A stretch of 64,000 bases of DNA from Hyphomicrobiales bacterium (GCA_027487555.1 JAIYDI010000032.1:7249-71248), one strand, 5' to 3'; positions 1-64,000 are shown, counted from the first letter of the stretch. Translations and numbers: made by a program. The notes: a model not told the origin generated them from the sequence alone.

Positions 1-1030
1 AGGCCTTGTCGGCCACCTCCGCCCGCCCCACGGTGATTCCGACCCAATCGCGATAGCCGAAGCGGCCTGGCTTGGGCTTTACGCTATAGGGCGCGTCATC
101 CTTGCTCTGTCGGTAGGGCGTGAGCGGATGCCGCCACACGCCGTAGTTCATACCGGAAGGGCGCTGCACGAAGCCGCTGACGAGCGGCTCGATCTCGCCC
201 GAAACCGGGCAGCGGCCCTCGCCCCCGGCCACGAGCCGGATGCGCCGCGGCATGCCGAAGAACGCCTGCAACCGGTGCACGGCCGGATCGGCCGCAGAGA
301 TGGTGGGCGCATCCTTCCCCTCTGATGTGCGTGTCGGGGTGAGCCATGGCAACGCGCGATCGAGCGCCTCATCCTCAAGCCACTCGTCCGCGCAGACCAG
401 CGGCAGGTTGGCGATCAGGGTGCGGAAAAGCGGCGCATCGGTCTCGTCCTGTGCGCGCAGCAGCACCAGCGTCGTCATTGGCCCGCCGCCGCGCATGCCG
501 GTGCGGATGCCGGCGCCGCCCGGCGGCGCAAATTGCTGCAGGGCATAGAGCGCCATCGCCGCCGTGCGCAGCCCGAGCGCCGGGAAACGCCCGCGATGCG
601 TCATCAGGTCGGTATTCTTCTTCTGGCCATTCGCCCCCGGCGTATCGATGAATAGCGCCTCGACGGCATTGGGCTCGCCAGCAAGCGGCTCGAAATCCTG
701 GCAGAAGCGCGGGCCATTGCCCTCACCGTCGCCGAACAGCGAAAAGGCCGGAGCCAGTTCGGCGATGCGCGCCTGCACATCCGCGTCGCCGCACCCGGCC
801 CAGATGGCACGCCACTCCTCAGGCTCCGCCGGGCGATGGATGAGCGCCAGCAGTCCGATGGCGAGCTCGTAGCTTGCGATGTTCAGATCGCCCCGCGACC
901 AGCCGAAGCCTACCGGGCAGTCACCCCCCTCGTCGAGCAAATCGACAAACCGCACCCAGCGCCGCGCCCTGGAGCGGGTGGCGACCGGAAACACTGGATC
1001 GGTGAGCATGTTGAGTTGCGCCGTTCGCAT
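1..1030 (-). CDS. casA: Type I-E Cascade large subunit Cse1/CasA (Cas8e), 5' part only; gene continues beyond the left edge
   Basis: Absent from the ORF track because it has no stop inside the window. The minus-strand frame from ATG (CAT 1028-1030, GAGGAAG RBS upstream) is open to base 1. It reads MRTAQLNMLTDPVFPV...IDTPGANGQKKNTD...GGAGIRTGMRGGGPMTTLV...GVWRHPLTPY. These match remembered CasA hallmarks (E. coli FGGGFKSGLRGGTPVTTF and LWPHPHSP). It lies directly downstream of cas3. Confidence 0.8.
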   Translation of the reverse strand, partial: MRTAQLNMLTDPVFPVATRSRARRWVRFVDLLDEGGDCPVGFGWSRGDLNIASYELAIGLLALIHRPAEPEEWRAIWAGCGDADVQARIAELAPAFSLFGDGEGNGPRFCQDFEPLAGEPNAVEALFIDTPGANGQKKNTDLMTHRGRFPALGLRTAAMALYALQQFAPPGGAGIRTGMRGGGPMTTLVLLRAQDETDAPLFRTLIANLPLVCADEWLEDEALDRALPWLTPTRTSEGKDAPTISAADPAVHRLQAFFGMPRRIRLVAGGEGRCPVSGEIEPLVSGFVQRPSGMNYGVWRHPLTPYRQSKDDAPYSVKPKPGRFGYRDWVGITVGRAEVADKA

Positions 1031-1148
1031 GGGCTTCCTCACGATCTGAAAGAGTTAACCATAAGCGCATGAAAGGGCGTCGTGCTAGAAGCGCATGCCA
1101 ATGAAAATGCACAGGAAAATGCAAATGGTCGCGCATGCATATTTCGAT

Positions 1149-3830
1149 TTACGGAATATCCAGCTTTAGGCTGGCGGATTGCAGTCCGGTTGTCGCGTGA
1201 TATTCGAGCCCGGCATGCGTATCACCCGCGGCAGTACCATCGTTACTGATACCGATAACAGGAGTGCCCTGCTCGAATTCCGGCCAAGTGCGGCGCAGCC
1301 GGGCAATCGTAGCCGCGAGAGCCGCGTCGGCACCATCCTTCCGAACGAACCGCGCCAGCCAGTTCACCCGCACGGACAACTCGCTCAGCGCCCAGCCGAG
1401 GCTTGCCCCATCGGAAAGCCCGGCAAGCGGCAGCAACTGCTCACCGGCAAACCGCGCCAACCGAATGGTGATGGAGGGCTCGCCATCGCGGGTGCCGATC
1501 TCCTCGTCGGCCGAAGGAGTGGTGACGGCGGCATAGCCTTCGGCTGGCCGGATGGTGACCCGCTGCGCCTTGGCCCGCAGGCCATATTCCTCCCCCACCG
1601 AGTCATCATGGCCCTTGCGCAGCAGCTCGGGAAGGTCGTCCGTGCCTGCGTCATAGGCGGTTTCGATCAGGGGGCGCAGGTCCTGTGGCGTATCGAGCCG
1701 CCCCTTTCCCAGAAGGTCGCGCGCGGTGCGCCAAAGCACACCGGGCATGTCGTAGACGAAGGATGCCGGCCCGAGTGTCGTTTCAAGCCAGCGCGCCTTC
1801 TCGAGCGCACCGGGGTCGGGCGTGAGGAGCGTCAGCACCGGTGCCGGCACGGGACGATCATCGCGCCGGTGCCGCCAGAGCCGCCCGGCGCGCTGCACCA
1901 CCAGATCGGCCGGCGCGAGATCGGTGTACATCACGTCGAAATCCACATCGAGCGATTGCTCGATCACCTGGGTGGCGACGAGGATGCGGCCGGCGCGAGT
2001 CTCCGGCGTACTCTTGCGCCCGAACCAGGCCTGCACGTCGCGCTCGATAGCCAGCCGGTCGCCCATGGCGAAGCGCGCGTGGAAGAGATGCGTGCGCTCG
2101 GGCGTGGCGCCCCCTGCCAACAGCGCCGCGAAAGTGGCGATGGCCTGATCGACCGCATTACATATGATGGCAACCGCAGCTCCGCGCGCAGCAGCCGCGA
2201 GCACTGCCTGCACCACGGCTTCGCGGCTCGACAGGGCGGCGATGGCGACGCTGCGCGTTAGATCCGGCGCGGCAGGGACCGGGTGTTCTTCCACACCGGC
2301 GGACAAGCCGTAGCGCGTCAGCAGCGGGTAGGCCGCGCTGCGCAGCGACCGGCCGATCTCCGCCAAACGCCTGACATGCACTCCGCGTCCCCGAGCAAAG
2401 GCGAGAACGAGGTCCGACCGTTGTCTCTGCGTCAACGTCGCCGACAGCACGATCACCGAGCCGCCGAGCCGCGCCTGCATCTCGATCAAAACTTTCAGCT
2501 CCTCGCCCATATAGGCGTCGCAGGCATGCGCTTCGTCGATAACCAGTATACGGCCAGCCAGCGCATATTGTCGCAGCGTCAGGTGTTTCTTCGGCAGAAC
2601 CGAGAGGAACCCTTGATCAATGGTGCCCGCGCCGGCACTGGCGAACAGCGCCGTTTTGCGGCTGTCGGCGATCCACGCGTCGCACCAGAGCGCTGCATCG
2701 CTGTCGTTAGCCGCACCGCGGGGCTCGCGTCGCGCCAGATCCCGGGCGAGAGCCGACTTGCCATGGGCGAGCACGAGGCTCGCGTCCCCCTCGAACAATC
2801 CGCCCTGCGCAGCGCCGAGGCGGGCGTGCATGGCGTTCGCTGTCGCCATGGTAGGCATGGCGAGGAACACACCCTCGCCGAGGCCGGCGGCCATCAAGCG
2901 GGCAGCGAGCAGCAGTGCCGCCTCGGTCTTGCCCGAACCCGTGCCATCTTCAACGATCACGATTTGCGGTTCAGCGGGCAGCGCAAGTTCGGTGGCGAGC
3001 GCCTGCATGGGACGTGCGGTATTGGCGGCGTCGGACAGCCCCGAAAGAGTCGGGGTTGCGACCAGACGCGCCGGCGCAAGGCCCTTGGCAATGACTGCGG
3101 CTTCGGCCCGTGCAAGCGCCAACGGCCAATACTGCACCAGCGGCATGGCGGGGTTCTCGAATGCAAAGAACGCGGCATCCGACCCGATCCAGTCGCTGAG
3201 GGTGATCAGTCCGTTGAGTTGAAACGAATAGTCCTCCGGTTTGCGCAAAGGCGAAGGCGCCAGCCAAGGGGCCATAACCGCAGCCAGTCCCCCGGCGAGC
3301 GCCGCCGCCGCCGCGACACAGGCTGGCCCAATTTCAAGGTGTCGCGCTGCCGCGTAACCGGCGGCATCGACGAGTGCAGATGTCGGCGCCCGCCCATGGT
3401 GGCCGGCAATGGCGGCGATCACCTGCCGATCGAGCCCATCGGCGCCGGCGACCGGCTGCAATGCACTGCGCACCCCATCGGCGTTCAGCAGCAGAGCCGT
3501 CGCTTCCCAATGGCTGAGCGTCGCTGGCAATCTGTCCGGACACGCGCCGAGGATCGCCGCTGGCCAAAGCTCGGGGACCTTGATCTGGAAGCTCTTCGAA
3601 ATCTTGCCCAAGTCATGCAACCCGGCGCAAAGCGCTGAAAGTATTGTGTGATCGTCGGGGTGCAATCCTGTGACCTCGGCGTCCCTGCGGGTCCGCGCCG
3701 GGTTCATGCGTTGCAGCACAAGGGCCGTTGCGGCCACGTCGGCACAGTGATGAGACACCGACTTGAACAAGAGAGGGCCGCTTGCAGTTGCGTCATCGCT
3801 GGTCTTTGCCCAAAATGCACCACGAGGCAT
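1149..3830 (-). CDS. cas3: CRISPR-associated HD nuclease/helicase Cas3 (type I-E context)
   Basis: ORF 1149..3980 (943 aa). HD motifs HHCADVAATA and LHDLGKISKSFQ; SF2 helicase motif I EDGTGSGKTEAAL and motif II VIDEAHACD. Start placed at M51 (CAT 3828-3830, MPRGAFWAKT...) because Cas3 proteins begin just before the HD motif. 3980 is the longest alternative. Confidence 0.9.
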   Translation of the reverse strand: MPRGAFWAKTSDDATASGPLLFKSVSHHCADVAATALVLQRMNPARTRRDAEVTGLHPDDHTILSALCAGLHDLGKISKSFQIKVPELWPAAILGACPDRLPATLSHWEATALLLNADGVRSALQPVAGADGLDRQVIAAIAGHHGRAPTSALVDAAGYAAARHLEIGPACVAAAAALAGGLAAVMAPWLAPSPLRKPEDYSFQLNGLITLSDWIGSDAAFFAFENPAMPLVQYWPLALARAEAAVIAKGLAPARLVATPTLSGLSDAANTARPMQALATELALPAEPQIVIVEDGTGSGKTEAALLLAARLMAAGLGEGVFLAMPTMATANAMHARLGAAQGGLFEGDASLVLAHGKSALARDLARREPRGAANDSDAALWCDAWIADSRKTALFASAGAGTIDQGFLSVLPKKHLTLRQYALAGRILVIDEAHACDAYMGEELKVLIEMQARLGGSVIVLSATLTQRQRSDLVLAFARGRGVHVRRLAEIGRSLRSAAYPLLTRYGLSAGVEEHPVPAAPDLTRSVAIAALSSREAVVQAVLAAAARGAAVAIICNAVDQAIATFAALLAGGATPERTHLFHARFAMGDRLAIERDVQAWFGRKSTPETRAGRILVATQVIEQSLDVDFDVMYTDLAPADLVVQRAGRLWRHRRDDRPVPAPVLTLLTPDPGALEKARWLETTLGPASFVYDMPGVLWRTARDLLGKGRLDTPQDLRPLIETAYDAGTDDLPELLRKGHDDSVGEEYGLRAKAQRVTIRPAEGYAAVTTPSADEEIGTRDGEPSITIRLARFAGEQLLPLAGLSDGASLGWALSELSVRVNWLARFVRKDGADAALAATIARLRRTWPEFEQGTPVIGISNDGTAAGDTHAGLEYHATTGLQSASLKLDIP

Positions 3831-4294
3831 GTTGTCAACACCTTTAGTCGTTTCGTTTCTGACTGGAGCCATGACCATCGGGCTGCTCACCGCAGTGTCC
3901 GCACCCATGTCAAATGTGGCTTTAAGCTCCCCTCCCAAATCCCCATCGAGGGTCATGGGTCTTGGGTCTTGGCTTAGCACGCAAACCTCGCCACGCCCTT
4001 ATTGGTTCGGGCACCGATCGGCACCGCTTTTCCGGGGTTTAGCGGCCGTCGATTCGTCTCGGCCGGGCGGCCCAAGATCAGGGACCAAATCAAAAAACCG
4101 CGCAACCCTAAATTACACTGGACAGAATTCGGGATCAACGCCATGATTTTGCTATCCTTGGCATTATTGGAGCAAGAGCAAATGAACCCAGCCAGTTAGG
4201 GCGTGTGTGACTATGAATACCGGACGATTTTTTGCTCAATCAGATACCAACAATGCCGAGACCGGCCCTGCGACGATCTAGGAATAGTGCCAGA

Positions 4295-4897
4295 ATGAGC
4301 TCTGATATTGAGGCTGCGCTTGAGGCCCTTGCCTACAGGCCCAAGCTGCACACGCGGGCAGAGGTCTTGGCCAAACCTAGTCCCGTCCCCGCTGCGGCGG
4401 GCCTCTATGCCTGGCATTTTCGTATACCTGTCCCGGAAGTACCGCTGAACGGTTGCCACACCTCGGCTGACGGTACTCTTCTCTACGTCGGTATCTCACC
4501 TTCCCGCCTAGCAAGCCCCCAGACTTTACGAAAACGTATAGGAACGCACTTTCGCGGGAACGCTGAGGGGTCAACATTGAGACTGACCTTGGGGGTGTTG
4601 CTTGGACTAGAATTGCGGAGGGTCGGGAGCGGTGCACGTAGGACATTCACACATGCTGGAGAGCAATGGCTAGACAAGTGGATGGACCTCAATGCACTTG
4701 TTGCTTGGCATGAGCATCCGGAGCCGTGGCGAATTGAACACGACGTGCTGAAGAGGCTATCTTGTCCACTTAATATTGACGGCAATCGCGAGCACCCGTA
4801 TGCGGCGAGCCTGAGTATTCGCCGTCGGCATGCGAAGGCATTAGCGAGCGCATTGCCGATAGCAGACGAAGCTGGCCAACGTAGGCGGCTATTGTAG
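4295..4897 (+). CDS. GIY-YIG nuclease family protein (solitary)
   Basis: ORF 4232..4897; internal ATG 4295 (MSSDIEAAL...) preferred. GLYAWHF...TLLYVGIS...LRKRIGTHF...STLRLTLG resembles the GIY...YIG core plus the conserved Arg/His of GIY-YIG nucleases. It sits in visibly AT-richer DNA than cas3. Confidence 0.6.
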   Translation: MSSDIEAALEALAYRPKLHTRAEVLAKPSPVPAAAGLYAWHFRIPVPEVPLNGCHTSADGTLLYVGISPSRLASPQTLRKRIGTHFRGNAEGSTLRLTLGVLLGLELRRVGSGARRTFTHAGEQWLDKWMDLNALVAWHEHPEPWRIEHDVLKRLSCPLNIDGNREHPYAASLSIRRRHAKALASALPIADEAGQRRRLL

Positions 4898-5268
4898 CCT
4901 TTGTGCAAAACACTCGCGTGCAAAGCGCAACAGATGCATGCATCCAACCAAGCAATCTGAGCGTGCAACAAAAGCCAGTAGATAAGACGCAGCGGTTTCC
5001 CTGGCATGAACCGCAACGGGAACCCCGGACGTTCATTCGTCCACGTTATGCGGCGACGTTGCCCTTCGCTCTATCAATAGTGACCGAGACTCAGGCAGTT
5101 GGTGAAGTGCTCCCCGATCTTGGACGGCCCGGAAGGGAAATTCCGGGAGGCAGGTCACAATCAGTACTGACCCACTTTTTCCATAAGTCGTTCCCGCGCA
5201 CCGGCTGACATGGGGCTAACACAAATACTAAAGCGGCAATCGGGTAGTAACTAACTACTTGAAAAAAC

Positions 5269-5335
5269 TGGCGCACCCGACAGAATTCGAATCTGCGACC
5301 TCTGACTTCGGACGGCAGCGCTCAAGCTCGCCACG
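5269..5335 (-). pseudogene. Truncated tRNA-Arg(CCG) copy (3' two-thirds only), probable att remnant
   Basis: The reverse complement of 5269-5323 reads GAGCGCTGCCGTCCGAAGTCAGAGGTCGCAGATTCGAATTCTGTCGGGTGCGCCA. It has an anticodon loop with CCG, T-arm GCAGA-TTCGAAT-TCTGT, the acceptor 3' strand and CCA. This is close to the 3' part of bacterial tRNA-Arg(CCG) as I remember it. There is no complementary 5' acceptor strand (needs GCACCCG, finds CAGTATC), no D-arm, and one anticodon-stem mismatch. Confidence 0.6.
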
Positions 5336-5420
5336 CTAGATACTGCAGGGGCCGACGCTGGGACCCGGAAACAGAAGCGCTACATTTTCCGAATTAAAAC
5401 AAATACTTAACGTGGCAAGC

Positions 5421-5443
5421 TGGCGGAGAGGGAGGGATTCGAA
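5421..5443 (-). other. 23-nt 3'-terminal fragment of a tRNA-Ser-like gene, probable att remnant
   Basis: The reverse complement TTCGAATCCCTCCCTCTCCGCCA is half a T-loop, the T-stem 3' strand, the acceptor 3' strand (complement of GGAGAGG) and CCA. The next bases (ATGGC on the plus strand) cannot form the T-stem, so homology ends inside the T-loop. Confidence 0.5.
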
Positions 5444-5565
5444 ATGGCGGTGGAATTGATCTTGCTAAGCCCCGGAAATGTCTAAGGAATTTCGGGCAAC
5501 ATCACTCTCTAAGTTATTGATCACATTAGCTTATCGACCCGTCCGGCAAGTGGACGGTGATCCTT

Positions 5566-5634
5566 CTCCACCACCGGTTTGCGCCCGGTCCCTCCCTTTA
5601 GCCAGTCGGCACGCCAAACAAACTGGTGGTGGAG
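5566..5634. repeat. Long inverted repeat (16-bp stem, 37-nt loop), function unknown
   Basis: CTCCACCACCGGTTTG (5566-5581) pairs with CAAACTGGTGGTGGAG (5619-5634): 15 Watson-Crick pairs plus one G-T. A small CCGTCC/GGACGG hairpin lies just upstream (5539-5557). Confidence 0.5.
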
Positions 5635-5858
5635 TGAAGCGTCCCAATGCCAAGTGCTAAATGGGCCATTGGAGAATGGCGCGACAGCATCGCTAACTCG
5701 GCCTACGAATTGGCCGTCTCCCGTTGGGTTGGTGGTCGGGCCGGGGCGAATAGACGCGAGCTTTCCGGGGGTTAGCTCAGCGAACCCAGAGAAACCGAAA
5801 AACCGTTTAATATCAAAGAGTTAGTGGCGGTGCATGTAGTCATACCAAACCAGTCTCC

Positions 5859-6013
5859 AATTTCCCTGTTCGGCGGGAGAATGCAGGGATTCTTCGCGTT
5901 TTCTGGCTTTCTGGGCCGCGTGCGACGCGGATTTTCTCTGTCTTTTCAGTGTGTTGGAACCTGAATTCCCTAGGCTACGGAACAGGGAATTTCTGCGCCA
6001 GATCAGGGAATTT
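5859..6013. repeat. Iteron-like cluster of CAGGGAAWTT motifs
   Basis: CAGGGAATTT occurs at 5983-5992 and 6004-6013 (21-bp spacing). Inverted copies are AATTTCCCTG at 5859-5868 and GAATTCCCTA at 5963-5972; a variant CAGGGATTC is at 5884-5892. That is five copies in 155 bp of poorly coding DNA. Confidence 0.5.
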
Positions 6014-6295
6014 AGGTTTCGAGAACCCGCTATGATCGGTCGCACTACGCGCGCTCCGATTTCCTGGGTTCTTCGACTGCTATTGCACCGGGGTTCACCT
6101 CAGCGGTCCGGCAATACCGATCACAGTTCAAGATCTCTTTGCTGGGTGCGACGTTGCCCGTTTCCGTATGCACCCCTAGTTCCCCTCATACGCTGTCCAC
6201 GGCAATCCTAGTCGTGTCGCTGCCGCTTACCCACTCGAGGTGGTCGCCGCGACCCACCGGTCACCGTTGTGGTGCCGGCAAAGTAGGAGTGTCCA

Positions 6296-7717
6296 ATGCG
6301 AAAGACCCGACCACACGTCCCGTACCGTGGGAACCGCAACAGCCAGCAGATTGAATACTGGCCCACCTCGAACCTTCGCCCCGGTCCACGAGTACGAAAG
6401 CACCCCGAGGCTCAGATCGAACGCATCCGCGCCAGCATTCGGCGCTTCGGCTTTCTGTGTCCGCCACTGATTGAACCGACCGGAGAGATCATTGCCGGCG
6501 TCGCTCGCGTCGAGGCCGCGCGACGGGCGGGCTACGAGGAGTTGCCGGTGCTCGTCGCGAGCAATCTGTCTGCGGCCGACATCAGGGCTTACCGCATCGC
6601 CGACAACAAGCTCGCGGAAATGTCGATCTGGGACCGCGACGTCCTGAAGCTGGAGTTTGAAGGGATTGTCGAAATCGACAACACCTTCGATCTTCAGTGG
6701 TCTGGGTTTGACACTGCCGAGATCGATCTGGTTCTCAATCCCATCGACGCCAGCGAGGACGAGAGCCCGGACGACGACGCCCCTGCCCCAGATGCCGTCC
6801 CCGTCAGTCGGGTTGGCGATGTGTGGATGCTGGGGGAGCATCGACTGGTCTGCGGTGACGCATTATCCGGCGAGACCTTTGATGTGCTCATGGGCGGCGA
6901 GATGGCCCGGCTCGTCTTGAGTGACGTGCCTTACAACGTGCCCGTCGATGGTCACGTGGGCGGGCTCGGCAAGACGCACCATCGCGAGTTCGTGCAAGCC
7001 TCCGGTGAGATGACTGCGGACGAGTTCGCAGACTTTCTGAGCAAGGCCATCTCGGTGATGACCGCCAACCTCATCGATGGCGGCGTCGCCGGCTTGTTTA
7101 TCGATTGGCGCAGCGCCGAGACCATGCTCCGAGTCGGACGAGAACTTGGGATGAAGCTGATCAACCTGATCGTCTGGAACAAGTCCAACGGTGGGATGGG
7201 CAGCCTTTACCGCAGCAAGCATGAGTTGCTATGCCTGTTCAAGAAGGGCAAGGCTTCACACGTCAACAACGTGCAGCTTGGCGCCAAGGGCCGGTACCGG
7301 ACCAATGTCTGGGACTACGCCGGAGTGAACACCTTTGGTGCTGGTCGCATGGCCGACCTGGAGGCGCATCCCACTGTTAAGCCAGTCGCCATGATCGCTG
7401 ACGCTATCATGGATCTGACAAACCGAAAAGAGTTGGTCATCGACAGTTTTGTGGGATCCGGCACCACGATTGTCGCCGCGCAGAAAACTGGACGCATTGC
7501 CCGCTGCACCGAACTCGATCCGCTCTACGTCGATGTTGCTATCCGGCGCTTCAAAGCGCGGTTTGGCATAGACGCGATCCACCAGGCAACTGGGCTGACG
7601 TTTGACCCACTCGCCGCTCAGCGGAGCGTCGGCGGTGCGGAAGATTCTTCGCCAATTATTCCGCCGCCCGTTCGCGCACGCGTGCGTCCCGCCACGGCCT
7701 CCGTTGAGGAAGTTTGA
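6296..7717 (+). CDS. ParB/Srx-like N-terminal domain fused to a beta-class DNA amino-methyltransferase
   Basis: 473 aa. RKHPEAQIERIRASIRRFGFLCPPLIE...GVARVEAARRAGYEELPVLV is the ParB-like domain. Motif IV SDVPYN (a DPPY variant) precedes motif I VIDSFVGSGTT, which is the beta-class N6A/N4C methylase order. Confidence 0.85.
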   Translation: MRKTRPHVPYRGNRNSQQIEYWPTSNLRPGPRVRKHPEAQIERIRASIRRFGFLCPPLIEPTGEIIAGVARVEAARRAGYEELPVLVASNLSAADIRAYRIADNKLAEMSIWDRDVLKLEFEGIVEIDNTFDLQWSGFDTAEIDLVLNPIDASEDESPDDDAPAPDAVPVSRVGDVWMLGEHRLVCGDALSGETFDVLMGGEMARLVLSDVPYNVPVDGHVGGLGKTHHREFVQASGEMTADEFADFLSKAISVMTANLIDGGVAGLFIDWRSAETMLRVGRELGMKLINLIVWNKSNGGMGSLYRSKHELLCLFKKGKASHVNNVQLGAKGRYRTNVWDYAGVNTFGAGRMADLEAHPTVKPVAMIADAIMDLTNRKELVIDSFVGSGTTIVAAQKTGRIARCTELDPLYVDVAIRRFKARFGIDAIHQATGLTFDPLAAQRSVGGAEDSSPIIPPPVRARVRPATASVEEV

Positions 7718-7718
7718 C

Positions 7719-8189
7719 ATGACCAATTATCGCACCAAGGGCCACCCCACTCCCGTTGTTCGCCAGCGGGAGCGGCCCCGCGCTTCGACGCAGAATCCGC
7801 TAGTGGCGCCTCCCCCCACATCGGAAAGATCGTACGAGGTCGGCTACGGCAGGCCGCCGGAACACACGCAGTTCCAACCTGGGCAGTCCGGGAACCCGAA
7901 AGGTCGGCCACGAGGGTCCAAGACCCCGCTTACGCTCCTGCGCGAGGAACTGCAGCAGAAGGTCACTCTGCGGGAGGGCGGCAGGGTGGCCACAATCACC
8001 AAACTGGAGGCGATTATGAAGCGGATCGTGAACGACACGCTCGGGGGAAAGGTCTCTCCGACCAGACTGCTGTTTCCGTTGTTGCAGGTCTTTGAGGCGC
8101 AGGACGCATCTTCTCCTGAAGACCGCAACCTGTCGCTCTCTGATCAGGAGCTACTGCGCAACGTGCTGAAAGGGTTCGCCGATGAATAA
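7719..8189 (+). CDS. DUF5681-like protein in the small-terminase position
   Basis: ORF 7602..8189 trimmed to ATG 7719 (stop 7715-7717, one intervening base). FQPGQSGNPKGRPRGSK is the signature I associate with DUF5681, which commonly sits just upstream of this terminase type. Confidence 0.55.
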   Translation: MTNYRTKGHPTPVVRQRERPRASTQNPLVAPPPTSERSYEVGYGRPPEHTQFQPGQSGNPKGRPRGSKTPLTLLREELQQKVTLREGGRVATITKLEAIMKRIVNDTLGGKVSPTRLLFPLLQVFEAQDASSPEDRNLSLSDQELLRNVLKGFADE

Positions 8190-9663
8190 GATGCCCCTGC
8201 CTCCCCTGCGCGTCGATGATGAGGTAGCCGTGCTTGATGTGCTCCTCTCCCGGCGGCTCGACGCCTTCATTGCAAAGACATTCCAACATCTCAACGATGG
8301 TCAGAACGTCAAGCCAAACTGGCTGCTGGGCACGATGGCGTGGCACCTGGACCAAGTAGAACGGGTCGAGTTGAAGCGTCTGATCATCAACGTCCCGCCG
8401 CGGCACCTGAAGTCGATCTCCGCCTCGGTTGCCTTTCCCGCCTTTGTGCTCGGGCGGAATCCTGGCACGACTTTTACCCTGGTCTGCTACTCGCAGGAGC
8501 TTGGCGAAAAGATGATGCGCGATCTGCGCAGCGTCCTTGCCAGTCAATGGTACCGGCAGGCGTTCCCGAATGTCCGCCTGACCAAGAACACCTCCTCCGA
8601 GATTGTCACCGACCGCAACGGCGGCGTGAACATGACCTCGGTCGAGGGGACGCTGACTGGCCGCGGCTCCGACATCATCATCGTCGACGATCCGATCAAG
8701 CCGGGGGACGTTCAGTCGGAAGCAGAACGCAAACGCGTCAACGAATGGTTCTCCAACACGCTGTTCTCCCGCCTCAACGACAAGAAGACTGGTCGCATCG
8801 TCGTGGCCATGCAGCGATTGCACGAGGATGATGTCACTGGCTACCTGACTGCATCACCCGGACATGGTTGGACCGTCCTAAAGGTGCCGGCCATCGCCGA
8901 CCTCGACACCCTCCATCCGGTGATCGGGCGGTCGGCGCCCTACATCCGTGCCGCCGGCAGCGTGATCGATCCTGACCGCGAGGACCTCGAAACGCTGGCC
9001 CAACTCCAGCGCGACCTCGGCTCATTGGTGTATTCCGCGCAGTACCAGCAGGAGCCACTGCCGCGGGAAGGCAACCTTGTGAAGATGGCGTGGTTCAGGA
9101 CCTATCCACCCGAGGCGCTGGAGTGGAGCTTCGATGCCGTCGTTGCGAGCTGGGATACGGCGTCTGCCGCGAACGAAAGCAACGACTTCTCGGTCTGCAC
9201 CCTCTGGGGCGTGAAAGACAACCGCTACTATCTTCTGCGCGTCTATCGCGAACGGCTCGAGTATCCCGATTTGCGGCGGCGAATCCTTGAGGTCGTCCGA
9301 CGCCATGGCACCGGGCGAGTCCTACTCGAGTGGGCCGACAGCGGGCGGAACCTCTACAGCGACCTGGCCGAACTAGACCGACGCAGCCGCTACAAGGTGA
9401 TGAAGCCGAAGGGGAGCAAGGAAGACCGCCTTGCAGCGTGCTCGGCCATCATCGAAGACGGTCGGGTCTACCTGCCGCAGTCGGCCGACTGGCTTGATGC
9501 TTTCCTAAGGGAGGTGACCGGCTTTCCAAACGCTCGACATGATGATCAGGTCGACAGCCTCAGCCAGTTCCTCAACCATATGCGCCACCAGACAGGTGGT
9601 CGGCTGAAGCTGAGCTCGGAGGGTCGGCCAAAGTTTGAGCGCAAGCGGCTTCGGCCACGTTGA
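8182..9663 (+). CDS. Phage terminase large subunit (Terminase_6/TIGR01630-like)
   Basis: 493 aa; the start overlaps the previous gene by 8 nt. Walker A-like VPPRHLKS, Walker B IIIVDDPIK, and a C-terminal nuclease segment FPNARHDDQVDSLSQ. Confidence 0.8.
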   Translation: MNKMPLPPLRVDDEVAVLDVLLSRRLDAFIAKTFQHLNDGQNVKPNWLLGTMAWHLDQVERVELKRLIINVPPRHLKSISASVAFPAFVLGRNPGTTFTLVCYSQELGEKMMRDLRSVLASQWYRQAFPNVRLTKNTSSEIVTDRNGGVNMTSVEGTLTGRGSDIIIVDDPIKPGDVQSEAERKRVNEWFSNTLFSRLNDKKTGRIVVAMQRLHEDDVTGYLTASPGHGWTVLKVPAIADLDTLHPVIGRSAPYIRAAGSVIDPDREDLETLAQLQRDLGSLVYSAQYQQEPLPREGNLVKMAWFRTYPPEALEWSFDAVVASWDTASAANESNDFSVCTLWGVKDNRYYLLRVYRERLEYPDLRRRILEVVRRHGTGRVLLEWADSGRNLYSDLAELDRRSRYKVMKPKGSKEDRLAACSAIIEDGRVYLPQSADWLDAFLREVTGFPNARHDDQVDSLSQFLNHMRHQTGGRLKLSSEGRPKFERKRLRPR

Positions 9664-9683
9664 ATTGTTTGGGCGACGGAGGT

Positions 9684-9713
9684 GAGGGGTGGGCTGTTGG
9701 CCAACTGCCCCTC
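9684..9713. terminator. Imperfect hairpin between convergent genes
   Basis: GAGGGGTGGGCTGTTGG/CCAACTGCCCCTC: outer GAGGGG/CCCCTC and inner GTTGGCCAAC palindrome. No clear T-tract. Confidence 0.4.
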
Positions 9714-9731
9714 GATCCTCCAATCTAACCC

Positions 9732-10577
9732 TCACTTCCCAAACCGCTCGACAGCCTCGACCCAATCGAAGGGCAGCGGATATGATCCCACGTACCAGCC
9801 GGTCATCACCGGGTTCCCATTCGTGTCGGTATAGTAGGAGCGCTGGATGTCCTCTTTGGTATGGGTCTCGAGGGGCACAAAGGCTGCATGACCATCCTTG
9901 TTCGCGACCATGAAGATCATGGGGTCGCTGAAGAACCCGCCGAAGAAACCCCCACCAAATAAGGTGCAGCCTGTAAGGCGGAACTCATCGATAATTTCGG
10001 ATTCGCACGTAGCGTTAGTGTATGGCCTGCCGTCGAAAGTCGTGAACAGGCCCCCTTTCGCCATCTTGATGTAGTGCAGCATCAGGGCCTCCTCGACTTT
10101 CTTGGCGTCGCCGCCCGTCGATGCTTTCCAGTCGGCCTCCTCGATCATCTCCCAGCCGCGCCAAAGGGCTTCGCAGCGCAGGCTCCACGACTCGGTCATC
10201 GCGACGGGCTCCCACTCCGTGAAGGCAGCACCGAGGTCCCTCTCGATCTGTGCGTAGTTGTCGGCCTGCCGCGCCCGGATCCAGTCACCCTTTTCGTCGG
10301 TGCCAGAGATTCCGAACTTGTCGTCAGCCTCGCGGATTGTGGCGAGGTAGCGCTCCTGACCGTCACAGTAGAGCTTCAGGGCATCGGGCCCGAATTTGCT
10401 CCCTTCTTCTGCCGCTACAGTGGAGCCGGCGCTCATCGCTGCGGCCGCTATCGCCAGACCAGCCACGAGGCTGATGCATCTCGTACGCGATGCCGCTTTG
10501 GCGTCGGCGATCCCTGCGTAAGTCGTTGGCTTGGTGCGCAAAAGTGATCTCCCTTGGGTTCGGTTGGTGCCGAACAC
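9732..10577 (-). CDS. Hypothetical exported protein
   Basis: 281 aa. A basic N-terminus is followed by the hydrophobic signal-like LVAGLAIAAAAMSAGSTVAAEE. No family recognised. Confidence 0.5.
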   Translation of the reverse strand: MFGTNRTQGRSLLRTKPTTYAGIADAKAASRTRCISLVAGLAIAAAAMSAGSTVAAEEGSKFGPDALKLYCDGQERYLATIREADDKFGISGTDEKGDWIRARQADNYAQIERDLGAAFTEWEPVAMTESWSLRCEALWRGWEMIEEADWKASTGGDAKKVEEALMLHYIKMAKGGLFTTFDGRPYTNATCESEIIDEFRLTGCTLFGGGFFGGFFSDPMIFMVANKDGHAAFVPLETHTKEDIQRSYYTDTNGNPVMTGWYVGSYPLPFDWVEAVERFGK

Positions 10578-10663
10578 TGATGAGACTCATAAGCTACAAG
10601 TCAACTCGAAATGAGACTCATCGGCTGTAGATCGATGGGCTACATCTGCGTTGCCTACAAGGC

Positions 10664-10891
10664 ATGGAACTTCGAGAAATCTTTGCGGCGAATATCAAGC
10701 GGTTGCGGAAAGATCGCGGCATGTCGCAGGAGGACCTGGCCTTCGAGTCAGGTCTGCATAGGACTTATATTTCCGGGATCGAGCGTGGGATCAGAAACGT
10801 CGGGCTCGACAACATCGGTGTCATCGCAGACGCACTGGACGTATTGCCGGACAAGCTATTGCTCCAACCTTCGGATTGGCCCGCTGGCTAA
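10664..10891 (+). CDS. XRE-family helix-turn-helix transcriptional regulator
   Basis: 75 aa. NIKRLRKDRGMSQEDLAFESGLHRTYISGIERGIRNVGLDNI is a canonical Cro/C1-type HTH. Confidence 0.8.
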   Translation: MELREIFAANIKRLRKDRGMSQEDLAFESGLHRTYISGIERGIRNVGLDNIGVIADALDVLPDKLLLQPSDWPAG

Positions 10892-11117
10892 GCGCGTCGC
10901 AAGCGGCCTTGAAGCTATTTGCTTGCAGGTGGCAGGTGATCGGCGCCACCCGCACGCCAGTACGTGCCTTTGCCTCCTCGGCCACAGCTGGATCGGTCAG
11001 ATCCCTCTCGGTGAAAGGAACGCCATTCAGAGTAAGCCAGGCCTTGAGCTGGTGGCAGTCAGGGCACGTGGGTGTGGTGTAGATTTCGACATCGGGGGAT
11101 TCGGTATCGGCGATCAT
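10821..11117 (-). CDS. Glutaredoxin/NrdH-like thioredoxin-fold protein (CPDC)
   Basis: ORF 10821..11324 trimmed to ATG 11117. Motif VEIYTTPTCPDCHQLKAWLTLNGVPFTERDL...GVRVAPIT. The 3' end overlaps the convergent XRE gene by 71 nt, so the C-terminus is uncertain. Confidence 0.55.
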   Translation of the reverse strand: MIADTESPDVEIYTTPTCPDCHQLKAWLTLNGVPFTERDLTDPAVAEEAKARTGVRVAPITCHLQANSFKAACDALSQRANPKVGAIACPAIRPVRLR

Positions 11118-11178
11118 GGCCTCCGGTGCTTGATCCGGAAACGGGGTGCCGCTTCCAACGCTGGTCGAGTCAAGGGCT

Positions 11179-11349
11179 TCACCCCAGACGTCGACCGATC
11201 GGTTCTTCACCGAGGCCAATATCGCGCCGAAGATGCGCACTGGTCGGTGCTGCCGCGGGACGACGTGACCGGAAGGACGCAAGCAGTCGCTTGATCCAGT
11301 TCGGCCGTGCTCTAGGTGATGCAAGATAGAGTTCGTAGTCTTCGATCAT
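11179..11349 (-). CDS. DUF1127-like small protein
   Basis: ORF 11179..11409 trimmed to ATG 11349 (GAGGAG RBS). WIKRLLASFRSRR...HLRRDIGL resembles the W..R.R.R...L.DIGL signature. Confidence 0.4.
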   Translation of the reverse strand: MIEDYELYLASPRARPNWIKRLLASFRSRRPAAAPTSAHLRRDIGLGEEPIGRRLG

Positions 11350-11408
11350 GGTGTGCTCCTCAATGGGTCGAGGGGTCGGACCGGGCTGCACCCGGTCCGA
11401 CCGGACCA

Positions 11409-12824
11409 TCAGCCGACCGGAACTTCGCGCTGCGGCGCGGAGCCACGAACGAAGACCACTGCCGCTGCTGCGCCCAGGAAGGCCGCCACTGCGGCACCGA
11501 AGAAGGCCGTCTGGAAGCCGGCTAGCAGGTTTGCCGTTTCGGCTCCGCCATGCGGCGCGACTGAAGCCGCCAGGGCCACCATCACGGCAAGACCCACCGC
11601 GGATCCAACCTGGTAAGTGGTGTTGATGATGCCCGAGGCGAGGCCGGTTTCTTCTGGCTTGGCGCCGGACATTCCCGACATGGTGGCCGGAATGTAGGCG
11701 AGAGCCATGCCAAGCGCGGCCAGCAGCGATGCCGGCAGGACGTTGACCCAGAAGGTCCTATCCGTCGGCAGGTTGGCGAACATGAGCAGTGCGGCGCCCA
11801 TCAAAAGCAGTCCGATGGTCAGGTTGGCCTTGGGTCCGAACCGACCGATGAGGCGGCCCGAGAACCCGACCATCACGACCATAATCATTAAGGTCATCGG
11901 CAGCAGGGCCAGGCCGCTGGCGAGTGCGGAGAGGCCCAAGATCTGCTGCAGATAGAGGTTCAGGAAGAACCAGAGCGGGATCCAGGCAGCACCAAGCAGG
12001 GCCATAACCAGATTTCCTGCGGCAAGGTTGGGTGCCTTGAAGATGGTCAGAGGCAGCAACGGTTCGCGGCGGGCAGCCTGGATCACCAGGAAGATCACCA
12101 GCAGGATCGCGGCAACGGCAAGCAGAATGAGGATCTGCGCTGAGGCCCAGCCCACGGTCTCGGCCGTGACGATGGCATAGACCAGGGTGACGAGAGCCCC
12201 GGTAACGGTGATGGCCCCAAACCAATCAACGCGGCCGGTGCTTCTCGGGGACTTGCGCAAGACGGCCGGAATCAGCGCCAGCACCAGCAGACCCAGCGGC
12301 ACGTTGATGAGGAAGGTCCAGGGCCAGGCGAGCCACTCAGTGATGACACCACCGAGGAACACGCCAGCCGAGCCGCCTGCAGCTGCGGCAGCGCCCCAGA
12401 AGCCGAAAGCCTTGCCGAGCTCGGCACCGTTGTGAGCGAAGAGACGCATAACAATGGTGAGGGCCGCAGGAGCGATCAGTGCGGCACCGACCCCCTGCAA
12501 TGCCCGGCCGGCCAGCAGCAGTTCCTGGCTGTTGGTGAGGCCGGCCAGCAGCGATGCTGCGGTAAGGATCACGAAGCCTGTCGTGAAAATGCGCCGGGCG
12601 CCGAACAGGTCACTGAGGCGACCGCCCAGCAGCAGCAGGCCGCCGAAGGCGATGACATAGGCATTGAAGATCCAGCTCAGGCCGCCGGGGCTGAAGCCTA
12701 GTTCGGTCTGGATGGCGGGCAGCGCCACGCCGATGATCGAAGTATCGAGGATGACTATGAACTGGGCCGCGCAAAGCAGCGCGAGCGCCAGCCACCTCTT
12801 GGGGTCGGGTCTAGAGAGTTCCAT
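11409..12824 (-). CDS. MFS transporter, DHA2 (EmrB/QacA-like, about 14 TMS)
   Basis: 471 aa, many hydrophobic spans. The N-terminal FIVILDTSIIGVALPAIQ...LSWIFNAYVIAFGGLLLLGGRLSDLFGARRIF is typical of DHA2. Confidence 0.85.
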   Translation of the reverse strand: MELSRPDPKRWLALALLCAAQFIVILDTSIIGVALPAIQTELGFSPGGLSWIFNAYVIAFGGLLLLGGRLSDLFGARRIFTTGFVILTAASLLAGLTNSQELLLAGRALQGVGAALIAPAALTIVMRLFAHNGAELGKAFGFWGAAAAAGGSAGVFLGGVITEWLAWPWTFLINVPLGLLVLALIPAVLRKSPRSTGRVDWFGAITVTGALVTLVYAIVTAETVGWASAQILILLAVAAILLVIFLVIQAARREPLLPLTIFKAPNLAAGNLVMALLGAAWIPLWFFLNLYLQQILGLSALASGLALLPMTLMIMVVMVGFSGRLIGRFGPKANLTIGLLLMGAALLMFANLPTDRTFWVNVLPASLLAALGMALAYIPATMSGMSGAKPEETGLASGIINTTYQVGSAVGLAVMVALAASVAPHGGAETANLLAGFQTAFFGAAVAAFLGAAAAVVFVRGSAPQREVPVG

Positions 12825-12906
12825 TTCGAAGTTCCTTTGCGTCGGGTTCCGGTCATCCGGAACATCTTGGATCGCGCTTCAAAATCGCGATTGTCTCGAC
12901 GCCTAA

Positions 12907-12930
12907 GGCTTCCAACTCTTGGAAGGTCAA
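12907..12930 (-). promoter_or_regulatory. CueR/MerR-type promoter-operator upstream of the MFS gene
   Basis: The minus strand reads TTGACCTTCCAAGAGTTGGAAGCC. It has -35 TTGACC, a perfect dyad CTTCCAA-GAG-TTGGAAG, and a 19-nt spacer to TAGGCG. It lies about 100 nt upstream of the MFS start. Confidence 0.6.
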
Positions 12931-13024
12931 TAGCGAAAATCAATGTGATTGGAAGAAATTAAGCCGACCCATTGGCGGCACTAAGTAACGGCGAGCGTCG
13001 TCAATCGATCGACTGCCGGCGGCA

Positions 13025-13060
13025 GAAAAACAAAAAAGGCCGCAGTAGTACTGCGGCCTT
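13025..13060 (-). terminator. Rho-independent terminator after copA-cueR
   Basis: On the minus strand, GGCCGCAG-TACTA-CTGCGGCC is followed by TTTTTTGTTTTT. It starts 22 nt after the cueR stop (hairpin top 13058, stop 13081). Confidence 0.65.
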
Positions 13061-13080
13061 TTGACAACTGCATTGGCAAA

Positions 13081-13545
13081 CTAGCCGGCGTGCGCCCGAT
13101 CCGGCGCGATGTCGGTGACACCAAAGCGCGGCTGGCGTTTCTTCGGCTCCGGCGCTGCCGCCGAGGCGAACCCTTCGATGATCGGGCAATCGGGCCGCCC
13201 GTCGCCGTGGCAGTTGTTTGCAAGGTGACGCAGGGTGTCGCTCATTGCCTTGAGCGCCTTTGCCTTCTCTTCGAGGACGCGGATGTGCTCGAGGGCGATA
13301 TCTTTAACGTCTGCACTTGCCCGGGACCGGTCCCGCCAAAGGGCCAGAAGATTGCTCATCTGATCAACAGAGAAACCGAGATCCCGCGCCTGGCTGATGA
13401 AGCGAAGCGCATGGATTTCGTTTTCCGAGTAGATCCGGTAGCCGGAATCGGTGCGCAGCGGCGACTTAATGAGGCCGATGGACTCGTAGTATCGGATCAT
13501 CTTGGTGGAGACGCCGCTTGCCTTGGAGGCTTCGCCGATGTTCAT
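13081..13545 (-). CDS. cueR: MerR-family Cu(I)-responsive regulator (CueR/HmrR type)
   Basis: 154 aa. [29 protein letters not shown]; C-terminal metal loop CHGDGRPDC (Cys-x7-Cys). The start overlaps the copA stop (ATGA). Confidence 0.9.
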
Positions 13546-16109
13546 GATGCAGGCTCCAGAATTTCGAGATTGGCGGTGGAAGAGTCCCGCGTGTCGCGAG
13601 CCTTCTGGTTGGTGGTAAGTGGCCCCGCAAAACGGCGCAGTCGTAGGGCGTTGGCGATTACAAAAACGCTGGAGAGCGCCATCGCGCCGGCTGCGAGGAC
13701 TGGGGAGAGCAGCACGCCGTTGAGGGGGAACAGTATACCAGCCGCGACCGGAATCAGGGTTACGTTGTAGGCGAAGGCCCAGAACAGGTTCTGCTTGATG
13801 TTGCCGATCGTTGCTTTTGACAGAGCAATCGCGTTGACCACACCCCGCAGGTCCCCTGACATCAGCACGACGTCGGCGCTCTCGATGGCGATATCGGTGC
13901 CGGTGCCGACCGCGAGACCGACATCCGCCTCAGCAAGGGCCGGCGCATCGTTGATGCCGTCGCCAACATAGGCGATTTTGCGGTTGTCGGCGCGGAGCGA
14001 CCTTATCGCTTCGACCTTCCCCTCGGGCAGCACCTCTGCCACGACTTCATCGATCCCCAGGCGCCTGGCCACGGCGTGGGCGGTCCGCGAATTGTCGCCG
14101 GTGATCATCGCCACTCGCAGACCAAGTTCGTGAAGGGACCGGATCGCTTCTGCGGAGGTCTCCTTGATCGGGTCGGAGACCGCAATGATCGCTGCCAGCT
14201 CGCCATCGATGGCCGCATAGAGCGGCGATTTGCCCTCGTCGCCTAGCACACCCGCGATCGAGTTAAACATTGACACGTCGATCCCTGCCTTTGTCATGGC
14301 TCGATCGGCGCCAATGAGCACACGGCGACCAGAGACGTTGCCGGTGACGCCGAAGCCGGGCTCGGCCTCGAACGCGGTCACTTCCGAAAGCAGCAGTCGG
14401 TCCTTGGTCGCCGCCGCCACAATGGCTTCGGCGATAGGGTGTTCGGACTTCGCCTCGATACTTGCAACTAGCGCAAGGACCTGGTCGCGGTCAAAGCCGG
14501 GGCGAACATACAGATCGGTGAGTTCCGGCTTGCCCTTGGTCAGTGTACCCGTCTTGTCGAGTGCGACGATCTGGGCCGAACGTAGCGTCTGCAGGGCCTC
14601 TCCCTTGCGAAACAGGATGCCCAGTTCGGCGGCGCGACCGGTGCCGACCATAATCGAGGTCGGTGTCGCCAGCCCCATGGCGCATGGGCAGGCGATGATC
14701 AGCACGGCGACCGCATTGATCAGCGCGAAGGTCAGGGCTGGCGATGGGCCGAACACGAACCAGACAGCGAAAGTCAGCAGCGCTGCGCCGATAACGGCGG
14801 GTACAAACCAGGACGTCACCTTGTCCACCAGCGCCTGGATCGGCAGCTTGGAGCCTTGGGCCGCCTCGACCATGCGAACGATCTGGGCCAGCACAGTATC
14901 GGCACCAACCTTGGTGGCCGAGAAGGCGAAGGCGCCGGTGCGGTTGATAGTACCGCCGACGACTTCGGCTCCGGCACGCTTGTGCGCTGGAACCGGCTCG
15001 CCAGTGATCATCGATTCATCGACGTAGGACTCGCCATCGATGACCAGGCCATCGACCGGCACGCGGTCACCCGGCCGGATCTCGATCCAGTCGCCGACGA
15101 TCACCTGGTCGATCGGAAGCTCAAGCGTCACACCCTGACGCACCACTCGGGCGCTCTTTGGCTGCAGGCCGATGAGCCGCTTGATCGCCTGACTGGTCCG
15201 GCCCTTGGCGCGAGCCTCGAGATATCGGCCGAGCAGGATCAACGTCACGATGACGGCGGCGGCCTCGTAGTAGACATAGGCGGTGCCTCGCGGCAGCAGC
15301 GAAGGCAGGAAGGTCGAGACGATCGAGTAGCCCCAGGCCGCACTGGTGCCGAGCACGACAAGCGAGTTCATGTCGGGCGTGCCGCGAAGCAGGTTCGGGA
15401 TGCCCTTCCTGAAAAACCGCAGGCCCGGCCCGAACAGGACGATCGTGGCCAGCGCGAACTGGATGTAAAGATTGTTCGGCATGCCGATGTTCGTCATGAT
15501 CCACTCGTGGATCGCCGGAAAATAGTGCGAGCCCATCTCCATGGCGAACAGCGGGACCGTAAGGATTGCGGCGATCGCCAAGGCATTGCGCAGGTGCCGG
15601 ATTTCGCTGGCGCGGCGATCCTCGCCGTCATCAACGACGGCCTTCGCGGCCTTGACGATGTCATATCCGGTGGCCCTGACGGCCTCCTCGAGTTGCTGAC
15701 GTGTTACCGAGCCGCCCGCTACGGCAACAGCGGCTCGTTCGGTGGCGAGGTTGACGGCCGCTGACTTGACGCCGGGTACAGCCAATAGGGCTTTTTCAAT
15801 GCGCGCCACACACGAAGCGCAGGTCATCCCCTCAATTTGAAGCTCGACCGTCTCCTCGCGGATGGTGTAGCCGGCCTTGTCGATCGCGGCGACGACAGAC
15901 TTGGCGTCCGGCTTGCCAGTGAACGCTACGGTCGCTTTCTCGGTCGCAAGATTCACGTTGGCGGAGACGACACCAGGCACGGCACGGATCGCCTTCTCGA
16001 CCCGCGCAACGCAAGAGGCGCAGGTCATTCCCTCGATCTGGAAATCGGTGGACTGAGTGGCTACTCTGGCCGGCACGGCAGGCTCATTCACGGCAATTGA
16101 CGATAGCAT
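13542..16109 (-). CDS. copA: Copper-exporting P1B-1 ATPase with two N-terminal HMA domains (CopA/ActP)
   Basis: 855 aa. Two [11 protein letters not shown] motifs, TM CPC ([12 protein letters not shown]), [17 protein letters not shown], and C-terminal [16 protein letters not shown]. Confidence 0.95.
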
Positions 16110-16146
16110 TTCGGCAGTCCTTCATTCGACTGCTCCGACAGATAAT

Positions 16147-16170
16147 CCTTCCAACGATGGGAAGGTCAAG
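16147..16170 (-). promoter_or_regulatory. CueR-type promoter-operator of copA
   Basis: The minus strand reads TTGACCTTCCCATCGTTGGAAGGA, with a 19-nt spacer to TATCTG. It is 38 nt upstream of the copA start. The -35 contains the stop codon of the upstream TetR gene. Confidence 0.7.
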
Positions 16171-16723
16171 GGGTGTTTTCGCCGCCGCGGTCGGACTCGA
16201 ACCTCGCCGCCAGCTGGCGGAAGTGGGTGCCCACCTCTGACGGAGGTTGTCTCGCACCTGAAGCGATCCAGCTTCGAATGGCGGAAATCAGTGCTCCGGT
16301 GAGCATAGCGACTTCCAGATGGCGCTCCATCCCTCGCCCTAGCTCGCTTGCAACGATCCCCTCGACGATGGATTGGAATTCCCTGTCAGCCAGCGATCCG
16401 CCGCCGCCATTCAAGAGTGCGAGATAGAGCCCAGCATGCGCCCTGGCATGCAGCAACAAAGGCTCGACAAAACCCCAGGCGTTCTCCGAAGCTGCGCCGC
16501 TCAGCAGTGGCTCGATGTCGTCCCGCAGCATTTGAAAGCCGTACTTCAGCAGCTCATCCTTGGATTTGAAGTGAGCGTAGAAAGTCGTTCGGCCGACGTC
16601 CGCTTCATCGATGATGTCTTGTACCGAGATCGCGTCGTAGCCGCGCTCGACGATCAGCGACGTGAAGGCTGAGTAGAGTGCCTCTCGGGTTTTCCGGATG
16701 CGGCGATCCATATTTCCAAACAT
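16166..16723 (-). CDS. TetR/AcrR-family transcriptional regulator
   Basis: 185 aa. N-terminal [55 protein letters not shown]. Confidence 0.85.
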
Positions 16724-16826
16724 CCAGTGGCGAACTGTCCCGAACCGAATGGTCCGACAGCTCGGTGGGTTTCCCGAACATACTGTTCGTTATAGGCACC
16801 GTGTCCAACACTTTCGGAGACACACC

Positions 16827-17291
16827 ATGTCAGCGCATCGCCTGGACCTCATCTCAATAGCGACCTTGGTCGCCACTCTTGTGGCTACAGGTATCCACCA
16901 CATCTTTCGGCTTGGACCGGCACTTCTCGTGCCGACGCTCATCGGGATCGCATTGGCCGTCGGCCTGTGGACCCTTTACGGCAAGACGCGCCGGCTCGGT
17001 TTTCTCGTGGGCTATGGGGTCTTTGCCGCCCTGGTCGTGTTCTGGTTTGGGTTCCTTGACGGGTTTCTCGATCACGTCGCGAAGGCGGCGGGGTTGGAGA
17101 ATGTGACATTCCTGCCTGGCAGCGAAGCGGAGGTTGTTGCAACAGCGATGCAGCTTTGGTCTCAAGAGGCCAGCACCGCGTTCTATGAAGGCACGGGGAT
17201 CCTGAGCGCCATTCTTGCCTTGCTCACCGCGGTGGCTACGGTTGCTTTCATCTACCGGGAAGTTCCCGCGCGAAGAGAAACTTCCAGCTGA
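16827..17291 (+). CDS. Integral membrane protein, unknown function
   Basis: ORF 16698..17291 trimmed to ATG 16827 (GGAGA RBS). Four hydrophobic spans. Divergent from the TetR gene. Confidence 0.5.
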   Translation: MSAHRLDLISIATLVATLVATGIHHIFRLGPALLVPTLIGIALAVGLWTLYGKTRRLGFLVGYGVFAALVVFWFGFLDGFLDHVAKAAGLENVTFLPGSEAEVVATAMQLWSQEASTAFYEGTGILSAILALLTAVATVAFIYREVPARRETSS

Positions 17292-17308
17292 ACTCGGCGG
17301 CGGCCGCA

Positions 17309-17839
17309 CTAGCTGCTTTGACCGCCCTCCTGGTCGGCGGTCAAGCTATACCGCCTGTTCCAGCCATAGCGCGTCAACCCTGCCGGTTTGTACACGGACA
17401 GGATGGTGGCTCCCAGCAGAACCGCCAGGCCGGCACCGGAATGGAGAACCATGGAGAACTTGGCGGTTGCCCACTCGGCACTCAGCAGTGCCTCCACAGG
17501 CAAGGCGGCGAGTAGCCGGATATTGCCGAGCTGCAGCCAGAGCACGACGACCACCAGCACGGTCAGCACAAGCTTGATCAGCACCCAGTAGTGCCGGATG
17601 AGTCCCCAGGGCGTGACCAATGACTGCAGCGTCCCGAGCGCAAGCGTGATCAAAGCCAGCGGAACGATCAGATACTGAGTGATCAGATCCATTGCTGGGT
17701 AGACGGTTTGGCCAACCACCGAGCCGTTGAGGCCTGCCACCGCCAGGATAAGGAAGCCGGCCACGCCACCAACGAGGCCCACCGACGTTGCGATGTGGGT
17801 CAGCAAGAGGAGGCGCCTCGCGGATGGCCCGGCCCTCAT
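17309..17839 (-). CDS. Integral membrane protein, unknown function
   Basis: ORF 17309..17974 trimmed to ATG 17839 (MRAGPSARRLLLLTHIATSVGLV...). Four or five hydrophobic spans. Confidence 0.5.
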   Translation of the reverse strand: MRAGPSARRLLLLTHIATSVGLVGGVAGFLILAVAGLNGSVVGQTVYPAMDLITQYLIVPLALITLALGTLQSLVTPWGLIRHYWVLIKLVLTVLVVVVLWLQLGNIRLLAALPVEALLSAEWATAKFSMVLHSGAGLAVLLGATILSVYKPAGLTRYGWNRRYSLTADQEGGQSS

Positions 17840-18036
17840 GGATTGGTCGTCCCTTCGGTTTGACTGGGACTCATGTGCCGCCAGGGACCGTGCGTTCCAC
17901 CGATACCAGTCACCATCGCGATCCCTGCGAGGACGACGAGCACCACAGCCGAGAGCCCCAGGACCTTCACCCAACGCGGCGTAGCATGCGGGGCCCCGGC
18001 CGCCTTCCTCATTCCATGAACCATCACACCCTCCAT
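17836..18036 (-). CDS. Small single-span membrane protein (tentative)
   Basis: 66 aa with hydrophobic core VKVLGLSAVVLVVLAGIAMV. Its stop overlaps the next start (ATGA at 17836-17839), suggesting coupling. Confidence 0.35.
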   Translation of the reverse strand: MEGVMVHGMRKAAGAPHATPRWVKVLGLSAVVLVVLAGIAMVTGIGGTHGPWRHMSPSQTEGTTNP

Positions 18037-18123
18037 TTGATGATGATGGATTTATCGAGACACTTTGTCTATGTCAACGCAGTTCGTCTCGACACGCGCG
18101 CACGTGTTCCGTATACCCGACGC

Positions 18124-18726
18124 ATGCCAAAGCTCTGGAATGAAACAATAGACGCCCATCGACGAGCTGTACGGGACGCAACGCTCGATACGGTGGCCCA
18201 GTTGGTCGCTGAGCACGGCGTGGCTTCCGTCACCATGTCACAGATCGCGCAAAAGACCGGAATCGGTCGCGCCACGCTCTACAAGTACTACCCCGACGTA
18301 GAGGCGATTTTAACTGGCTGGCATGAACGTCAAGTCGGGCGCCACCTGGAGCTTTTCACCGGTCTCGCCCAACAACACGGCTCGCCACTATCCCGGCTGG
18401 AGCGCATGCTCGAGGCCTACGCGCAGATCGTACACGAGCACCACGGCAGCCGGGTAGCCGCCATGTTACACAGTCTCGGCCACGTCGCGCACGCAAGGAA
18501 CCATCTCAGCTCGTTTCTGGCTTCGATCATTGGAGAAGGGGTGGCCGCAGGAGAGATCGTGGAGCACGTGGCCCCATCCGAGCTTGCCATCTTCTGCCTC
18601 AATGCCTTGGCGGGAGCTGCCGATTTGCCCTCAAAAGCTGCGGTGAGCCGACTGGTTCAGCTGACGTTATCCGCAGTCCGGTGCCTTCGACATCCGGAGA
18701 TCGAAAGGTCCGCGGACGGGTCTTGA
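18124..18726 (+). CDS. TetR/AcrR-family transcriptional regulator
   Basis: ORF 17788..18726 trimmed to ATG 18124. HTH VASVTMSQIAQKTGIGRATLYKYYPDVEAIL. Confidence 0.85.
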   Translation: MPKLWNETIDAHRRAVRDATLDTVAQLVAEHGVASVTMSQIAQKTGIGRATLYKYYPDVEAILTGWHERQVGRHLELFTGLAQQHGSPLSRLERMLEAYAQIVHEHHGSRVAAMLHSLGHVAHARNHLSSFLASIIGEGVAAGEIVEHVAPSELAIFCLNALAGAADLPSKAAVSRLVQLTLSAVRCLRHPEIERSADGS

Positions 18727-18745
18727 CCTTACCACCGTTGGAACG
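18723..18745 (+). promoter_or_regulatory. Degenerate CueR/MerR-type promoter upstream of copZ
   Basis: TTGACCTTACCACCGTTGGAACG has a 19-nt spacer to TACGTT (18748-18753). Its layout matches the other four boxes, with two dyad mismatches. The TGA of the TetR gene lies inside TTGACC. Confidence 0.45.
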
Positions 18746-18784
18746 CCTACGTTGCGGCCATCACATCGGAAAGGATGAACCGAA

Positions 18785-18985
18785 ATGTACGACTTCAAAG
18801 TTAGTGACATGACCTGCGGCCATTGCGTTGCCACCGTCGAAAAGGCGGTCAAGAGCGCTGATGGTTCGGCCAGGGTGAGAGTTGACCTTGGCACGCATGC
18901 TGTCAAAATCGAAAGCCAGAAGCCGGCGGCGATCTTCACCAAGGCGATGCAGGAAGCGGGTTACACCGGGGAACTTCTCGGCTAA
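18785..18985 (+). CDS. copZ: Heavy-metal-associated (HMA) copper chaperone, CopZ-like
   Basis: 66 aa, MYDFKVSDMTCGHCVATVEKAVK (MxCxxC ferredoxin-like fold). Confidence 0.85.
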   Translation: MYDFKVSDMTCGHCVATVEKAVKSADGSARVRVDLGTHAVKIESQKPAAIFTKAMQEAGYTGELLG

Positions 18986-18994
18986 TCCGGCACA

Positions 18995-19017
18995 GGCCCG
19001 GCGAGCTCCGCCGGGCC
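18995..19017 (+). terminator. GC hairpin after copZ
   Basis: GGCCCGGCG-AGCTC-CGCCGGGCC, 9 nt after the stop. No T-tract. Confidence 0.4.
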
Positions 19018-19208
19018 ACCTCCAACGGCAAACCTGTTGCTATTTTATTCGGAACAGAGATCGGCTTGTGCTACTCGTACTCAACTTTTTCTGCGAAAGG
19101 CTATTGCATAGGTTCAATGCCTTGAATCAGCCATTGTCCTGCGGCGTCCTCGGATCAAAGAGTGAGTCGGAATAAACGTCTCACTGGACTGCCTTGAAGC
19201 GGTGAAAC

Positions 19209-19556
19209 TTGGTGCGCTTGCTTAATTGGATTGCAGTTCTTATGCTGCTGGCACTGGGCGCCGGAAGCGACCATTCGCCCCTTCAGGTGCGGTCAAGCCT
19301 CGCCGCGCACCATGAGTCAATTTCGCCGATCGCGGTGTCCGGCACGAACATTTCGCTCACATCTATTGCTCAGGACGAACACGCACCGACAGAGCCCACC
19401 GCCCACTGCGGAACGCCACTTTTGGGGCTCAGTCCATTCTTAATAACAGCGGCGCCCCGCCTGTCGCCCTCATACCTCCAACAATCGCATGCGACATTGT
19501 ATGGGGACGCGCGTCATCCAGAACCACGACCGCCCAAAGTGCCGCTGAGGACCTAA
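19209..19556 (+). CDS. Small secreted protein, HC...RPP-tail family member 1
   Basis: 115 aa (TTG start). Signal-like LLNWIAVLMLLALGAG, central TAHCGTPLLG, C-terminal HPEPRPPKVPLRT. Confidence 0.4.
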   Translation: MVRLLNWIAVLMLLALGAGSDHSPLQVRSSLAAHHESISPIAVSGTNISLTSIAQDEHAPTEPTAHCGTPLLGLSPFLITAAPRLSPSYLQQSHATLYGDARHPEPRPPKVPLRT

Positions 19557-19614
19557 GTCCATCGCGCCGTCGCACGTTCTGGTGCGCCTCTCCACCTAGT
19601 TGCGGAATTTTAAA

Positions 19615-20247
19615 ATGAACGGCCTAAACACGCGCGCCTGGCTTGCTGCCGGCGCGGTCGCGGCGATGACCGCTGTAGTTTTCGCGCATGGCGGTGCCAC
19701 AGGCATTGTCGGCGAACGAATGATGGGCATGATGATGCTCAGCGAGCAGATCAAGCTACTCACCCCGATGGTTTCGGCCGGCGGAGAGATCAACCCGGCA
19801 ATGTTGAAGGAAGCTGCCGGGATGATACGGATGCACGCCGGCTCTGCAATGACAGACCTCTTCCCTGAGGGGAGCACCGAGGCCCCATCTGAGGCGCGCC
19901 CCGAGATCTGGACACAATGGAGCGAGTTCACAAACTACGCGGAAACACTTGCCGGGCTTGCGATTGAACTTGAGCAGTCCGCGATGCCCCCGATGCGGCT
20001 CGCAAAAGCTTCGCTGGTTGAAGGTGAGCCGGCTCGGGAGCTCAGTGAGTGGGAGAGCCTGGATTTTTTCACCCTCATGGGGCTCCCCCACGCCGATGCG
20101 GACCCGGGTGACGAGATCGGACTTGATCCTGCCACCGTTGGTAGTATAGCGGGCGATCCAAAAACCGCCGCGCATCGCTCCACCCATCAGGTGTTCGCTG
20201 ATATTACTGCAACCTGCTCATCCTGCCACGCCGCGTTCCGGCGGTAG
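19615..20247 (+). CDS. Class II (c-prime/c556-like) c-type cytochrome
   Basis: ORF from 19600; ATG 19615 preferred. Signal peptide, Met-rich helix GERMMGMMMLSEQ, and a single heme site CSSCH four residues from the C-terminus (CSSCHAAFRR), as in class II cytochromes c. Confidence 0.7.
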   Translation: MNGLNTRAWLAAGAVAAMTAVVFAHGGATGIVGERMMGMMMLSEQIKLLTPMVSAGGEINPAMLKEAAGMIRMHAGSAMTDLFPEGSTEAPSEARPEIWTQWSEFTNYAETLAGLAIELEQSAMPPMRLAKASLVEGEPARELSEWESLDFFTLMGLPHADADPGDEIGLDPATVGSIAGDPKTAAHRSTHQVFADITATCSSCHAAFRR

Positions 20248-20250
20248 GTC

Positions 20251-21132
20251 ATGCGAGTTTACCTGCTTATAGGCTTATGTATCATCGCGCTGGCTGCGGC
20301 TGGATTCGCGGTGCTTACACTTTGGCCCATGCCATCGGCCGGGGCGATAACCGTCGTTGCCGGCGATCCAAAACGCGGCGCGTACCTTGCTCGCCTGTCT
20401 GGGTGTGTGGCCTGTCACACTGAACGCAACAGTCCGGCTTTCAGCGGCGGCCCCGCACTGAGCTCACGCTTTGGGGATTTTTTCGCGCCCAACATCACAC
20501 CTCACCCCCAGTACGGTATCGGCAATTGGACATTTCCTCAGTTTGTCAGAGCGGTACGTCAAGGAGTGTCGCCGGCAGAAAAGCCCTACTATCCTTCTTT
20601 TCCCTACGAGTTCTACACCACTCTCACCGATCGCGACTTGGCAGACTTATGGGCAGCCCTTCGAGCGCTGCCAGCAGTTGAGACCCCGTCGCGTCAGCAC
20701 TCAGTCGGCTTCCCTTTCAATGTGCGTGATGGGCTAAAGCTCTGGCGAAGCATGTTCGAGAAGCCCGCCGCGTATGCACCTCGTCCTGACAAGAGCCAGG
20801 CTTGGAATCGGGGACGATATATTGTCGAGGGCGCGGCCCATTGCGGCGCCTGCCACACTCCGCGGAATTTGGTCGGCGGCCTTTCGACAGACGCCGGCCT
20901 CGAAGGTGACCCCGCTATGATGGATGGGGGTAAGTCTCCACCCATTACCACGGCAGCGCTGCTGCATCGGGGATATACTAAGGAGTCGCTCATCGCCGCA
21001 TTGCGTACCGGAGTTTTACCTGACGGCGACGCCGTAGGGGGATCTATGTTCGAGGTCGTGCACGGCTCCACCGCGTTCTTAATGACTGAACACCTCAACG
21101 ATATTGCCACCTACCTGCTTGGCCTCGAGTGA
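20251..21132 (+). CDS. Membrane-anchored diheme cytochrome c
   Basis: 293 aa with two CxxCH sites (CVACH, CGACH). Resembles the cytochrome subunits of quinoprotein/flavoprotein dehydrogenases. Confidence 0.85.
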   Translation: MRVYLLIGLCIIALAAAGFAVLTLWPMPSAGAITVVAGDPKRGAYLARLSGCVACHTERNSPAFSGGPALSSRFGDFFAPNITPHPQYGIGNWTFPQFVRAVRQGVSPAEKPYYPSFPYEFYTTLTDRDLADLWAALRALPAVETPSRQHSVGFPFNVRDGLKLWRSMFEKPAAYAPRPDKSQAWNRGRYIVEGAAHCGACHTPRNLVGGLSTDAGLEGDPAMMDGGKSPPITTAALLHRGYTKESLIAALRTGVLPDGDAVGGSMFEVVHGSTAFLMTEHLNDIATYLLGLE

Positions 21133-21431
21133 ACCGCTTGCGCAAATGGTTTGCAAAATTCCTGCTATGGGTCGTGCTGCTGCTCACCGTCGCGGCACAC
21201 CATCAAGCGGTGGGGGCGCCGCAGCCTGCTTCTTGCGAAACAGCCACGCACCACTGCGTTCCGGAAACTCTAGGCGTGACGTGCTGTGCAGCCGGACTTT
21301 GTCTAGTTGTACCGCCACCGCAGCAACCAGTTGCCTCCCAGGCGGTTAGACGGGTGTCGCTTCGTCACACCAACGACGGACGCACGTACGATCCTCCTCG
21401 CGATATCGACCGTCCTCCGAAGTGGCCATGA
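21129..21431 (+). CDS. Small secreted protein, HC...RPP-tail family member 2
   Basis: 100 aa; the GTG start overlaps the cytochrome stop. Signal FLLWVVLLLTVAAHHQAVGA, central THHCVPETLGVTCCAAGLC, C-terminal DPPRDIDRPPKWP. Confidence 0.45.
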   Translation: MNRLRKWFAKFLLWVVLLLTVAAHHQAVGAPQPASCETATHHCVPETLGVTCCAAGLCLVVPPPQQPVASQAVRRVSLRHTNDGRTYDPPRDIDRPPKWP

Positions 21432-21498
21432 CGTTCGAATTGCCCGTCTTCGCGCCAAGATACCAGGCGCACTTCCCTGACAATAAGGAACCCATAAA

Positions 21499-21948
21499 AT
21501 GAAGTTCAATCTCATCGCCCTTATCACCGTGACTACGCTTGGACTTACCTCGGGCGCCATTGCGCAAGACTCTATGGCCGGCCATGACATGTCCACCATG
21601 GGACAGGAACCGGCTGCTTCCACCCTTCCCGACATCTGCCGCAGCGGCGGAGAGATGAGTGCCATGAGCATGGGCGGAGCCATGGCAATGGACGAGGCGC
21701 ACACGGCGTTGATGGCCGGAATGGACAAGATGAATAACGAAATGATGACCGGCGGCATGGCCAAGGACATCGACGTCGCGTTCGTCTGCAGCATGATTCC
21801 GCATCATCAAGGCGCCATCGACATGGCGAAAGCAGAGCTGCAGTACGGTGACGACGAATGGGCCAAGGAGATGGCCCAGAAAGTCATTTCCGCCCAGGAG
21901 CAAGAGATTGCCGATATGCTTGCCTGGCTGGCCAAGCAGCCCAAATAG
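21499..21948 (+). CDS. DUF305 family Met-rich periplasmic protein (CopM-like)
   Basis: 149 aa. Signal peptide, Met-rich MSAMSMGGAMAMDEAH...MNNEMMTGGM, and the DUF305 core AFVCSMIPHHQGAIDMAK...ISAQEQEIADMLAWL. Confidence 0.85.
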   Translation: MKFNLIALITVTTLGLTSGAIAQDSMAGHDMSTMGQEPAASTLPDICRSGGEMSAMSMGGAMAMDEAHTALMAGMDKMNNEMMTGGMAKDIDVAFVCSMIPHHQGAIDMAKAELQYGDDEWAKEMAQKVISAQEQEIADMLAWLAKQPK

Positions 21949-21957
21949 GCGTTACCA

Positions 21958-21983
21958 GGGGGCGCTTCGGCGCCCCTTTCCTT
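21958..21983 (+). terminator. Rho-independent terminator after DUF305
   Basis: GGGGGCGC-TTCG-GCGCCCC followed by TTTCCTT. Confidence 0.6.
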
Positions 21984-22099
21984 AGGGGTAGACGAGCGGC
22001 GGGTGCTGGCGTCAAGACGCAGCATTTAGATGCTACCCTACTAAGGCTGCGCCAACCGCGAATTGGTATAGCCAATTTGGGCTTCGCGTCGATGATGTG

Positions 22100-22560
22100 A
22101 AGCTGGACGTGCGACTGAATCCTCCCAAGTTCCTCAGGCTTTAATAGGTCGATCTGCAGACCAACCGCGGCGGCAGCGATAGGGTGAGACGATAGATCCC
22201 CTTCCGTCGAGTGACCGAGCGCGAAGAACAGCCCACCCAACGGCCTATTCTGTGCTTCGCAGTAGCTTGCGCAGCAGAGTGTCAATGGCCACATATTTTG
22301 GGCATTGAGCGCGTGAAGCAGCCCGTAGCGCCGTTTCGAGCAATACTAGTAGTTGGCTGAAAGCCGGCCGGGCCCATCTCACTACGCCAAGATTTGCGGC
22401 GACTAGCTCGAAACAAGTGCACCATCTTGACCCGACCAGTTCCACCGATGAAGTTGAACAACTTTGCAGGTGCATTTTCATGTACCGGCAGCGTTCGGCC
22501 AAATTGCCATGCGCCGTGTGCCCTTGCGCCCGGGATTTGGGTGCGAAGGAACATTGCTTC
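22100..22560 (-). pseudogene. Possible LysR-type regulator C-terminal remnant (multiple frames)
   Basis: Minus-strand fragments lie in three frames: AWQFGRTLPVHENAPAKLFNF, ELVAANLGVVRWARPAFSQLLV and PLGGLFFALGHS...AVGLQIDLL. They loosely follow the W.F...v.v...l.fn...aaG.Gv...P order of LysR effector domains. Weak. Confidence 0.3.
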
Positions 22561-22617
22561 TGACAGTGCGCCGACGCAACGGAATGGGAAGAGCGGGCGT
22601 GGCGCCCAACCCCTCCC

Positions 22618-24048
22618 CTAGACGTACACGACCTCCGACATCATGCCGGCCATCATGTGATAAAGGTTGTGACAGTGGTAGAGCCACCGCCCTGGATTGT
22701 CGGCATCGAAAGCGACGACCACGGTGCCCATCGCGGGGACGAGAACCGTATCGCGCATCGCACCCGCGATCCGAGTGCCACCAATCTCGGTCACTTGGAA
22801 GTGGTGGCCATGTAGATGCATAGGATGGGCCATCATGGTGTGGTTCATGAGCTCGATCTCCACGCGTTGACCCGCCGAAATCTCCAACTTGCGCCGTTTG
22901 GCCCAGGGCCGATCGTCTATAGTCCAACTATAGGGCGCCATTGCCCCGGTGAGCATCACAGTATGTCGAACGTCCGCCGACCGGGCGCTGAGCGGGGACA
23001 GGGCTATCAGCTGCCGCTCAATCGAAAGGTCAACCGGCACCTCAACGCCCACTGCCGCAGGGCCATAGCGTTCAACCTGCACGCCTGGCGCCGCAAGAAT
23101 GATGCCGGTTCTTGCGACGTCACCTTCGCGCCGCGCGAAGACCGGTATTGCGGCTCCTGCCGGCACATTGAGTACGAGATCCAGTCGCTGCGCCTGAGCG
23201 ATCGGAAAACGCGACCCAATCACCGGCTGAACAGCGTTGCCGTCGACCGCGACCAAGCTTGCCGCGGCTGGTCCGAGATCAATCCAGAACGCAGTCGATG
23301 CGGCGCCATTCACAATACGGATCCGCACCCGCCCATCGCGTTCCGTTCGCACGACTTCTGGATCGACGAGCGTTCGATCATTGGCGAGAAACGCATCATA
23401 GGTGACATCATTGAGGTCCATGCCGTCCATCGACATCATGGCGTGATCCATACTGGAAATGTCCTCCATGCCGCCATGGTCCATCGTTGCGCCACCGGTG
23501 AGCTCGCTGAATATGTCGATAGGCTCGCGAAAACTGAAGTCGTTGAGGAAGAGCGTGACTTCCTGTGTGTCAGCATTCGCATCATCTGCGGTCTGGACGA
23601 TAAGGGGGGCGGTGAGGAGCGCCTGCTCTTGCAGTTCATGGTGCGAGTGCATCCAATGGGTGCCCGTACGGGCGACAAAATCGAAAGTGCGCGTCTCACC
23701 AGCCGCAAGCGGCTCCACATAGCCCGTCTCGGCGATACCATCGAGCTCCGGCGCAGGCGTCTGGCCATGCCAATGAATGCTGGTCGGGGCGGCGATCGTG
23801 TTCTCAAGCGCCACATTAAATCGCTCTCCAGGGCCCAAGAGAAGCCCTGGACGGCCGGCCACATCGGTAATGCCGAAGACCTTCGCCGATTTCCCCAGCA
23901 CATCGATAGTGCGGTTCCCGACGGTGAGCCGCCGCTGGCCCGTCGCAGCGACAGCCTGACCGGGGACTATGCAGCCAGCGAGTCCGAAGGCCCCAGCGGT
24001 GCTCAGGAAGGATCGTCGGGTGAGATTAAGTGACACGGTCGTCTCCAT
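22618..24048 (-). CDS. Multicopper oxidase (CopA/PcoA-like), Tat-exported
   Basis: ORF to 24141 trimmed to ATG 24048 (METTVSLNLTRRSFLSTAGAFGLAG, a Tat motif). Copper sites IHWHG, WMHSH, HPMHLHGH and HCHNLYHMMAGMM. The longer start would run through the operator. Confidence 0.9.
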   Translation of the reverse strand: METTVSLNLTRRSFLSTAGAFGLAGCIVPGQAVAATGQRRLTVGNRTIDVLGKSAKVFGITDVAGRPGLLLGPGERFNVALENTIAAPTSIHWHGQTPAPELDGIAETGYVEPLAAGETRTFDFVARTGTHWMHSHHELQEQALLTAPLIVQTADDANADTQEVTLFLNDFSFREPIDIFSELTGGATMDHGGMEDISSMDHAMMSMDGMDLNDVTYDAFLANDRTLVDPEVVRTERDGRVRIRIVNGAASTAFWIDLGPAAASLVAVDGNAVQPVIGSRFPIAQAQRLDLVLNVPAGAAIPVFARREGDVARTGIILAAPGVQVERYGPAAVGVEVPVDLSIERQLIALSPLSARSADVRHTVMLTGAMAPYSWTIDDRPWAKRRKLEISAGQRVEIELMNHTMMAHPMHLHGHHFQVTEIGGTRIAGAMRDTVLVPAMGTVVVAFDADNPGRWLYHCHNLYHMMAGMMSEVVYV

Positions 24049-24097
24049 TAGGTAGCGCCGTGATGCCACGGTCGGGTTCGTTGTACTGCGTGTGCTG

Positions 24098-24120
24098 CCT
24101 CCCACGATGGGAAGGTCAAG
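24098..24120 (-). promoter_or_regulatory. CueR-type promoter-operator of the multicopper oxidase
   Basis: The minus strand reads TTGACCTTCCCATCGTGGGAGG. It shares the 17-mer CTTGACCTTCCCATCGT with the copA box and lies 50 nt upstream of ATG 24048. Confidence 0.65.
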
Positions 24121-24147
24121 CAGTTTTTCTGTGGCAGACACGTTGGG

Positions 24148-24615
24148 TCACTGGAATGACCGGGCATAGTCCGCCACCACATCCATCGTCCCACGCTCAC
24201 TTTTTACCCCGAAACGCCACCGGCCGGTCATCGTCAACTGACCTTGCGCGCGGTAAGCGCCTGTGGCTGTCCGCTCGAGCGGCACCGGTGTTGGCGACAT
24301 TGGGTGCCCGTCCATGGTCAGTGCGACCTGCAGCAACTTGGGGTCAATTGCCGAGCCCCCGGTGTCGGTGAAATGGAGGGTCAGCAGATACGTGCCGTCC
24401 GGTCGGGTGACCACATCGCTGACTGTCAGCAAGTCTCCCAACTGAACCGTCGACCCTGGCGGAACGTCACGTCGCACGATGAATGGGACCGCCATAAAGA
24501 GGCCGGCGAGGGCGACAACGATGAGCGCCCCCGCCAGCCCGAGCAGCGTAATTCCGACATGTCGCGCGTTGCGGCGCGACATGTCGGTCGTTGTGCTTTT
24601 CAGTTCCGATGGCAT
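24148..24615 (-). CDS. Membrane-anchored YtkA/FixH-like Ig-fold protein
   Basis: 155 aa with one N-terminal TM. LTLHFTDTGGSAIDPKLLQVALTMDGHPMSP...TGAYRAQGQLTMTGRWRF follows the G.Y.a...f.m.G.W pattern of YtkA-like domains. Confidence 0.5.
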   Translation of the reverse strand: MPSELKSTTTDMSRRNARHVGITLLGLAGALIVVALAGLFMAVPFIVRRDVPPGSTVQLGDLLTVSDVVTRPDGTYLLTLHFTDTGGSAIDPKLLQVALTMDGHPMSPTPVPLERTATGAYRAQGQLTMTGRWRFGVKSERGTMDVVADYARSFQ

Positions 24616-24619
24616 CGCA

Positions 24620-25300
24620 TCAGCTCACAATAATCGGCGCTGGAATGCTGATGCGGGAATAGAGGTCGACGACGTCTTGTTGCAGCATCCGCACACAGCC
24701 ACTTGAGACTGCCTGCCCTATGGAAGCGACATCGCTGTTTCCGTGCACCCGGTATAACGTGTCGACACCGTCATGAAAGATATACAGTGCGCGCGCACCA
24801 AGCGGATTCTCGAGGCCTGGAGGCATGCCTGCCCGATACCGTTCGAGCTCTGGCTGCCGATCGATCATCTCCGCCGGCGGTGTCCAGGTCGGCCAAGCCT
24901 TTTTGTACCTGATTTCGCCACGACCCGACCACGAAAAACCGGCACGACCAACGCCGATCGCGTAACGGACTGCCGTCTTATTTTCGAGAGTCAGGTAAAG
25001 GACGCGATCGTGCGTATCCACGACAACCGTTCCAGTGGGCTCGCCGGTCGGATCATCGACCACGCGGCGGAAATACGACGGCTTGAGCTTTCCGACGTCT
25101 ACAGCGGGAACGGGGAACGGCTCGTCTGGCAACGGGCCATAATCGACTTTTGCCTGCCTAATCAGCTTGGCATCCATCGTTGCGCCGAAGGCGGTCGCGG
25201 GCATTGTCGATGCCGCTGCGGCAGCAAGTACACCGCGCAACATGACGCGGCGCGTGAAAATTGCCCCCCTTTGTGGGCCCCTATTGATCAGTTCTGACAT
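24620..25300 (-). CDS. L,D-transpeptidase (YkuD/ErfK family)
   Basis: ORF to 25330; ATG 25300 preferred (Tat-like RRVMLRGVLAAAAAS). Catalytic region YRVHGNSDVASIGQAVSSGCVRM (H...SxGCxR). Confidence 0.85.
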   Translation of the reverse strand: MSELINRGPQRGAIFTRRVMLRGVLAAAAASTMPATAFGATMDAKLIRQAKVDYGPLPDEPFPVPAVDVGKLKPSYFRRVVDDPTGEPTGTVVVDTHDRVLYLTLENKTAVRYAIGVGRAGFSWSGRGEIRYKKAWPTWTPPAEMIDRQPELERYRAGMPPGLENPLGARALYIFHDGVDTLYRVHGNSDVASIGQAVSSGCVRMLQQDVVDLYSRISIPAPIIVS

Positions 25301-25373
25301 GAAAATCGTCCCAATTGCGTAAAGCATCACCCCCGACTAACGGCGGCGACACACAAATTCTGTGCAAAAGGAA

Positions 25374-25715
25374 CTAGCTTCGAGGAGGCTGTGGCTCGGG
25401 AGGGACCGGCAGACCGTGGCCAAGCGAGACCGGCGCAATGTCAAATGAACGTAGGGCAAATGGTGGGAACACCAGATCAGCCGCAGTGGCAACAAGCTCT
25501 GTCAGGCAGTGGCCAGAAACGCTTTGGGCACCGGCCCGAATATCCTCATCGGAGGCGCCGGCGACCATCACCGCCGGCAACCGGGCCTCGCTTGCCGATA
25601 GCGTGCTCATCACCGACAGGGATCCGTGGCAAATACTATCATCCGCGCCTGCCGACACGCCTGACGTGAGGAGCAGAAACAACATTGCGATGTGCAAGAT
25701 TCGGATCACCAGCAT
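25374..25715 (-). CDS. Small secreted protein, HC...RPP-tail family member 3
   Basis: ORF to 25784 trimmed to ATG 25715 (MLVIRILHIAMLFLLLTSGVSAGA). Motifs SICHG and SGHCLTELVA; C-terminal VPPEPQPPRS. Confidence 0.4.
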   Translation of the reverse strand: MLVIRILHIAMLFLLLTSGVSAGADDSICHGSLSVMSTLSASEARLPAVMVAGASDEDIRAGAQSVSGHCLTELVATAADLVFPPFALRSFDIAPVSLGHGLPVPPEPQPPRS

Positions 25716-25835
25716 CAGCCTCCAAAACTCTCTTAGCACGCACCACAAGCCTGGCAATCCTGCGGCGCCCGTCTTCCACCGCACCTACGGTGCCGCGGCG
25801 AAACGCCGCCACTAGCGTCTCGCCCTGAGGCATCA

Positions 25836-26234
25836 CTATTCAGCCGGAGCCTGCGGGGTCGTCGCGGCAAACGGCCCGTACCTTCGGGCGCTGCCAACCC
25901 TAAAGCAAATCAGCACAATAGTCGGCCATAGCATCGTGTTGGCAATGTCCTTGAGACTATCGCCCAGCTCGAAGGAGAAGGCACCTGCGTGCCAGTGAAA
26001 CAGGTCCATGAACTCGTTGATGAGTTCTAACCCGAGCAGTCCGAACCAGGGCAGCAAGCTTGCCGGCGACCGCTTAAGCAACAGAAGCAGTCCGAGGAAA
26101 ATCGCCAGCCCAATGTGAATATGCAGTGCGTCCTTGGTTAGGCCCAAGAACCCAGTAAGGTCGGTCTTCAGCGCATTGTACATGCCAAACTCGTCATTCT
26201 GCAAACCTTCCGGGGCCGTTGATATCTTGCTCAA
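25836..26234 (-). CDS. Integral membrane protein, unknown function
   Basis: 132 aa with three or four hydrophobic spans. Its start overlaps the upstream L,D-transpeptidase stop by 4 nt. Confidence 0.5.
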   Translation of the reverse strand: MSKISTAPEGLQNDEFGMYNALKTDLTGFLGLTKDALHIHIGLAIFLGLLLLLKRSPASLLPWFGLLGLELINEFMDLFHWHAGAFSFELGDSLKDIANTMLWPTIVLICFRVGSARRYGPFAATTPQAPAE

Positions 26235-27493
26235 GCGTCCGCGAAGCTTACCTTTCCGGCCGCGTCGAATTCGTAAACGTCGTCGCGGAAGCTGACCGTA
26301 CCCTGCCGGTTGGCCCAGGCGGTAATGTAGGTGGTATGGATTGGCACCTGCACCTTGAGCGGCACGTCTTCACGCAAGCCGCCCTCAAAGGCGGCTTGCA
26401 CGGCGGGTAAGTCCCAGCCGCCATTGTCGCGCAACAACCAATCGACCAGCGTATCGATATTTTCTGCGCGCACGCAGCCCGATGAGAAGAATCGGGCATT
26501 TTCGCCGAACAGGCCTTTCTGCGGTGTATCGTGCATGTAGACGTCGTATTTATTGTAGAAGTCGATCTTGCATCGCCCGAGCGAATTGTCGGCACCTGGA
26601 TCCTGTCGAAACGTGTATTGGACCGCGTCTTCTGTCGACCAGTCGATGTCGCTGGGCTGCAGCTCCGCGCCATTGTCGTCGAAGATGCGAATACGGAACT
26701 TGGTGAGGTACTCCGGATCCTCGTTCATGTACTTGATTAGATCCTTCCGAATAATGCTTTTTGGGACCGTCCAGTACGGATTGAACTTAACCTGGTGAAT
26801 CTTGGAATTGAGGATCGGCGTCGCCCGGTCAGCCTTTCCCACCACCGCCGTGTGCCGCTGCACAACCTGCGCACCTTCAACAGCTTCGATCGTCGCCGCT
26901 GGGATGTTAACGACTAAATATCGATCGCTAAGCGTCGTGGCCCAGAACTCGATGCGCTGGGCGTTTAGCTTGAGCTGGTTGAGCCGGTAATCGGCAGGGA
27001 CGGACAGCGCGTAGAAGGTTGCTTCGTCGACGTGACCGTTGATATTGAGACCATGGCGAGCTTGGAACAGGCGCACTGCTGCGTCGAGTTTATCGTCGAA
27101 TTCGTCGTTGACGCGCTTTTCAAGCGGCATGTCGCCGTTGATCATCAGCCGTCGCTTGAGTAGTCCGGCCGCGCGCCGTGACTCGCCGAGCTGGAGGCCG
27201 AAAGCTTCTCGCGGCGGCAGCTCCCAGTTCCCGTTCGCAGCCACGAACGCCTCATAGTTCTGGATCGCGAGTTGCAGGTTACGGGCCGTGTTGAAGCTCA
27301 GGATCGGTTCGACCGCGTCAACCAGGCTCCTCGCCGTTGCAGTGTTACCCTCCACGTCGGCCCGCAAGGTTTTGCGCTTGCCGAACGACTCCCAGATTGT
27401 ATCGTTTTCTTGGGAGCGCGCCGCTGCTGAAAGGCATAGGCCGGCGCCAATAGCTGACAAGGTGGCAAGAAATTTTCGTCGATTGATTGGCAT
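26231..27493 (-). CDS. L,D-transpeptidase with peptidoglycan-binding domain (YcbB/LdtD-like)
   Basis: 420 aa. Tat/Sec signal RRKFLATLSAIGAGL; PG_binding_1-like LDAAVRLFQARHGLNINGHVDEATFYAL; catalytic YMHDTPQKGLFGENARFFSSGCVRA. Confidence 0.85.
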   Translation of the reverse strand: MPINRRKFLATLSAIGAGLCLSAAARSQENDTIWESFGKRKTLRADVEGNTATARSLVDAVEPILSFNTARNLQLAIQNYEAFVAANGNWELPPREAFGLQLGESRRAAGLLKRRLMINGDMPLEKRVNDEFDDKLDAAVRLFQARHGLNINGHVDEATFYALSVPADYRLNQLKLNAQRIEFWATTLSDRYLVVNIPAATIEAVEGAQVVQRHTAVVGKADRATPILNSKIHQVKFNPYWTVPKSIIRKDLIKYMNEDPEYLTKFRIRIFDDNGAELQPSDIDWSTEDAVQYTFRQDPGADNSLGRCKIDFYNKYDVYMHDTPQKGLFGENARFFSSGCVRAENIDTLVDWLLRDNGGWDLPAVQAAFEGGLREDVPLKVQVPIHTTYITAWANRQGTVSFRDDVYEFDAAGKVSFADA

Positions 27494-27788
27494 TAGAGAT
27501 ACTCCAAATCTGGTGTTGTCTGAGTTGGAAATAGAACCCGCTCACGTCGCGACCGTGTGCGCATTGGGGCTCGTAGCAACCTCACTGGGACCATCGTTTC
27601 GCGGAATGCTGCCGGCTGAAGTGGTCCATGCCGAAAGCGTCCAGATCGCAAGTTCCAAACCCGCGCGGAACGCCAAGCTGGCTTCGCCATCTAGCCGAAG
27701 AGAGCGTGCAGCGCGGCATCCTTGGCCGCGACTAGCTTCGTGTGCTCAACGAAGGCGGACGGTCGCCTGGTCGTGGTCCGGTATGGGA

Positions 27789-28271
27789 TTAGGAGATGGG
27801 CGGCATCAGCATCGGGTTGGATGTCCTGCCGTCAGGTAGCAAAGCTACCAATGGGGACGGTGATACTTTGGTCGTGCGGAAGCTGGTGATGATCGGCTCG
27901 GCAACCGGCTGAAGTGACCCCAGACACAGCTGCACGCAGTTCAGCGTCTTGTTAGCACCGCAATGCTCACAGTCACTATCAAGCGCGCTAACCTGGCTAG
28001 CGGAGCTTTGAGCGACGACTTCAGGAATATGGGCGTAAGCCGGTGCAATGGCATTAGCCATGAGGAGCGTTAGCAGCACAGTAGTGACGTTTTGCAGCCA
28101 TACGGCCATGAAGCAACCTACCTTATTCGAAACACTCTGCCGTACCCGAGCGGCCAGCGGCCTTAATCGAGCAGCCATGTTGGGCGCTTCGATGGCAGAG
28201 CGAGCAATAAGCGGCGGTCCACTGCGATGGAGATGGCTATTCACAAGGTGCAGGGTCCTTTTGTCGCTCAC
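27789..28271 (-). CDS. Small secreted protein, HC...PP-tail family member 4
   Basis: ORF start 28271 overlaps the cytochrome c stop by 4 nt. The signal-like segment MAVWLQNVTTVLLTLLMANAIAPAYA begins at the internal ATG 28109, an alternative start. Motif CEHCGANKTLNCVQLC; C-terminal SNPMLMPPIS. Confidence 0.4.
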   Translation of the reverse strand: MSDKRTLHLVNSHLHRSGPPLIARSAIEAPNMAARLRPLAARVRQSVSNKVGCFMAVWLQNVTTVLLTLLMANAIAPAYAHIPEVVAQSSASQVSALDSDCEHCGANKTLNCVQLCLGSLQPVAEPIITSFRTTKVSPSPLVALLPDGRTSNPMLMPPIS

Positions 28272-28699
28272 TGCGAGTCGGCATGTGCACGGGCCGCCTG
28301 ATACGCCTTGGCACGTTTGGTCCAGGTGCTTTTGATGTACTCAAGCACCTGAGTGATCTGCTCATCGGTAAGCACCTCACTGAACGCGGGCATATCGCTC
28401 TCGTATCCGGGTGCAATTGCCCCCAATCCGAATTTCACTATCTTAAAAATCTGCCTGTCGGAATGATGCCATGTGTGCCCCGTCTCGTCGTGCGGCGGAG
28501 CTGGCAGACGTCCGCTGGGTAGTCGTTTCATCCAATCGGGCTGACCTTCCAGATTTACACCATGGCAACTCGCGCAGCGGGAGAGGTAGAGGGTTCGCCC
28601 AACTTCCGTGTCGCTCGAACGAGCAGAAGCTAAGTACCCGTACGCGACCGCGGCCAAGACTAACATCACCACGAGAAGGCCGAATGCTATTGCCCTCAT
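28268..28699 (-). CDS. Membrane-anchored monoheme c-type cytochrome
   Basis: 143 aa with CASCHG heme site and PAPPHDETGHTWHH motif. It is a paralog of 60253..60714. Confidence 0.8.
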   Translation of the reverse strand: MRAIAFGLLVVMLVLAAVAYGYLASARSSDTEVGRTLYLSRCASCHGVNLEGQPDWMKRLPSGRLPAPPHDETGHTWHHSDRQIFKIVKFGLGAIAPGYESDMPAFSEVLTDEQITQVLEYIKSTWTKRAKAYQAARAHADSQ

Positions 28700-29553
28700 T
28701 TGCCAAAGGGCACAAAGCTCTGGCCACCGTCGAAACTCTCCAGAACCAAACTCTCGTCAGTGACGGCAACAAGGTGGTCGGGTGTTTTCGGGTCGACAGC
28801 CAGATGGAGAATGTAGCTTTCCCCCAGGCTGCCCATGAGTGCTTCCCAGTCCCCCGCGATTGACAGTCGATACAGGCCAACACCTGCAAAGTAGACATAG
28901 ATGGAACCGTCGGACGTCGACTCAACCATAGTAACCGGGCGGCCGACGGGTCCTGCCAGCGTCCAGGTCCCGCCGCGGTCGATACTCTGCATCAAGCCGT
29001 CAGCAGTCCCGGCATAGACTGCATCCGGATCGGTCGGCGAGACTGACAAGTCTATGAGCTTTTCCGGGGCGGGGCCAACCATCTCCCAGCTCCGCCCGCC
29101 GTCCCGGCTGACCTGGATGCCCCTGTAGACACCATACATAACCTCAGGGTCACTGGCGCTTATTGCCATTGCATGAAAGTCGACCGGTCCGTTATCGCCA
29201 TCTGAAATTCTTGCCCAGCTGACACCGCCATTGGTGGAGATGATCACCCCCAGATTCCCGCCCTGCCCTTGATGACCGCTGGCGAGGAGCCTGCCCGGGT
29301 CAGCAGGGTCGGGACTGAAGCCCATATAGTCGCTGGCATCAACCGAAACGGTCTCGGCCGTGCCATCCGGCGCGGCGCGGAAGATGCCGTAGTGAGTAGC
29401 AAGAAGTATTGCGCCCGGCGTTGACGCATCGAACCCGATTCCGTGTATGTGCGAGACATCGGCCAGCGTTAGCTCTTCCGAACGGGCAAGGTTCGTGAAG
29501 CCAAGGCAAGCGAGCGCCAACATTGCCAACTGCCGTGGATAACGGACGCGCAT
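28696..29553 (-). CDS. BNR/Asp-box repeat beta-propeller protein (sialidase/sortilin-like fold), exported
   Basis: ORF to 29736 trimmed to ATG 29553 (GGGAG RBS; signal MRVRYPRQLAMLALACLGFTNLARS). Asp-box repeats STNGGVSWARI, SRDGGRSWEM, SIDRGGTWTL and SFDGGQSF. Confidence 0.7.
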   Translation of the reverse strand: MRVRYPRQLAMLALACLGFTNLARSEELTLADVSHIHGIGFDASTPGAILLATHYGIFRAAPDGTAETVSVDASDYMGFSPDPADPGRLLASGHQGQGGNLGVIISTNGGVSWARISDGDNGPVDFHAMAISASDPEVMYGVYRGIQVSRDGGRSWEMVGPAPEKLIDLSVSPTDPDAVYAGTADGLMQSIDRGGTWTLAGPVGRPVTMVESTSDGSIYVYFAGVGLYRLSIAGDWEALMGSLGESYILHLAVDPKTPDHLVAVTDESLVLESFDGGQSFVPFGK

Positions 29554-29812
29554 TTCACGCTCCCTATAAGTTTTGAAAGCCACACCCGATTCCACTTGCG
29601 ATGGCTTCAGCGACGGAGTTTGACCGGCTTCAAGCCTAGCAATTTGGAAGTGCCCTCCACGCCACATCGCGAGGTGCCAAACAGACGAGACCATCAGCAG
29701 GTAGGTCAAGTCACGTGTTGGAGACCAGATGTCCAAACGCTAGATCGGCCTTGGCGATCTTCCATCCTCGAGTAGCGAATTTGGGCCAATGCGCACCCAG
29801 GGTCTTCCTGGT

Positions 29813-30229
29813 TCAATGATGCTGACTGAGTTTAAGGCCATCCCGTCCCGCAAGACTCTCAATGATCGGGCAGTCGGGCCGGTGGTCGCCATCGCAGGCA
29901 TCCGCAAGGTGCGTTAGCGTTGCCCGCATCTCATCGAGCAATCGAATCTTCTTCTCAAGCTCGGCGACATGTACCAGCGCTAAGGCTTTCACGTCCTTGC
30001 TCGACCTGGACTGGTCGCCCCAGAGTTTGAGGAGGTCTCGTATCTCTGCGATCGAGAAACCAAGATCACGCGCCCGGCGGATGAACCCCAGGCGGTGCAG
30101 ATCGTGATGAGAGTAATCACGATAATTGCTGTCGCGGCGGTCAGCTGCCGGAACCAGACCGATGAACTCGTAATGCCGGATCATTTTCGCCGAAACGCCC
30201 GTCGCCTTTGCGGCTTCTCCGATCTGCAT
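29813..30229 (-). CDS. cueR: MerR-family Cu(I)-responsive regulator (second CueR/HmrR paralog)
   Basis: ORF to 30397 trimmed to ATG 30229. HTH MQIGEAAKATGVSAKMIRHYEFIGLV; metal loop CDGDHRPDC (Cys-x7-Cys). Divergent from the ATPase at 30326. Confidence 0.9.
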   Translation of the reverse strand: MQIGEAAKATGVSAKMIRHYEFIGLVPAADRRDSNYRDYSHHDLHRLGFIRRARDLGFSIAEIRDLLKLWGDQSRSSKDVKALALVHVAELEKKIRLLDEMRATLTHLADACDGDHRPDCPIIESLAGRDGLKLSQHH

Positions 30230-30262
30230 GACCAAAACTCTCCAGCGCCACAAAATAGGGCA

Positions 30263-30286
30263 TTGACCTTGCCATTGTGGGAAGGT
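30263..30286 (+). promoter_or_regulatory. CueR-type promoter-operator in the divergent cueR/ATPase intergenic region
   Basis: TTGACCTTGCCATTGTGGGAAGGT has a 19-nt spacer to CAGAAC. It is 40 nt upstream of ATG 30326. Confidence 0.7.
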
Positions 30287-30325
30287 GCAGAACCAGAAGT
30301 AGATCGACATTGAAAAGGTTTCAAG

Positions 30326-32959
30326 ATGTCCGAGCTGGGCCACCAACACTCGCACAAACATGCAGACGGCACGGATTGCAGCTGCGCAGTGCCTCACGAA
30401 TCAGACTCAAAAACTGCAATTGATCCGGTTTGCGGGATGACTGTCGTCAAGGAGGGCGCGAAGCACACGGCTACCGTGGACAGCAAGACCTACTATTTTT
30501 GCTCGGCGGGCTGTCGCACCAAATTCCTCGCCAACCCTGACGCATTTGTTCAAAAGCCGGAGGCCCACAGCCACGGTCCCCATAGTCAGGGCGATCACAA
30601 CGACCGGCATCCCGCGCACGCCGATCAACGCAGTCACAATCGCGCGTCCGAGCCGCCCCTGCCCCTGGAGGTCAAAGACCCAGTTTGCGGCATGGACGTC
30701 AACCCAGCGACGGCGAAGTACAGCGCCACCCATGAGGGGCAGACCTACTACTTCTGCTCCGGGAGCTGCGAAGCGAAATTCAAGGCAAATCCGCTCCAGT
30801 ATCTGAAGTCGGACATTGCCAAGGCTTCAGAAGCACCCGTCGCAGAGGGTACAATCTACACCTGCCCGATGCACCCACAAATCAGACAGGCCGGACCGGG
30901 GTCTTGCCCGATCTGTGGGATGGCACTCGAACCCGAAATTCCGTCAGCAGAAACGGGTCCGTCCGCAGAGCTCAGCGACATGACCAGGCGCTTCTGGGTG
31001 GCGACGGCCCTTTCTGTGCCGGTGGTCATCCTTGGTATGGGTGCGGAACTTCTGCAACTGCACCGTTTGATTTCGGGAACCTGGCTCAATTGGCTGCAGC
31101 TTGTCATTGCCACACCCGTGGTCCTGTGGGCTGGCTGGCCGTTTTTCCAGCGTGGACTAGCTTCGATCAGTAACCGGTCACTCAATATGTTCACGCTCAT
31201 TGCGATGGGCGTTGGTGTTGCATGGCTCTATTCCGTCGTCGCAACGGTTGCTCCCCAGCTTTTCCCCGTCACCATGAAGACCATGGACGATGCCGTCGGG
31301 GTTTATTTCGAAGCGGCTGCCGTCATCACTGCCCTTGCGTTGCTGGGTCAGGTGTTAGAGTTGCGCGCGCGTGAACAAACTTCGGGCGCGATCCGCGCCT
31401 TGCTTGACCTTACCCCCAAGACCGCACGACGCATCCGCAAGGATGGCTCCGATGAAGAGGTGCAGATCGATACCATTGTAGTTGGCGATACCCTGCGCGT
31501 GCGCATGGGCGAAAAGGTACCCGTCGATGGCACCGTCCGGGACGGTCGTTCCGCCGTAGATGAGTCCATGGTCACCGGCGAATCCATGCCAGTCACCAAA
31601 GACAAGGGCGACCGCCTGATCGCCGGCACCATCAATCAGTCTGGCGCACTCGTCATGGAGGCAGCCAAGGTCGGTCGCGACACAATGCTCGCTCAAATCG
31701 TCCAGATGGTCGCGAACGCCCAACGCTCGCGAGCGCCTATTCAGCGCCTGGCCGATCAGGTCTCGGGCTGGTTTGTGCCGCTGGTCATCGTGATTGCCAT
31801 CGCCGCATTCTTCGCGTGGTTCCTTATCGGACCGGAACCGCGATTCGCGCATGGCCTCGTTGCGGCCGTCTCTGTGCTGATCATCGCGTGCCCTTGTGCG
31901 CTTGGTCTTGCAACGCCAATGTCGATCATGGTTGGCGTCGGCAAGGGAGCCGGTATGGGTCTTCTCATCAAGAATGCCGAGGCTCTGGAAAGATTTGAAA
32001 AGGTCAACACGCTCGTCGTGGACAAGACCGGCACGCTCACCGAAGGCAAACCTGCTGTCACTGCCGTGATAACCGCGGGAAAGATAGCTGAGGATGAGCT
32101 AGTCCGTGTCGCCGCGAGCCTCGAGCGCACAAGCGAGCATCCTCTCGCCCAGGCGATCGTCCGCGCCGCGACCGAACGGAAAATAACTCTCAGCGAGCCG
32201 TCTGAAGTTGATTCCCCGGTCGGCAAGGGCGTGACCGGTCTCGTAGAGGGTAAACGCGTTCAGATCGGCAGCGCGAAGTATCTTGAAAGCGAAGGCGTGC
32301 CTGCTGCAGCCCTAACTGAGAAGGCAAATGAGCTTCGCGCGCGCGGTGCCACGGCAATTCTTGTGGCAATTGAAGGCCAGTTGGCGGGAGCCATTGGCAT
32401 TGCCGACCCCATTCGCAAGACGACCAAGGCGGCATTGAGTGCCCTGCGTGCGGAAGGCATCCGCGTCGTCATGATGACAGGAGACAACGAGGTAACGGCG
32501 AAAGCCGTTGCAAGAGAGCTTGGGATTGACGAAGTCGAAGCTGACGTTTTGCCGGAGCGCAAAAGTGAAGTCGTGACGCGGCTTCGCTCCGAAGGTCGCA
32601 TCGTAGCCATGGCAGGGGATGGTGTGAATGACGCGCCAGCGCTGGCAAGCGCGGATGTCGGCATTGCTATGGGCGGAGGAACCGACGTTGCCATCGAGTC
32701 GGCAGGTGTGACGCTCCTTTACGGCGACCTGCAGGGAATCGTGAAGGCGAGGCAACTTTCGCAGGCCACAATGCGGAACATCCGGCAAAACCTGTTCTTC
32801 GCTTTTATCTACAACGCGGCAGGTGTCCCCATTGCAGCAGGAATCCTCTATCCGGTAACGGGACTCTTGCTGTCTCCGGCGCTCGCCGCCGCTGCGATGG
32901 CCCTCTCGTCGGTTAGCGTCATCGGTAATGCGTTGAGGCTTCGCGCCGCGAAGCTTTGA
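30326..32959 (+). CDS. Copper-exporting P1B ATPase with two TRASH/YHS domains plus a CPxCG metal-binding module
   Basis: 877 aa. DPVCGMTV...YYFCSAGC and DPVCGMDV...YYFCSGSC (YHS/TRASH); YTCPMHPQIRQAGPGSCPICGM; TM CPC (IACPCALGLATP); DKTGTLT; GDGVNDAPAL; MALSSVSVIGNALRLR. Confidence 0.95.
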   Translation: MSELGHQHSHKHADGTDCSCAVPHESDSKTAIDPVCGMTVVKEGAKHTATVDSKTYYFCSAGCRTKFLANPDAFVQKPEAHSHGPHSQGDHNDRHPAHADQRSHNRASEPPLPLEVKDPVCGMDVNPATAKYSATHEGQTYYFCSGSCEAKFKANPLQYLKSDIAKASEAPVAEGTIYTCPMHPQIRQAGPGSCPICGMALEPEIPSAETGPSAELSDMTRRFWVATALSVPVVILGMGAELLQLHRLISGTWLNWLQLVIATPVVLWAGWPFFQRGLASISNRSLNMFTLIAMGVGVAWLYSVVATVAPQLFPVTMKTMDDAVGVYFEAAAVITALALLGQVLELRAREQTSGAIRALLDLTPKTARRIRKDGSDEEVQIDTIVVGDTLRVRMGEKVPVDGTVRDGRSAVDESMVTGESMPVTKDKGDRLIAGTINQSGALVMEAAKVGRDTMLAQIVQMVANAQRSRAPIQRLADQVSGWFVPLVIVIAIAAFFAWFLIGPEPRFAHGLVAAVSVLIIACPCALGLATPMSIMVGVGKGAGMGLLIKNAEALERFEKVNTLVVDKTGTLTEGKPAVTAVITAGKIAEDELVRVAASLERTSEHPLAQAIVRAATERKITLSEPSEVDSPVGKGVTGLVEGKRVQIGSAKYLESEGVPAAALTEKANELRARGATAILVAIEGQLAGAIGIADPIRKTTKAALSALRAEGIRVVMMTGDNEVTAKAVARELGIDEVEADVLPERKSEVVTRLRSEGRIVAMAGDGVNDAPALASADVGIAMGGGTDVAIESAGVTLLYGDLQGIVKARQLSQATMRNIRQNLFFAFIYNAAGVPIAAGILYPVTGLLLSPALAAAAMALSSVSVIGNALRLRAAKL

Positions 32960-33042
32960 TCTGGGACAATGCGGCAGGCGCAGCGACCGTAGAAAAAGGG
33001 CCGGACGTGCCGGGAACAGGCCCCAACAACCAACGAGCTACA

Positions 33043-33555
33043 ATGCGCACTTATGACCATGCTGCCGAGGAAACGGGGGGTATCGACGCTCCCGTGGAAA
33101 CCGTGTTCGCCTTCCTCGACGATCAGGCGAATTTATCGTCGCATATGAGTAAATCGTCCCCGATGATGTTTGGAACAACCATGTCCCTTCACATGGAGGC
33201 CGACCATACCCGCAGTGTTGGCTCCCGGTTCGGATTTGTCGGTAAAGCTTTTGGCGTCCCGCTTCGAGTGGAGGAAATTGTCACGGCGCGGACGCCCCCG
33301 CTTAGCAAAGCATGGGCAACCACCGCCGAGCCCGTTCTCTGGGTTATCGGAGCATATGCCATGAGTTTCGACCTCATTCCCCGTGAAGATGGCTCGACCC
33401 TTAAAGTTCAAATTGATTACGACCTGCCTCGCGCGCCTCTGCCGCGCCTCCTGGGAGTTTTCTTCGGTGGTTTCTATGCGCGGTGGTGCGTGGGACAGAT
33501 GCTCAATGATGCCAAGCGGCACTTTGCCCTACCAAATCATGTGGTGGCATCGTGA
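33043..33555 (+). CDS. SRPBCC (START/polyketide cyclase-like) family protein
   Basis: ORF from 32956 trimmed to ATG 33043. VETVFAFLDDQANLSSHM...YDLPRAPLPRLLGVFFGGFYARWCVGQMLNDA has the typical SRPBCC layout. Confidence 0.6.
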   Translation: MRTYDHAAEETGGIDAPVETVFAFLDDQANLSSHMSKSSPMMFGTTMSLHMEADHTRSVGSRFGFVGKAFGVPLRVEEIVTARTPPLSKAWATTAEPVLWVIGAYAMSFDLIPREDGSTLKVQIDYDLPRAPLPRLLGVFFGGFYARWCVGQMLNDAKRHFALPNHVVAS

Positions 33556-34082
33556 GCGTAAAGGCCAACTGGTATGTCATCACTGGTGGCCCAAGCTCCG
33601 GCAAGACGACTACCGTCAATCTCTTGCGGAACCGCGGCTACGTCACAACCATTGAGCATGCGCGGCACTACATCGACACGCAGCGCATAACGGGGCGAAG
33701 CGTAAAAGACATTCGCTCGAACCAGCGCGAGTTTCAGCGCAGCGTCATCGACATGCAGATTGAACAAGAAGCGGCACTCGATCGACACGCGCTTACGTTT
33801 CTCGATCGTGCGCTTCCTGACGCTCTGGCGTACTATCGAATGCTGGCGATCGCGCCTGATCCTGACTATCTGTCCCAGCTGCAGAGAACCACCTACCGCG
33901 GTATTTTCGTTCTCGATCTTTTGCCACTCGCGCCCGACTACGCACGCAACGAGGATCGCGCGGGACAGGTGGCAATTCATGATTTGCTATCCACTGCTTA
34001 TCGCGAGTTGGGATACGATCCCTTGCCGGTGCCGGTACTCCCTGCAGAATCCCGCGTGGACTTCATTCTGGCTCACTTGTGA
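33552..34082 (+). CDS. P-loop ATPase (AAA_28/NadR-like)
   Basis: 176 aa; the GTG start overlaps the previous stop. Walker A VITGGPSSGKTT. Confidence 0.65.
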   Translation: MSVKANWYVITGGPSSGKTTTVNLLRNRGYVTTIEHARHYIDTQRITGRSVKDIRSNQREFQRSVIDMQIEQEAALDRHALTFLDRALPDALAYYRMLAIAPDPDYLSQLQRTTYRGIFVLDLLPLAPDYARNEDRAGQVAIHDLLSTAYRELGYDPLPVPVLPAESRVDFILAHL

Positions 34083-34536
34083 GGGTGTCTTGACAACGAC
34101 TTTTGTTTCAAACTTGACGGCCTGAAGGACCCCCGATGTGGCGCCGTTCCACCGTTCCACCGTGCGCCCCAGTGCAGCAGAAACTTCCTACCTCAATTGC
34201 AGATACTCATTTTGTTGCGACTTTGATTTCTTTCAAACACCACTAGGTGGTCATCGTCACGCAGCTGACCTGCCGTCAATTAGTTCAAGTGCACATTTGA
34301 ATTGGGCATCCATGAGAGCTTGGACGGTCCCGCAACTGTTGCGAACACCATGGTGCTGCTCTTTGTGAGGGTCCCACGGCAGCCGCCTGAGCCCTGCCGT
34401 ATCGGCCCACCGCCGGATGCGCGTTCGAAATCGGAAACGCGCTCAAGGGCTGATCACTATGCTTTGCCCACAGTCACGGAACCGGCCTTAATTGTGACAG
34501 CTGCACGCCATAGCGAGCGGGCGGGGTGGAGTCGGA

Positions 34537-35232
34537 GTGCGTGACACAATTTTGGAAGGACGTGGAACTTCCGAGCCGCCGAACGCGGCGCGCTTTAGCT
34601 CAGTTGCCATTCCCGGCTCGTTGCTGGTGCACATCGCAATCCTGATGGTTGTTTCAATGACTGCAATCGACCGGCCACTTCCGCCCTCCGCGCTGCCCCG
34701 CAGCATCGAAGTCGAGATTGTAACCGAGCTCGAATACAGGGACGCTTTCGAACTACCTCCAAAAGCAACTATTGCGCCGCTTGTCGTGCCGCAGCTTGCA
34801 GAGGAGCCAAACGCTACCCCACCGGCTCCGGCAGACGGAATGAAGCATGCTACCGAACTCTTCGCCAGCGGGGTGCTTGCCGATCCAAAAAACCGACAGG
34901 TGCGAGAAACGCTCCCGCTGTTAGAGGGGACCGAACGCATCGTACAGTTATGTGTCATCGAAGGTCTCGAGCAACTGCGTTCCGAAAAACCGGAGCCGCT
35001 TCCAGACTCCATTTCAGCCGCTGCATTTGGTCCCTCAATCCTGCGTGGGTATACACTTGAAGCGAACGACGCCGCGTACCGAGCTGCACAAAAGTGGTAT
35101 CGGCTGGCTTTTGCCTGCACCGTCGCCCCGAACTTTGCCGGAGTTGAAGCCTATGCTTTCAAAACCGGCGAGATTATCCCGGAGGCCGATTGGGATGCGC
35201 ACAATCTCATTGCGGAGGACGAGGATGAATAG
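34537..35232 (+). CDS. DUF930-like protein with N-terminal membrane anchor
   Basis: 231 aa. IVQLCVIEGLEQL...AAYRAAQKWYRLAFACTV...FKTGEIIPEADW follows the QLC...WY.L.F.C...IP..W pattern I associate with DUF930. Confidence 0.5.
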   Translation: MRDTILEGRGTSEPPNAARFSSVAIPGSLLVHIAILMVVSMTAIDRPLPPSALPRSIEVEIVTELEYRDAFELPPKATIAPLVVPQLAEEPNATPPAPADGMKHATELFASGVLADPKNRQVRETLPLLEGTERIVQLCVIEGLEQLRSEKPEPLPDSISAAAFGPSILRGYTLEANDAAYRAAQKWYRLAFACTVAPNFAGVEAYAFKTGEIIPEADWDAHNLIAEDEDE

Positions 35233-35452
35233 AATGTATGGAACTCACGTTCGCGAAACGTGAACTGCCAAGAAAGCTTGCGCCCCGAGGCGGGATCTCG
35301 CGCGGCTTGCGCACCCAAAGCCCGGCCACGGCAACAAGGTCGAGGTCTAGTCCGGGCTGGAATAGAGCGCGCCGACCGGCAGCCCCCGGCTGGCTTCGGC
35401 GGTAGCATCCTGACCCTTGCATTCGCTATAAAGGTGCGTTTTGTGAGGCGAG

Positions 35453-35671
35453 ATGGAGGGGCAGATGTCTGACAGAGTGACAATACGAGTGGACCAAGTG
35501 CTGATCGACGCCCTTGACAGATTCCGTGCCGCTAGCGGGCCCGACTCTCGCTCTCGGCAGGACGTTCTGCGCCATATCATTGAGGACTGGCTAGCGACGC
35601 ATGGATATCTGCCCATGCCCTCCAGGGAACTCCAGCAGGATCAGTTTCGCGAGCCCCCGTCGTCGCCGTGA
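35453..35671 (+). CDS. Ribbon-helix-helix (CopG/Arc-like) protein, tentative
   Basis: 72 aa. The strand-helix-helix pattern is DRVTIRVDQVLIDALDRFRAASG...RQDVLRHIIEDWL. Confidence 0.45.
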   Translation: MEGQMSDRVTIRVDQVLIDALDRFRAASGPDSRSRQDVLRHIIEDWLATHGYLPMPSRELQQDQFREPPSSP

Positions 35672-35880
35672 CTACGCTCCGGGCATACCACGCGGCTCAC
35701 TGGCTTGGCCGTGCAGTCATCACGGAATGAGACAAACACGCCAATGCACAAGACATTGACGGGTCAGTGGCCGCGCTGTTCTGCCCGGAACTCTGACATC
35801 ATTAGCGATCGGTGTAGCGCCCGCCCAATCGCAAGGCACTACGTCCTCATTGAGAAACGAATGTCGGCTGCGCAACTCGG

Positions 35881-36843
35881 TCAGCTTGGCGGTGGAGCGG
35901 TACCATATTGCTGACTGCCTCCCATTGCCCGGACAATCTGTGTGCCTGCGCTTCCGTCAAGGATGGCGAGTGATTGGTCCAGCCGTCCAATGCCGGCAAT
36001 TCCGCCGGTCAGCTCGGCGAAGGTGGAAGCGGCTTCCACCTTGGGAGCCATCGAGCCAGCGGCGAATTCCTTTTTTCGTATGGACTCTGGTGTTGTCCGG
36101 CGTATCGCCTCTTGGTGGGGCGTACCCCAATCCGAATATACTGCGTCGACGTCAGTCAGCAACAAGAGTGCGTCCGCACCAATTTCCAGCGCCAAGACTC
36201 CCGCAGTGCGGTCCTTATCGATGACTGCCTGAACACCGACCAAGCTCCCGTCACCGCGTCGGACGACAGGAATGCCGCCCCCGCCAGCGCAGATCACAAT
36301 CACATTCGAATCCAGCAAGAGTTGGATGACATCGACGTCCGGAATACGCAATGGCGGTGGCGAGGGCACGACACGGCGGTACTTGTCGCCGTCCAGTGCG
36401 ACGATCCAACCGCGGGCGGCGGCTAGCCGTTGTGCTTCGTCCTGCTCATAGACCGGACCGACCGGCTTTGTCGGATTGCGGAAAGCAGGATCATTCGCAT
36501 CGACCTCGACCTGCGTCAGCAATGTCGCAACTTTTGGTCCGTTGGGCAGAGCGTTCTCCAGTTCCTGTTCGATCAGATAGCCGATCATGCCTTCGGTCTC
36601 GGCTCCGAGGATATCGAGGGGATAGGCTTCGTCCGGACTCTGGGCCGCTGCCTGGAGGGCGAGAAGGCCGACCTGTGGCCCGTTGCCATGGGTGACGACG
36701 ATTCGATGGCCGGCGCCGACCAGCCCAGCGAGAGAGGCAGCCGCGCGGCGGACGTTGCTGCGCTGCGTTTCGGCCGAGATAGACTCCCCCCTTCGAAGGA
36801 GAGCGTTGCCGCCTAGGGCCACGACGATGAGCATCGCGGTCAC
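35881..36843 (-). CDS. arcC: Carbamate kinase
   Basis: 320 aa. [28 protein letters not shown], and C-terminal SMAPKVEAA motifs. Confidence 0.9.
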
Positions 36844-37841
36844 CCAGCGATCGTGGCGACGAGGATCGCCTTGATGGTGTGCATGCGGTTCTCAGCCTGG
36901 TCGAACACGATCGAGGCAGGGGACTCGAACACCTCGTCGGTGACCTCCATGCAGTCGATCCCGAAGCGCTTGGCGATGTCGGCGCCGACCTCGGTTTCCG
37001 CGTTATGAAAGGCCGGCAGACAGTGCATGAACTTGGTGTGAGGGTTGACGGTCGCGGCCATCACTTCGCGGGTGACGCGGTAGGGTGTGAGTTCGCGGAT
37101 GCGCTCGGGCCAGGCAGCCTCGTCCTCGCCCATCGACAGCCAGACATCCGTGTAAAGAAAGTCGGCGCCCTTGACCGCTTCCTCGACACTTTCGGTGACG
37201 GTGATGCATCCACCTGTCTCCTTGCCGAGCGCCCTCAGATGCTCGACGAAGGGTTGGTCCGGCCAGAGACTGCGTGGCGCCGCTATGCGCATATCCATGC
37301 CGACCTTTGCAGCACCGACGGCCAGCGAGTGGGCGACGTTGTTCCGCCCATCGCCGAGAAAAGTCACCGCCAGTCCTGAAAGATGCTTGTGCGTAAATTC
37401 GCGCATGGTCATGAAATCGCCAAGCGTCTGGGTCGGATGGGTCTCGTTGGTGAGGCCGTTGTAGACCGGCACGCCGGCATAAGCTGCGAGTTCCTCGGCG
37501 ATCTTTTGTCCAAAGCCGCGATACTCAATCGCGTCATATACCCGGCCCAGCACGCGGGCCGTATCCTTCATCGATTCCTTGTGACCGATCTGGCTCCCGG
37601 ATGGCCCAAGATAGGTGACATGGGCGCCCTGGTCGTAGGCCGCAACCTCGAAACCGGTTCGGGTACGGGTCGAATCTTTCTCGAAGATCAGGGCAATGTT
37701 CCGCCCGGCCAGCCGTTGCCGTTCGGTACCGGCTAGTTTGGCGGCCTTGAGTTCGCTTGCGAGCTTAAGGAGGAACCGGATGTCGGCCGGAGAGTAGTCG
37801 TCGAGCGTCAGCAGGCTGCGGCCGCGAAGATTGATCGGCAT
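36840..37841 (-). CDS. arcB: Ornithine carbamoyltransferase (catabolic context)
   Basis: ORF to 38051 trimmed to ATG 37841. Motifs [30 protein letters not shown] and HCLPA. Confidence 0.9.
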
Positions 37842-37861
37842 GGCAAAAGGTCTTCCTTGTC

Positions 37862-39100
37862 TCAGAGGGGATCGCGAGCGATCGGACAGGTCATGCAATG
37901 GCCACCGCCACGCCCTCGTCCGAGCTCGGAACCGGCGACAGTGATCACTTCGATGCCAGCCCGGCGGAGCAAAGTGTTGGTGTAGACGTTGCGGTCGTAG
38001 CCGACGACGACGCCAGGCTCTATGGCGACCACATTGTTGCCGTCGTCCCACTGCTCGCGCTCGGCCTCATAGCTATCGCCACCAGTGGCGACGACCCGCA
38101 GTCGATCGAGGCCGAGCGCCTTTTGGACGACCTCGACAAACGGTCCGCTCTCGGCCGTGATCTCGATGCCGGTTGGTCCAGTGCCAGGGCGGAGCGAGAA
38201 TGCCCGGATACGCTCGACGACAGGCGGGTAGATCGTCACGAGGTCGCGATCGCAGAAAGTGAAGACCGTGTCGAGATGCATGAAGGAGCGGTCGCGTGGC
38301 ATCAGCGCCGCGATAATTCTTGTCGTGACACCCTTGGCGAAGAGGCGCTTGGCCAGCGTCGCCACGGCCTGCGGCGTCGTACGCTCACCCATACCGATAA
38401 GGACGACCCCGTTCTCGACCGGCATGACGTCGCCGCCCTCGAGCGTGGCGATACCCGTCCCATCCGAACCGTCCCACCAGGTTTCGAATTCTGCGTCCCG
38501 GAAGTGAGGATGGAAGCGGTAGACGACCTCCACATTGGTCGCTTCCGGGCGGCGTGCGGGCCAGAACATCGGATTGATCGTCACACCGCCGTGGATCCAG
38601 CATGAGCTGTCTCGGGTAAACATCTGGTTGGGTAGCGGCGGCAGGACAAAGTCCTGCGGTTCCATGGTCCGCCCTGCTAGGCCCGCCGGCGTAAAGGGAA
38701 GCTCGGCACGGGCGATGCCGCCGATCAGGAAACGGCCAAGCTCGACTGCCGGCATCTCGTCCAGCCAGCCGCGCATCTCGCCGACCATGTCCTCGCCGAC
38801 TGCGGCGACACTGACGCGCCGGTCGAGCAGCCATCGCCGTGCTTCGGCCAGGGCAAGCGTCTCGCCGAGCAGGCTGCCGAAATCAAAGACAGCGACGCCT
38901 CGCTCACGCAGCGCGTCTACAAAAATGTCATGTTCCTGGCGAGCCTTCTTGACCCAGAGGACGTCGTCAAACAGTAGAGCGGCGCGATTGTCCGGTGTCA
39001 GTCTTTGCAGGCTGAGGTCAGGGCGGTGGACTAACACCTCGCGGAGCCGACCTACTTCCGAAAAGGCGCCAAGTCTTGTGGCAGTGTTGATTGCGTTCAT
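37862..39100 (-). CDS. arcA: Arginine deiminase
   Basis: 412 aa. [21 protein letters not shown], and C-terminal [10 protein letters not shown] with the catalytic Cys. Confidence 0.92.
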
Positions 39101-40563
39101 AGCGGACTGATACTCCCGTTCCAGATGAGGTACGCGGCGGCGAGACCAGCGACGACAAGCGCGACGGCGATCAGTGCCTCAAGGATGGTGAAGCTCTTTT
39201 CACCGCGTTCGCGCCGCGCCATGACATAGATGAAGATTCCCGGGGCGTAGAGCATTGCGGCCATGAAGAGGTAGGTGGGACCGGCCGCATAGACCAGCCA
39301 GGCGCCATATAGCGTGGCGACCAGGCCTGCGATCAGATCGCGTGTCCGGCTCTCGCCGGGGCGATAGGCTTCGCCGGTGATGGCAAGCTTGGCCGCATAG
39401 GCGCCCGAGAAGACGTAGGGGATGAGGATTGCCGTCGAGGCGATGTAGAACAGCGCCGTGTATGTGCTGTTGGCAAAGAGCGCGACGATCAGAAATATCT
39501 GCACCAAGCCGTTGGTGATCCAGAGCGAAGTCGCCGGAGCACCGCGCTTGTTCTCGGCGCCGAAGAAGCGCGGCATCGTGCCGTCGCGGGAGGCGGCGTG
39601 GGGGATTTCGGCGGCGAGTAGCGTCCAGCTCAGGAAAGCGCCTAGCACCGAGACGACCAGCGTGATGTTAACGAGGATCGCGCCCCACGGGCCGACGAGA
39701 TGCTCAAGCACCCCTGCCATGGACGGGTTCTTCAGCGCCGCAAGTTCCGGCTGGGTCAATATCCCCAGCGACAGCAGCGAGATCAGCGCATAGAGGGCAA
39801 GGGCGACGAGGAAACCCGCCATCGTCGCAATGCCGATGTCAGAGCGACGCTCAGCGCGGGCCGAGATCACGCTCGCCCCCTCAATGCCGATGAAAACCCA
39901 GAGCGTGACGAGCATGGTGCTCTTGACCTGATCAAGTATCGAGCCGAGTTCGACGTTCCCTGTGCCAGTGAAATCGAGGGTAAAAACGTCGACTTTGAAA
40001 GCGACGATAGCGAGAACGATGAAGAGTATGAGGGGCGCGATCTTGGCGATTGTAGTCACGAGGTTGACCAACGCCGCCTGACGCACGCCCGACAGGATCA
40101 GCGCATGGACAAGCCACAGCACGACCGAAGCGCCAACGATGGCCTGCCAAGTATTGCCCTCCCCGAACGGCGGAAAGAAGTACGAGAGAGCGCTGAACAT
40201 GACGACGGCGTAGGAGACATTGCCGATCCAGGCGGAGAGCCAATAGCCCCAAGCGCTGTTGAAGCCGATGAACGGCCCGAAGCCGGCTTTGGCATAGGCA
40301 TACGGTCCGGCATCAAGCGCCGGCTTTCTCATGGAGAGGCCCTGATAGACGAAGGCCAGTGCCAGGATGCCGACGCCGCTAATCGCCCAGCCGATGATGA
40401 TGGCGAGCGGTGCCGCGCCGGCCGCCATGTTCTGCGGCAGGCTGAATACGCCTGAGCCGAGCATGGAGCCGATGACGACGGCGGTGAGCAAGCCGAGCCC
40501 TAGCTTGCGGGATGCCGCTGCCGCGGGCTTTGGTGTGACCGTATCGATGGCGATGGTGGTCAT
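39097..40563 (-). CDS. arcD: Arginine/ornithine antiporter (APC family)
   Basis: ORF to 40656 trimmed to ATG 40563. [27 protein letters not shown] and 12-13 hydrophobic spans. Its stop overlaps the arcA start. Confidence 0.85.
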
Positions 40564-40657
40564 GGCGCGTTGCCGAAGGTCGGCCCTCCTGGTTGAATCG
40601 GCTCGGTTCGAGCCTGTTGCATTCTGCGAGAACGAGAATTTGAGGCTTTGACGCACA

Positions 40658-41941
40658 TCAATCGGGACGTGCCCGTCGAGATGATTTCGTCGCGGCAGCG
40701 GGCCGCCGATTGGAAGGATTGTCCGCCGGCGTCGGCGCCAGTTGCCGAGGCAGGTTCAAACTGGCGATCGCAGCAAGCGCAACAATTGCCGCAGCGGCAA
40801 AGAAAGCGGTGCCCTCTTGCCCGTTGAGACCGAAAAGCAGACCAGCACCGGCTGCCCCAATAGACTGCCCGAGACTCACTGCTGCACTCTGAATGCCCAG
40901 TCCCACGCCTCGGCTTCGGGCTGACCTTTTTGCCACCCAGTAGCTCAACAGCGGGCTGATCAAACCCGCCGAGGCAGCCACTAAGGCAACCGCAGCGAGC
41001 ACGCCACCAAAGCCGACAATGCCTGGGACGAGAACCAGACCAAGCGCCATCGCCGCAAAGGCTGGTGCGATCAGCCAGCGCGTCGCGGCCGCCTTGACGA
41101 AGGGCGAAAACACGATGGCCTGGACGGCAAACATCACCGCGCTGCAGGTGGCAAACATGATCGCCAGATCGGCAGACGTCATCGCACCATCACCGCTCCG
41201 CAGCGTGAGACCAACTTCAAAGGCCCCTAGCCCCACGGCAGAGGCAACGGCGAGGACGAGAAGCTGCAACTTGCCGGGCAGCGGCGCGGTCGAACGCTGC
41301 TCTGGCAATTTGGGTCCGTCCGCGGCAGCCCGTTCGTTCGAGAGCAGGGTACCTATGCCCGCGGCGGAAATTGCAGCCAGACTGGCCGCCAACAGGAAGG
41401 GACCAGAACCAGGCAAACTGGAAGCGCCACTCCAGCCGGCGGCGAAACCGCCAAGCATCGGCCCAAAAAAGAAACCGGCAATCGATGCCATGCCGACCGC
41501 CGCGAAGGCTTTCGCACGGCGATCATCGTCGGCTTCCACATCGGCAATGAATGCAAGAACGGTGGGCACGACGGCTGCGGCAAAACCTCCGTTCAGGATG
41601 CGGCCCGCATAGAGGACAGCCAGATTGGAGGCAAGAGCGGTGGCCGCCAATGTGATGGCAAAGCCCAGCAATCCCGCAATCAGGATGGGCCTTCTCCCAA
41701 TCGAGTCGGAAAGTCGGCCCCAGAGGATAGCCACCGCGAGGGGCGCCGCGACATAGGCAGCCGTCAGGAGACCGACATGTCGAGCAATCGCGGCAGAGTC
41801 GGACGTCCCGGCAAGTCGCGCCACCGTGGCCGGAAGAACTGGCAGGACCACGCCGAAGCAAAGCGATACGACGAATGCCGCAGCAAGTAGGGAGGCCAGT
41901 ACCCACTGTGATATGCGCAAACTCGCGTTGAGCTGCGTCAC
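40658..41941 (-). CDS. MFS transporter (12-TMS type)
   Basis: 427 aa with MFS motif LWGRLSDSIGRRPILIAG. Its start overlaps the CopB-like stop by 4 nt. Confidence 0.8.
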   Translation of the reverse strand: MTQLNASLRISQWVLASLLAAAFVVSLCFGVVLPVLPATVARLAGTSDSAAIARHVGLLTAAYVAAPLAVAILWGRLSDSIGRRPILIAGLLGFAITLAATALASNLAVLYAGRILNGGFAAAVVPTVLAFIADVEADDDRRAKAFAAVGMASIAGFFFGPMLGGFAAGWSGASSLPGSGPFLLAASLAAISAAGIGTLLSNERAAADGPKLPEQRSTAPLPGKLQLLVLAVASAVGLGAFEVGLTLRSGDGAMTSADLAIMFATCSAVMFAVQAIVFSPFVKAAATRWLIAPAFAAMALGLVLVPGIVGFGGVLAAVALVAASAGLISPLLSYWVAKRSARSRGVGLGIQSAAVSLGQSIGAAGAGLLFGLNGQEGTAFFAAAAIVALAAIASLNLPRQLAPTPADNPSNRRPAAATKSSRRARPD

Positions 41942-44361
41942 GTTGATGCCACGGGGGCAGGCGCAGACGGCGCTGCGTCGGTAGTCGATGAGTTGCTTGG
42001 CCGAATGCCCTCAAGCTTGGTCCGCTTGAGCAGAAGGGCATTGATGGCCACTAGCGCCGAGCTGCCAGACATGGCGAGCGCTGCGATCTGCGGGCTGAGC
42101 AGGAACGGGTAGAACACGCCCGCGGCGATCGGGAAGGCGACGAGATTGTATCCCACCGCCCACCACAGATTCTGATGCATTTTTCGTAGCGTCGCACGCG
42201 AGAGCGTCATTGCGCCCACAACGTCGTACGGATCACTCTTCATCAACACGATGTCGGCGCTCTCGATGGCCACGTCGGTGCCTGCGCCGATGGCGAAGCC
42301 GACATCGGCCTGGGTCAGGGCCGGGGCATCGTTGACGCCGTCGCCTACCATTCCGACCTTGAGGCCTTGGGCCTGCAGCTCCTTGATCTTCTCGGCCTTC
42401 TGTCCCGGCAGGACGTCGGCCAAAACGATGTCGATGCCAAGCAGATCGGCGATCCGCTTGGCAGTGCCGGCATTGTCGCCGGTGAGCATCGCAACGCGCA
42501 CCCCCTGCTCGTGCAGTTTCTTGATCGTAGCGATTGCTGTCGGGCGTGGGGCGTCGGCAATGGCGATCAGCCCGAGAAGTTTGCCGGATCGGGCCACGTG
42601 AATGACGGTGCGACCTTCGCCCTTGAGCGCTTCGGCCTTCTCGCCTAGCGTCAGGAGATCGATTTTCTGCTCATCCATCAGGCGACGGTTGCCGAGGAAG
42701 ATCGGATCGCCGTCAATTGAGGCACTGGCGCCCTTGCCCTCGATATTGAGGAAGCCGGTGACCTTGGGAATGTCCAGGTCCTTGGCCCGCTCTACGATGG
42801 CGACGGCGAGTGGATGGTCCGACCCCTGATCGACAGCGGCCGCGACCCGCAAGAGATCATCGGGCGCAACAGCAGGTGCGGGGATGACATCAACGACCTT
42901 CGGCTGGCCCATGGTAAGCGTCCCAGTCTTGTCGAAGACGATCACCTTGAGCTTGGTTGCGTCTTCCAGAGCAGCCGCATTCTTGAACAGGATGCCGTTG
43001 GCGGCGCCGAGGCCGGTGCCGACCATGACCGCCATCGGCGTAGCGAGGCCCAGTGCATCGGGACACGCGATGACGAAGACCGTGATGGTCAGCGTCAGGG
43101 CAAACAGCAGCGGTTGCCCGAGCCACCAGAACCAGACGGCGAAGGTGGCGAGCCCAATCACGATCGCGGCCAGCACCAGCCATTGCGAGGCGCGATCGGC
43201 AAGCAATTGCGCGGGCGCTTTGGAATTCTGGGCCTCCTGGACCAGCTTGACGATCTGGGCCAAGGCCGTATCGGCGCCCACCTTGGTGGAGCGGTAGCGC
43301 AACGTGCCGCTCTTGTTGATCGTGGCGCCAATAACGCTGTCCCCGACTTTCTTGGTCACCGGCATGGATTCCCCGGTCAGCATCGATTGATCGATGGTCG
43401 ACTCGCCCTCGATCACCTCGCCATCCACGGGAAGCTTGTTGCCCGGCCGAAGCACCACGATGTCGCCCAGCACGACTTCCGCGGTCGCGACTTCGATTTC
43501 CTTGCCGTCGCGAAAGACCGTGGCCTTTGGCGGCGCCAGATCAAGCAACGCCCGGATCGCCGCCGAAGCTCCGGCGCGGGCCCGCATCTCCAGCCAGTGG
43601 CCGAGCAGGATGAATACAAGAAGGACGCTCGCCGCTTCGAAGAATTGTTGGCCCTCAAAGAAGAAGGTGGCGCCCACGCTGAACAGGTAGCCGGTGCCAA
43701 CGCTGAGCACGACCAAGACGGCCATATTGAGCACGCCGTTGCGCAGGGCGCGCCAGGCGGCCACCAGGAAGGGCCATACCGGATAGAGGATGGCGGCGCT
43801 GGCAAGCAGGAACATGGTGAGGTTCATGCTCAGCCCAAATGGCGGGCTTATGAGGGGTTCGCCCAGGCCCATAGGCTCCAAAAGAAAGATCGGGATCGAG
43901 AAGACAAGGCTGACCAGAAAGCGGTTCCGCATGTCCTTGACCATGCCTTGCATGTCCCCGGAGCCGTGACCCATCTCGTGAGCCATGGCATCACGGGAGC
44001 TCTTGGCGGCAACCGCTCCCTTGCCATCCCCCGCGGGCATGGTCATGCCCGCGTGTCCTGCATGCTCATCCCGCGCCGGCGCGACGGACTCTTGGGCGCG
44101 CGCCGGCTGCACCGTTGTGCTGTTTGGGCTGCACAGGTGGCGCGGCAGGACTTCGCCCCGGCAATGGAAGCCGCAGGCCTCGATTTCTCGCGCGATTACC
44201 TCAGCGCTGGTTCTTGCGTCGTCGAAGGTGACGCTCGCTGTCGTTGAGGCGGCGTTCATGCTCGCCGCGGTTACACCGGGGAAAGCGGAGAGCCGTTTCT
44301 CGACCGCCGCAAAGTCGAGAATGCTGGTGAGATTGCCGACGTCGAAGTTCGCTTTTTTCAT
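41938..44361 (-). CDS. CopB-like P1B-3-type ATPase with CPD instead of CPH and a Cys-less HMA-like N-terminus
   Basis: 807 aa. HMA-like fold without CxxC (VGNLTSILDFAAVEKRL). His/Met-rich DEHAGHAGMTMP...AMAHEMGHGSGDMQGMVKDM. TM motif VIACPDALGLATP; DKTGTLT; GDGVNDAPAL; MSGSSALVAINALLLK. Confidence 0.9.
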   Translation of the reverse strand: MKKANFDVGNLTSILDFAAVEKRLSAFPGVTAASMNAASTTASVTFDDARTSAEVIAREIEACGFHCRGEVLPRHLCSPNSTTVQPARAQESVAPARDEHAGHAGMTMPAGDGKGAVAAKSSRDAMAHEMGHGSGDMQGMVKDMRNRFLVSLVFSIPIFLLEPMGLGEPLISPPFGLSMNLTMFLLASAAILYPVWPFLVAAWRALRNGVLNMAVLVVLSVGTGYLFSVGATFFFEGQQFFEAASVLLVFILLGHWLEMRARAGASAAIRALLDLAPPKATVFRDGKEIEVATAEVVLGDIVVLRPGNKLPVDGEVIEGESTIDQSMLTGESMPVTKKVGDSVIGATINKSGTLRYRSTKVGADTALAQIVKLVQEAQNSKAPAQLLADRASQWLVLAAIVIGLATFAVWFWWLGQPLLFALTLTITVFVIACPDALGLATPMAVMVGTGLGAANGILFKNAAALEDATKLKVIVFDKTGTLTMGQPKVVDVIPAPAVAPDDLLRVAAAVDQGSDHPLAVAIVERAKDLDIPKVTGFLNIEGKGASASIDGDPIFLGNRRLMDEQKIDLLTLGEKAEALKGEGRTVIHVARSGKLLGLIAIADAPRPTAIATIKKLHEQGVRVAMLTGDNAGTAKRIADLLGIDIVLADVLPGQKAEKIKELQAQGLKVGMVGDGVNDAPALTQADVGFAIGAGTDVAIESADIVLMKSDPYDVVGAMTLSRATLRKMHQNLWWAVGYNLVAFPIAAGVFYPFLLSPQIAALAMSGSSALVAINALLLKRTKLEGIRPSNSSTTDAAPSAPAPVAST

Positions 44362-44437
44362 AATTCAACTCCTGGAGCCCAGTTCCGGCTGCGGTGCGTT
44401 TAGTCCCGGTCGCAACGCGGGGGATTCTGTCCGGCGT

Positions 44438-45526
44438 TCACGGGTCTACTCTGGGTGTGAGCGTGTTAAGGCCATTCAGCCGTCCGATCCCGAGTGCGGC
44501 ATTGGTCGCCGATATGGACGCCGCTGCGTCGGTCTCGATGCCCGCAAGGGCACGGATCGCGTCTATGGTTTCGGGGATCACGATGGCCTGGTTGTCGACC
44601 ATGTACGCGTAGAACAGTTCGTCGCCCTGAACCGTCAGCATGTCCGCCCAGAGCGCCACTTCGTAGAGATCGCCGTGCGGGCGACCAATGTCGAGCATCC
44701 ATTCCTTGATGCTGTTGAGGGCTTTCAGCCCGTGATCGCCGCTGATGAGGGCAATGCGCGAGGAGGCACGGAACGCATCCAGAACCTCTTCCTTGCCGGC
44801 AGTTTTTGTCATTCGGACGTTCCAGTAGTGCAGATGGCCAAGCGTTTGTGGAACCTTTACCGCCATCGTCACGACATCGAGGCTGGGATCGACGCTTTGC
44901 GCGTCGGGACCCTGGTGACTCGGTATGCTCGGTTCGGGTACCAGGGTGTTCATGATGCCGGTCTCGTGACTCTCCCAGGGATCGGTGGCCCGCCGCAGCA
45001 GGGTTCCCCGTGCGCTGCGCAGCAGGCCGGCCCGCTTCAAGGCAGTCAGCGTCCGCACGATCGAAGTCGTGTTGCAGGAAACGACGCGAGTACTTTCCCG
45101 GCCTATGGCGCTTTCATAGGACGACTCCGCCACAAAGGAGTGGCCGGTTACGGCATGCTTTTCGCCGCCTTGGATAGCGAATTTGAGACCCAGCTTCCGG
45201 TAAGCCTCGATGTTGCCCGCGGCGATGTTCTTGGGTGTGCAATCCACTACGACATCGGCGGCTGCAAGCAGTTCGGGAACCTCGCCGCTTACCGCTATTC
45301 CCGCCGCCCGCATCGCCGCTGCGGTCGGCGCTGTCGCGCCGAAGATCCCGAAGCCCTTGTCCACGGCGACCGCCAGACGCCAATCCGAGCCGACATCGGC
45401 AACGCCGGCAAGCACCATGTCGGACTGCAGGCTGACCGCTTCGGCCACGCGCTTGCCGATGACGCCGTAGCCATTGACCGCGACGCGAATTTTGGGTCCT
45501 GCCGATCCAATCGCTTGTTCTCCCAT
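44438..45526 (-). CDS. Type II (archaeal-type) phosphorylating glyceraldehyde-3-phosphate dehydrogenase
   Basis: 362 aa. IRVAVNGYGVIGKRVAEAV, QGGEKH, RVVSCNTTSIVRTL (catalytic Cys), IPSHQGPD and MVDNQAIVIPETIDAIRAL align along their whole length with the archaeal GAPDH sequence I remember (AINGYGTVGKRVADAI...VVSCNTTGL...LPSHHGPD). Confidence 0.85.
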   Translation of the reverse strand: MGEQAIGSAGPKIRVAVNGYGVIGKRVAEAVSLQSDMVLAGVADVGSDWRLAVAVDKGFGIFGATAPTAAAMRAAGIAVSGEVPELLAAADVVVDCTPKNIAAGNIEAYRKLGLKFAIQGGEKHAVTGHSFVAESSYESAIGRESTRVVSCNTTSIVRTLTALKRAGLLRSARGTLLRRATDPWESHETGIMNTLVPEPSIPSHQGPDAQSVDPSLDVVTMAVKVPQTLGHLHYWNVRMTKTAGKEEVLDAFRASSRIALISGDHGLKALNSIKEWMLDIGRPHGDLYEVALWADMLTVQGDELFYAYMVDNQAIVIPETIDAIRALAGIETDAAASISATNAALGIGRLNGLNTLTPRVDP

Positions 45527-45535
45527 CGCTGACTC

Positions 45536-46957
45536 CTAAATCCGGTAGCCGAAAGTTGACATCATGCCGGTCGCCATGTGGTAGAGGTGGTGACAATGGA
45601 AGGCCCATTGGCCGGGATTGTCGGCATCGACGGCAATGGTGACCGACCGCATCGGCGGCACGAGCACCGTGTCGCGAACCGCGCCCGAAAAGCGCTCCCC
45701 GTCGATCGCCACCACCTGAAAGTGGTGACCGTGCAGGTGCATCGGATGGGCCATCATGCTGGTATTGGTCAGCGTGACTTCGACGCGGTCGCCCCTATCC
45801 ACGAGGATCGGTGCGCTGGTCTCAAGGCCCCAGCGATAGGCGGCCATGTCGCCAGTCAGCGCCATATCGAATGACTTGTCGGCCGTACGGGGGGCCAGCG
45901 GTGCGATGGCGCGGAGTTGTGCTTCCAGCGCGAGGTCGAGCGCAGGAGCCGCCGCGCCCGCTTGTGTGGCGAGCTTCGCTACGTCTGCCCCGGCTGGGCT
46001 GAGGATAATTCCGGTTCGTTCCTGACTTCCTTCGCGCAGTGCCAGGATCGGGAACGATCTGGCTTCACCCGGCAACTGCAGCCGAACATCGATGCGCTGT
46101 CCCATGGTCATCGGAAAACGTCGGCCTTTGAGGGAAACGACGTCTTGCCCGTCGACAGCGATCAGTTCGCCTTCGAGCTCACCAAAATCGATCGTGAAGG
46201 CCGTCGCGGTGGCGCCGTTGATGATCCGGACACGCACCCGTCCGTCGCGCTCCACCGCCACGATTTTCGGATCGTCCAGGGTGCGGTCGTTGGCAAGATA
46301 GGCGTCATAGTCGATATCGTTGAGGTCGACTGCAGCGGCCCCGCTATCCATGGCGTCCATGGGCTCCGAGGAGGGCATCGCCATGTCACCATGCTGCATC
46401 GGCGCGGCGCCGCCCCCGGTTAGGCCGGCCAGCAATTCATCAGCGGAGGAGAACGAAAAGTCGTGCAGCAGAATGACGACCTCCTGCTCGTCTCGTCCTG
46501 CGTCGTCAGGGTTCGCGACAATCAGCGGCGCGGCGAGGAGTGCCTGTTCCTGCAGGGTGTGGGCGTGTAGCCAATAGGTGCCGGGCCTACCGACCGGAAA
46601 GTCGAAAGCACGGTCGCTCCCGGCCCCGATGAGCGGAAGCGGGGCATCGGGAACGCCATCGCTCGGCCAAGGGGGTGTCAGGCCATGCCAATGTACGATC
46701 GTCGGCTCAGCGGTTTCGTTGCGAAGCAGGAGTTTGAAGGCGTCGCCCGCCTGGTAATGGAGCCCTGCTGATCCGTTGGGCTGCTGCACTCCGAAAACGC
46801 TCGCCGCCCGGCCATTCACCTCTATCGTGCGACGTACGATGCTGAGCAATTTCTCGCCGGGCGGCATTACCGCAAAAGCCGGCCGCGACAGCGCCCAAGG
46901 CAGCGACAAGGCTGCAGCTCCGGAAATTGTGCCCTTGAGAAGTTCGCGACGTTTCAT
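45536..46957 (-). CDS. Multicopper oxidase (CopA/PcoA-like), Tat-exported; paralog of 22618..24048
   Basis: ORF to 47266 trimmed to ATG 46957 (AAGGAAG RBS; MKRRELLKGTISGAAALSL). Copper sites VHWHG, WLHAH, HPMHLHGH and HCHHLYHMATGMM. Confidence 0.9.
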   Translation of the reverse strand: MKRRELLKGTISGAAALSLPWALSRPAFAVMPPGEKLLSIVRRTIEVNGRAASVFGVQQPNGSAGLHYQAGDAFKLLLRNETAEPTIVHWHGLTPPWPSDGVPDAPLPLIGAGSDRAFDFPVGRPGTYWLHAHTLQEQALLAAPLIVANPDDAGRDEQEVVILLHDFSFSSADELLAGLTGGGAAPMQHGDMAMPSSEPMDAMDSGAAAVDLNDIDYDAYLANDRTLDDPKIVAVERDGRVRVRIINGATATAFTIDFGELEGELIAVDGQDVVSLKGRRFPMTMGQRIDVRLQLPGEARSFPILALREGSQERTGIILSPAGADVAKLATQAGAAAPALDLALEAQLRAIAPLAPRTADKSFDMALTGDMAAYRWGLETSAPILVDRGDRVEVTLTNTSMMAHPMHLHGHHFQVVAIDGERFSGAVRDTVLVPPMRSVTIAVDADNPGQWAFHCHHLYHMATGMMSTFGYRI

Positions 46958-47445
46958 GTTTCGCTTCCTTTGTGATTTGTTAGATTCGGGCTGTGCGCCC
47001 CAGACCGCGCCACCGCCGCCTCTGCCCAGAACGCGACGAAACTTAGGGCCCATACCGAGGCGCAGCCGAACAGAAGCCACTTGAAGTCGGAACCGATTGC
47101 GAAGTTGACCACGGTCATCAGACCGATCGATGCCGCGCCGCCGATGAAGGCGCCTACGACCGCGATGGGCCGACGCTCGCGGAAGGACGTTGCAGCAAGC
47201 GCGAGAGTGAGGAAACCGGTCGCCAGTGCGTAGCCGCCCAGAACGCGGAACACTTGGGTGAGCCACGCTCCAAGCCGTGGACCTGTCTCGGCGACCTCGG
47301 CGGCTGACAACCCGATATAGCGAATGTCCTCGGCCAACAGGGATGGCCGAAGGAAGATGAAATAGACGCCGATTCCGGCGACAATCGCTCCGCCCAGTGC
47401 CAACAAGATTGATGAAGGGGACCAGGGCTTGGCCAAGGACGTCAC
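46954..47445 (-). CDS. Integral membrane protein, unknown function
   Basis: 163 aa with four hydrophobic spans. Its stop overlaps the oxidase start by 4 nt. Confidence 0.55.
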   Translation of the reverse strand: MTSLAKPWSPSSILLALGGAIVAGIGVYFIFLRPSLLAEDIRYIGLSAAEVAETGPRLGAWLTQVFRVLGGYALATGFLTLALAATSFRERRPIAVVGAFIGGAASIGLMTVVNFAIGSDFKWLLFGCASVWALSFVAFWAEAAVARSGAHSPNLTNHKGSET

Positions 47446-47461
47446 GGGGTTGCCTGCCGGG

Positions 47462-47992
47462 TCACTGCGCTTGACGGCTCAGCCAGTCGCGCATCTTTGC
47501 TATCTCGGCTTCGTGGGCAGCGATAATCTCATTCGCCCAAGCTTTAACTTCCGCATCGGAGCCGTGCTGAAGGACGGCTTTGGCCATGTCGATGGCGCCC
47601 AGATGATGTGCAATCATCGCCTGTGCGAAGGCCTTGTCGGGATTGGCGTCCCGTGCACCCATCATCATGGGCGCTTCCATCTTCTTCATCGCGTCCATGT
47701 ACGCCCTCGATGCGGCCGACATGTCGTCCATTGCGGGCTTCTGTTCTCCCGCAGCGCCGCCCGTCATGCCGCCTTGCATCATGCCCTGCTGCATCATCTG
47801 CATCATTTGCTGCATCATCGGCATCATGTCCGCGCATTGCGCCTGCATGTCGCCCTTGGCTTCTTTGGGGGCTGGGGTCACCGTGGCGGGCGCCGCGGTT
47901 GCGTCGGGGTGATGTGCGTCGGTCTGCGCGAGGGCCGTTCCGGACAGGACCAGGAATGCGGCAGTGGTGATCATTCGAATCTGGGTTTTCAT
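47462..47992 (-). CDS. DUF305 family Met-rich periplasmic protein (CopM-like), second copy
   Basis: 176 aa. Signal peptide, the tract DMMPMMQQMMQMMQQGMMQGGM, and the DUF305 core AFAQAMIAHHLGAIDMAK...IIAAHEAEIAKMRDWL. Confidence 0.85.
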   Translation of the reverse strand: MKTQIRMITTAAFLVLSGTALAQTDAHHPDATAAPATVTPAPKEAKGDMQAQCADMMPMMQQMMQMMQQGMMQGGMTGGAAGEQKPAMDDMSAASRAYMDAMKKMEAPMMMGARDANPDKAFAQAMIAHHLGAIDMAKAVLQHGSDAEVKAWANEIIAAHEAEIAKMRDWLSRQAQ

Positions 47993-48159
47993 GTGGGGGG
48001 TCTCCTATCGACCGTGCTTTCCGGGAACCGAAGAGCGGGTTTGCCTAGCAGTCAGCCGCGCGGTGCGTCGGCCGATGGTGCAAAGATCTCGTGGACGAAA
48101 TGGGTCAGGCGGCCACTCTGGTTGGTATCAAACGCCTGCGAGGCCGCGCGGGCGTGATG

Positions 48160-48564
48160 TCAGGCCGGGAGCCTGGGAGGACGCCGGTTGGCTTGAGGGT
48201 CGATGCTGCCCAAGCCAAGGATGGCAGGCAAGCATGAGTGGACGCGGGTCAAGTCGCCCTGGGCAAGCATGGACCTCGCTCCGCATAGGCCACCCGAAGC
48301 GCAGCAGCCAGATCCAGTCGCGTTAGAGCAGCACGCCCCGTGGTCAGCGGCGCAGCCACTATCGGGGCGATCAGTCTCAGCAAAGAGTTCTTCCGTCCCA
48401 TGTTCTGTAACAAGAGTATCTAGCGCCGCTGCCGTCGTCGCACGCGTCCCAGCAGGCCAAAGCTGATCCGCACTGGCCGATCCGGCGCTGGCGAGAAGTC
48501 CGCCTGCAGCCAAGATCAGCGCAATCAACAAGGTTCGGAAGAGATGGGAGAACGTGGACGTCAT
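48160..48564 (-). CDS. Small secreted Cys-rich protein, HC...RPP-tail family member 5
   Basis: 134 aa. Signal LLIALILAAGGLLASAGSASA, GCAADHGACCSNATGSGCCASGGLCG, C-terminal DPQANRRPPRLPA. Confidence 0.45.
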   Translation of the reverse strand: MTSTFSHLFRTLLIALILAAGGLLASAGSASADQLWPAGTRATTAAALDTLVTEHGTEELFAETDRPDSGCAADHGACCSNATGSGCCASGGLCGARSMLAQGDLTRVHSCLPAILGLGSIDPQANRRPPRLPA

Positions 48565-48764
48565 GTGCTCACGTTAGCCGAGGGGGGCTGCCTTTGATTT
48601 GATCGAGATCAAGGTTGCAACGAATTGACCGACCGCATGTTGCACCCTCTGGCAGTTTATTTTCCGCGGGACGTGAGGCCAGGGTAGAAAGCGACCTGAG
48701 AATCATCGCCCGACGGTCCACAAAGTGGCAAGTCACCGGGTCAAGCTATCATGAGGGACGATTG

Positions 48765-50054
48765 ATGGCCGAGGCAATTGACGCTCTCCTTCCCGTGGTC
48801 GCCGAGCTCGCTCCCGAACGGCTTAATCAATCTTGCCTTTGCATTACTCTCGACCGCGATGAGCTCGGCCTCCAACTCGATCGCGAGGCGGGAGAGTTTG
48901 GATTCTTCAAAACCCTGACGGAGCAGCGACCGCATCTGTTCTCCAATGTCCCGGTGTTTCTGTCGGCCTCAGCCCTGACCGAAATGCGCGAGATCGTCGA
49001 GGCCATCGAGGCGACTACCCAACTCCCCGGATATCGAGAGGCCGTGCTGGCGTGGGCGCCCGACATTTCGCAGAAGGACCACGGCCCGGCGGGCGCGCTC
49101 ATGGGCTACGATTTTCATCTCGATGACGACGGCCCCAAATTGATCGAGGTGAACACCAATGCGGGCGGAGCCTTCCTCAACGCCGTTCTTGCACGCGCGC
49201 AAATGGCTTGCTGCGGCGATGTCGCCATTCGCTACGAGGACGGGCTGATCGGCGGCTTCGGAGAGCGCATCGCAGCGATGTTTCTGGAAGAGTGGCGCCG
49301 CCAGCGCGGTTCGGGTTCGCCGGGGACGATCGCCATCGTCGATGATGCCCCCCTGGAACAGTATCTCTATCCGGAGTTCGTACTGACTCGGCAGATGCTC
49401 GCCAAGCACGGAATGGACACCGTCATCGGCGATGCGCGCGAACTGCAATATCAAGGCAACGAACTTTTCCTCGACGGCCGCCGAATCGACCTTGTTTACA
49501 ATCGCTTGGTCGATTTCACGCTGGATCGGCCTGAGCACGCCGCCCTGCGTGCTGCCTATCAGAATGGCGCTGCGGTGGTTACGCCCAATCCCCACCATCA
49601 CGCACTTCTGGCCAACAAGCGCAATCTGACGCTTCTCTCTGACCCGGATGCTCTCAACATTTTCGGCCTTTCAAGGCGTATGCAGCAACGCCTCGCCGGC
49701 GTTCCGCAGACCAGGCTGGTCACGCCAGCAAACGCTGACCAATTCTGGCAATCGCGAAAGGGATTGTTTTTCAAGCCCCTGTCCGGGCACGGCAGCAAGG
49801 CCGTATACCGGGGTGACAAGCTGACCAAGTCTGTCTGGGCCGAGATCGCCCGCGGTGACTACGTCGCACAGACCTTCGCCGCTCCGGGTATGAGAATGAT
49901 CAGGCTCGAAGGCGAGCCGGCGTCACGCAAGTTGGATATTCGCCTATACACTTACCAAGCCAAACCACTACTGGTCGCCGCTCGCCTCTATCAGGGGCAG
50001 ACGACGAATTTTCGGACCCCAGGTGGCGGGTTTGCCCCAGTTTTGGTTGTCTGA
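48765..50054 (+). CDS. ATP-grasp-like protein (possibly the circularly permuted type), uncertain
   Basis: ORF from 48615 trimmed to ATG 48765 (GAGGGA RBS). MGYDFHLDDDGPKLIEVNTNAGGAFL and a C-terminal LDIRLYTY...GGGFAPV. The family assignment is tentative. Confidence 0.45.
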   Translation: MAEAIDALLPVVAELAPERLNQSCLCITLDRDELGLQLDREAGEFGFFKTLTEQRPHLFSNVPVFLSASALTEMREIVEAIEATTQLPGYREAVLAWAPDISQKDHGPAGALMGYDFHLDDDGPKLIEVNTNAGGAFLNAVLARAQMACCGDVAIRYEDGLIGGFGERIAAMFLEEWRRQRGSGSPGTIAIVDDAPLEQYLYPEFVLTRQMLAKHGMDTVIGDARELQYQGNELFLDGRRIDLVYNRLVDFTLDRPEHAALRAAYQNGAAVVTPNPHHHALLANKRNLTLLSDPDALNIFGLSRRMQQRLAGVPQTRLVTPANADQFWQSRKGLFFKPLSGHGSKAVYRGDKLTKSVWAEIARGDYVAQTFAAPGMRMIRLEGEPASRKLDIRLYTYQAKPLLVAARLYQGQTTNFRTPGGGFAPVLVV

Positions 50055-50454
50055 CCAGGGCGACGCTGAGGCACCCGGCCTGTGGCGAGTCGGCGAGCGC
50101 CCGGACGTGCCGAGTAAGCGACCTGGCGTGCGAACTCCGACGATGCCGAAAACTCAGCGACCCGTGGTAAATCATCAGCCCAATGTCTCGCGTTAGGATG
50201 GAGCGGTGCCGCCCTCGATAATGAGCCATCCCGCTTCATCGTAGGGTAGCCAGGATGTGAGCGAAAATGCCTTTGCTGAACCGGCTCGCAGTCCGCCGTG
50301 ACGGTTGCGCTGACTAATTCGCCAACCCACTTCGTTTTGACGAGCCGCGCCTCACAACCGGAGGCCAAGAAGCAGCGATGGGCGAGACAATTCTCACAGT
50401 ATGTAGCCGCGGCGCGCTGTTGAGCGAGTTGCGATCAAAAGGACCCAAACCGCA

Positions 50455-51102
50455 ATGTGCTTTTCTGCAACAGCCAGTTTCACTGCCGGGGCTGCACTTC
50501 TGATCGTCGGCACGGTAACGGTGCGACGCGCCCAGCGGCGTGTTGAACTGCCCTTTGCGCTGATCCCGGTGTTGTTCGGCGTGCAGCAGCTGATCGAGGG
50601 CGGCCTCTGGCTGACGTTTCCCGACAAGGCGCCGCTGCTGAATACGATGCTGACGCATCTCTATTCGCTTTTTTCGCACGTTCTCTGGCCGACCTACGTT
50701 CCGATCGCAATTCTGCTGCTTGAGCCCACGCCTTGGCGGCGCAGAGTGCTGGTCGCCATCTCGATCGCGGGCGCCGCGGTGGGCCTGTACCTGCTGTATT
50801 TCCTTCTAAGCCTACCGATCGTCTCGCAAGTCGAAGGACAGCACATCAGCTATTTTTCCCCGCACTTCTATATCGTCGCTGTGATGATAATGTACGTTCT
50901 TGGCACCTGCATAAGCATGCTCTTTTCGAGTCACAAGGCGGTTAGACTATTCGGTGTCGCGACCTTTGTTGCGTTCGTCGCAACCTATGTTTTCTACGCC
51001 GCCTGGCTCATCTCCATTTGGTGTTTTTTCGCTGCAGCTCTGAGTTTCCTTGTGTTGCTTCATTTTCCTCGGCTATCGGGAGGAGAGGGACGCTCGGCAT
51101 GA
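50455..51102 (+). CDS. Integral membrane protein, unknown function
   Basis: 215 aa with six or seven hydrophobic spans, beginning MCFSATASFTAGAALLIVG. Confidence 0.6.
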   Translation: MCFSATASFTAGAALLIVGTVTVRRAQRRVELPFALIPVLFGVQQLIEGGLWLTFPDKAPLLNTMLTHLYSLFSHVLWPTYVPIAILLLEPTPWRRRVLVAISIAGAAVGLYLLYFLLSLPIVSQVEGQHISYFSPHFYIVAVMIMYVLGTCISMLFSSHKAVRLFGVATFVAFVATYVFYAAWLISIWCFFAAALSFLVLLHFPRLSGGEGRSA

Positions 51103-51337
51103 CCGGCCCCACAAGCGCTTCTTCCATCAGTTTTTGACGTCGTGGGGCCCATTCCCGGGTCGCCGACGAGTAACGAACTCGAGCACATGCTGCGTGATCC
51201 AGGTTTCAGGTGGCAAGCTCAGCGGGTCCACGTTTGTCCGGATCATTCTGGGCAGGCGTTTTCGGGAGTTTGCCAATCGATAGGTATGAGCGTGTCCGCA
51301 CCTTAGTTTCTCCACCTTGGTCAAGGATGGCATCGGG

Positions 51338-54172
51338 ATGAGCCACAATCCGCATTCCTCCGCCCCGTCTGACCCTACCCTTCTCGGTGCAGACGTGGTG
51401 GCGTTTTCCCTCGGCAGCGAAGTAGTGGATGGATTGACCGCCGCAGCGGCAGCGCAGCGATTGGCACAATACGGCCCGAACGAACTTCGGCCGGTGGCTC
51501 AGCCGCCGACCTGGTTGCGCATGCTGAAGCAGTTCCAAGACCCGCTCGTCTATCTGCTGCTCGCTGCCGCCGGAGTTGCCCTTGTCGCATGGGCTATCGA
51601 GGGCCGCGAGGGCGCGCCGGTGGAGGCGCTGGTGATCGCGGCAGTAGTTCTTCTCAATGCCCTTCTCGGCTACGTGCAGGAAGGCAAGGCGGCCGACGCG
51701 GTCGCATCACTCGCAAAGATAACGGCCTCGACGTCGTCGGTGATACGCGACGGTAATCGGCGACGCATCCCTAGCGCCGAAGTTGTTGTCGGCGACCTGC
51801 TGCTGCTGGACGAAGGCGACGCCGTGGGCGCTGATGCGCGGCTGGTGCAGGCCTCAGCACTGCGCGTGCAGGAGGCCTCGCTGACCGGCGAAAGCGAGCC
51901 TGTGCTGAAGGACGCAGCTACGCTTACCGAGCCGGCGCCGCTCGCGGAGCGCTTTTGCATGGTTTTCCGGGGCACATCGGTCACCCAGGGCAATGCAACC
52001 GCAATAGTGACGGCCACCGGAATGCGCACAGAGATGGGTGGGATCGCCAGCATGCTGGACGCTACCCGTGAGGAGCCAACGCCGCTGCAGCGGGAAATAG
52101 CCCATGTCGGTCGGATGCTCGGCATCGCCGTGGTCGCGATCGCGGTGATCGTGGTCGTGACCATCCTGCTGCAATCGAGTGTCCGGAGCGTCGACAACTT
52201 CATGACCGTGCTGCTGCTTGGGGTCTCGTTGGCGGTCGCGGCGGTGCCGGAAGGCTTGCTCGCTATCCTGTCGCTGGTGTTGGCGCTCGGCGTGCAGCGA
52301 ATGGCGAAGCGGAATGCCCTGGTAAAGAAACTCTCCTCGGTCGAAACGCTGGGGTCCGCCTCTGTCATTTGCTCGGACAAGACCGGCACGCTTACACGCT
52401 CCGAAATGACCATCGAGCGCGTCGTCACCGCCTCAGGCGGCAGCCGGATCACCGGCATCGGATACGCGCCCGTCGGGTCCGTGGAGGCGGAGGGCGTCGG
52501 GCCTCTCAGTGGCCCGCAACGGGCTGAGCACATTGTGGCGCTGAGCGGCGGCAGCCTCGCCAACAATGCCGATCTGCACCAAGGGGAGGATGGGCGGTGG
52601 GAGATCGAAGGCGATCCCACCGAAGCGGCATTCTTGGTGGCGGAACGCAAGCTCGGCCTCACGGAGCGTCGCCAGCGGCGGTTCCTCCGGGTCGGCGAGA
52701 TCCCGTTTACGTCAGACCGAAAACTGATGTCGACCATCGAGCGTGATAACGAGCAGGACGATGCGCTGGTCGTCATTACCAAAGGCGCTCCGGACGTGCT
52801 GATTGACCGATGCACTCGGGTGCGGGTCGGGATGGAGGTGCTCCCGCTCCATGACGAGCGCAGAAGCCAGGTTCGGGCGGACGTCGAACGGCTGTCGGAC
52901 GAGGCCTTAAGGGTTCTTGCCGTCGCCTACCGGCCCATCGAGGAGCGCGATGTCGAGAAAGGCGAGGAGGAACTGGAGCGTGACCTGATCTTCGTCGGCG
53001 TCGTCGGCATGCTCGATCCGCCACGCGAGGAGGCAGCGCTTGCTATTCAGGAGGCCCACCGAGCAGGCATCCGCGTGCTGATGATTACAGGAGATCACCC
53101 GCGCACGGCTGGTCGTATCGCCGCCCAGTTGGGCATTGCCGAAGTTGGCGCTAAGGTACTTACCGGTCCTGAGCTGGATCACCTCAACGACGCAGCGTTT
53201 GCCCGCGCGACGCGTGAGGTCTCGGTCTTTGCCCGCGTCGCTCCGGTCCACAAGCTCCGCATCGTGGACGCGCTACAGGCCGATGGCCAAGTCGTGGCCA
53301 TGACCGGCGATGGCGTCAACGACGCTCCTGCCCTCAAGAGCGCCGATATCGGAGTTGCCATGGGCATCGCCGGGACGGAGGTAAGCAAGGACGCTGCAAA
53401 GATGATCCTTGCGGACGACAATTTCGCGACCATCCTCGTTGCGGTGCGTGAGGGTCGCGTCATCTTCGACAACATCCGCAAGTTTCTGCGCTACATGCTG
53501 TCGTCCAACATGGGGGAGGTGTTGACGGTCTTTCTGGGCGTCATCGGCGCCGGTATCATCGGACTTAGGGTCGGGCAAGACCAGGCAGTGGTCCTGCCGC
53601 TGCTGGCGACACAAATCCTCTGGATCAACCTCATAACGGACTCGGGGCCGGCGCTCGCCATGGGCGTGGATCCGGAAGCCGACGACGTCATGGCGAGGCC
53701 GCCGCGCCGCAGTAGCGACCGCGCCATCGACGGGAAAATGTGGGCTTCGGTATTCGGTCTGGGACTGGTGATGGCCGTAACCGTGCTTGCCACCATCGAT
53801 CTTTACCTGCCAGGGGGCGTGATCGAAGGGTCGCGCAGCCTCGATCAGGCCCGTACCGCAGGCTTCACCGTCCTGGTGTTTGCGCAATTGTTCAACTGCT
53901 TCAATGCGCGCTCTGAAACCAGCAGCGCCTTTCGGAATATCCTTGCCAATCATTGGCTATGGGGCGCCGTCGCCCTGTCGTTCTTCCTGCAGCTGGCGGT
54001 GGTCAATATTGGAGCGCTAAACGTTGCCTTTGGCACCGTGCCGCTGGCGCTCGATCAGTGGCTGGTGTGCCTGCTGATGGGAAGCGTGGTGCTCTGGGTC
54101 TCGGAAGCGTCAAAATGGGTCCAACGGCGCCGCGACAAGAAACCCTTTGCGGTGACCCGACCATCGCACTAA
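51338..54172 (+). CDS. P2-type cation-transporting ATPase (Ca2+/Mg2+-pump-like)
   Basis: ORF from 51317; ATG 51338 preferred. Motifs TGES, AVPEGL (PEGL), CSDKTGTLT, MITGDH and TGDGVNDAPAL, with 10 TM-like spans. Confidence 0.9.
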   Translation: MSHNPHSSAPSDPTLLGADVVAFSLGSEVVDGLTAAAAAQRLAQYGPNELRPVAQPPTWLRMLKQFQDPLVYLLLAAAGVALVAWAIEGREGAPVEALVIAAVVLLNALLGYVQEGKAADAVASLAKITASTSSVIRDGNRRRIPSAEVVVGDLLLLDEGDAVGADARLVQASALRVQEASLTGESEPVLKDAATLTEPAPLAERFCMVFRGTSVTQGNATAIVTATGMRTEMGGIASMLDATREEPTPLQREIAHVGRMLGIAVVAIAVIVVVTILLQSSVRSVDNFMTVLLLGVSLAVAAVPEGLLAILSLVLALGVQRMAKRNALVKKLSSVETLGSASVICSDKTGTLTRSEMTIERVVTASGGSRITGIGYAPVGSVEAEGVGPLSGPQRAEHIVALSGGSLANNADLHQGEDGRWEIEGDPTEAAFLVAERKLGLTERRQRRFLRVGEIPFTSDRKLMSTIERDNEQDDALVVITKGAPDVLIDRCTRVRVGMEVLPLHDERRSQVRADVERLSDEALRVLAVAYRPIEERDVEKGEEELERDLIFVGVVGMLDPPREEAALAIQEAHRAGIRVLMITGDHPRTAGRIAAQLGIAEVGAKVLTGPELDHLNDAAFARATREVSVFARVAPVHKLRIVDALQADGQVVAMTGDGVNDAPALKSADIGVAMGIAGTEVSKDAAKMILADDNFATILVAVREGRVIFDNIRKFLRYMLSSNMGEVLTVFLGVIGAGIIGLRVGQDQAVVLPLLATQILWINLITDSGPALAMGVDPEADDVMARPPRRSSDRAIDGKMWASVFGLGLVMAVTVLATIDLYLPGGVIEGSRSLDQARTAGFTVLVFAQLFNCFNARSETSSAFRNILANHWLWGAVALSFFLQLAVVNIGALNVAFGTVPLALDQWLVCLLMGSVVLWVSEASKWVQRRRDKKPFAVTRPSH

Positions 54173-54436
54173 TCGATCATCGGCCCGGCAACCTGTAGCG
54201 AGCTCGCATGCCGCTGTCGCCGCGCAGCCCGCATCGGAGAGGATGAGGACCGCTCGCATACTCGGGGGCCTCAGATTGCTTGAGCCGATCCAAAAAAACC
54301 ACTGGACTGGCGCCCTAACGCAAGCATTGCTGTTCGTCGCCGACCAACACCCCGCCCTCCAGCCCGGACCAACTCCGGGCTTCGGTCAGTGCAAGCCCTG
54401 CGATCGTCGCTGGGCTCCTGATCGAAGGAGGGTCAT

Positions 54437-55066
54437 ATGGCCACCAACAAACTAACCGACACCCAACGCGTTATACTTGCCGCCGCAGCAGCTCGCGACA
54501 GCGGGCTCGTCCTGCCGCTTCCCAGTTCGCTCGGCAGTAACCGCGGCACGCTCGGCATCGTCCTCAAGAGCCTCCTCACCCGCAAGTTGGTCACTGAGCG
54601 CCCGATCATGCCGGATGAGGATCTCTGGCGCGACACGGCCGAACTGGGCCGCACTACACTGGTGATATCCGTGGAGGGTCTGATGCTGATGGGAATCGAC
54701 CCAATTGACCACGTCGTCCACAAGGACGCAGACGGGAACATCGTCACCGACGATGGCGGCATTTCGCCCGGCCGTCGACGTCCCGACGTTCACCTCGATA
54801 CCGGCATCGAAACTCCAGACCCAAACCCCTCAAAGACCGGAATGCCGAAGGAGGGCAGCAAGCTCGCTACGCTCATCGCCTCGCTGCGCCAGGCGGAGGG
54901 TGCGACGATCTCGGAGCTGATGGAAGCTACAGGCTGGCAAGCACATTCGGTGCGCGGGACCATCAGCGGCAACCTCAAGAAGAAGCTGAAACTCGAAGTC
55001 GTGTCCGAGGTGCTCGACGGTCGCGGCCGTGTCTATCGCATCCCGGCCGAGGAAGCCTCGGCATGA
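54437..55066 (+). CDS. DUF3489 domain protein
   Basis: 209 aa (GAAGGAGGG RBS). C-terminal GATISELMEATGWQAHSVRGTISGNLKKKLKLEV...GRVYRI. Confidence 0.75.
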   Translation: MATNKLTDTQRVILAAAAARDSGLVLPLPSSLGSNRGTLGIVLKSLLTRKLVTERPIMPDEDLWRDTAELGRTTLVISVEGLMLMGIDPIDHVVHKDADGNIVTDDGGISPGRRRPDVHLDTGIETPDPNPSKTGMPKEGSKLATLIASLRQAEGATISELMEATGWQAHSVRGTISGNLKKKLKLEVVSEVLDGRGRVYRIPAEEASA

Positions 55067-55611
55067 AGCGCCTGAGCACAGAACAGGTCGAGCGCGAGAT
55101 TGCCGCGCTCGACACCCTCGACACCAAGACGTTGCAGGTCCGGTGGCTGGAGCTTTATCGGCGAGAACCACCCCCGCGTATCCGGGCCGGACTGCTCCGG
55201 CTCGGCATTGGCTATCGACTGCAGGAGAAGGCGCACGGAGGCCTGAAGCCGCAAGCTGTTCGGCTGCTGCGAAAGCTTGCTGCCGAACTACGGACCGAGC
55301 GGGTATTGAAGCGTTCTGGGTCTGACGCCTCCGACGCAGCCCCGCCGCACTGGGCCGCAGAAGGCCGCCTGCTATCGCCCGGTACCCAGCTGATGCGCGA
55401 GTGGAACGGGGTGACCGAGGTCGTCGATGTTGTCGCCGAGGGATTTGTGTGGCGCGGTAGGACCTATCGGACGCTCTCCGCCGTGGCCGTCGCCATCACC
55501 GGCACAAAGTGGTCTGGCCCAAAATTCTTCGGCCTCGTCCCTCCGGCGCCAGGGCGGCGGAGTGATGCTCATCAACGTGGTTCCGAGACGACTATGGAGG
55601 TGTCGTCATGA
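55063..55611 (+). CDS. DUF2924 domain protein
   Basis: 182 aa; ATGA overlap with the previous gene. LQVRWLELYRREPPPRIRAGLLRLGIGYRLQEKAHGGL and WNGVTEVVDV...RTYRTLSAVAVAITGTKWSGPKFFGL. Confidence 0.8.
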   Translation: MKRLSTEQVEREIAALDTLDTKTLQVRWLELYRREPPPRIRAGLLRLGIGYRLQEKAHGGLKPQAVRLLRKLAAELRTERVLKRSGSDASDAAPPHWAAEGRLLSPGTQLMREWNGVTEVVDVVAEGFVWRGRTYRTLSAVAVAITGTKWSGPKFFGLVPPAPGRRSDAHQRGSETTMEVSS

Positions 55612-57314
55612 CCGACAAGAAAGCGTTTCGTTGCGCCATCTACACCCGAAAATCCTCCGAAGAGGGTCTCGAGCAGGATTTCAACTCGCTCGAGGCCCAG
55701 CGCGAGGCCTGTGAAGCCTATGTTCGATCGCAGGAACACGAGGGGTGGAAGTTGCTGCCCGACCGTTTCGATGACGGTGGCTTCTCCGGCGGCAACATGG
55801 AGCGGCCGGCGCTGAAGCAGTTGATCGAGCTGGTCGACGCCGGCCGCATCGACATCATTGTGGTCTACAAGATCGATCGGCTCACCCGCTCGCTGACCGA
55901 CTTTGCCAGGCTGGCCGAAGTACTCGACAAGCGTGGCGTGTCGTTTGTTTCGGTGACACAGCAGTTCAACACGACGACCTCGATGGGGCGTCTGATGCTC
56001 AACGTGCTGCTCTCCTTCGCCCAGTTCGAACGCGAGATCACCGGCGAGCGCATCCGGGACAAGATCGCCGCCTCCAAGAAGAAGGGCATGTGGATGGGTG
56101 GGGTGCCGCCCATGGGCTACGACATCGTTGGGCGGCAGTTGGTGGTCAACGAAGTGGACGCGGCGACGATCCGACGGATCTTCGGCTTGTACCTCGAGGA
56201 GGGCAACGTCGCTGCCCTGCATGAGCGCCTGGCGCGAGAGGATATCCGAACCGCGGCGCGCTACTCGGCCAAGGGAAACCACTACGGCAATCGGCCTTTT
56301 ACACGCGGACATCTCTCCAAGCTGCTGGTCAATCCCATCTACATCGGACGTGTACCACACAAGGCGGTCTCGCATCGTGGTCAGCACCCGGCCATCATCG
56401 ACACGCCTACCTGGGATGCGGTGCAGGAGAAACTGGCGGATAACACGCAGGGGCCCCGGAATCGCCGGCGGCGCCCCGAGCCACAAACCCACCTCCTGGA
56501 AGGGCTGCTGCACACTCAATCGGGCGCACGGTTCGTCGTGGGCGGTGCGAACAAGGGGGCGCGGCGGTACCGATACTATGTCGAGGAGCAGACCGACCGC
56601 GATGGTGACGGAGGGCTTCCAGCGGTCCGACTGGCGTCAGGGGAAATCGAGACGGCGGTCATTGCTGGACTCAGGGGCGTGCTTGCCGACCACCGAGGGC
56701 TGTTGGCTCGCCTGGAAGCTGCAAACTCGGCCGAGGCACCTACTGCACTGCGATCCGCCAACACCTTGTGTGACGCGCTTGCCGGTCGCATCGACCCTGA
56801 GCTGACGACACGGGTTCGCCGCGTGCTGCGCCGGGTGACGGTCGGCCATGACCGTTTGCTGCTGAGCTTCTCAATTGGCGGCCTGCGAAGCGTTCTTGGC
56901 ATCGCGCGTGCGCCCGCTTTAGGGCCGACGAATGAGGCTGAGGTTGATGAGGAGTTCTCGATCACCGTGCCCTATCGGGTCACGCGACGCGGGCGTCAGA
57001 TGAAGCTCGTGCTGCTGAATTCCACCAATAGTTCGTCCCTCGATAGATCGCTGGTCACGGCGGTGGTGCGTGCCTGGGACTGGGCCGAGCGGCTCAAATC
57101 CGGAGAGGTCGAGTCGATGGCGGAAATCTGCGCCACCGAAGGGTTCACCGACACCTATGTCGGTAAGGTGCTGCCGCTGGCATTCCTGTCGCCGGAGATT
57201 GTTGAAAGCATCCTCAGAGGTTCGCAGCCACCATCCCTCACCGCCAACCGACTGATCTGGGGCGGTCGCCTGCCATCGATCTGGAGCGAACAGTCGGCAG
57301 TAATCGACGGCTAA
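55608..57314 (+). CDS. Large serine recombinase
   Basis: 568 aa; ATGA overlap with the previous gene. Resolvase catalytic domain CAIYTRKSSEEGLEQDFNSLEAQREACEAYV...VYKIDRLTRS, then a recombinase domain and a long C-terminal extension. Confidence 0.92.
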   Translation: MTDKKAFRCAIYTRKSSEEGLEQDFNSLEAQREACEAYVRSQEHEGWKLLPDRFDDGGFSGGNMERPALKQLIELVDAGRIDIIVVYKIDRLTRSLTDFARLAEVLDKRGVSFVSVTQQFNTTTSMGRLMLNVLLSFAQFEREITGERIRDKIAASKKKGMWMGGVPPMGYDIVGRQLVVNEVDAATIRRIFGLYLEEGNVAALHERLAREDIRTAARYSAKGNHYGNRPFTRGHLSKLLVNPIYIGRVPHKAVSHRGQHPAIIDTPTWDAVQEKLADNTQGPRNRRRRPEPQTHLLEGLLHTQSGARFVVGGANKGARRYRYYVEEQTDRDGDGGLPAVRLASGEIETAVIAGLRGVLADHRGLLARLEAANSAEAPTALRSANTLCDALAGRIDPELTTRVRRVLRRVTVGHDRLLLSFSIGGLRSVLGIARAPALGPTNEAEVDEEFSITVPYRVTRRGRQMKLVLLNSTNSSSLDRSLVTAVVRAWDWAERLKSGEVESMAEICATEGFTDTYVGKVLPLAFLSPEIVESILRGSQPPSLTANRLIWGGRLPSIWSEQSAVIDG

Positions 57315-57913
57315 AATAGGGCAGGGCTTAGTCGCCAGCGGTCGCGATACGCTCGGAGGCGAGCCGGCAGCGCTCAATGGCGCGCAATAGGCGACGTTGC
57401 AGGTTCTTCTGCTGAGCCGGCGTCAGACGGGGATTCTGACCAGCGGTGGCGATACTTTGCGCATCTTCGAGTAGGGCGGTGGCAATGGCGAACAAGTGCC
57501 CAACGCGGTCCGCCTGCCTATTCTGATGATGCCGCACCACAATCCCCCACAAGATAGGTGAGGTGACGAAGGCTTGCCAACTGTAGGAAGTCCAGCTGAG
57601 CAGTGACGTAACTCACTGCATCATCCGAGCAGGATTGAAATTTCGCGCATGGCAGATTCCGTCGGGAGACAAACCTTACGGTGTTCCATATCGCATGTAA
57701 TGCGAATGAAACGGGCTTTGCCCGCCGGGGAGCCGGCGTCGACGTCCCAATGATGGTAACGGGTGTACTGCACGGCTTGCGAGGATTACGGGCGACGACG
57801 CTAACCGTGTGCACGGGAGAACTGCAGTGTGATCGCCCACAAGGATAGGCATATGCCAGCCACAGTGTGCCTCAGTCACAAGCAACAGTGTGGCTCAGCC
57901 TAACCATTGACTC

Positions 57914-57937
57914 AAAGGCCCCGAATTTGGGGCCTTT
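57914..57937. terminator. Bidirectional-looking hairpin
   Basis: AAAGGCCCC-GAATTT-GGGGCCTTT flanked by A/T runs, in AT-richer DNA after the recombinase. Confidence 0.5.
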
Positions 57938-58210
57938 CGATTCCTGTAGCCGATTGTGGTTCTTGATACCGCCTGGTGCTGGTCACCGGCTGCCGAACAA
58001 GCCGATGGTTCCACCTTCAAGCCAGACTGCGCTCGGACCCATGGCGCGAACGCTCGCAGCGGCCTCTTCCGATCGCCCGCCCCCTTTCCCCAGACGGTGA
58101 CCGGCACCTTGCCCGCGGGAATGTTGGGCAGCGCGAAGCGGCCTCCGAGTCAGTCCGTACTGGCTCGGTCGCCTTATCCGGACCTGTCGAGACGAGGCGG
58201 TGCAAGATTG

Positions 58211-59098
58211 CTACTCTTCGACAGTCGCCAGTTTGACAGTGATGGCTGCGGCACGGTCGGGTCGCATCTTGGAGAGGATCGGTGCGATCTTTCGAGGGCT
58301 CATTGCCCTCGCGATGGTGAGGAGGACTTCGTCGGGCATTTCATTGAATATCGCCGCTGCGGCCGCCGGCTTCATGCTTTCGTAGGTTGCGATAAGCCCC
58401 TCGAGCTTGCCAGATTCTGCCTCTTCCGCCTTGGCCAAGGTCGCGTCAATATCGACTTTAAGCTGTTCAAGTGCGGCAGTTCTCTCCTCGATCTGCTTTT
58501 CTGCGGCCGCGAGAATGGCTTCCTGCATCTCGAAATCGCCCGACAGGGTTTCGAGTTCCAGGCGGCGCTCCTGGAGCCGCTGTCCGATCATGTCTTGCGT
58601 CTTCAGTTCTGCGGCGATGGGCACGGGCTTGCCGTCGGCACCGATAAAGGAAGGTTCGGCATCAGTGATATTGACGCATTCGCGACCGGTCTGGGGCTGC
58701 TGATCCCCCACAGGTTGCTCGCCCGCGATTTCTTCCTCAGGGCTACCGGCGTCAGCATTGCTCGGCGCCGGGGCAGACGCTTCAATCTCGCCGATCTGGA
58801 CTACGCACTTCTCGGCAGACGCGACTACATGTTCCGCCTCAGGCGCGGCGCCCTCGACTTCAGACGATGCGTGGGCCGGGGGCTCGCCTTCAGCCAACGA
58901 CCCGAAATCCAGCGTCGGCGTCTCGTCCTCAAGCGTAGGAGCGGTATCCTGAATGGTCATGCCGAGATTCTCGCCAGATTCCTCTCCGGCACCCGGGCTT
59001 TCAGCCTTCTTTTCGCTTAGCGCCGGCGATGAGGCCAGCATGGCAGCCACTCCCAGCGCAATAGCGCATGTTCTGATGAGTAGAGAAGCCCTTGCCAT
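58211..59098 (-). CDS. MotE/FlbB-like protein (COG3334, MgtE_N-like C-terminus), exported
   Basis: ORF to 59227 trimmed to ATG 59098 (signal MARASLLIRTCAIALGVAAMLASSPALS). Acidic coiled-coil middle. C-terminal YESMKPAAAAAIFNEMPDEVLLTIARAMSPRKIAPILSKMRPDRAAAIT. Confidence 0.7.
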   Translation of the reverse strand: MARASLLIRTCAIALGVAAMLASSPALSEKKAESPGAGEESGENLGMTIQDTAPTLEDETPTLDFGSLAEGEPPAHASSEVEGAAPEAEHVVASAEKCVVQIGEIEASAPAPSNADAGSPEEEIAGEQPVGDQQPQTGRECVNITDAEPSFIGADGKPVPIAAELKTQDMIGQRLQERRLELETLSGDFEMQEAILAAAEKQIEERTAALEQLKVDIDATLAKAEEAESGKLEGLIATYESMKPAAAAAIFNEMPDEVLLTIARAMSPRKIAPILSKMRPDRAAAITVKLATVEE

Positions 59099-59363
59099 GT
59101 TGCGCGCTCCAGAGTGGTCAAGCCCGCACCGATAAGCCAACGAGAGCCTGAACCGACTGTCAACGAGGCCCCATTTCCGAGTTCGATTTACGGTCCGTCT
59201 TCTTCGATGCTTAGCAAGTGATTGCATTGACGGTTACAACGGGTTGGATCTTCATGACCGGAACGTCGCTCGGGTCGACACGGAGGCGCGATATCACTTC
59301 GCATCCATCGCACTCAGCAGCAGCCCCTTTCGGACCGCAGTTTCTCGAATACGACGCATGGCC

Positions 59364-59687
59364 TGACCCCTGAAAAGTGGTTCTCCCCGAAGTATGGCTC
59401 TTGAGCCAGGAGGACGACGAAATGGCAGGCAAGAGACCGACATCTGAAGGGATCGTGGCGAGGCTACGGCAGGTCGATGTGCTGAACTCGCGCGGTAAGA
59501 CGGATGCTGAGGCGGTTCGAGCGATAGGGGTTACGGAAGTAACCTACTATCGCTGGCGCAAGGAATATGGGGGCCTCAAGGGCGACCAGGTGAAGCGGCT
59601 GAAGGAGCTCGAGGCGACGAACGCCCGGCTTCGACGGGCCGTGTCGGACCTGACGCTGGACAAGCTGATCCTGGCTAAGGCCGCTCG
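59364..59687 (+). mobile_element. IS3-family element stump A: left end plus truncated orfA
   Basis: TGACCCCTGAAAAGTGG is terminal-repeat-like. orfA starts at ATG 59422 (AGGAGG RBS): MAGKRPTSEGIVARLRQVDVL...IGVTEVTYYRWRKEYGGLKGDQVKRLKELEATNARLRRAVSDLTLDKLILAKAA. Homology then stops and there is no orfB. Confidence 0.7.
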
Positions 59688-59931
59688 GAGAGCTGGCGCA
59701 GCCGCTTCACCTCCGAGGGCATCAACCCAGCATAGCGCTTACGCCAGTGGCCTCGGCAATGCCGCCCCTGCGACAGACCTCCGCAACCGGCGTGCCATCC
59801 TCGGCCTGCTTGAGTACAAAGGCGATCTGCCCTTCAGTGAACTTCGACGTCTTCATGGAACTCTCCTTTTCCCGGCCAGCGGATCATAAGTGGAAAATTC
59901 CAGCTCAGAATGGTCCGATTTGCGGGAGTCA
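59688..59931 (-). mobile_element. IS3-family element stump B: left end plus truncated, frameshifted orfA
   Basis: The minus strand from TGACTCCCGCAAATCGG (59931) has ATG at 59856: MKTSKFTEGQIAFVLKQAEDGTPVAEVCRRGGIAEAT. After an indel it reads WRKRYAGLMPSEVKRLRQL in another frame. It ends at 59690, abutting stump A. Confidence 0.6.
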
Positions 59932-60252
59932 GGACAGGCCGATACTCCGCTATTCGAAGCCGCAATCTGAACCGAATGTTCTGACGACGGCAGCAGACGG
60001 TGTTGCCGACCGCGAAGGACGTCCTGCCGTTGACTCCGACGTCTGTGAACCCTGCGACATTGGAGGTCACATTCGGCGCGTCTATGTCGGCCTGAAGTTG
60101 GTTCGTAACAAACTCGACCGCAGCGGCCCGCTGCAAGCGCGTCTCGTCGGCACGAACCCCTAAAGCGGTTGAGCGACCGCGGCCCCCCATACTTTCCAGT
60201 CTTGCGCTAGGCTGGAGCGGGGCGACAAGAAGATATCTTCCCTCCGGGTCCT

Positions 60253-60714
60253 TCACTCGATCGCGCTACGCTCGGCCTGAACGACACGGATACGGTCGGG
60301 CCAGGTGGATTTGATGTAGGCAATGATGTCCCAGATCTGCCGGTCGCTCAGGCTGTCCGCAAAGCGCGGCATGCCGCTGTCGAAATCCTCGACCCCGCTC
60401 TTGGCCAGGGCTGCGCGTCCGCCGAGCTTGGTGTAGTCGAAAAGGACCAAATCGCCGTGGTGCCAAGTATGTCCGGTTTCGTCGTGCGGGGGCGCGGGAA
60501 AGCGTCCGTCCGCTCCGAGGCTGCGCCAATCGGGCCTACCCTCGAGCTCGGCGCCATGGCACGCGGCGCAGTTCTCGGCAAAGAGGTCGGCACCGGCGAC
60601 GATATCGACATCGTCCGGCTGTGTGACGTTCGCCGTGCCCGTACGCGACGTCACCCAGAACGCGACGGCCGCGACGGCCGCCAGCGCGGCGATGGCCAGA
60701 GCGGTCCGCGTCAT
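60253..60714 (-). CDS. Membrane-anchored monoheme c-type cytochrome (paralog of 28268..28699)
   Basis: ORF to 60780 trimmed to ATG 60714. CAACHG heme site and the shared PAPPHDETGHTWHH motif. Its start overlaps the end of the oxidase pseudogene (ATGA). Confidence 0.8.
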   Translation of the reverse strand: MTRTALAIAALAAVAAVAFWVTSRTGTANVTQPDDVDIVAGADLFAENCAACHGAELEGRPDWRSLGADGRFPAPPHDETGHTWHHGDLVLFDYTKLGGRAALAKSGVEDFDSGMPRFADSLSDRQIWDIIAYIKSTWPDRIRVVQAERSAIE

Positions 60715-62255
60715 GTCAAACTCACCCGTTGCATCATGCCAGACACCGCATGGCCTAGCATGTGGCGATGGAAAAGCCACTCGCCGGGGCTATCGGCGAC
60801 AAAAGCGATCTGGCGGCCCCGCAGCAGAAGTGTGTCGCTCATCGGACCGTTAGCGCCGTCGGCCGGCACCTCCAGAAGGTAGATACCATGCAGGTGCCTA
60901 GTATGCGGAAACACTGTGTGTAGTTCATCCTGACACGCATCGCCTCGCCCCGCAATGCGGCGACCAGCGGCCACTGTGGCATGCCGACATCGCCTGCCAT
61001 CGCCCAGAACTGCCCGGCGCGCGCCATCTCGCGGAAGCCTGTCCGCTTTCCGTCCAGCATCGCCGAGCGCAGGCCGCCCATGGCGCCGCCTTCGATCCGC
61101 ATCTCGACCGTTCGGGCAGAGGTAGGATCGCCCATCGCATTGCCCGGGTTCGGCGACAGGGGCGCGGGGCCACTGCGGCGGGCCAGCAACTCCCGGCTCG
61201 TCACCGGGAACGACACCTGCGCGCCCCCCGGTGATTGTCGATATGGCCGAGCGAGGCCTCCTGGCCTTCCGGAGCGGTGACGTCGGCGACTAGGTCGACC
61301 CGTTGCGCCGGGGCAAGCTCCACGCCGTGGTCACCTTCTCTGGCTGCGGCAGGGTCACCCTGTCATGGGCGACAGTCCAGCGGTCCAGCCCTTTCAGCGC
61401 CAACTGAAAGATCCGGGCATTCGGTGCATTGATCAAACGAAGCCACAGGCGCTGGTGCCGCGAGACGCGGCGGCTCAAGTCGAACTTTGCATTTGTCGTG
61501 ATGACGTTGCCGAACCCGCCGCCATGCGAAAGATCGTGCATCGCGGCGAAATCCGGTCGATCTGGGCGTTCTGGGAAAGTCGCCAATCGTCAAGGATCAG
61601 CATGCTCGGCGTCGATGTGTGGCGCGTTCTAACGCTGAAACCTACAAAAATGCTGTCCCAGCTACCCTCGGAGATCACCGATGAACGTCCGATCCGGCCC
61701 GCTCGCCTGCATCGATCCGCTCCAGACAGGCAATGTAATGGGGGATGAATGCCTGCTGCCCATTTTGCTGTTGCAGGTCGCGACGTGTTGGTAGAACGCT
61801 CCGCTCGTGGCCGGGCCCCTCGACAGCGCGGTCGTGTTCGTGCGCGTCTCGCTGTGCGTCGGCATGTGCCACGCGATGCATAAACTGATGGGCGGGACTT
61901 ATCTCGACAAACAGACCGAGACGCGGCAGGACCGGTAGTGCCGGAGGTGATCAACCGAGCAGACCGGCGGCGTGAAACTCGGCATGCGATGGGGCCGGCT
62001 CGCTGCCAGCCTTTTGACAAACGGATGCTCGATCTCGACAGGATCATGCGAACCGTTTCAGGTAGTCGCGCCGGGCCGGTGTTCCGCAAGGTTGCGTCGT
62101 CGTAGACCTGTCCGATGGTGATGTTCCCGATTTACCTACAAGAACAGACGGACAGGCTTCGTGATCGGGCCCCGGTGATCGAATGCGAAGGCTTCCCGGC
62201 TGCACTCCATCCGCGGCCAGGCACACGTATAACGCAGTATTGAATGCCGGAGTGG
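60711..62255 (-). pseudogene. Multicopper oxidase pseudogene (several frameshifts, type-1 Cu Cys replaced by Arg)
   Basis: Oxidase-like segments lie in different minus frames, in order: LILDDWRL; DFAAMHDLSHGGG...RLWLRLINAPNARIF; ELAPAQRVDLVADV; QFWAMAGDVGMP...RGEAMRVRMN; HTRHLHG...EWLFHRHMLGHAVSGMM. At least four frame changes occur between 60925 and 61560. The part upstream of about 61650 is only weakly recognisable. Confidence 0.65.
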
Positions 62256-62343
62256 ACTGGCGGGTCATCCGCGTGCTTGACCTTCTAGCGGGGGAATGCC
62301 CCATCGGAAGATTGGACAAGCGAGACGCCAGGGTAGGACGGTG

Positions 62344-63138
62344 ATGTCAGGACTGAACATTTCACGCCGAGGAGTTCTGGCTGTCCTCATGGTCGGGGGC
62401 CTCGGTGTTTTGATTGCAAGGCGACCGATCGGCGCGCTGTTCGCGGCGGATCTCGAGTTCGAGCCTATGCCCGGCCTGCCCGGCTTCCGGAGGATGGCGG
62501 GTGGCAGCATATCGAGCAGAGGATTGGCGAGCGGCACGTTCAGCCCCTTCGTCGGGCTGGACGCAGGCGACGAAGCGGACCCGAAGCTCCAGGAAAGCGT
62601 GGCGCAGGTCAGGTCCGCCATCTGCCCCGCGCTCTACTCCGACGGCCCCAGCGGGGACGTCGTGCCGGTGGCCTCGTTCTCGGACTACAATTGCCCCTAT
62701 TGCCGGGTGCAGACCGAAAGGCTCGCCGAGATGGCGCAGGGCGGCGGGATCGAAGTGGCATGGCACGAGTTGCCGCTGCTGGGCGATACCTCCGTCACCG
62801 CGGCTCGGGCTGCGCTCGCCGCCAAGCGACAAGGGGCCTACCTGGCCTTCCACAGACGCCTAATGCGGACGATGTTTCTGCCGAGCCCGGAGTACCTCGA
62901 TGTTCTGGTCGACGACATCGGGGTCGATCGGGAACGCTTCCTCGCGGATATGCAGAGCGCCGAGGTGGAGGACGAAATCCGACGCAGCCGGGCGCTGGCG
63001 CGGATCTTCGGCTTCATCGGCACACCGGCGCTTGTGGTGGGACGCACGGTCGTCCAGGGCCAGCTCGGCCATGCGACGATCGCCAAGCTGATCGAGCGGG
63101 AACGGACGGAAGGGCCGGTTCCGGGATGTGCGGCCTGA
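62344..63138 (+). CDS. DsbA-family thiol:disulfide oxidoreductase (ScsC-like)
   Basis: ORF from 62296 trimmed to ATG 62344 (MSGLNISRRGVLAVL). Active site SDYNCPYCRV; C-terminal GTPALVVGRTVVQG. Confidence 0.8.
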   Translation: MSGLNISRRGVLAVLMVGGLGVLIARRPIGALFAADLEFEPMPGLPGFRRMAGGSISSRGLASGTFSPFVGLDAGDEADPKLQESVAQVRSAICPALYSDGPSGDVVPVASFSDYNCPYCRVQTERLAEMAQGGGIEVAWHELPLLGDTSVTAARAALAAKRQGAYLAFHRRLMRTMFLPSPEYLDVLVDDIGVDRERFLADMQSAEVEDEIRRSRALARIFGFIGTPALVVGRTVVQGQLGHATIAKLIERERTEGPVPGCAA

Positions 63139-64000
63139 TACGCGCGTGGGTCGCGACGCTTATGGCGATGCTCTTCCTGATGCAACCGGCCGTCGCGGCG
63201 GTCTCCGACCGCGTCGGCGCCGAAGCCGTGACCGCGACCCTAGTCACCGCCGAGAATGCGGTTGCGCCCGATGCGTCTACCCTGTCGGCCGGTCTCGACC
63301 TGACGCTCGGACATGGATGGAAAACCTACTGGCGCTCGCCGGGCGAGGTCGGCATCCCGCCTGAGATCTCTTGGGAAGGCTCCGAGAATGTCGCCTCGGT
63401 CGAGATGCTCTGGCCGGCGCCGACACGGTTCCGCGCCTTCGGGATCGAGAACTTCGGCTATGCAAATCACGTCACCTTTCCGCTGCAGGTTCGACTGGCC
63501 GACCCGGGCGCTCCGGTGGCGTTGCGCGCATCCGTCGATTTGCTGGTCTGCTCGGACATCTGCGTGCTGCAGACACTGGATCTGTCGCTCGAGCTGCCCA
63601 CAGGGTCGGGGATCGACACTGCCTCCGCCGAACTGATCGGTGAAGCTGCCGCCCGCGTGCCGGATGCCGAGGCCGCCGGCATCATGGCCGGCACCGCCCA
63701 TCTCGACACCGACCGCACGGCGTTGACCGTCACCGCGCGCAGCGACGCGGGCTTTACTGATCCAGACGTCTTTCCAGAACTGAACGGCGCGACATTCGGC
63801 GCGCCCGACATCAGGCTCGGCGACGGCGGCAAGCTGCTCTGGGCGCGGCTGCCGGTTCTGGCGGTGAGCGACGCGCCAACGGACCTCCGCGTCACCGTGA
63901 GCGACGGGCCACGCGCCGGGACGTTGACGATCCCATGGACAGACAACCCCCACACACCACCGTTCGCGCTCGACCGGGTCGTGCCGGGGATGAGCGAGCT
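63126..64000 (+). CDS. DsbD/ScsB-family protein-disulfide reductase, N-terminal DsbC-like domain region; continues past the right edge
   Basis: Not in the ORF track (no stop in window). The frame from ATG 63126 is open to 64000. It reads MCGLIRAWVATLMAMLFLMQPAVA...LTLGHGWKTYWRSPGEVGIPPEISW...VDLLVCSDICV, the GW.TYW..PG..G.P motif of DsbD/ScsB N-terminal domains. It overlaps the ScsC-like gene by 13 nt. Confidence 0.75.
   Translation, partial: MCGLIRAWVATLMAMLFLMQPAVAAVSDRVGAEAVTATLVTAENAVAPDASTLSAGLDLTLGHGWKTYWRSPGEVGIPPEISWEGSENVASVEMLWPAPTRFRAFGIENFGYANHVTFPLQVRLADPGAPVALRASVDLLVCSDICVLQTLDLSLELPTGSGIDTASAELIGEAAARVPDAEAAGIMAGTAHLDTDRTALTVTARSDAGFTDPDVFPELNGATFGAPDIRLGDGGKLLWARLPVLAVSDAPTDLRVTVSDGPRAGTLTIPWTDNPHTPPFALDRVVPGMSE

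Follow-up and report, generated by a model that had tools for sequence, protein, structure and literature searches.

Control of arginine deiminase (ADI) operons by regulators of the FNR family is established, examples being Anr (PMC12403760) and FlpS (PMC5039431), and Anr was named after its control of the arginine deiminase operon (PMC12403760). The arcDABC operon of Pseudomonas aeruginosa is Anr-dependent and its role is anoxic ATP supply. In the staphylococcal ACME and COMER elements, an ADI cluster shares one mobile island with acquired genes for a copper ATPase, a multicopper oxidase (MCO) and CopL-type proteins (PMC7029739). The lxa locus of Burkholderia cenocepacia carries an FNR/Anr-like TGA-N6-TCA motif, a cation P-type ATPase and a metal-dependent (beta-CASP) RNase, and an lxa deletion mutant is defective in nucleoside and ribose utilization (PMC3721108). 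Copper pumps of the Rhizobiales include the P1B-3a Cu-ATPase subtype defined by Cubillas et al. 2017 (PMC5552934), for which three proteins have been described, with no characterized member.

The locus described here lies in a 64,000-nt stretch of DNA, referred to as the window. [quoted passage not shown] Predicted FNR/FixK/Anr-type boxes stand at the head of the chain and before arcD.

Organization of the gene chain

The chain consists of eleven co-directional ORFs on the minus strand, running from 48564 to 35881 with spacings, in order, of 167, 16, -4, 9, 76, -4, 94, -4, 14 and -4 nt. This layout agrees with the original prediction of an 11-gene chain containing four 4-nt overlaps, which are of the ATGA type, and the families proposed for its genes were recovered by profile matches to Pfam and NCBIfam, scored in bits against curated cut-offs. 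The first gene (48160-48564), previously listed as an HC/RPP protein, encodes a small secreted Cys-rich protein that is weakly CopL-like (NCBIfam CopL_fam, E = 4e-4, 21 bits, below the cut-off of 40). A homologue occupies the equal position in pSinB. It is followed by a DUF305/CopM-like periplasmic metallochaperone (47462-47992; PF03713, E = 7e-14; NF049983 CopM, 88.9 bits against a cut-off of 90) and a 163-aa membrane protein (46954-47445) that matches no family in Pfam or NCBIfam and is kept beside the MCO in Devosia MAG39 (56% identity in locus L016). The fourth gene (45536-46957) encodes a Tat-signal MCO (MKRRELL...) of three domains, assigned by Pfam and NCBIfam; the island has a paralogue of it, MCO2, at 22618-24048 (47% identity).

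By its sequence, the product of the next gene (44438-45526) is a type II (archaeal-type) phosphorylating GAPDH with the catalytic motif SCNTT. It scores 438 bits against NF003251 (cut-off 185) and 311 against TIGR01546 (cut-off 233), and gives a full-length match to the archaeal GAPDH structures 1CF2, 2CZC, 2YYY and 1B7G (E = 1e-78). The alignment with 1CF2 covers residues 15-347 of the GAPDH and aligns VVSCNTTS.

The P1B-type ATPase that follows (41938-44361) contains the segments ACPDALG, GYNLVAFP and AMSGSS, corresponding to CPD in TM6, GYN(X)4P in TM7 and MSGSS in TM8. These match exactly the CPD, YN(X)4P and MSGSS motifs of the P1B-3a subtype (PMC5552934). The pump had been called CopB-like; its transmembrane metal site is CPD, not CPH. 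Its HMA domain is degenerate and lacks CxxC, and a short His/Met-rich stretch is present. Twenty CPD-type pumps encoded beside GAPDH2, those of Acidobacteriota included, would widen P1B-3a beyond the three described proteins. Translationally coupled to the ATPase is an MFS efflux-type transporter of the DHA1/Tet-like kind (40658-41941; Pfam, NCBIfam). A GAPDH-ArsJ pair conferring arsenate resistance was reportedly described by Chen et al. in Mol Microbiol in 2016. The transporter of the chain is not ArsJ: its best NCBIfam matches are Tet/DHA1, the 25 families shown do not include ArsJ, and the ORFs examined in the window include no ars genes.

The last four genes are present in the order arcD-A-B-C, and all four proteins reach curated family cut-offs. 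They are the arginine-ornithine antiporter ArcD (39097-40563; TIGR03810, 630 bits against 591), arginine deiminase ArcA (37862-39100; NF002381, 561 against 414), catabolic ornithine carbamoyltransferase ArcB (36840-37847; TIGR00658, 402 against 281, with a borderline 514.6 against 515 for NF003286) and carbamate kinase ArcC (35881-36843; NF009008, 457 against 361).

Candidate regulatory sites

Perfect FNR/FixK/Anr-type palindromes, defined as TTGA-N6-TCAA, occur four times in the window against 0.6 expected; one of the four heads the chain and another precedes arcD, and both were missed by the original prediction. The head box, TTGATCGAGATCAA (48599-48612), is located in the divergent region between the chain and the ATP-grasp gene described below, its centre 41.5 nt away from the start codon (ATG) of the first gene. 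Both this spacing and a TAnnnT hexamer at -12 to -7 are also found in pSinB. The second box, the perfect palindrome TTGATGTGCGTCAA on the minus strand (40648-40661), lies in the MFS-arcD gap, overlaps the MFS stop codon and is centred 91.5 nt upstream of the arcD ATG, with a CAGAAT hexamer, read from the sequence, at a distance that would suit a -10 element. Being sequence matches, the two boxes are candidate regulator sites. No CRP/FNR regulator gene is encoded in the 64-kb window.

CueR operators were searched as ACCTTCC-N7-GGAAGGT within a promoter with a 19-bp spacer. The island has them only at 16146, 30266, 12907 and 24096, with copA1, copA-YHS, MCO2 and an MFS gene downstream; none occurs between 35881 and 48800, that is, in the chain. 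Copper, proposed earlier as the trigger, thus does not look like the trigger of the chain, since its operators are absent there and present at four other island promoters, and the chain has FNR/FixK-type boxes at its head and before arcD instead.

A scan for terminator-like hairpins gave 11 in the region, where 9.2 were expected, and none of them falls in an internal gap of the chain. Folding of the gaps is no more stable than that of shuffled sequence (z = -1.3, +0.75 and -0.70), and Rfam gave no match. The hairpin scan and the shuffled-fold test bear out the earlier claim that terminators are lacking. That claim was made for "two larger internal gaps", but the largest gap is instead 47993-48159 (167 nt).

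Flanking genes and the island

Divergent from the chain, on the plus strand, is a gene for a 429-aa protein (48765-50054) without family match. The protein is predicted to adopt a circularly permuted ATP-grasp fold of the glutathione/glutathionylspermidine synthetase type, the model matching GSH and Gsp synthetases. The gene is found in 20 type II GAPDH loci elsewhere, adjacent in 9, and this partner also occurs on Moraxella and Psychrobacter copper plasmids. Downstream on the same strand are a DUF6629 membrane protein (50455-51102), a recurrent neighbour in related loci, and a P2-type (Ca/Mg-like, HAD-IC) cation ATPase assigned by family match (51338-54172). P2-type ATPases are also present in low-oxygen loci, namely on a P. 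zucineum plasmid and as BCAM0318 of the lxa locus (PMC3721108). A triad of DUF3489, DUF2924 and a serine recombinase at 54437-57314 bounds the island on the right. The G+C content is about 0.57-0.60 at 26-35 kb and rises to about 0.62-0.64 in the chain.

The linkage in other bacteria

Relatives of the type II GAPDH, 69-89% identical, are spread across phyla and reside on 34 plasmids. A P-type ATPase is encoded within 10 kb of GAPDH2 in 27 of 42 dereplicated loci, so the juxtaposition, for which a synteny check had been proposed, is not unique to one strain. The P1B pumps around GAPDH2 in 84 loci fall into three subtypes, CPC, CPD and CPH, in many arrangements. There is about one P1B gene per 21 kb of GAPDH2 flank; a genome has a few such genes. 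Copper P1B ATPases together with MCOs adjoin the gene in Alphaproteobacteria, Gammaproteobacteria, Acidobacteriota and plasmids of Actinobacteria. Gene order is highly variable, and transposases and recombinases are frequent. Other neighbours include phosphoketolase, acetate kinase, glycogen phosphorylase, debranching enzyme, USP and CBS proteins, a beta-CASP RNase and a P2-type ATPase; the neighbourhoods mix copper genes with typical low-oxygen survival genes.

The arcABC genes are near GAPDH2 in about ten alphaproteobacterial loci, and arcABC(D) in Hoeflea, Tabrizicola/Neotabrizicola, Alterinioella and Devosia. Devosia MAG39 has a near-identical chain of 15 kb headed by one box, with no box before arcD. 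Its order is beta-CASP RNase, thymidine-phosphorylase-like protein, GAPDH2, membrane protein, MCO, CPD-ATPase, Prs-like protein and arcDABC. A Prs-like gene is likewise 3' of the CPD-ATPase in pSinB, whose CopL-like/MCO/CPD-ATPase/MFS module keeps the order CPD-ATPase then MFS of the window and has no GAPDH or arc genes, so the modules are separable. In Polaromonas pPNAP02 a P1B ATPase is followed in one chain by a phosphoketolase and acetate kinase pathway (Tal-Pgm-Xfp-AckA-Tkt). Substrate-level ATP routes other than the two pointed out in the original prediction thus trail metal pumps in single chains as well. GAPDH2 also sits in a copper island of Agrobacterium tumefaciens pAt (CsoR-like, ICMT, GAPDH2, CueR, P1B) and inside a plain copper island on a Hoeflea plasmid.

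The GAPDH2 loci contain 62 boxes against 9.4 +/- 3.1 in simulations (about 6.6-fold enrichment), while control palindromes of equal composition were found 0-12 times. Box density is 5.6 times higher in intergenic than in coding DNA. Six Marinobacter loci have a perfect TTGAT-N4-ATCAA between a divergent P1B ATPase and GAPDH2, and in five further loci of Alphaproteobacteria a box precedes CopL-like/MCO genes at class-II distance, divergent from EamA-GAPDH2-ATP-grasp. On a Shinella plasmid with arcD-arcA-argF-arcC-USP, boxes stand about 70 nt before arcD and the USP gene (two against 0.04 expected), the former, 67 nt upstream of arcD, being equivalent to the arcD box of the window. Box position is conserved in pSinB and Shinella. 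No box is near GAPDH2 in A. tumefaciens pAt or the Hoeflea plasmid, where a CueR or CsoR-type regulator adjoins the gene, nor in the Polaromonas, Indioceanicola and Rhodococcus loci.

Proposed mechanism and alternatives

The best explanation, to which we give about an even chance of being correct, is that the chain is two adjacent transcription units in which the export and oxidation of Cu(I) are combined with ATP routes that need no oxygen; regulator binding, the oxygen response and the physiological rationale are parts that we infer. A CRP/FNR-family regulator (FixK, Anr or FNR type) would switch on both units at scarce oxygen. Unit 1 (48564 to 40658) would extend from the CopL-like protein through CopM/DUF305, the membrane protein, the Tat-exported MCO, type II GAPDH and the CPD-type P1B ATPase to the MFS transporter, and its promoter would contain the class-II-positioned head box, probably yielding a leaderless mRNA. 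Unit 2 would be arcDABC, standing by itself as in Pseudomonas and transcribed from the box before arcD. That box probably marks a separate oxygen-responsive promoter, so that arcDABC need not share an operon with the copper genes. With no terminator between the units, read-through from unit 1 probably adds to arcDABC transcription. When respiration fails, ATP would be made from arginine through carbamate kinase and the accessory GAPDH would keep lower glycolysis going. Cu(I) prevails at low oxygen, is the more toxic copper species there and is a documented GAPDH inhibitor; it would be exported and oxidized. Several points weigh against such oxygen control. The head box may act on the divergent ATP-grasp gene alone, the window lacks a regulator gene, copper might be sensed through CopRS or a CsoR-type regulator encoded elsewhere, and some GAPDH2 loci are plain copper islands or have no box.

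The original prediction of a single copper-induced operon, joining ATP-driven copper export and oxidation to respiration-independent ATP (GAPDH/PGK, carbamate kinase) and alkalinization by ammonia, draws on the tight packing with four overlaps and no terminators, the Devosia MAG39 chain without an arcD box, the Polaromonas chain and the ACME precedent of arc with copBL (PMC7029739). It is nevertheless very unlikely, given the four CueR operators that all lie outside the chain, the canonical box in the MFS-arcD gap, conserved before arcD in Shinella, and the pSinB module. There is a small chance that copper, low-oxygen and arginine genes gather on mobile elements through shared niches and transfer routes without any mechanistic coupling, packing being a by-product of repeated insertion and deletion. 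The plasmid-borne spread of GAPDH2 across phyla, the variable gene order, the transposases and recombinases, the G+C shift and the recombinase triad all fit this. Such accretion accords less well with the re-association of the same functional classes in many arrangements and with three ATPase subtypes, with the translational overlaps, the shared box motif and the density of P1B genes around GAPDH2 relative to the few generally held by a genome.

Unlikely, too, is that type II GAPDH is a Cu(I)-tolerant or extra-copy stand-in for the housekeeping type I enzyme in copper islands, and Prs-like protein for PRPP synthetase, sustaining central metabolism under copper stress while the ATP-grasp ligase supplies a thiol or peptide that buffers copper. 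In S. aureus, GapA is bound and inhibited by Cu(I) (PMC6350627); the same happens in S. pyogenes once glutathione is exhausted (PMC7733945), and Cu(I) also inhibits Prs (PMC10249872). The frequency and variety of P-type ATPases near GAPDH2, its presence in the pure copper islands of pAt and Hoeflea, the Prs-like genes after the CPD-ATPase, and the ATP-grasp gene on copper plasmids, with its synthetase-like model, are in line with this role. But the catalytic Cys is retained (SCNTT), so the sequence gives no evident sign of copper tolerance. CueR operators are absent from the chain, and the same genes are also found alongside glycogen, phosphoketolase and USP genes without a copper link. In a speculative extension, which we consider unlikely, type II GAPDH, Prs-like protein and the ligase would form a widespread mobile "metabolic armour" module of copper islands, the first two replacing Cu(I)-poisoned GapA and Prs and the ligase making a copper-buffering peptide, deployed at low oxygen where Cu(I) is most toxic. 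If true, resistance by target replacement would operate alongside efflux. The literature yielded no paper that deals with type II GAPDH in copper islands, nor any experimental work on a bacterial type II GAPDH in that context. The earlier statement that the linkage is undescribed therefore stands for GAPDH and copper, but arc with copBL is known from ACME (PMC7029739). The GAPDH-copper linkage deserves experiments.

Comparison with known systems

The chain resembles the GAPDH-ArsJ pair in placing a glycolytic GAPDH within a metal/metalloid resistance cluster near an MFS exporter; that pair, however, joins type I GAPDH to ArsJ, whereas here a type II GAPDH and a non-ArsJ MFS transporter are partnered with copper genes. 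A further parallel is the lxa locus (PMC3721108), together with similar dormancy islands of the Anr/DosR type; its gene classes also surround GAPDH2 in relatives. The published lxa text, as searched, has no mention of a copper P1B ATPase, MCO or type II GAPDH; the window has FNR/Anr-like motifs and a P2-type ATPase but no USP or RNase, genes that are present in the Devosia relatives and the Shinella arc locus. With P. aeruginosa arcDABC the locus has in common the same four genes in the same order and an FNR-family palindrome upstream of arcD, but here the operon abuts a copper/GAPDH chain without a terminator and the box overlaps the MFS stop codon. ACME differs in phylum, families (CPH CopB, lipoprotein CopL) and layout and has no GAPDH. 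Its arc and copper modules are separate loci, whereas here they form one co-directional chain.

Gene layout and identities

The eleven minus-strand open reading frames predicted from 48564 to 35881 are present and form a chain with spacings, in order, of 167, 16, -4, 9, 76, -4, 94, -4, 14 and -4 nt. With biologically sensible starts at 46957 (multicopper oxidase, MCO), 40563 (arcD) and 37847 (arcB), all four overlaps of 4 nt prove real. Pfam and NCBIfam searches confirmed every functional label of the original prediction. The first gene encodes a small secreted Cys-rich protein that is weakly CopL-like, the second DUF305/CopM and the third a 163-aa membrane protein without family assignment. 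These are followed by a three-domain MCO (45536-46957) predicted to be Tat-exported, a type II or archaeal-type GAPDH (GAPDH2; 44438-45526; NF003251, 438 bits against a cut-off of 185), a copper-family P1B ATPase, an MFS transporter (40658-41941), and arcD (39097-40563), arcA, arcB and arcC, each at or above its curated cut-off. GAPDH2 shows full-length similarity to the archaeal enzymes 1CF2, 2CZC, 2YYY and 1B7G, and the SCNTT catalytic motif is kept. ArsJ-type arsenate detoxification by GAPDH and MFS was ruled out; the chain MFS matched Tet/DHA1-like families best, and ArsJ was not among the 25 NCBIfam families listed for it.

The pump (41938-44361, minus strand) had been called CopB-like but does not belong with the classical CopB pumps. 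TM6 carries CPD rather than CPC or CPH, TM7 carries GYN(X)4P and TM8 MSGSS, and the HMA domain is without CxxC. By these motifs the pump matches the uncharacterised P1B-3a subtype, which was defined by Cubillas et al. from three Rhizobiales proteins (PMC5552934).

As the original prediction had said of two internal gaps, no terminator-like hairpin was found, and this holds for every gap, the scan being at background level. Folding of the internal gaps was no stronger than that of shuffled controls, and an Rfam search at E <= 0.1 matched nothing in them. An inverted-repeat search returned two pairs only: one of 13 nt, weak, within the 167-nt gap, and one at 48612-48648, which may belong to the leader of the divergent gene.

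This divergent gene (48765-50054, plus strand) encodes a 429-aa protein with more than 8000 homologues and no family match in Pfam, NCBIfam or PDB sequence searches. Its AlphaFold2 model, of moderate confidence (pLDDT 68.8, pTM 0.73), matches eukaryotic-type glutathione and homoglutathione synthetases, glutathionylspermidine synthetase and YgiC/YjfC, with E-values of 1e-14 to 1e-9 and TM-scores of about 0.5-0.6. From these fold matches the protein is predicted to be a circularly permuted ATP-grasp ligase.

The chain lies in a mosaic accessory island. At the left edge of the window is a Cas3 gene (1149-3980, minus strand) with HD, DEAD and Cas3 C-terminal domains. Left of the island are a ParB-N/DNA methyltransferase fusion (6296-7717, plus strand) and a terminase large-subunit-like gene (8182-9663, plus strand), together perhaps a prophage or gene-transfer-agent remnant. 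Directly right of a P2-type ATPase, a triad of DUF3489, DUF2924 and large serine recombinase genes (54437-57314, plus strand) probably served to integrate the island or marks its boundary. ARAGORN found no tRNA genes anywhere in the window. At the DNA level the best plasmid matches are partial and 74-81% identical.

Candidate regulatory sites in the island

A consensus search for perfect palindromes of the FNR/FixK/Anr type, TTGA-N6-TCAA, found four in the window against 0.6 expected. Two belong to the chain and were overlooked in the original prediction. One, TTGATCGAGATCAA (48599-48612), separates the first chain gene from the divergent gene. The second, TTGATGTGCGTCAA (40648-40661), shares bases with the stop codon of the MFS gene, and from its centre to the arcD ATG downstream is 91.5 nt. 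Of the remaining two, the box at 29620-29633 precedes a minus-strand pair of genes for a BNR-repeat protein and a cytochrome c (28268-29553), with about 73 nt to the likely start of the pair, and the box at 34223-34236 precedes a DUF930 gene (34537-35232) by about 300 nt.

CueR operators, searched as ACCTTCC-N7-GGAAGGT, are distributed differently. Two are in canonical promoter context, upstream of the CPC-type copA1 (16146-16166) and of the CPC-type copA-YHS (30266-30286), and two weaker ones lie upstream of an MFS gene (12907-12927) and of the second MCO (24096-24116). The window search found none within the chain or at its head, only at other cop promoters of the island, which rules out CueR control of the chain. 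The pattern of operators and boxes thus separates two paralogous modules: the left-hand one (13-33 kb) is a copper module of CueR type, and the other has FNR-type boxes and no CueR sites. The two pumps of these modules are 38% identical. A second DUF305 and MCO module (21499-21948, plus strand; 22618-24048 and 24148-24615, minus strand) carries an MCO 47% identical to that of the chain.

The four CueR-type operators set the left half of the island apart as having a CueR regulon of its own. The second DUF305 and MCO module is accompanied by a YtkA/FixH-like protein and L,D-transpeptidases (24620-25330, 26231-27493).

Recurrence of the gene linkage in relatives

A scan of one genome per GTDB species gave 461 relatives of GAPDH2. 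The best 80 of these 461 are 69-89% identical, and their hosts include Alphaproteobacteria, Gammaproteobacteria (Marinobacter, Thermomonas, Luteimonas), Acidobacteriota and Rhodothermales. A further 34 carriers of the gene are plasmids, some of them from Rhodococcus, Corynebacterium, Meiothermus and Pontibacter. This spread clearly marks GAPDH2 as horizontally mobile.

Synteny was examined by tblastn and ORF clustering in 42 dereplicated loci of at least 10 kb each. It bore out the proposed pump linkage: a P-type ATPase lies within 10 kb of GAPDH2 in 27 of the 42, and other copper markers (MCO, CueR, CusA, ICMT-like, YVTN, CopL-like) are found in 28. The P1B ATPases near GAPDH2 in 84 loci comprise 22 CPC, 20 CPD (Acidobacteriota included) and 19 CPH types. 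Where gene and pump are in direct contact, several distinct arrangements occur, including divergent, upstream and downstream. After pumps, the commonest immediate neighbour of GAPDH2 is the predicted ATP-grasp gene, which is present in 20 loci and adjacent in 9 of them. It also closes copAB-DUF305-P1B-tatABC modules on Moraxella and Psychrobacter plasmids.

About ten GAPDH2 loci, in at least four arrangements, carry arcABC with ArcD or YfcC; they are from Hoeflea, Tabrizicola/Neotabrizicola and relatives, Alterinioella and Devosia. Devosia MAG39 has a 15-kb co-directional chain of beta-CASP RNase, thymidine-phosphorylase-like, GAPDH2, 163-aa membrane protein, MCO, CPD-ATPase, Prs-like, arcD, arcA, arcB and arcC genes, with arc proteins 78-94% identical to those of the window. 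Its PRPP-synthase-like gene (locus L016, 15352-16317) follows the CPD-ATPase. On plasmid pSinB (locus L001) a module of CopL-like, MCO, CPD-ATPase (92% identical) and MFS genes is without GAPDH. There the arc position, after the MFS gene that is itself downstream of the ATPase, is occupied by thymidine-phosphorylase-like and then PRPP-synthase-like genes (8137-10631). Thus the linkage of GAPDH2, copper genes and arc is recurrent but modular.

Annotated plasmid contexts of GAPDH2 show two themes, copper versus low-oxygen/storage-carbon, which co-occur in 18 of the 42 loci. The copper theme is seen on A. tumefaciens pAt (CusAB, DUF411, CsoR-like regulator, ICMT, GAPDH2, CueR, P1B pump, HMA, DUF305) and on a Hoeflea plasmid (MCO, L,D-transpeptidases, cytochrome c, GAPDH2, P1B pump). 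The other is seen in P. zucineum (USP, PFOR, ADH, GAPDH2, P2-type ATPase), Indioceanicola (UbiB, GAPDH2, CBS, GlgP, PGM, GlgX, with ICMT, YHS and a P1B pump upstream) and Rhodococcus (phosphoketolase, USP, UbiB, GAPDH2, P1B pump). The closest plasmid arc homologues lie among phosphoketolase, MBL-fold hydrolase, USP and CBS genes. On Polaromonas pPNAP02 a single co-directional chain without an FNR-type box (locus L089, 2801-19236) runs HMA, PPK2, HMA, P1B ATPase, DUF2933, DUF5676, ATP-grasp, amidotransferase, transaldolase (Tal), PGM (Pgm), phosphoketolase (Xfp), acetate kinase (AckA) and transketolase (Tkt).

Boxes in relatives

In the 1.3 Mb of GAPDH2 loci, perfect boxes number 62, where first-order Markov simulations give 9.4 +/- 3.1. 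Raw box counts are swollen by a match inside the GAPDH2 coding sequence that is not to be taken as a regulatory site. This match, TTGAC(G/C)G(C)CC(C)TCAA, lies about 790 nt into the gene and is conserved along with the protein (loci L039, L044, L049, L052, L056, L065, L069, L070 and L082). Eleven control palindromes of the same composition occur 0-12 times, and box density is 5.6-fold higher in intergenic than in coding sequence.

In six Marinobacter loci TTGAT-N4-ATCAA lies between divergent CPC-ATPase and GAPDH2 genes, and in five alphaproteobacterial loci a box separates CopL-like/MCO genes from EamA-GAPDH2-ATP-grasp. The pSinB box has the same placement as in the window, between CopL-like and ATP-grasp genes. 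In both, the box centre is 41.5 nt from the ATG, and a TAnnnT hexamer at -12 to -7 accompanies this spacing. Together these point to a candidate class II promoter, probably with a leaderless mRNA, for the unit behind the head box. In Shinella, arcD and the USP gene downstream of arcC are each preceded by a box, at a distance of about 70 nt. None was found in the Polaromonas, Indioceanicola and Rhodococcus loci, nor before arcD in Devosia MAG39 even with two mismatches allowed. The arcD box is therefore not universal; regulation appears lineage-specific, and arc can run on read-through.

Interpretation

The best-supported reading is of two adjacent low-oxygen units. One would express the copper-handling genes, with GAPDH embedded, at low oxygen, and arcDABC would be transcribed both from its own FNR-type promoter and by read-through from the first. 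The copper-induced single operon originally proposed is less likely, since CueR operators are present elsewhere in the island and absent from the chain. Pure mosaic accretion is possible but leaves the repeated re-association and the shared box motif unexplained.

Cu(I) prevails and is more toxic without oxygen, and P-type pumps require ATP. Cu(I) is documented to act on GAPDH (GapA) and on Prs (PMC6350627, PMC7733945, PMC10249872), the latter in S. aureus (PMC10249872). These points provide a rationale, as we infer it, for bundling copper handling with oxygen-independent ATP routes. In a rival reading that is compatible with two low-oxygen units, GAPDH2, and the Prs-like protein in relatives, would be back-up enzymes for copper-poisoned targets. 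Copper resistance is usually accounted for by efflux, oxidation and sequestration; resistance via target replacement is a possibility of higher value. Central-metabolic enzymes recur within copper islands of at least four phyla, and numerous plasmids carry them too. The archaeal-type GAPDH is one; in relatives there are also genes for phosphoketolase, acetate kinase and a PRPP synthase-like protein. Their recurrence suggests that selection favours sustained glycolysis and substrate-level ATP synthesis for survival under copper, under low oxygen or under the two combined, in accord with the recent reports of Cu(I) poisoning GapA and Prs. The CPD-type P1B pump, the bacterial type II GAPDH and the ATP-grasp family are testable candidates. 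For annotation, genes that look like copper genes can be part of an FNR/FixK regulon and not of a CueR regulon, also where the two share one island.

Comparison with known systems

All the gene families, FNR-controlled arc operons and copper islands are already known, and FNR-family control of arginine deiminase operons is textbook (PMC12403760, PMC5039431). Searches for type II or archaeal-type GAPDH with copper in bacteria gave archaeal papers and one P. aeruginosa accessory-genome table only. In P. aeruginosa a type II GAPDH gene is among the accessory-genome elements most predictive of low virulence; several other predictive elements share its bin, one of them with ICE relaxase (PFGI-1 class), SoxR and MerR-family regulator genes (PMC7448275). 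No paper was found that links type II GAPDH or the ATP-grasp ligase, across phyla, to low-oxygen genes and copper pumps, or that describes an MCO and P1B module under control of FNR type instead of CueR type. Among the papers found, the statement that the linkage was undescribed thus stands for GAPDH2 and copper but not for arc with cop genes, for which ACME and COMER are a precedent on a single element (PMC7029739). The B. cenocepacia lxa locus, which combines genes for a cation ATPase and a metal-dependent RNase with a motif resembling that of Anr/FNR (PMC3721108), matches in its gene classes those around GAPDH2 and the arc homologues in relatives.
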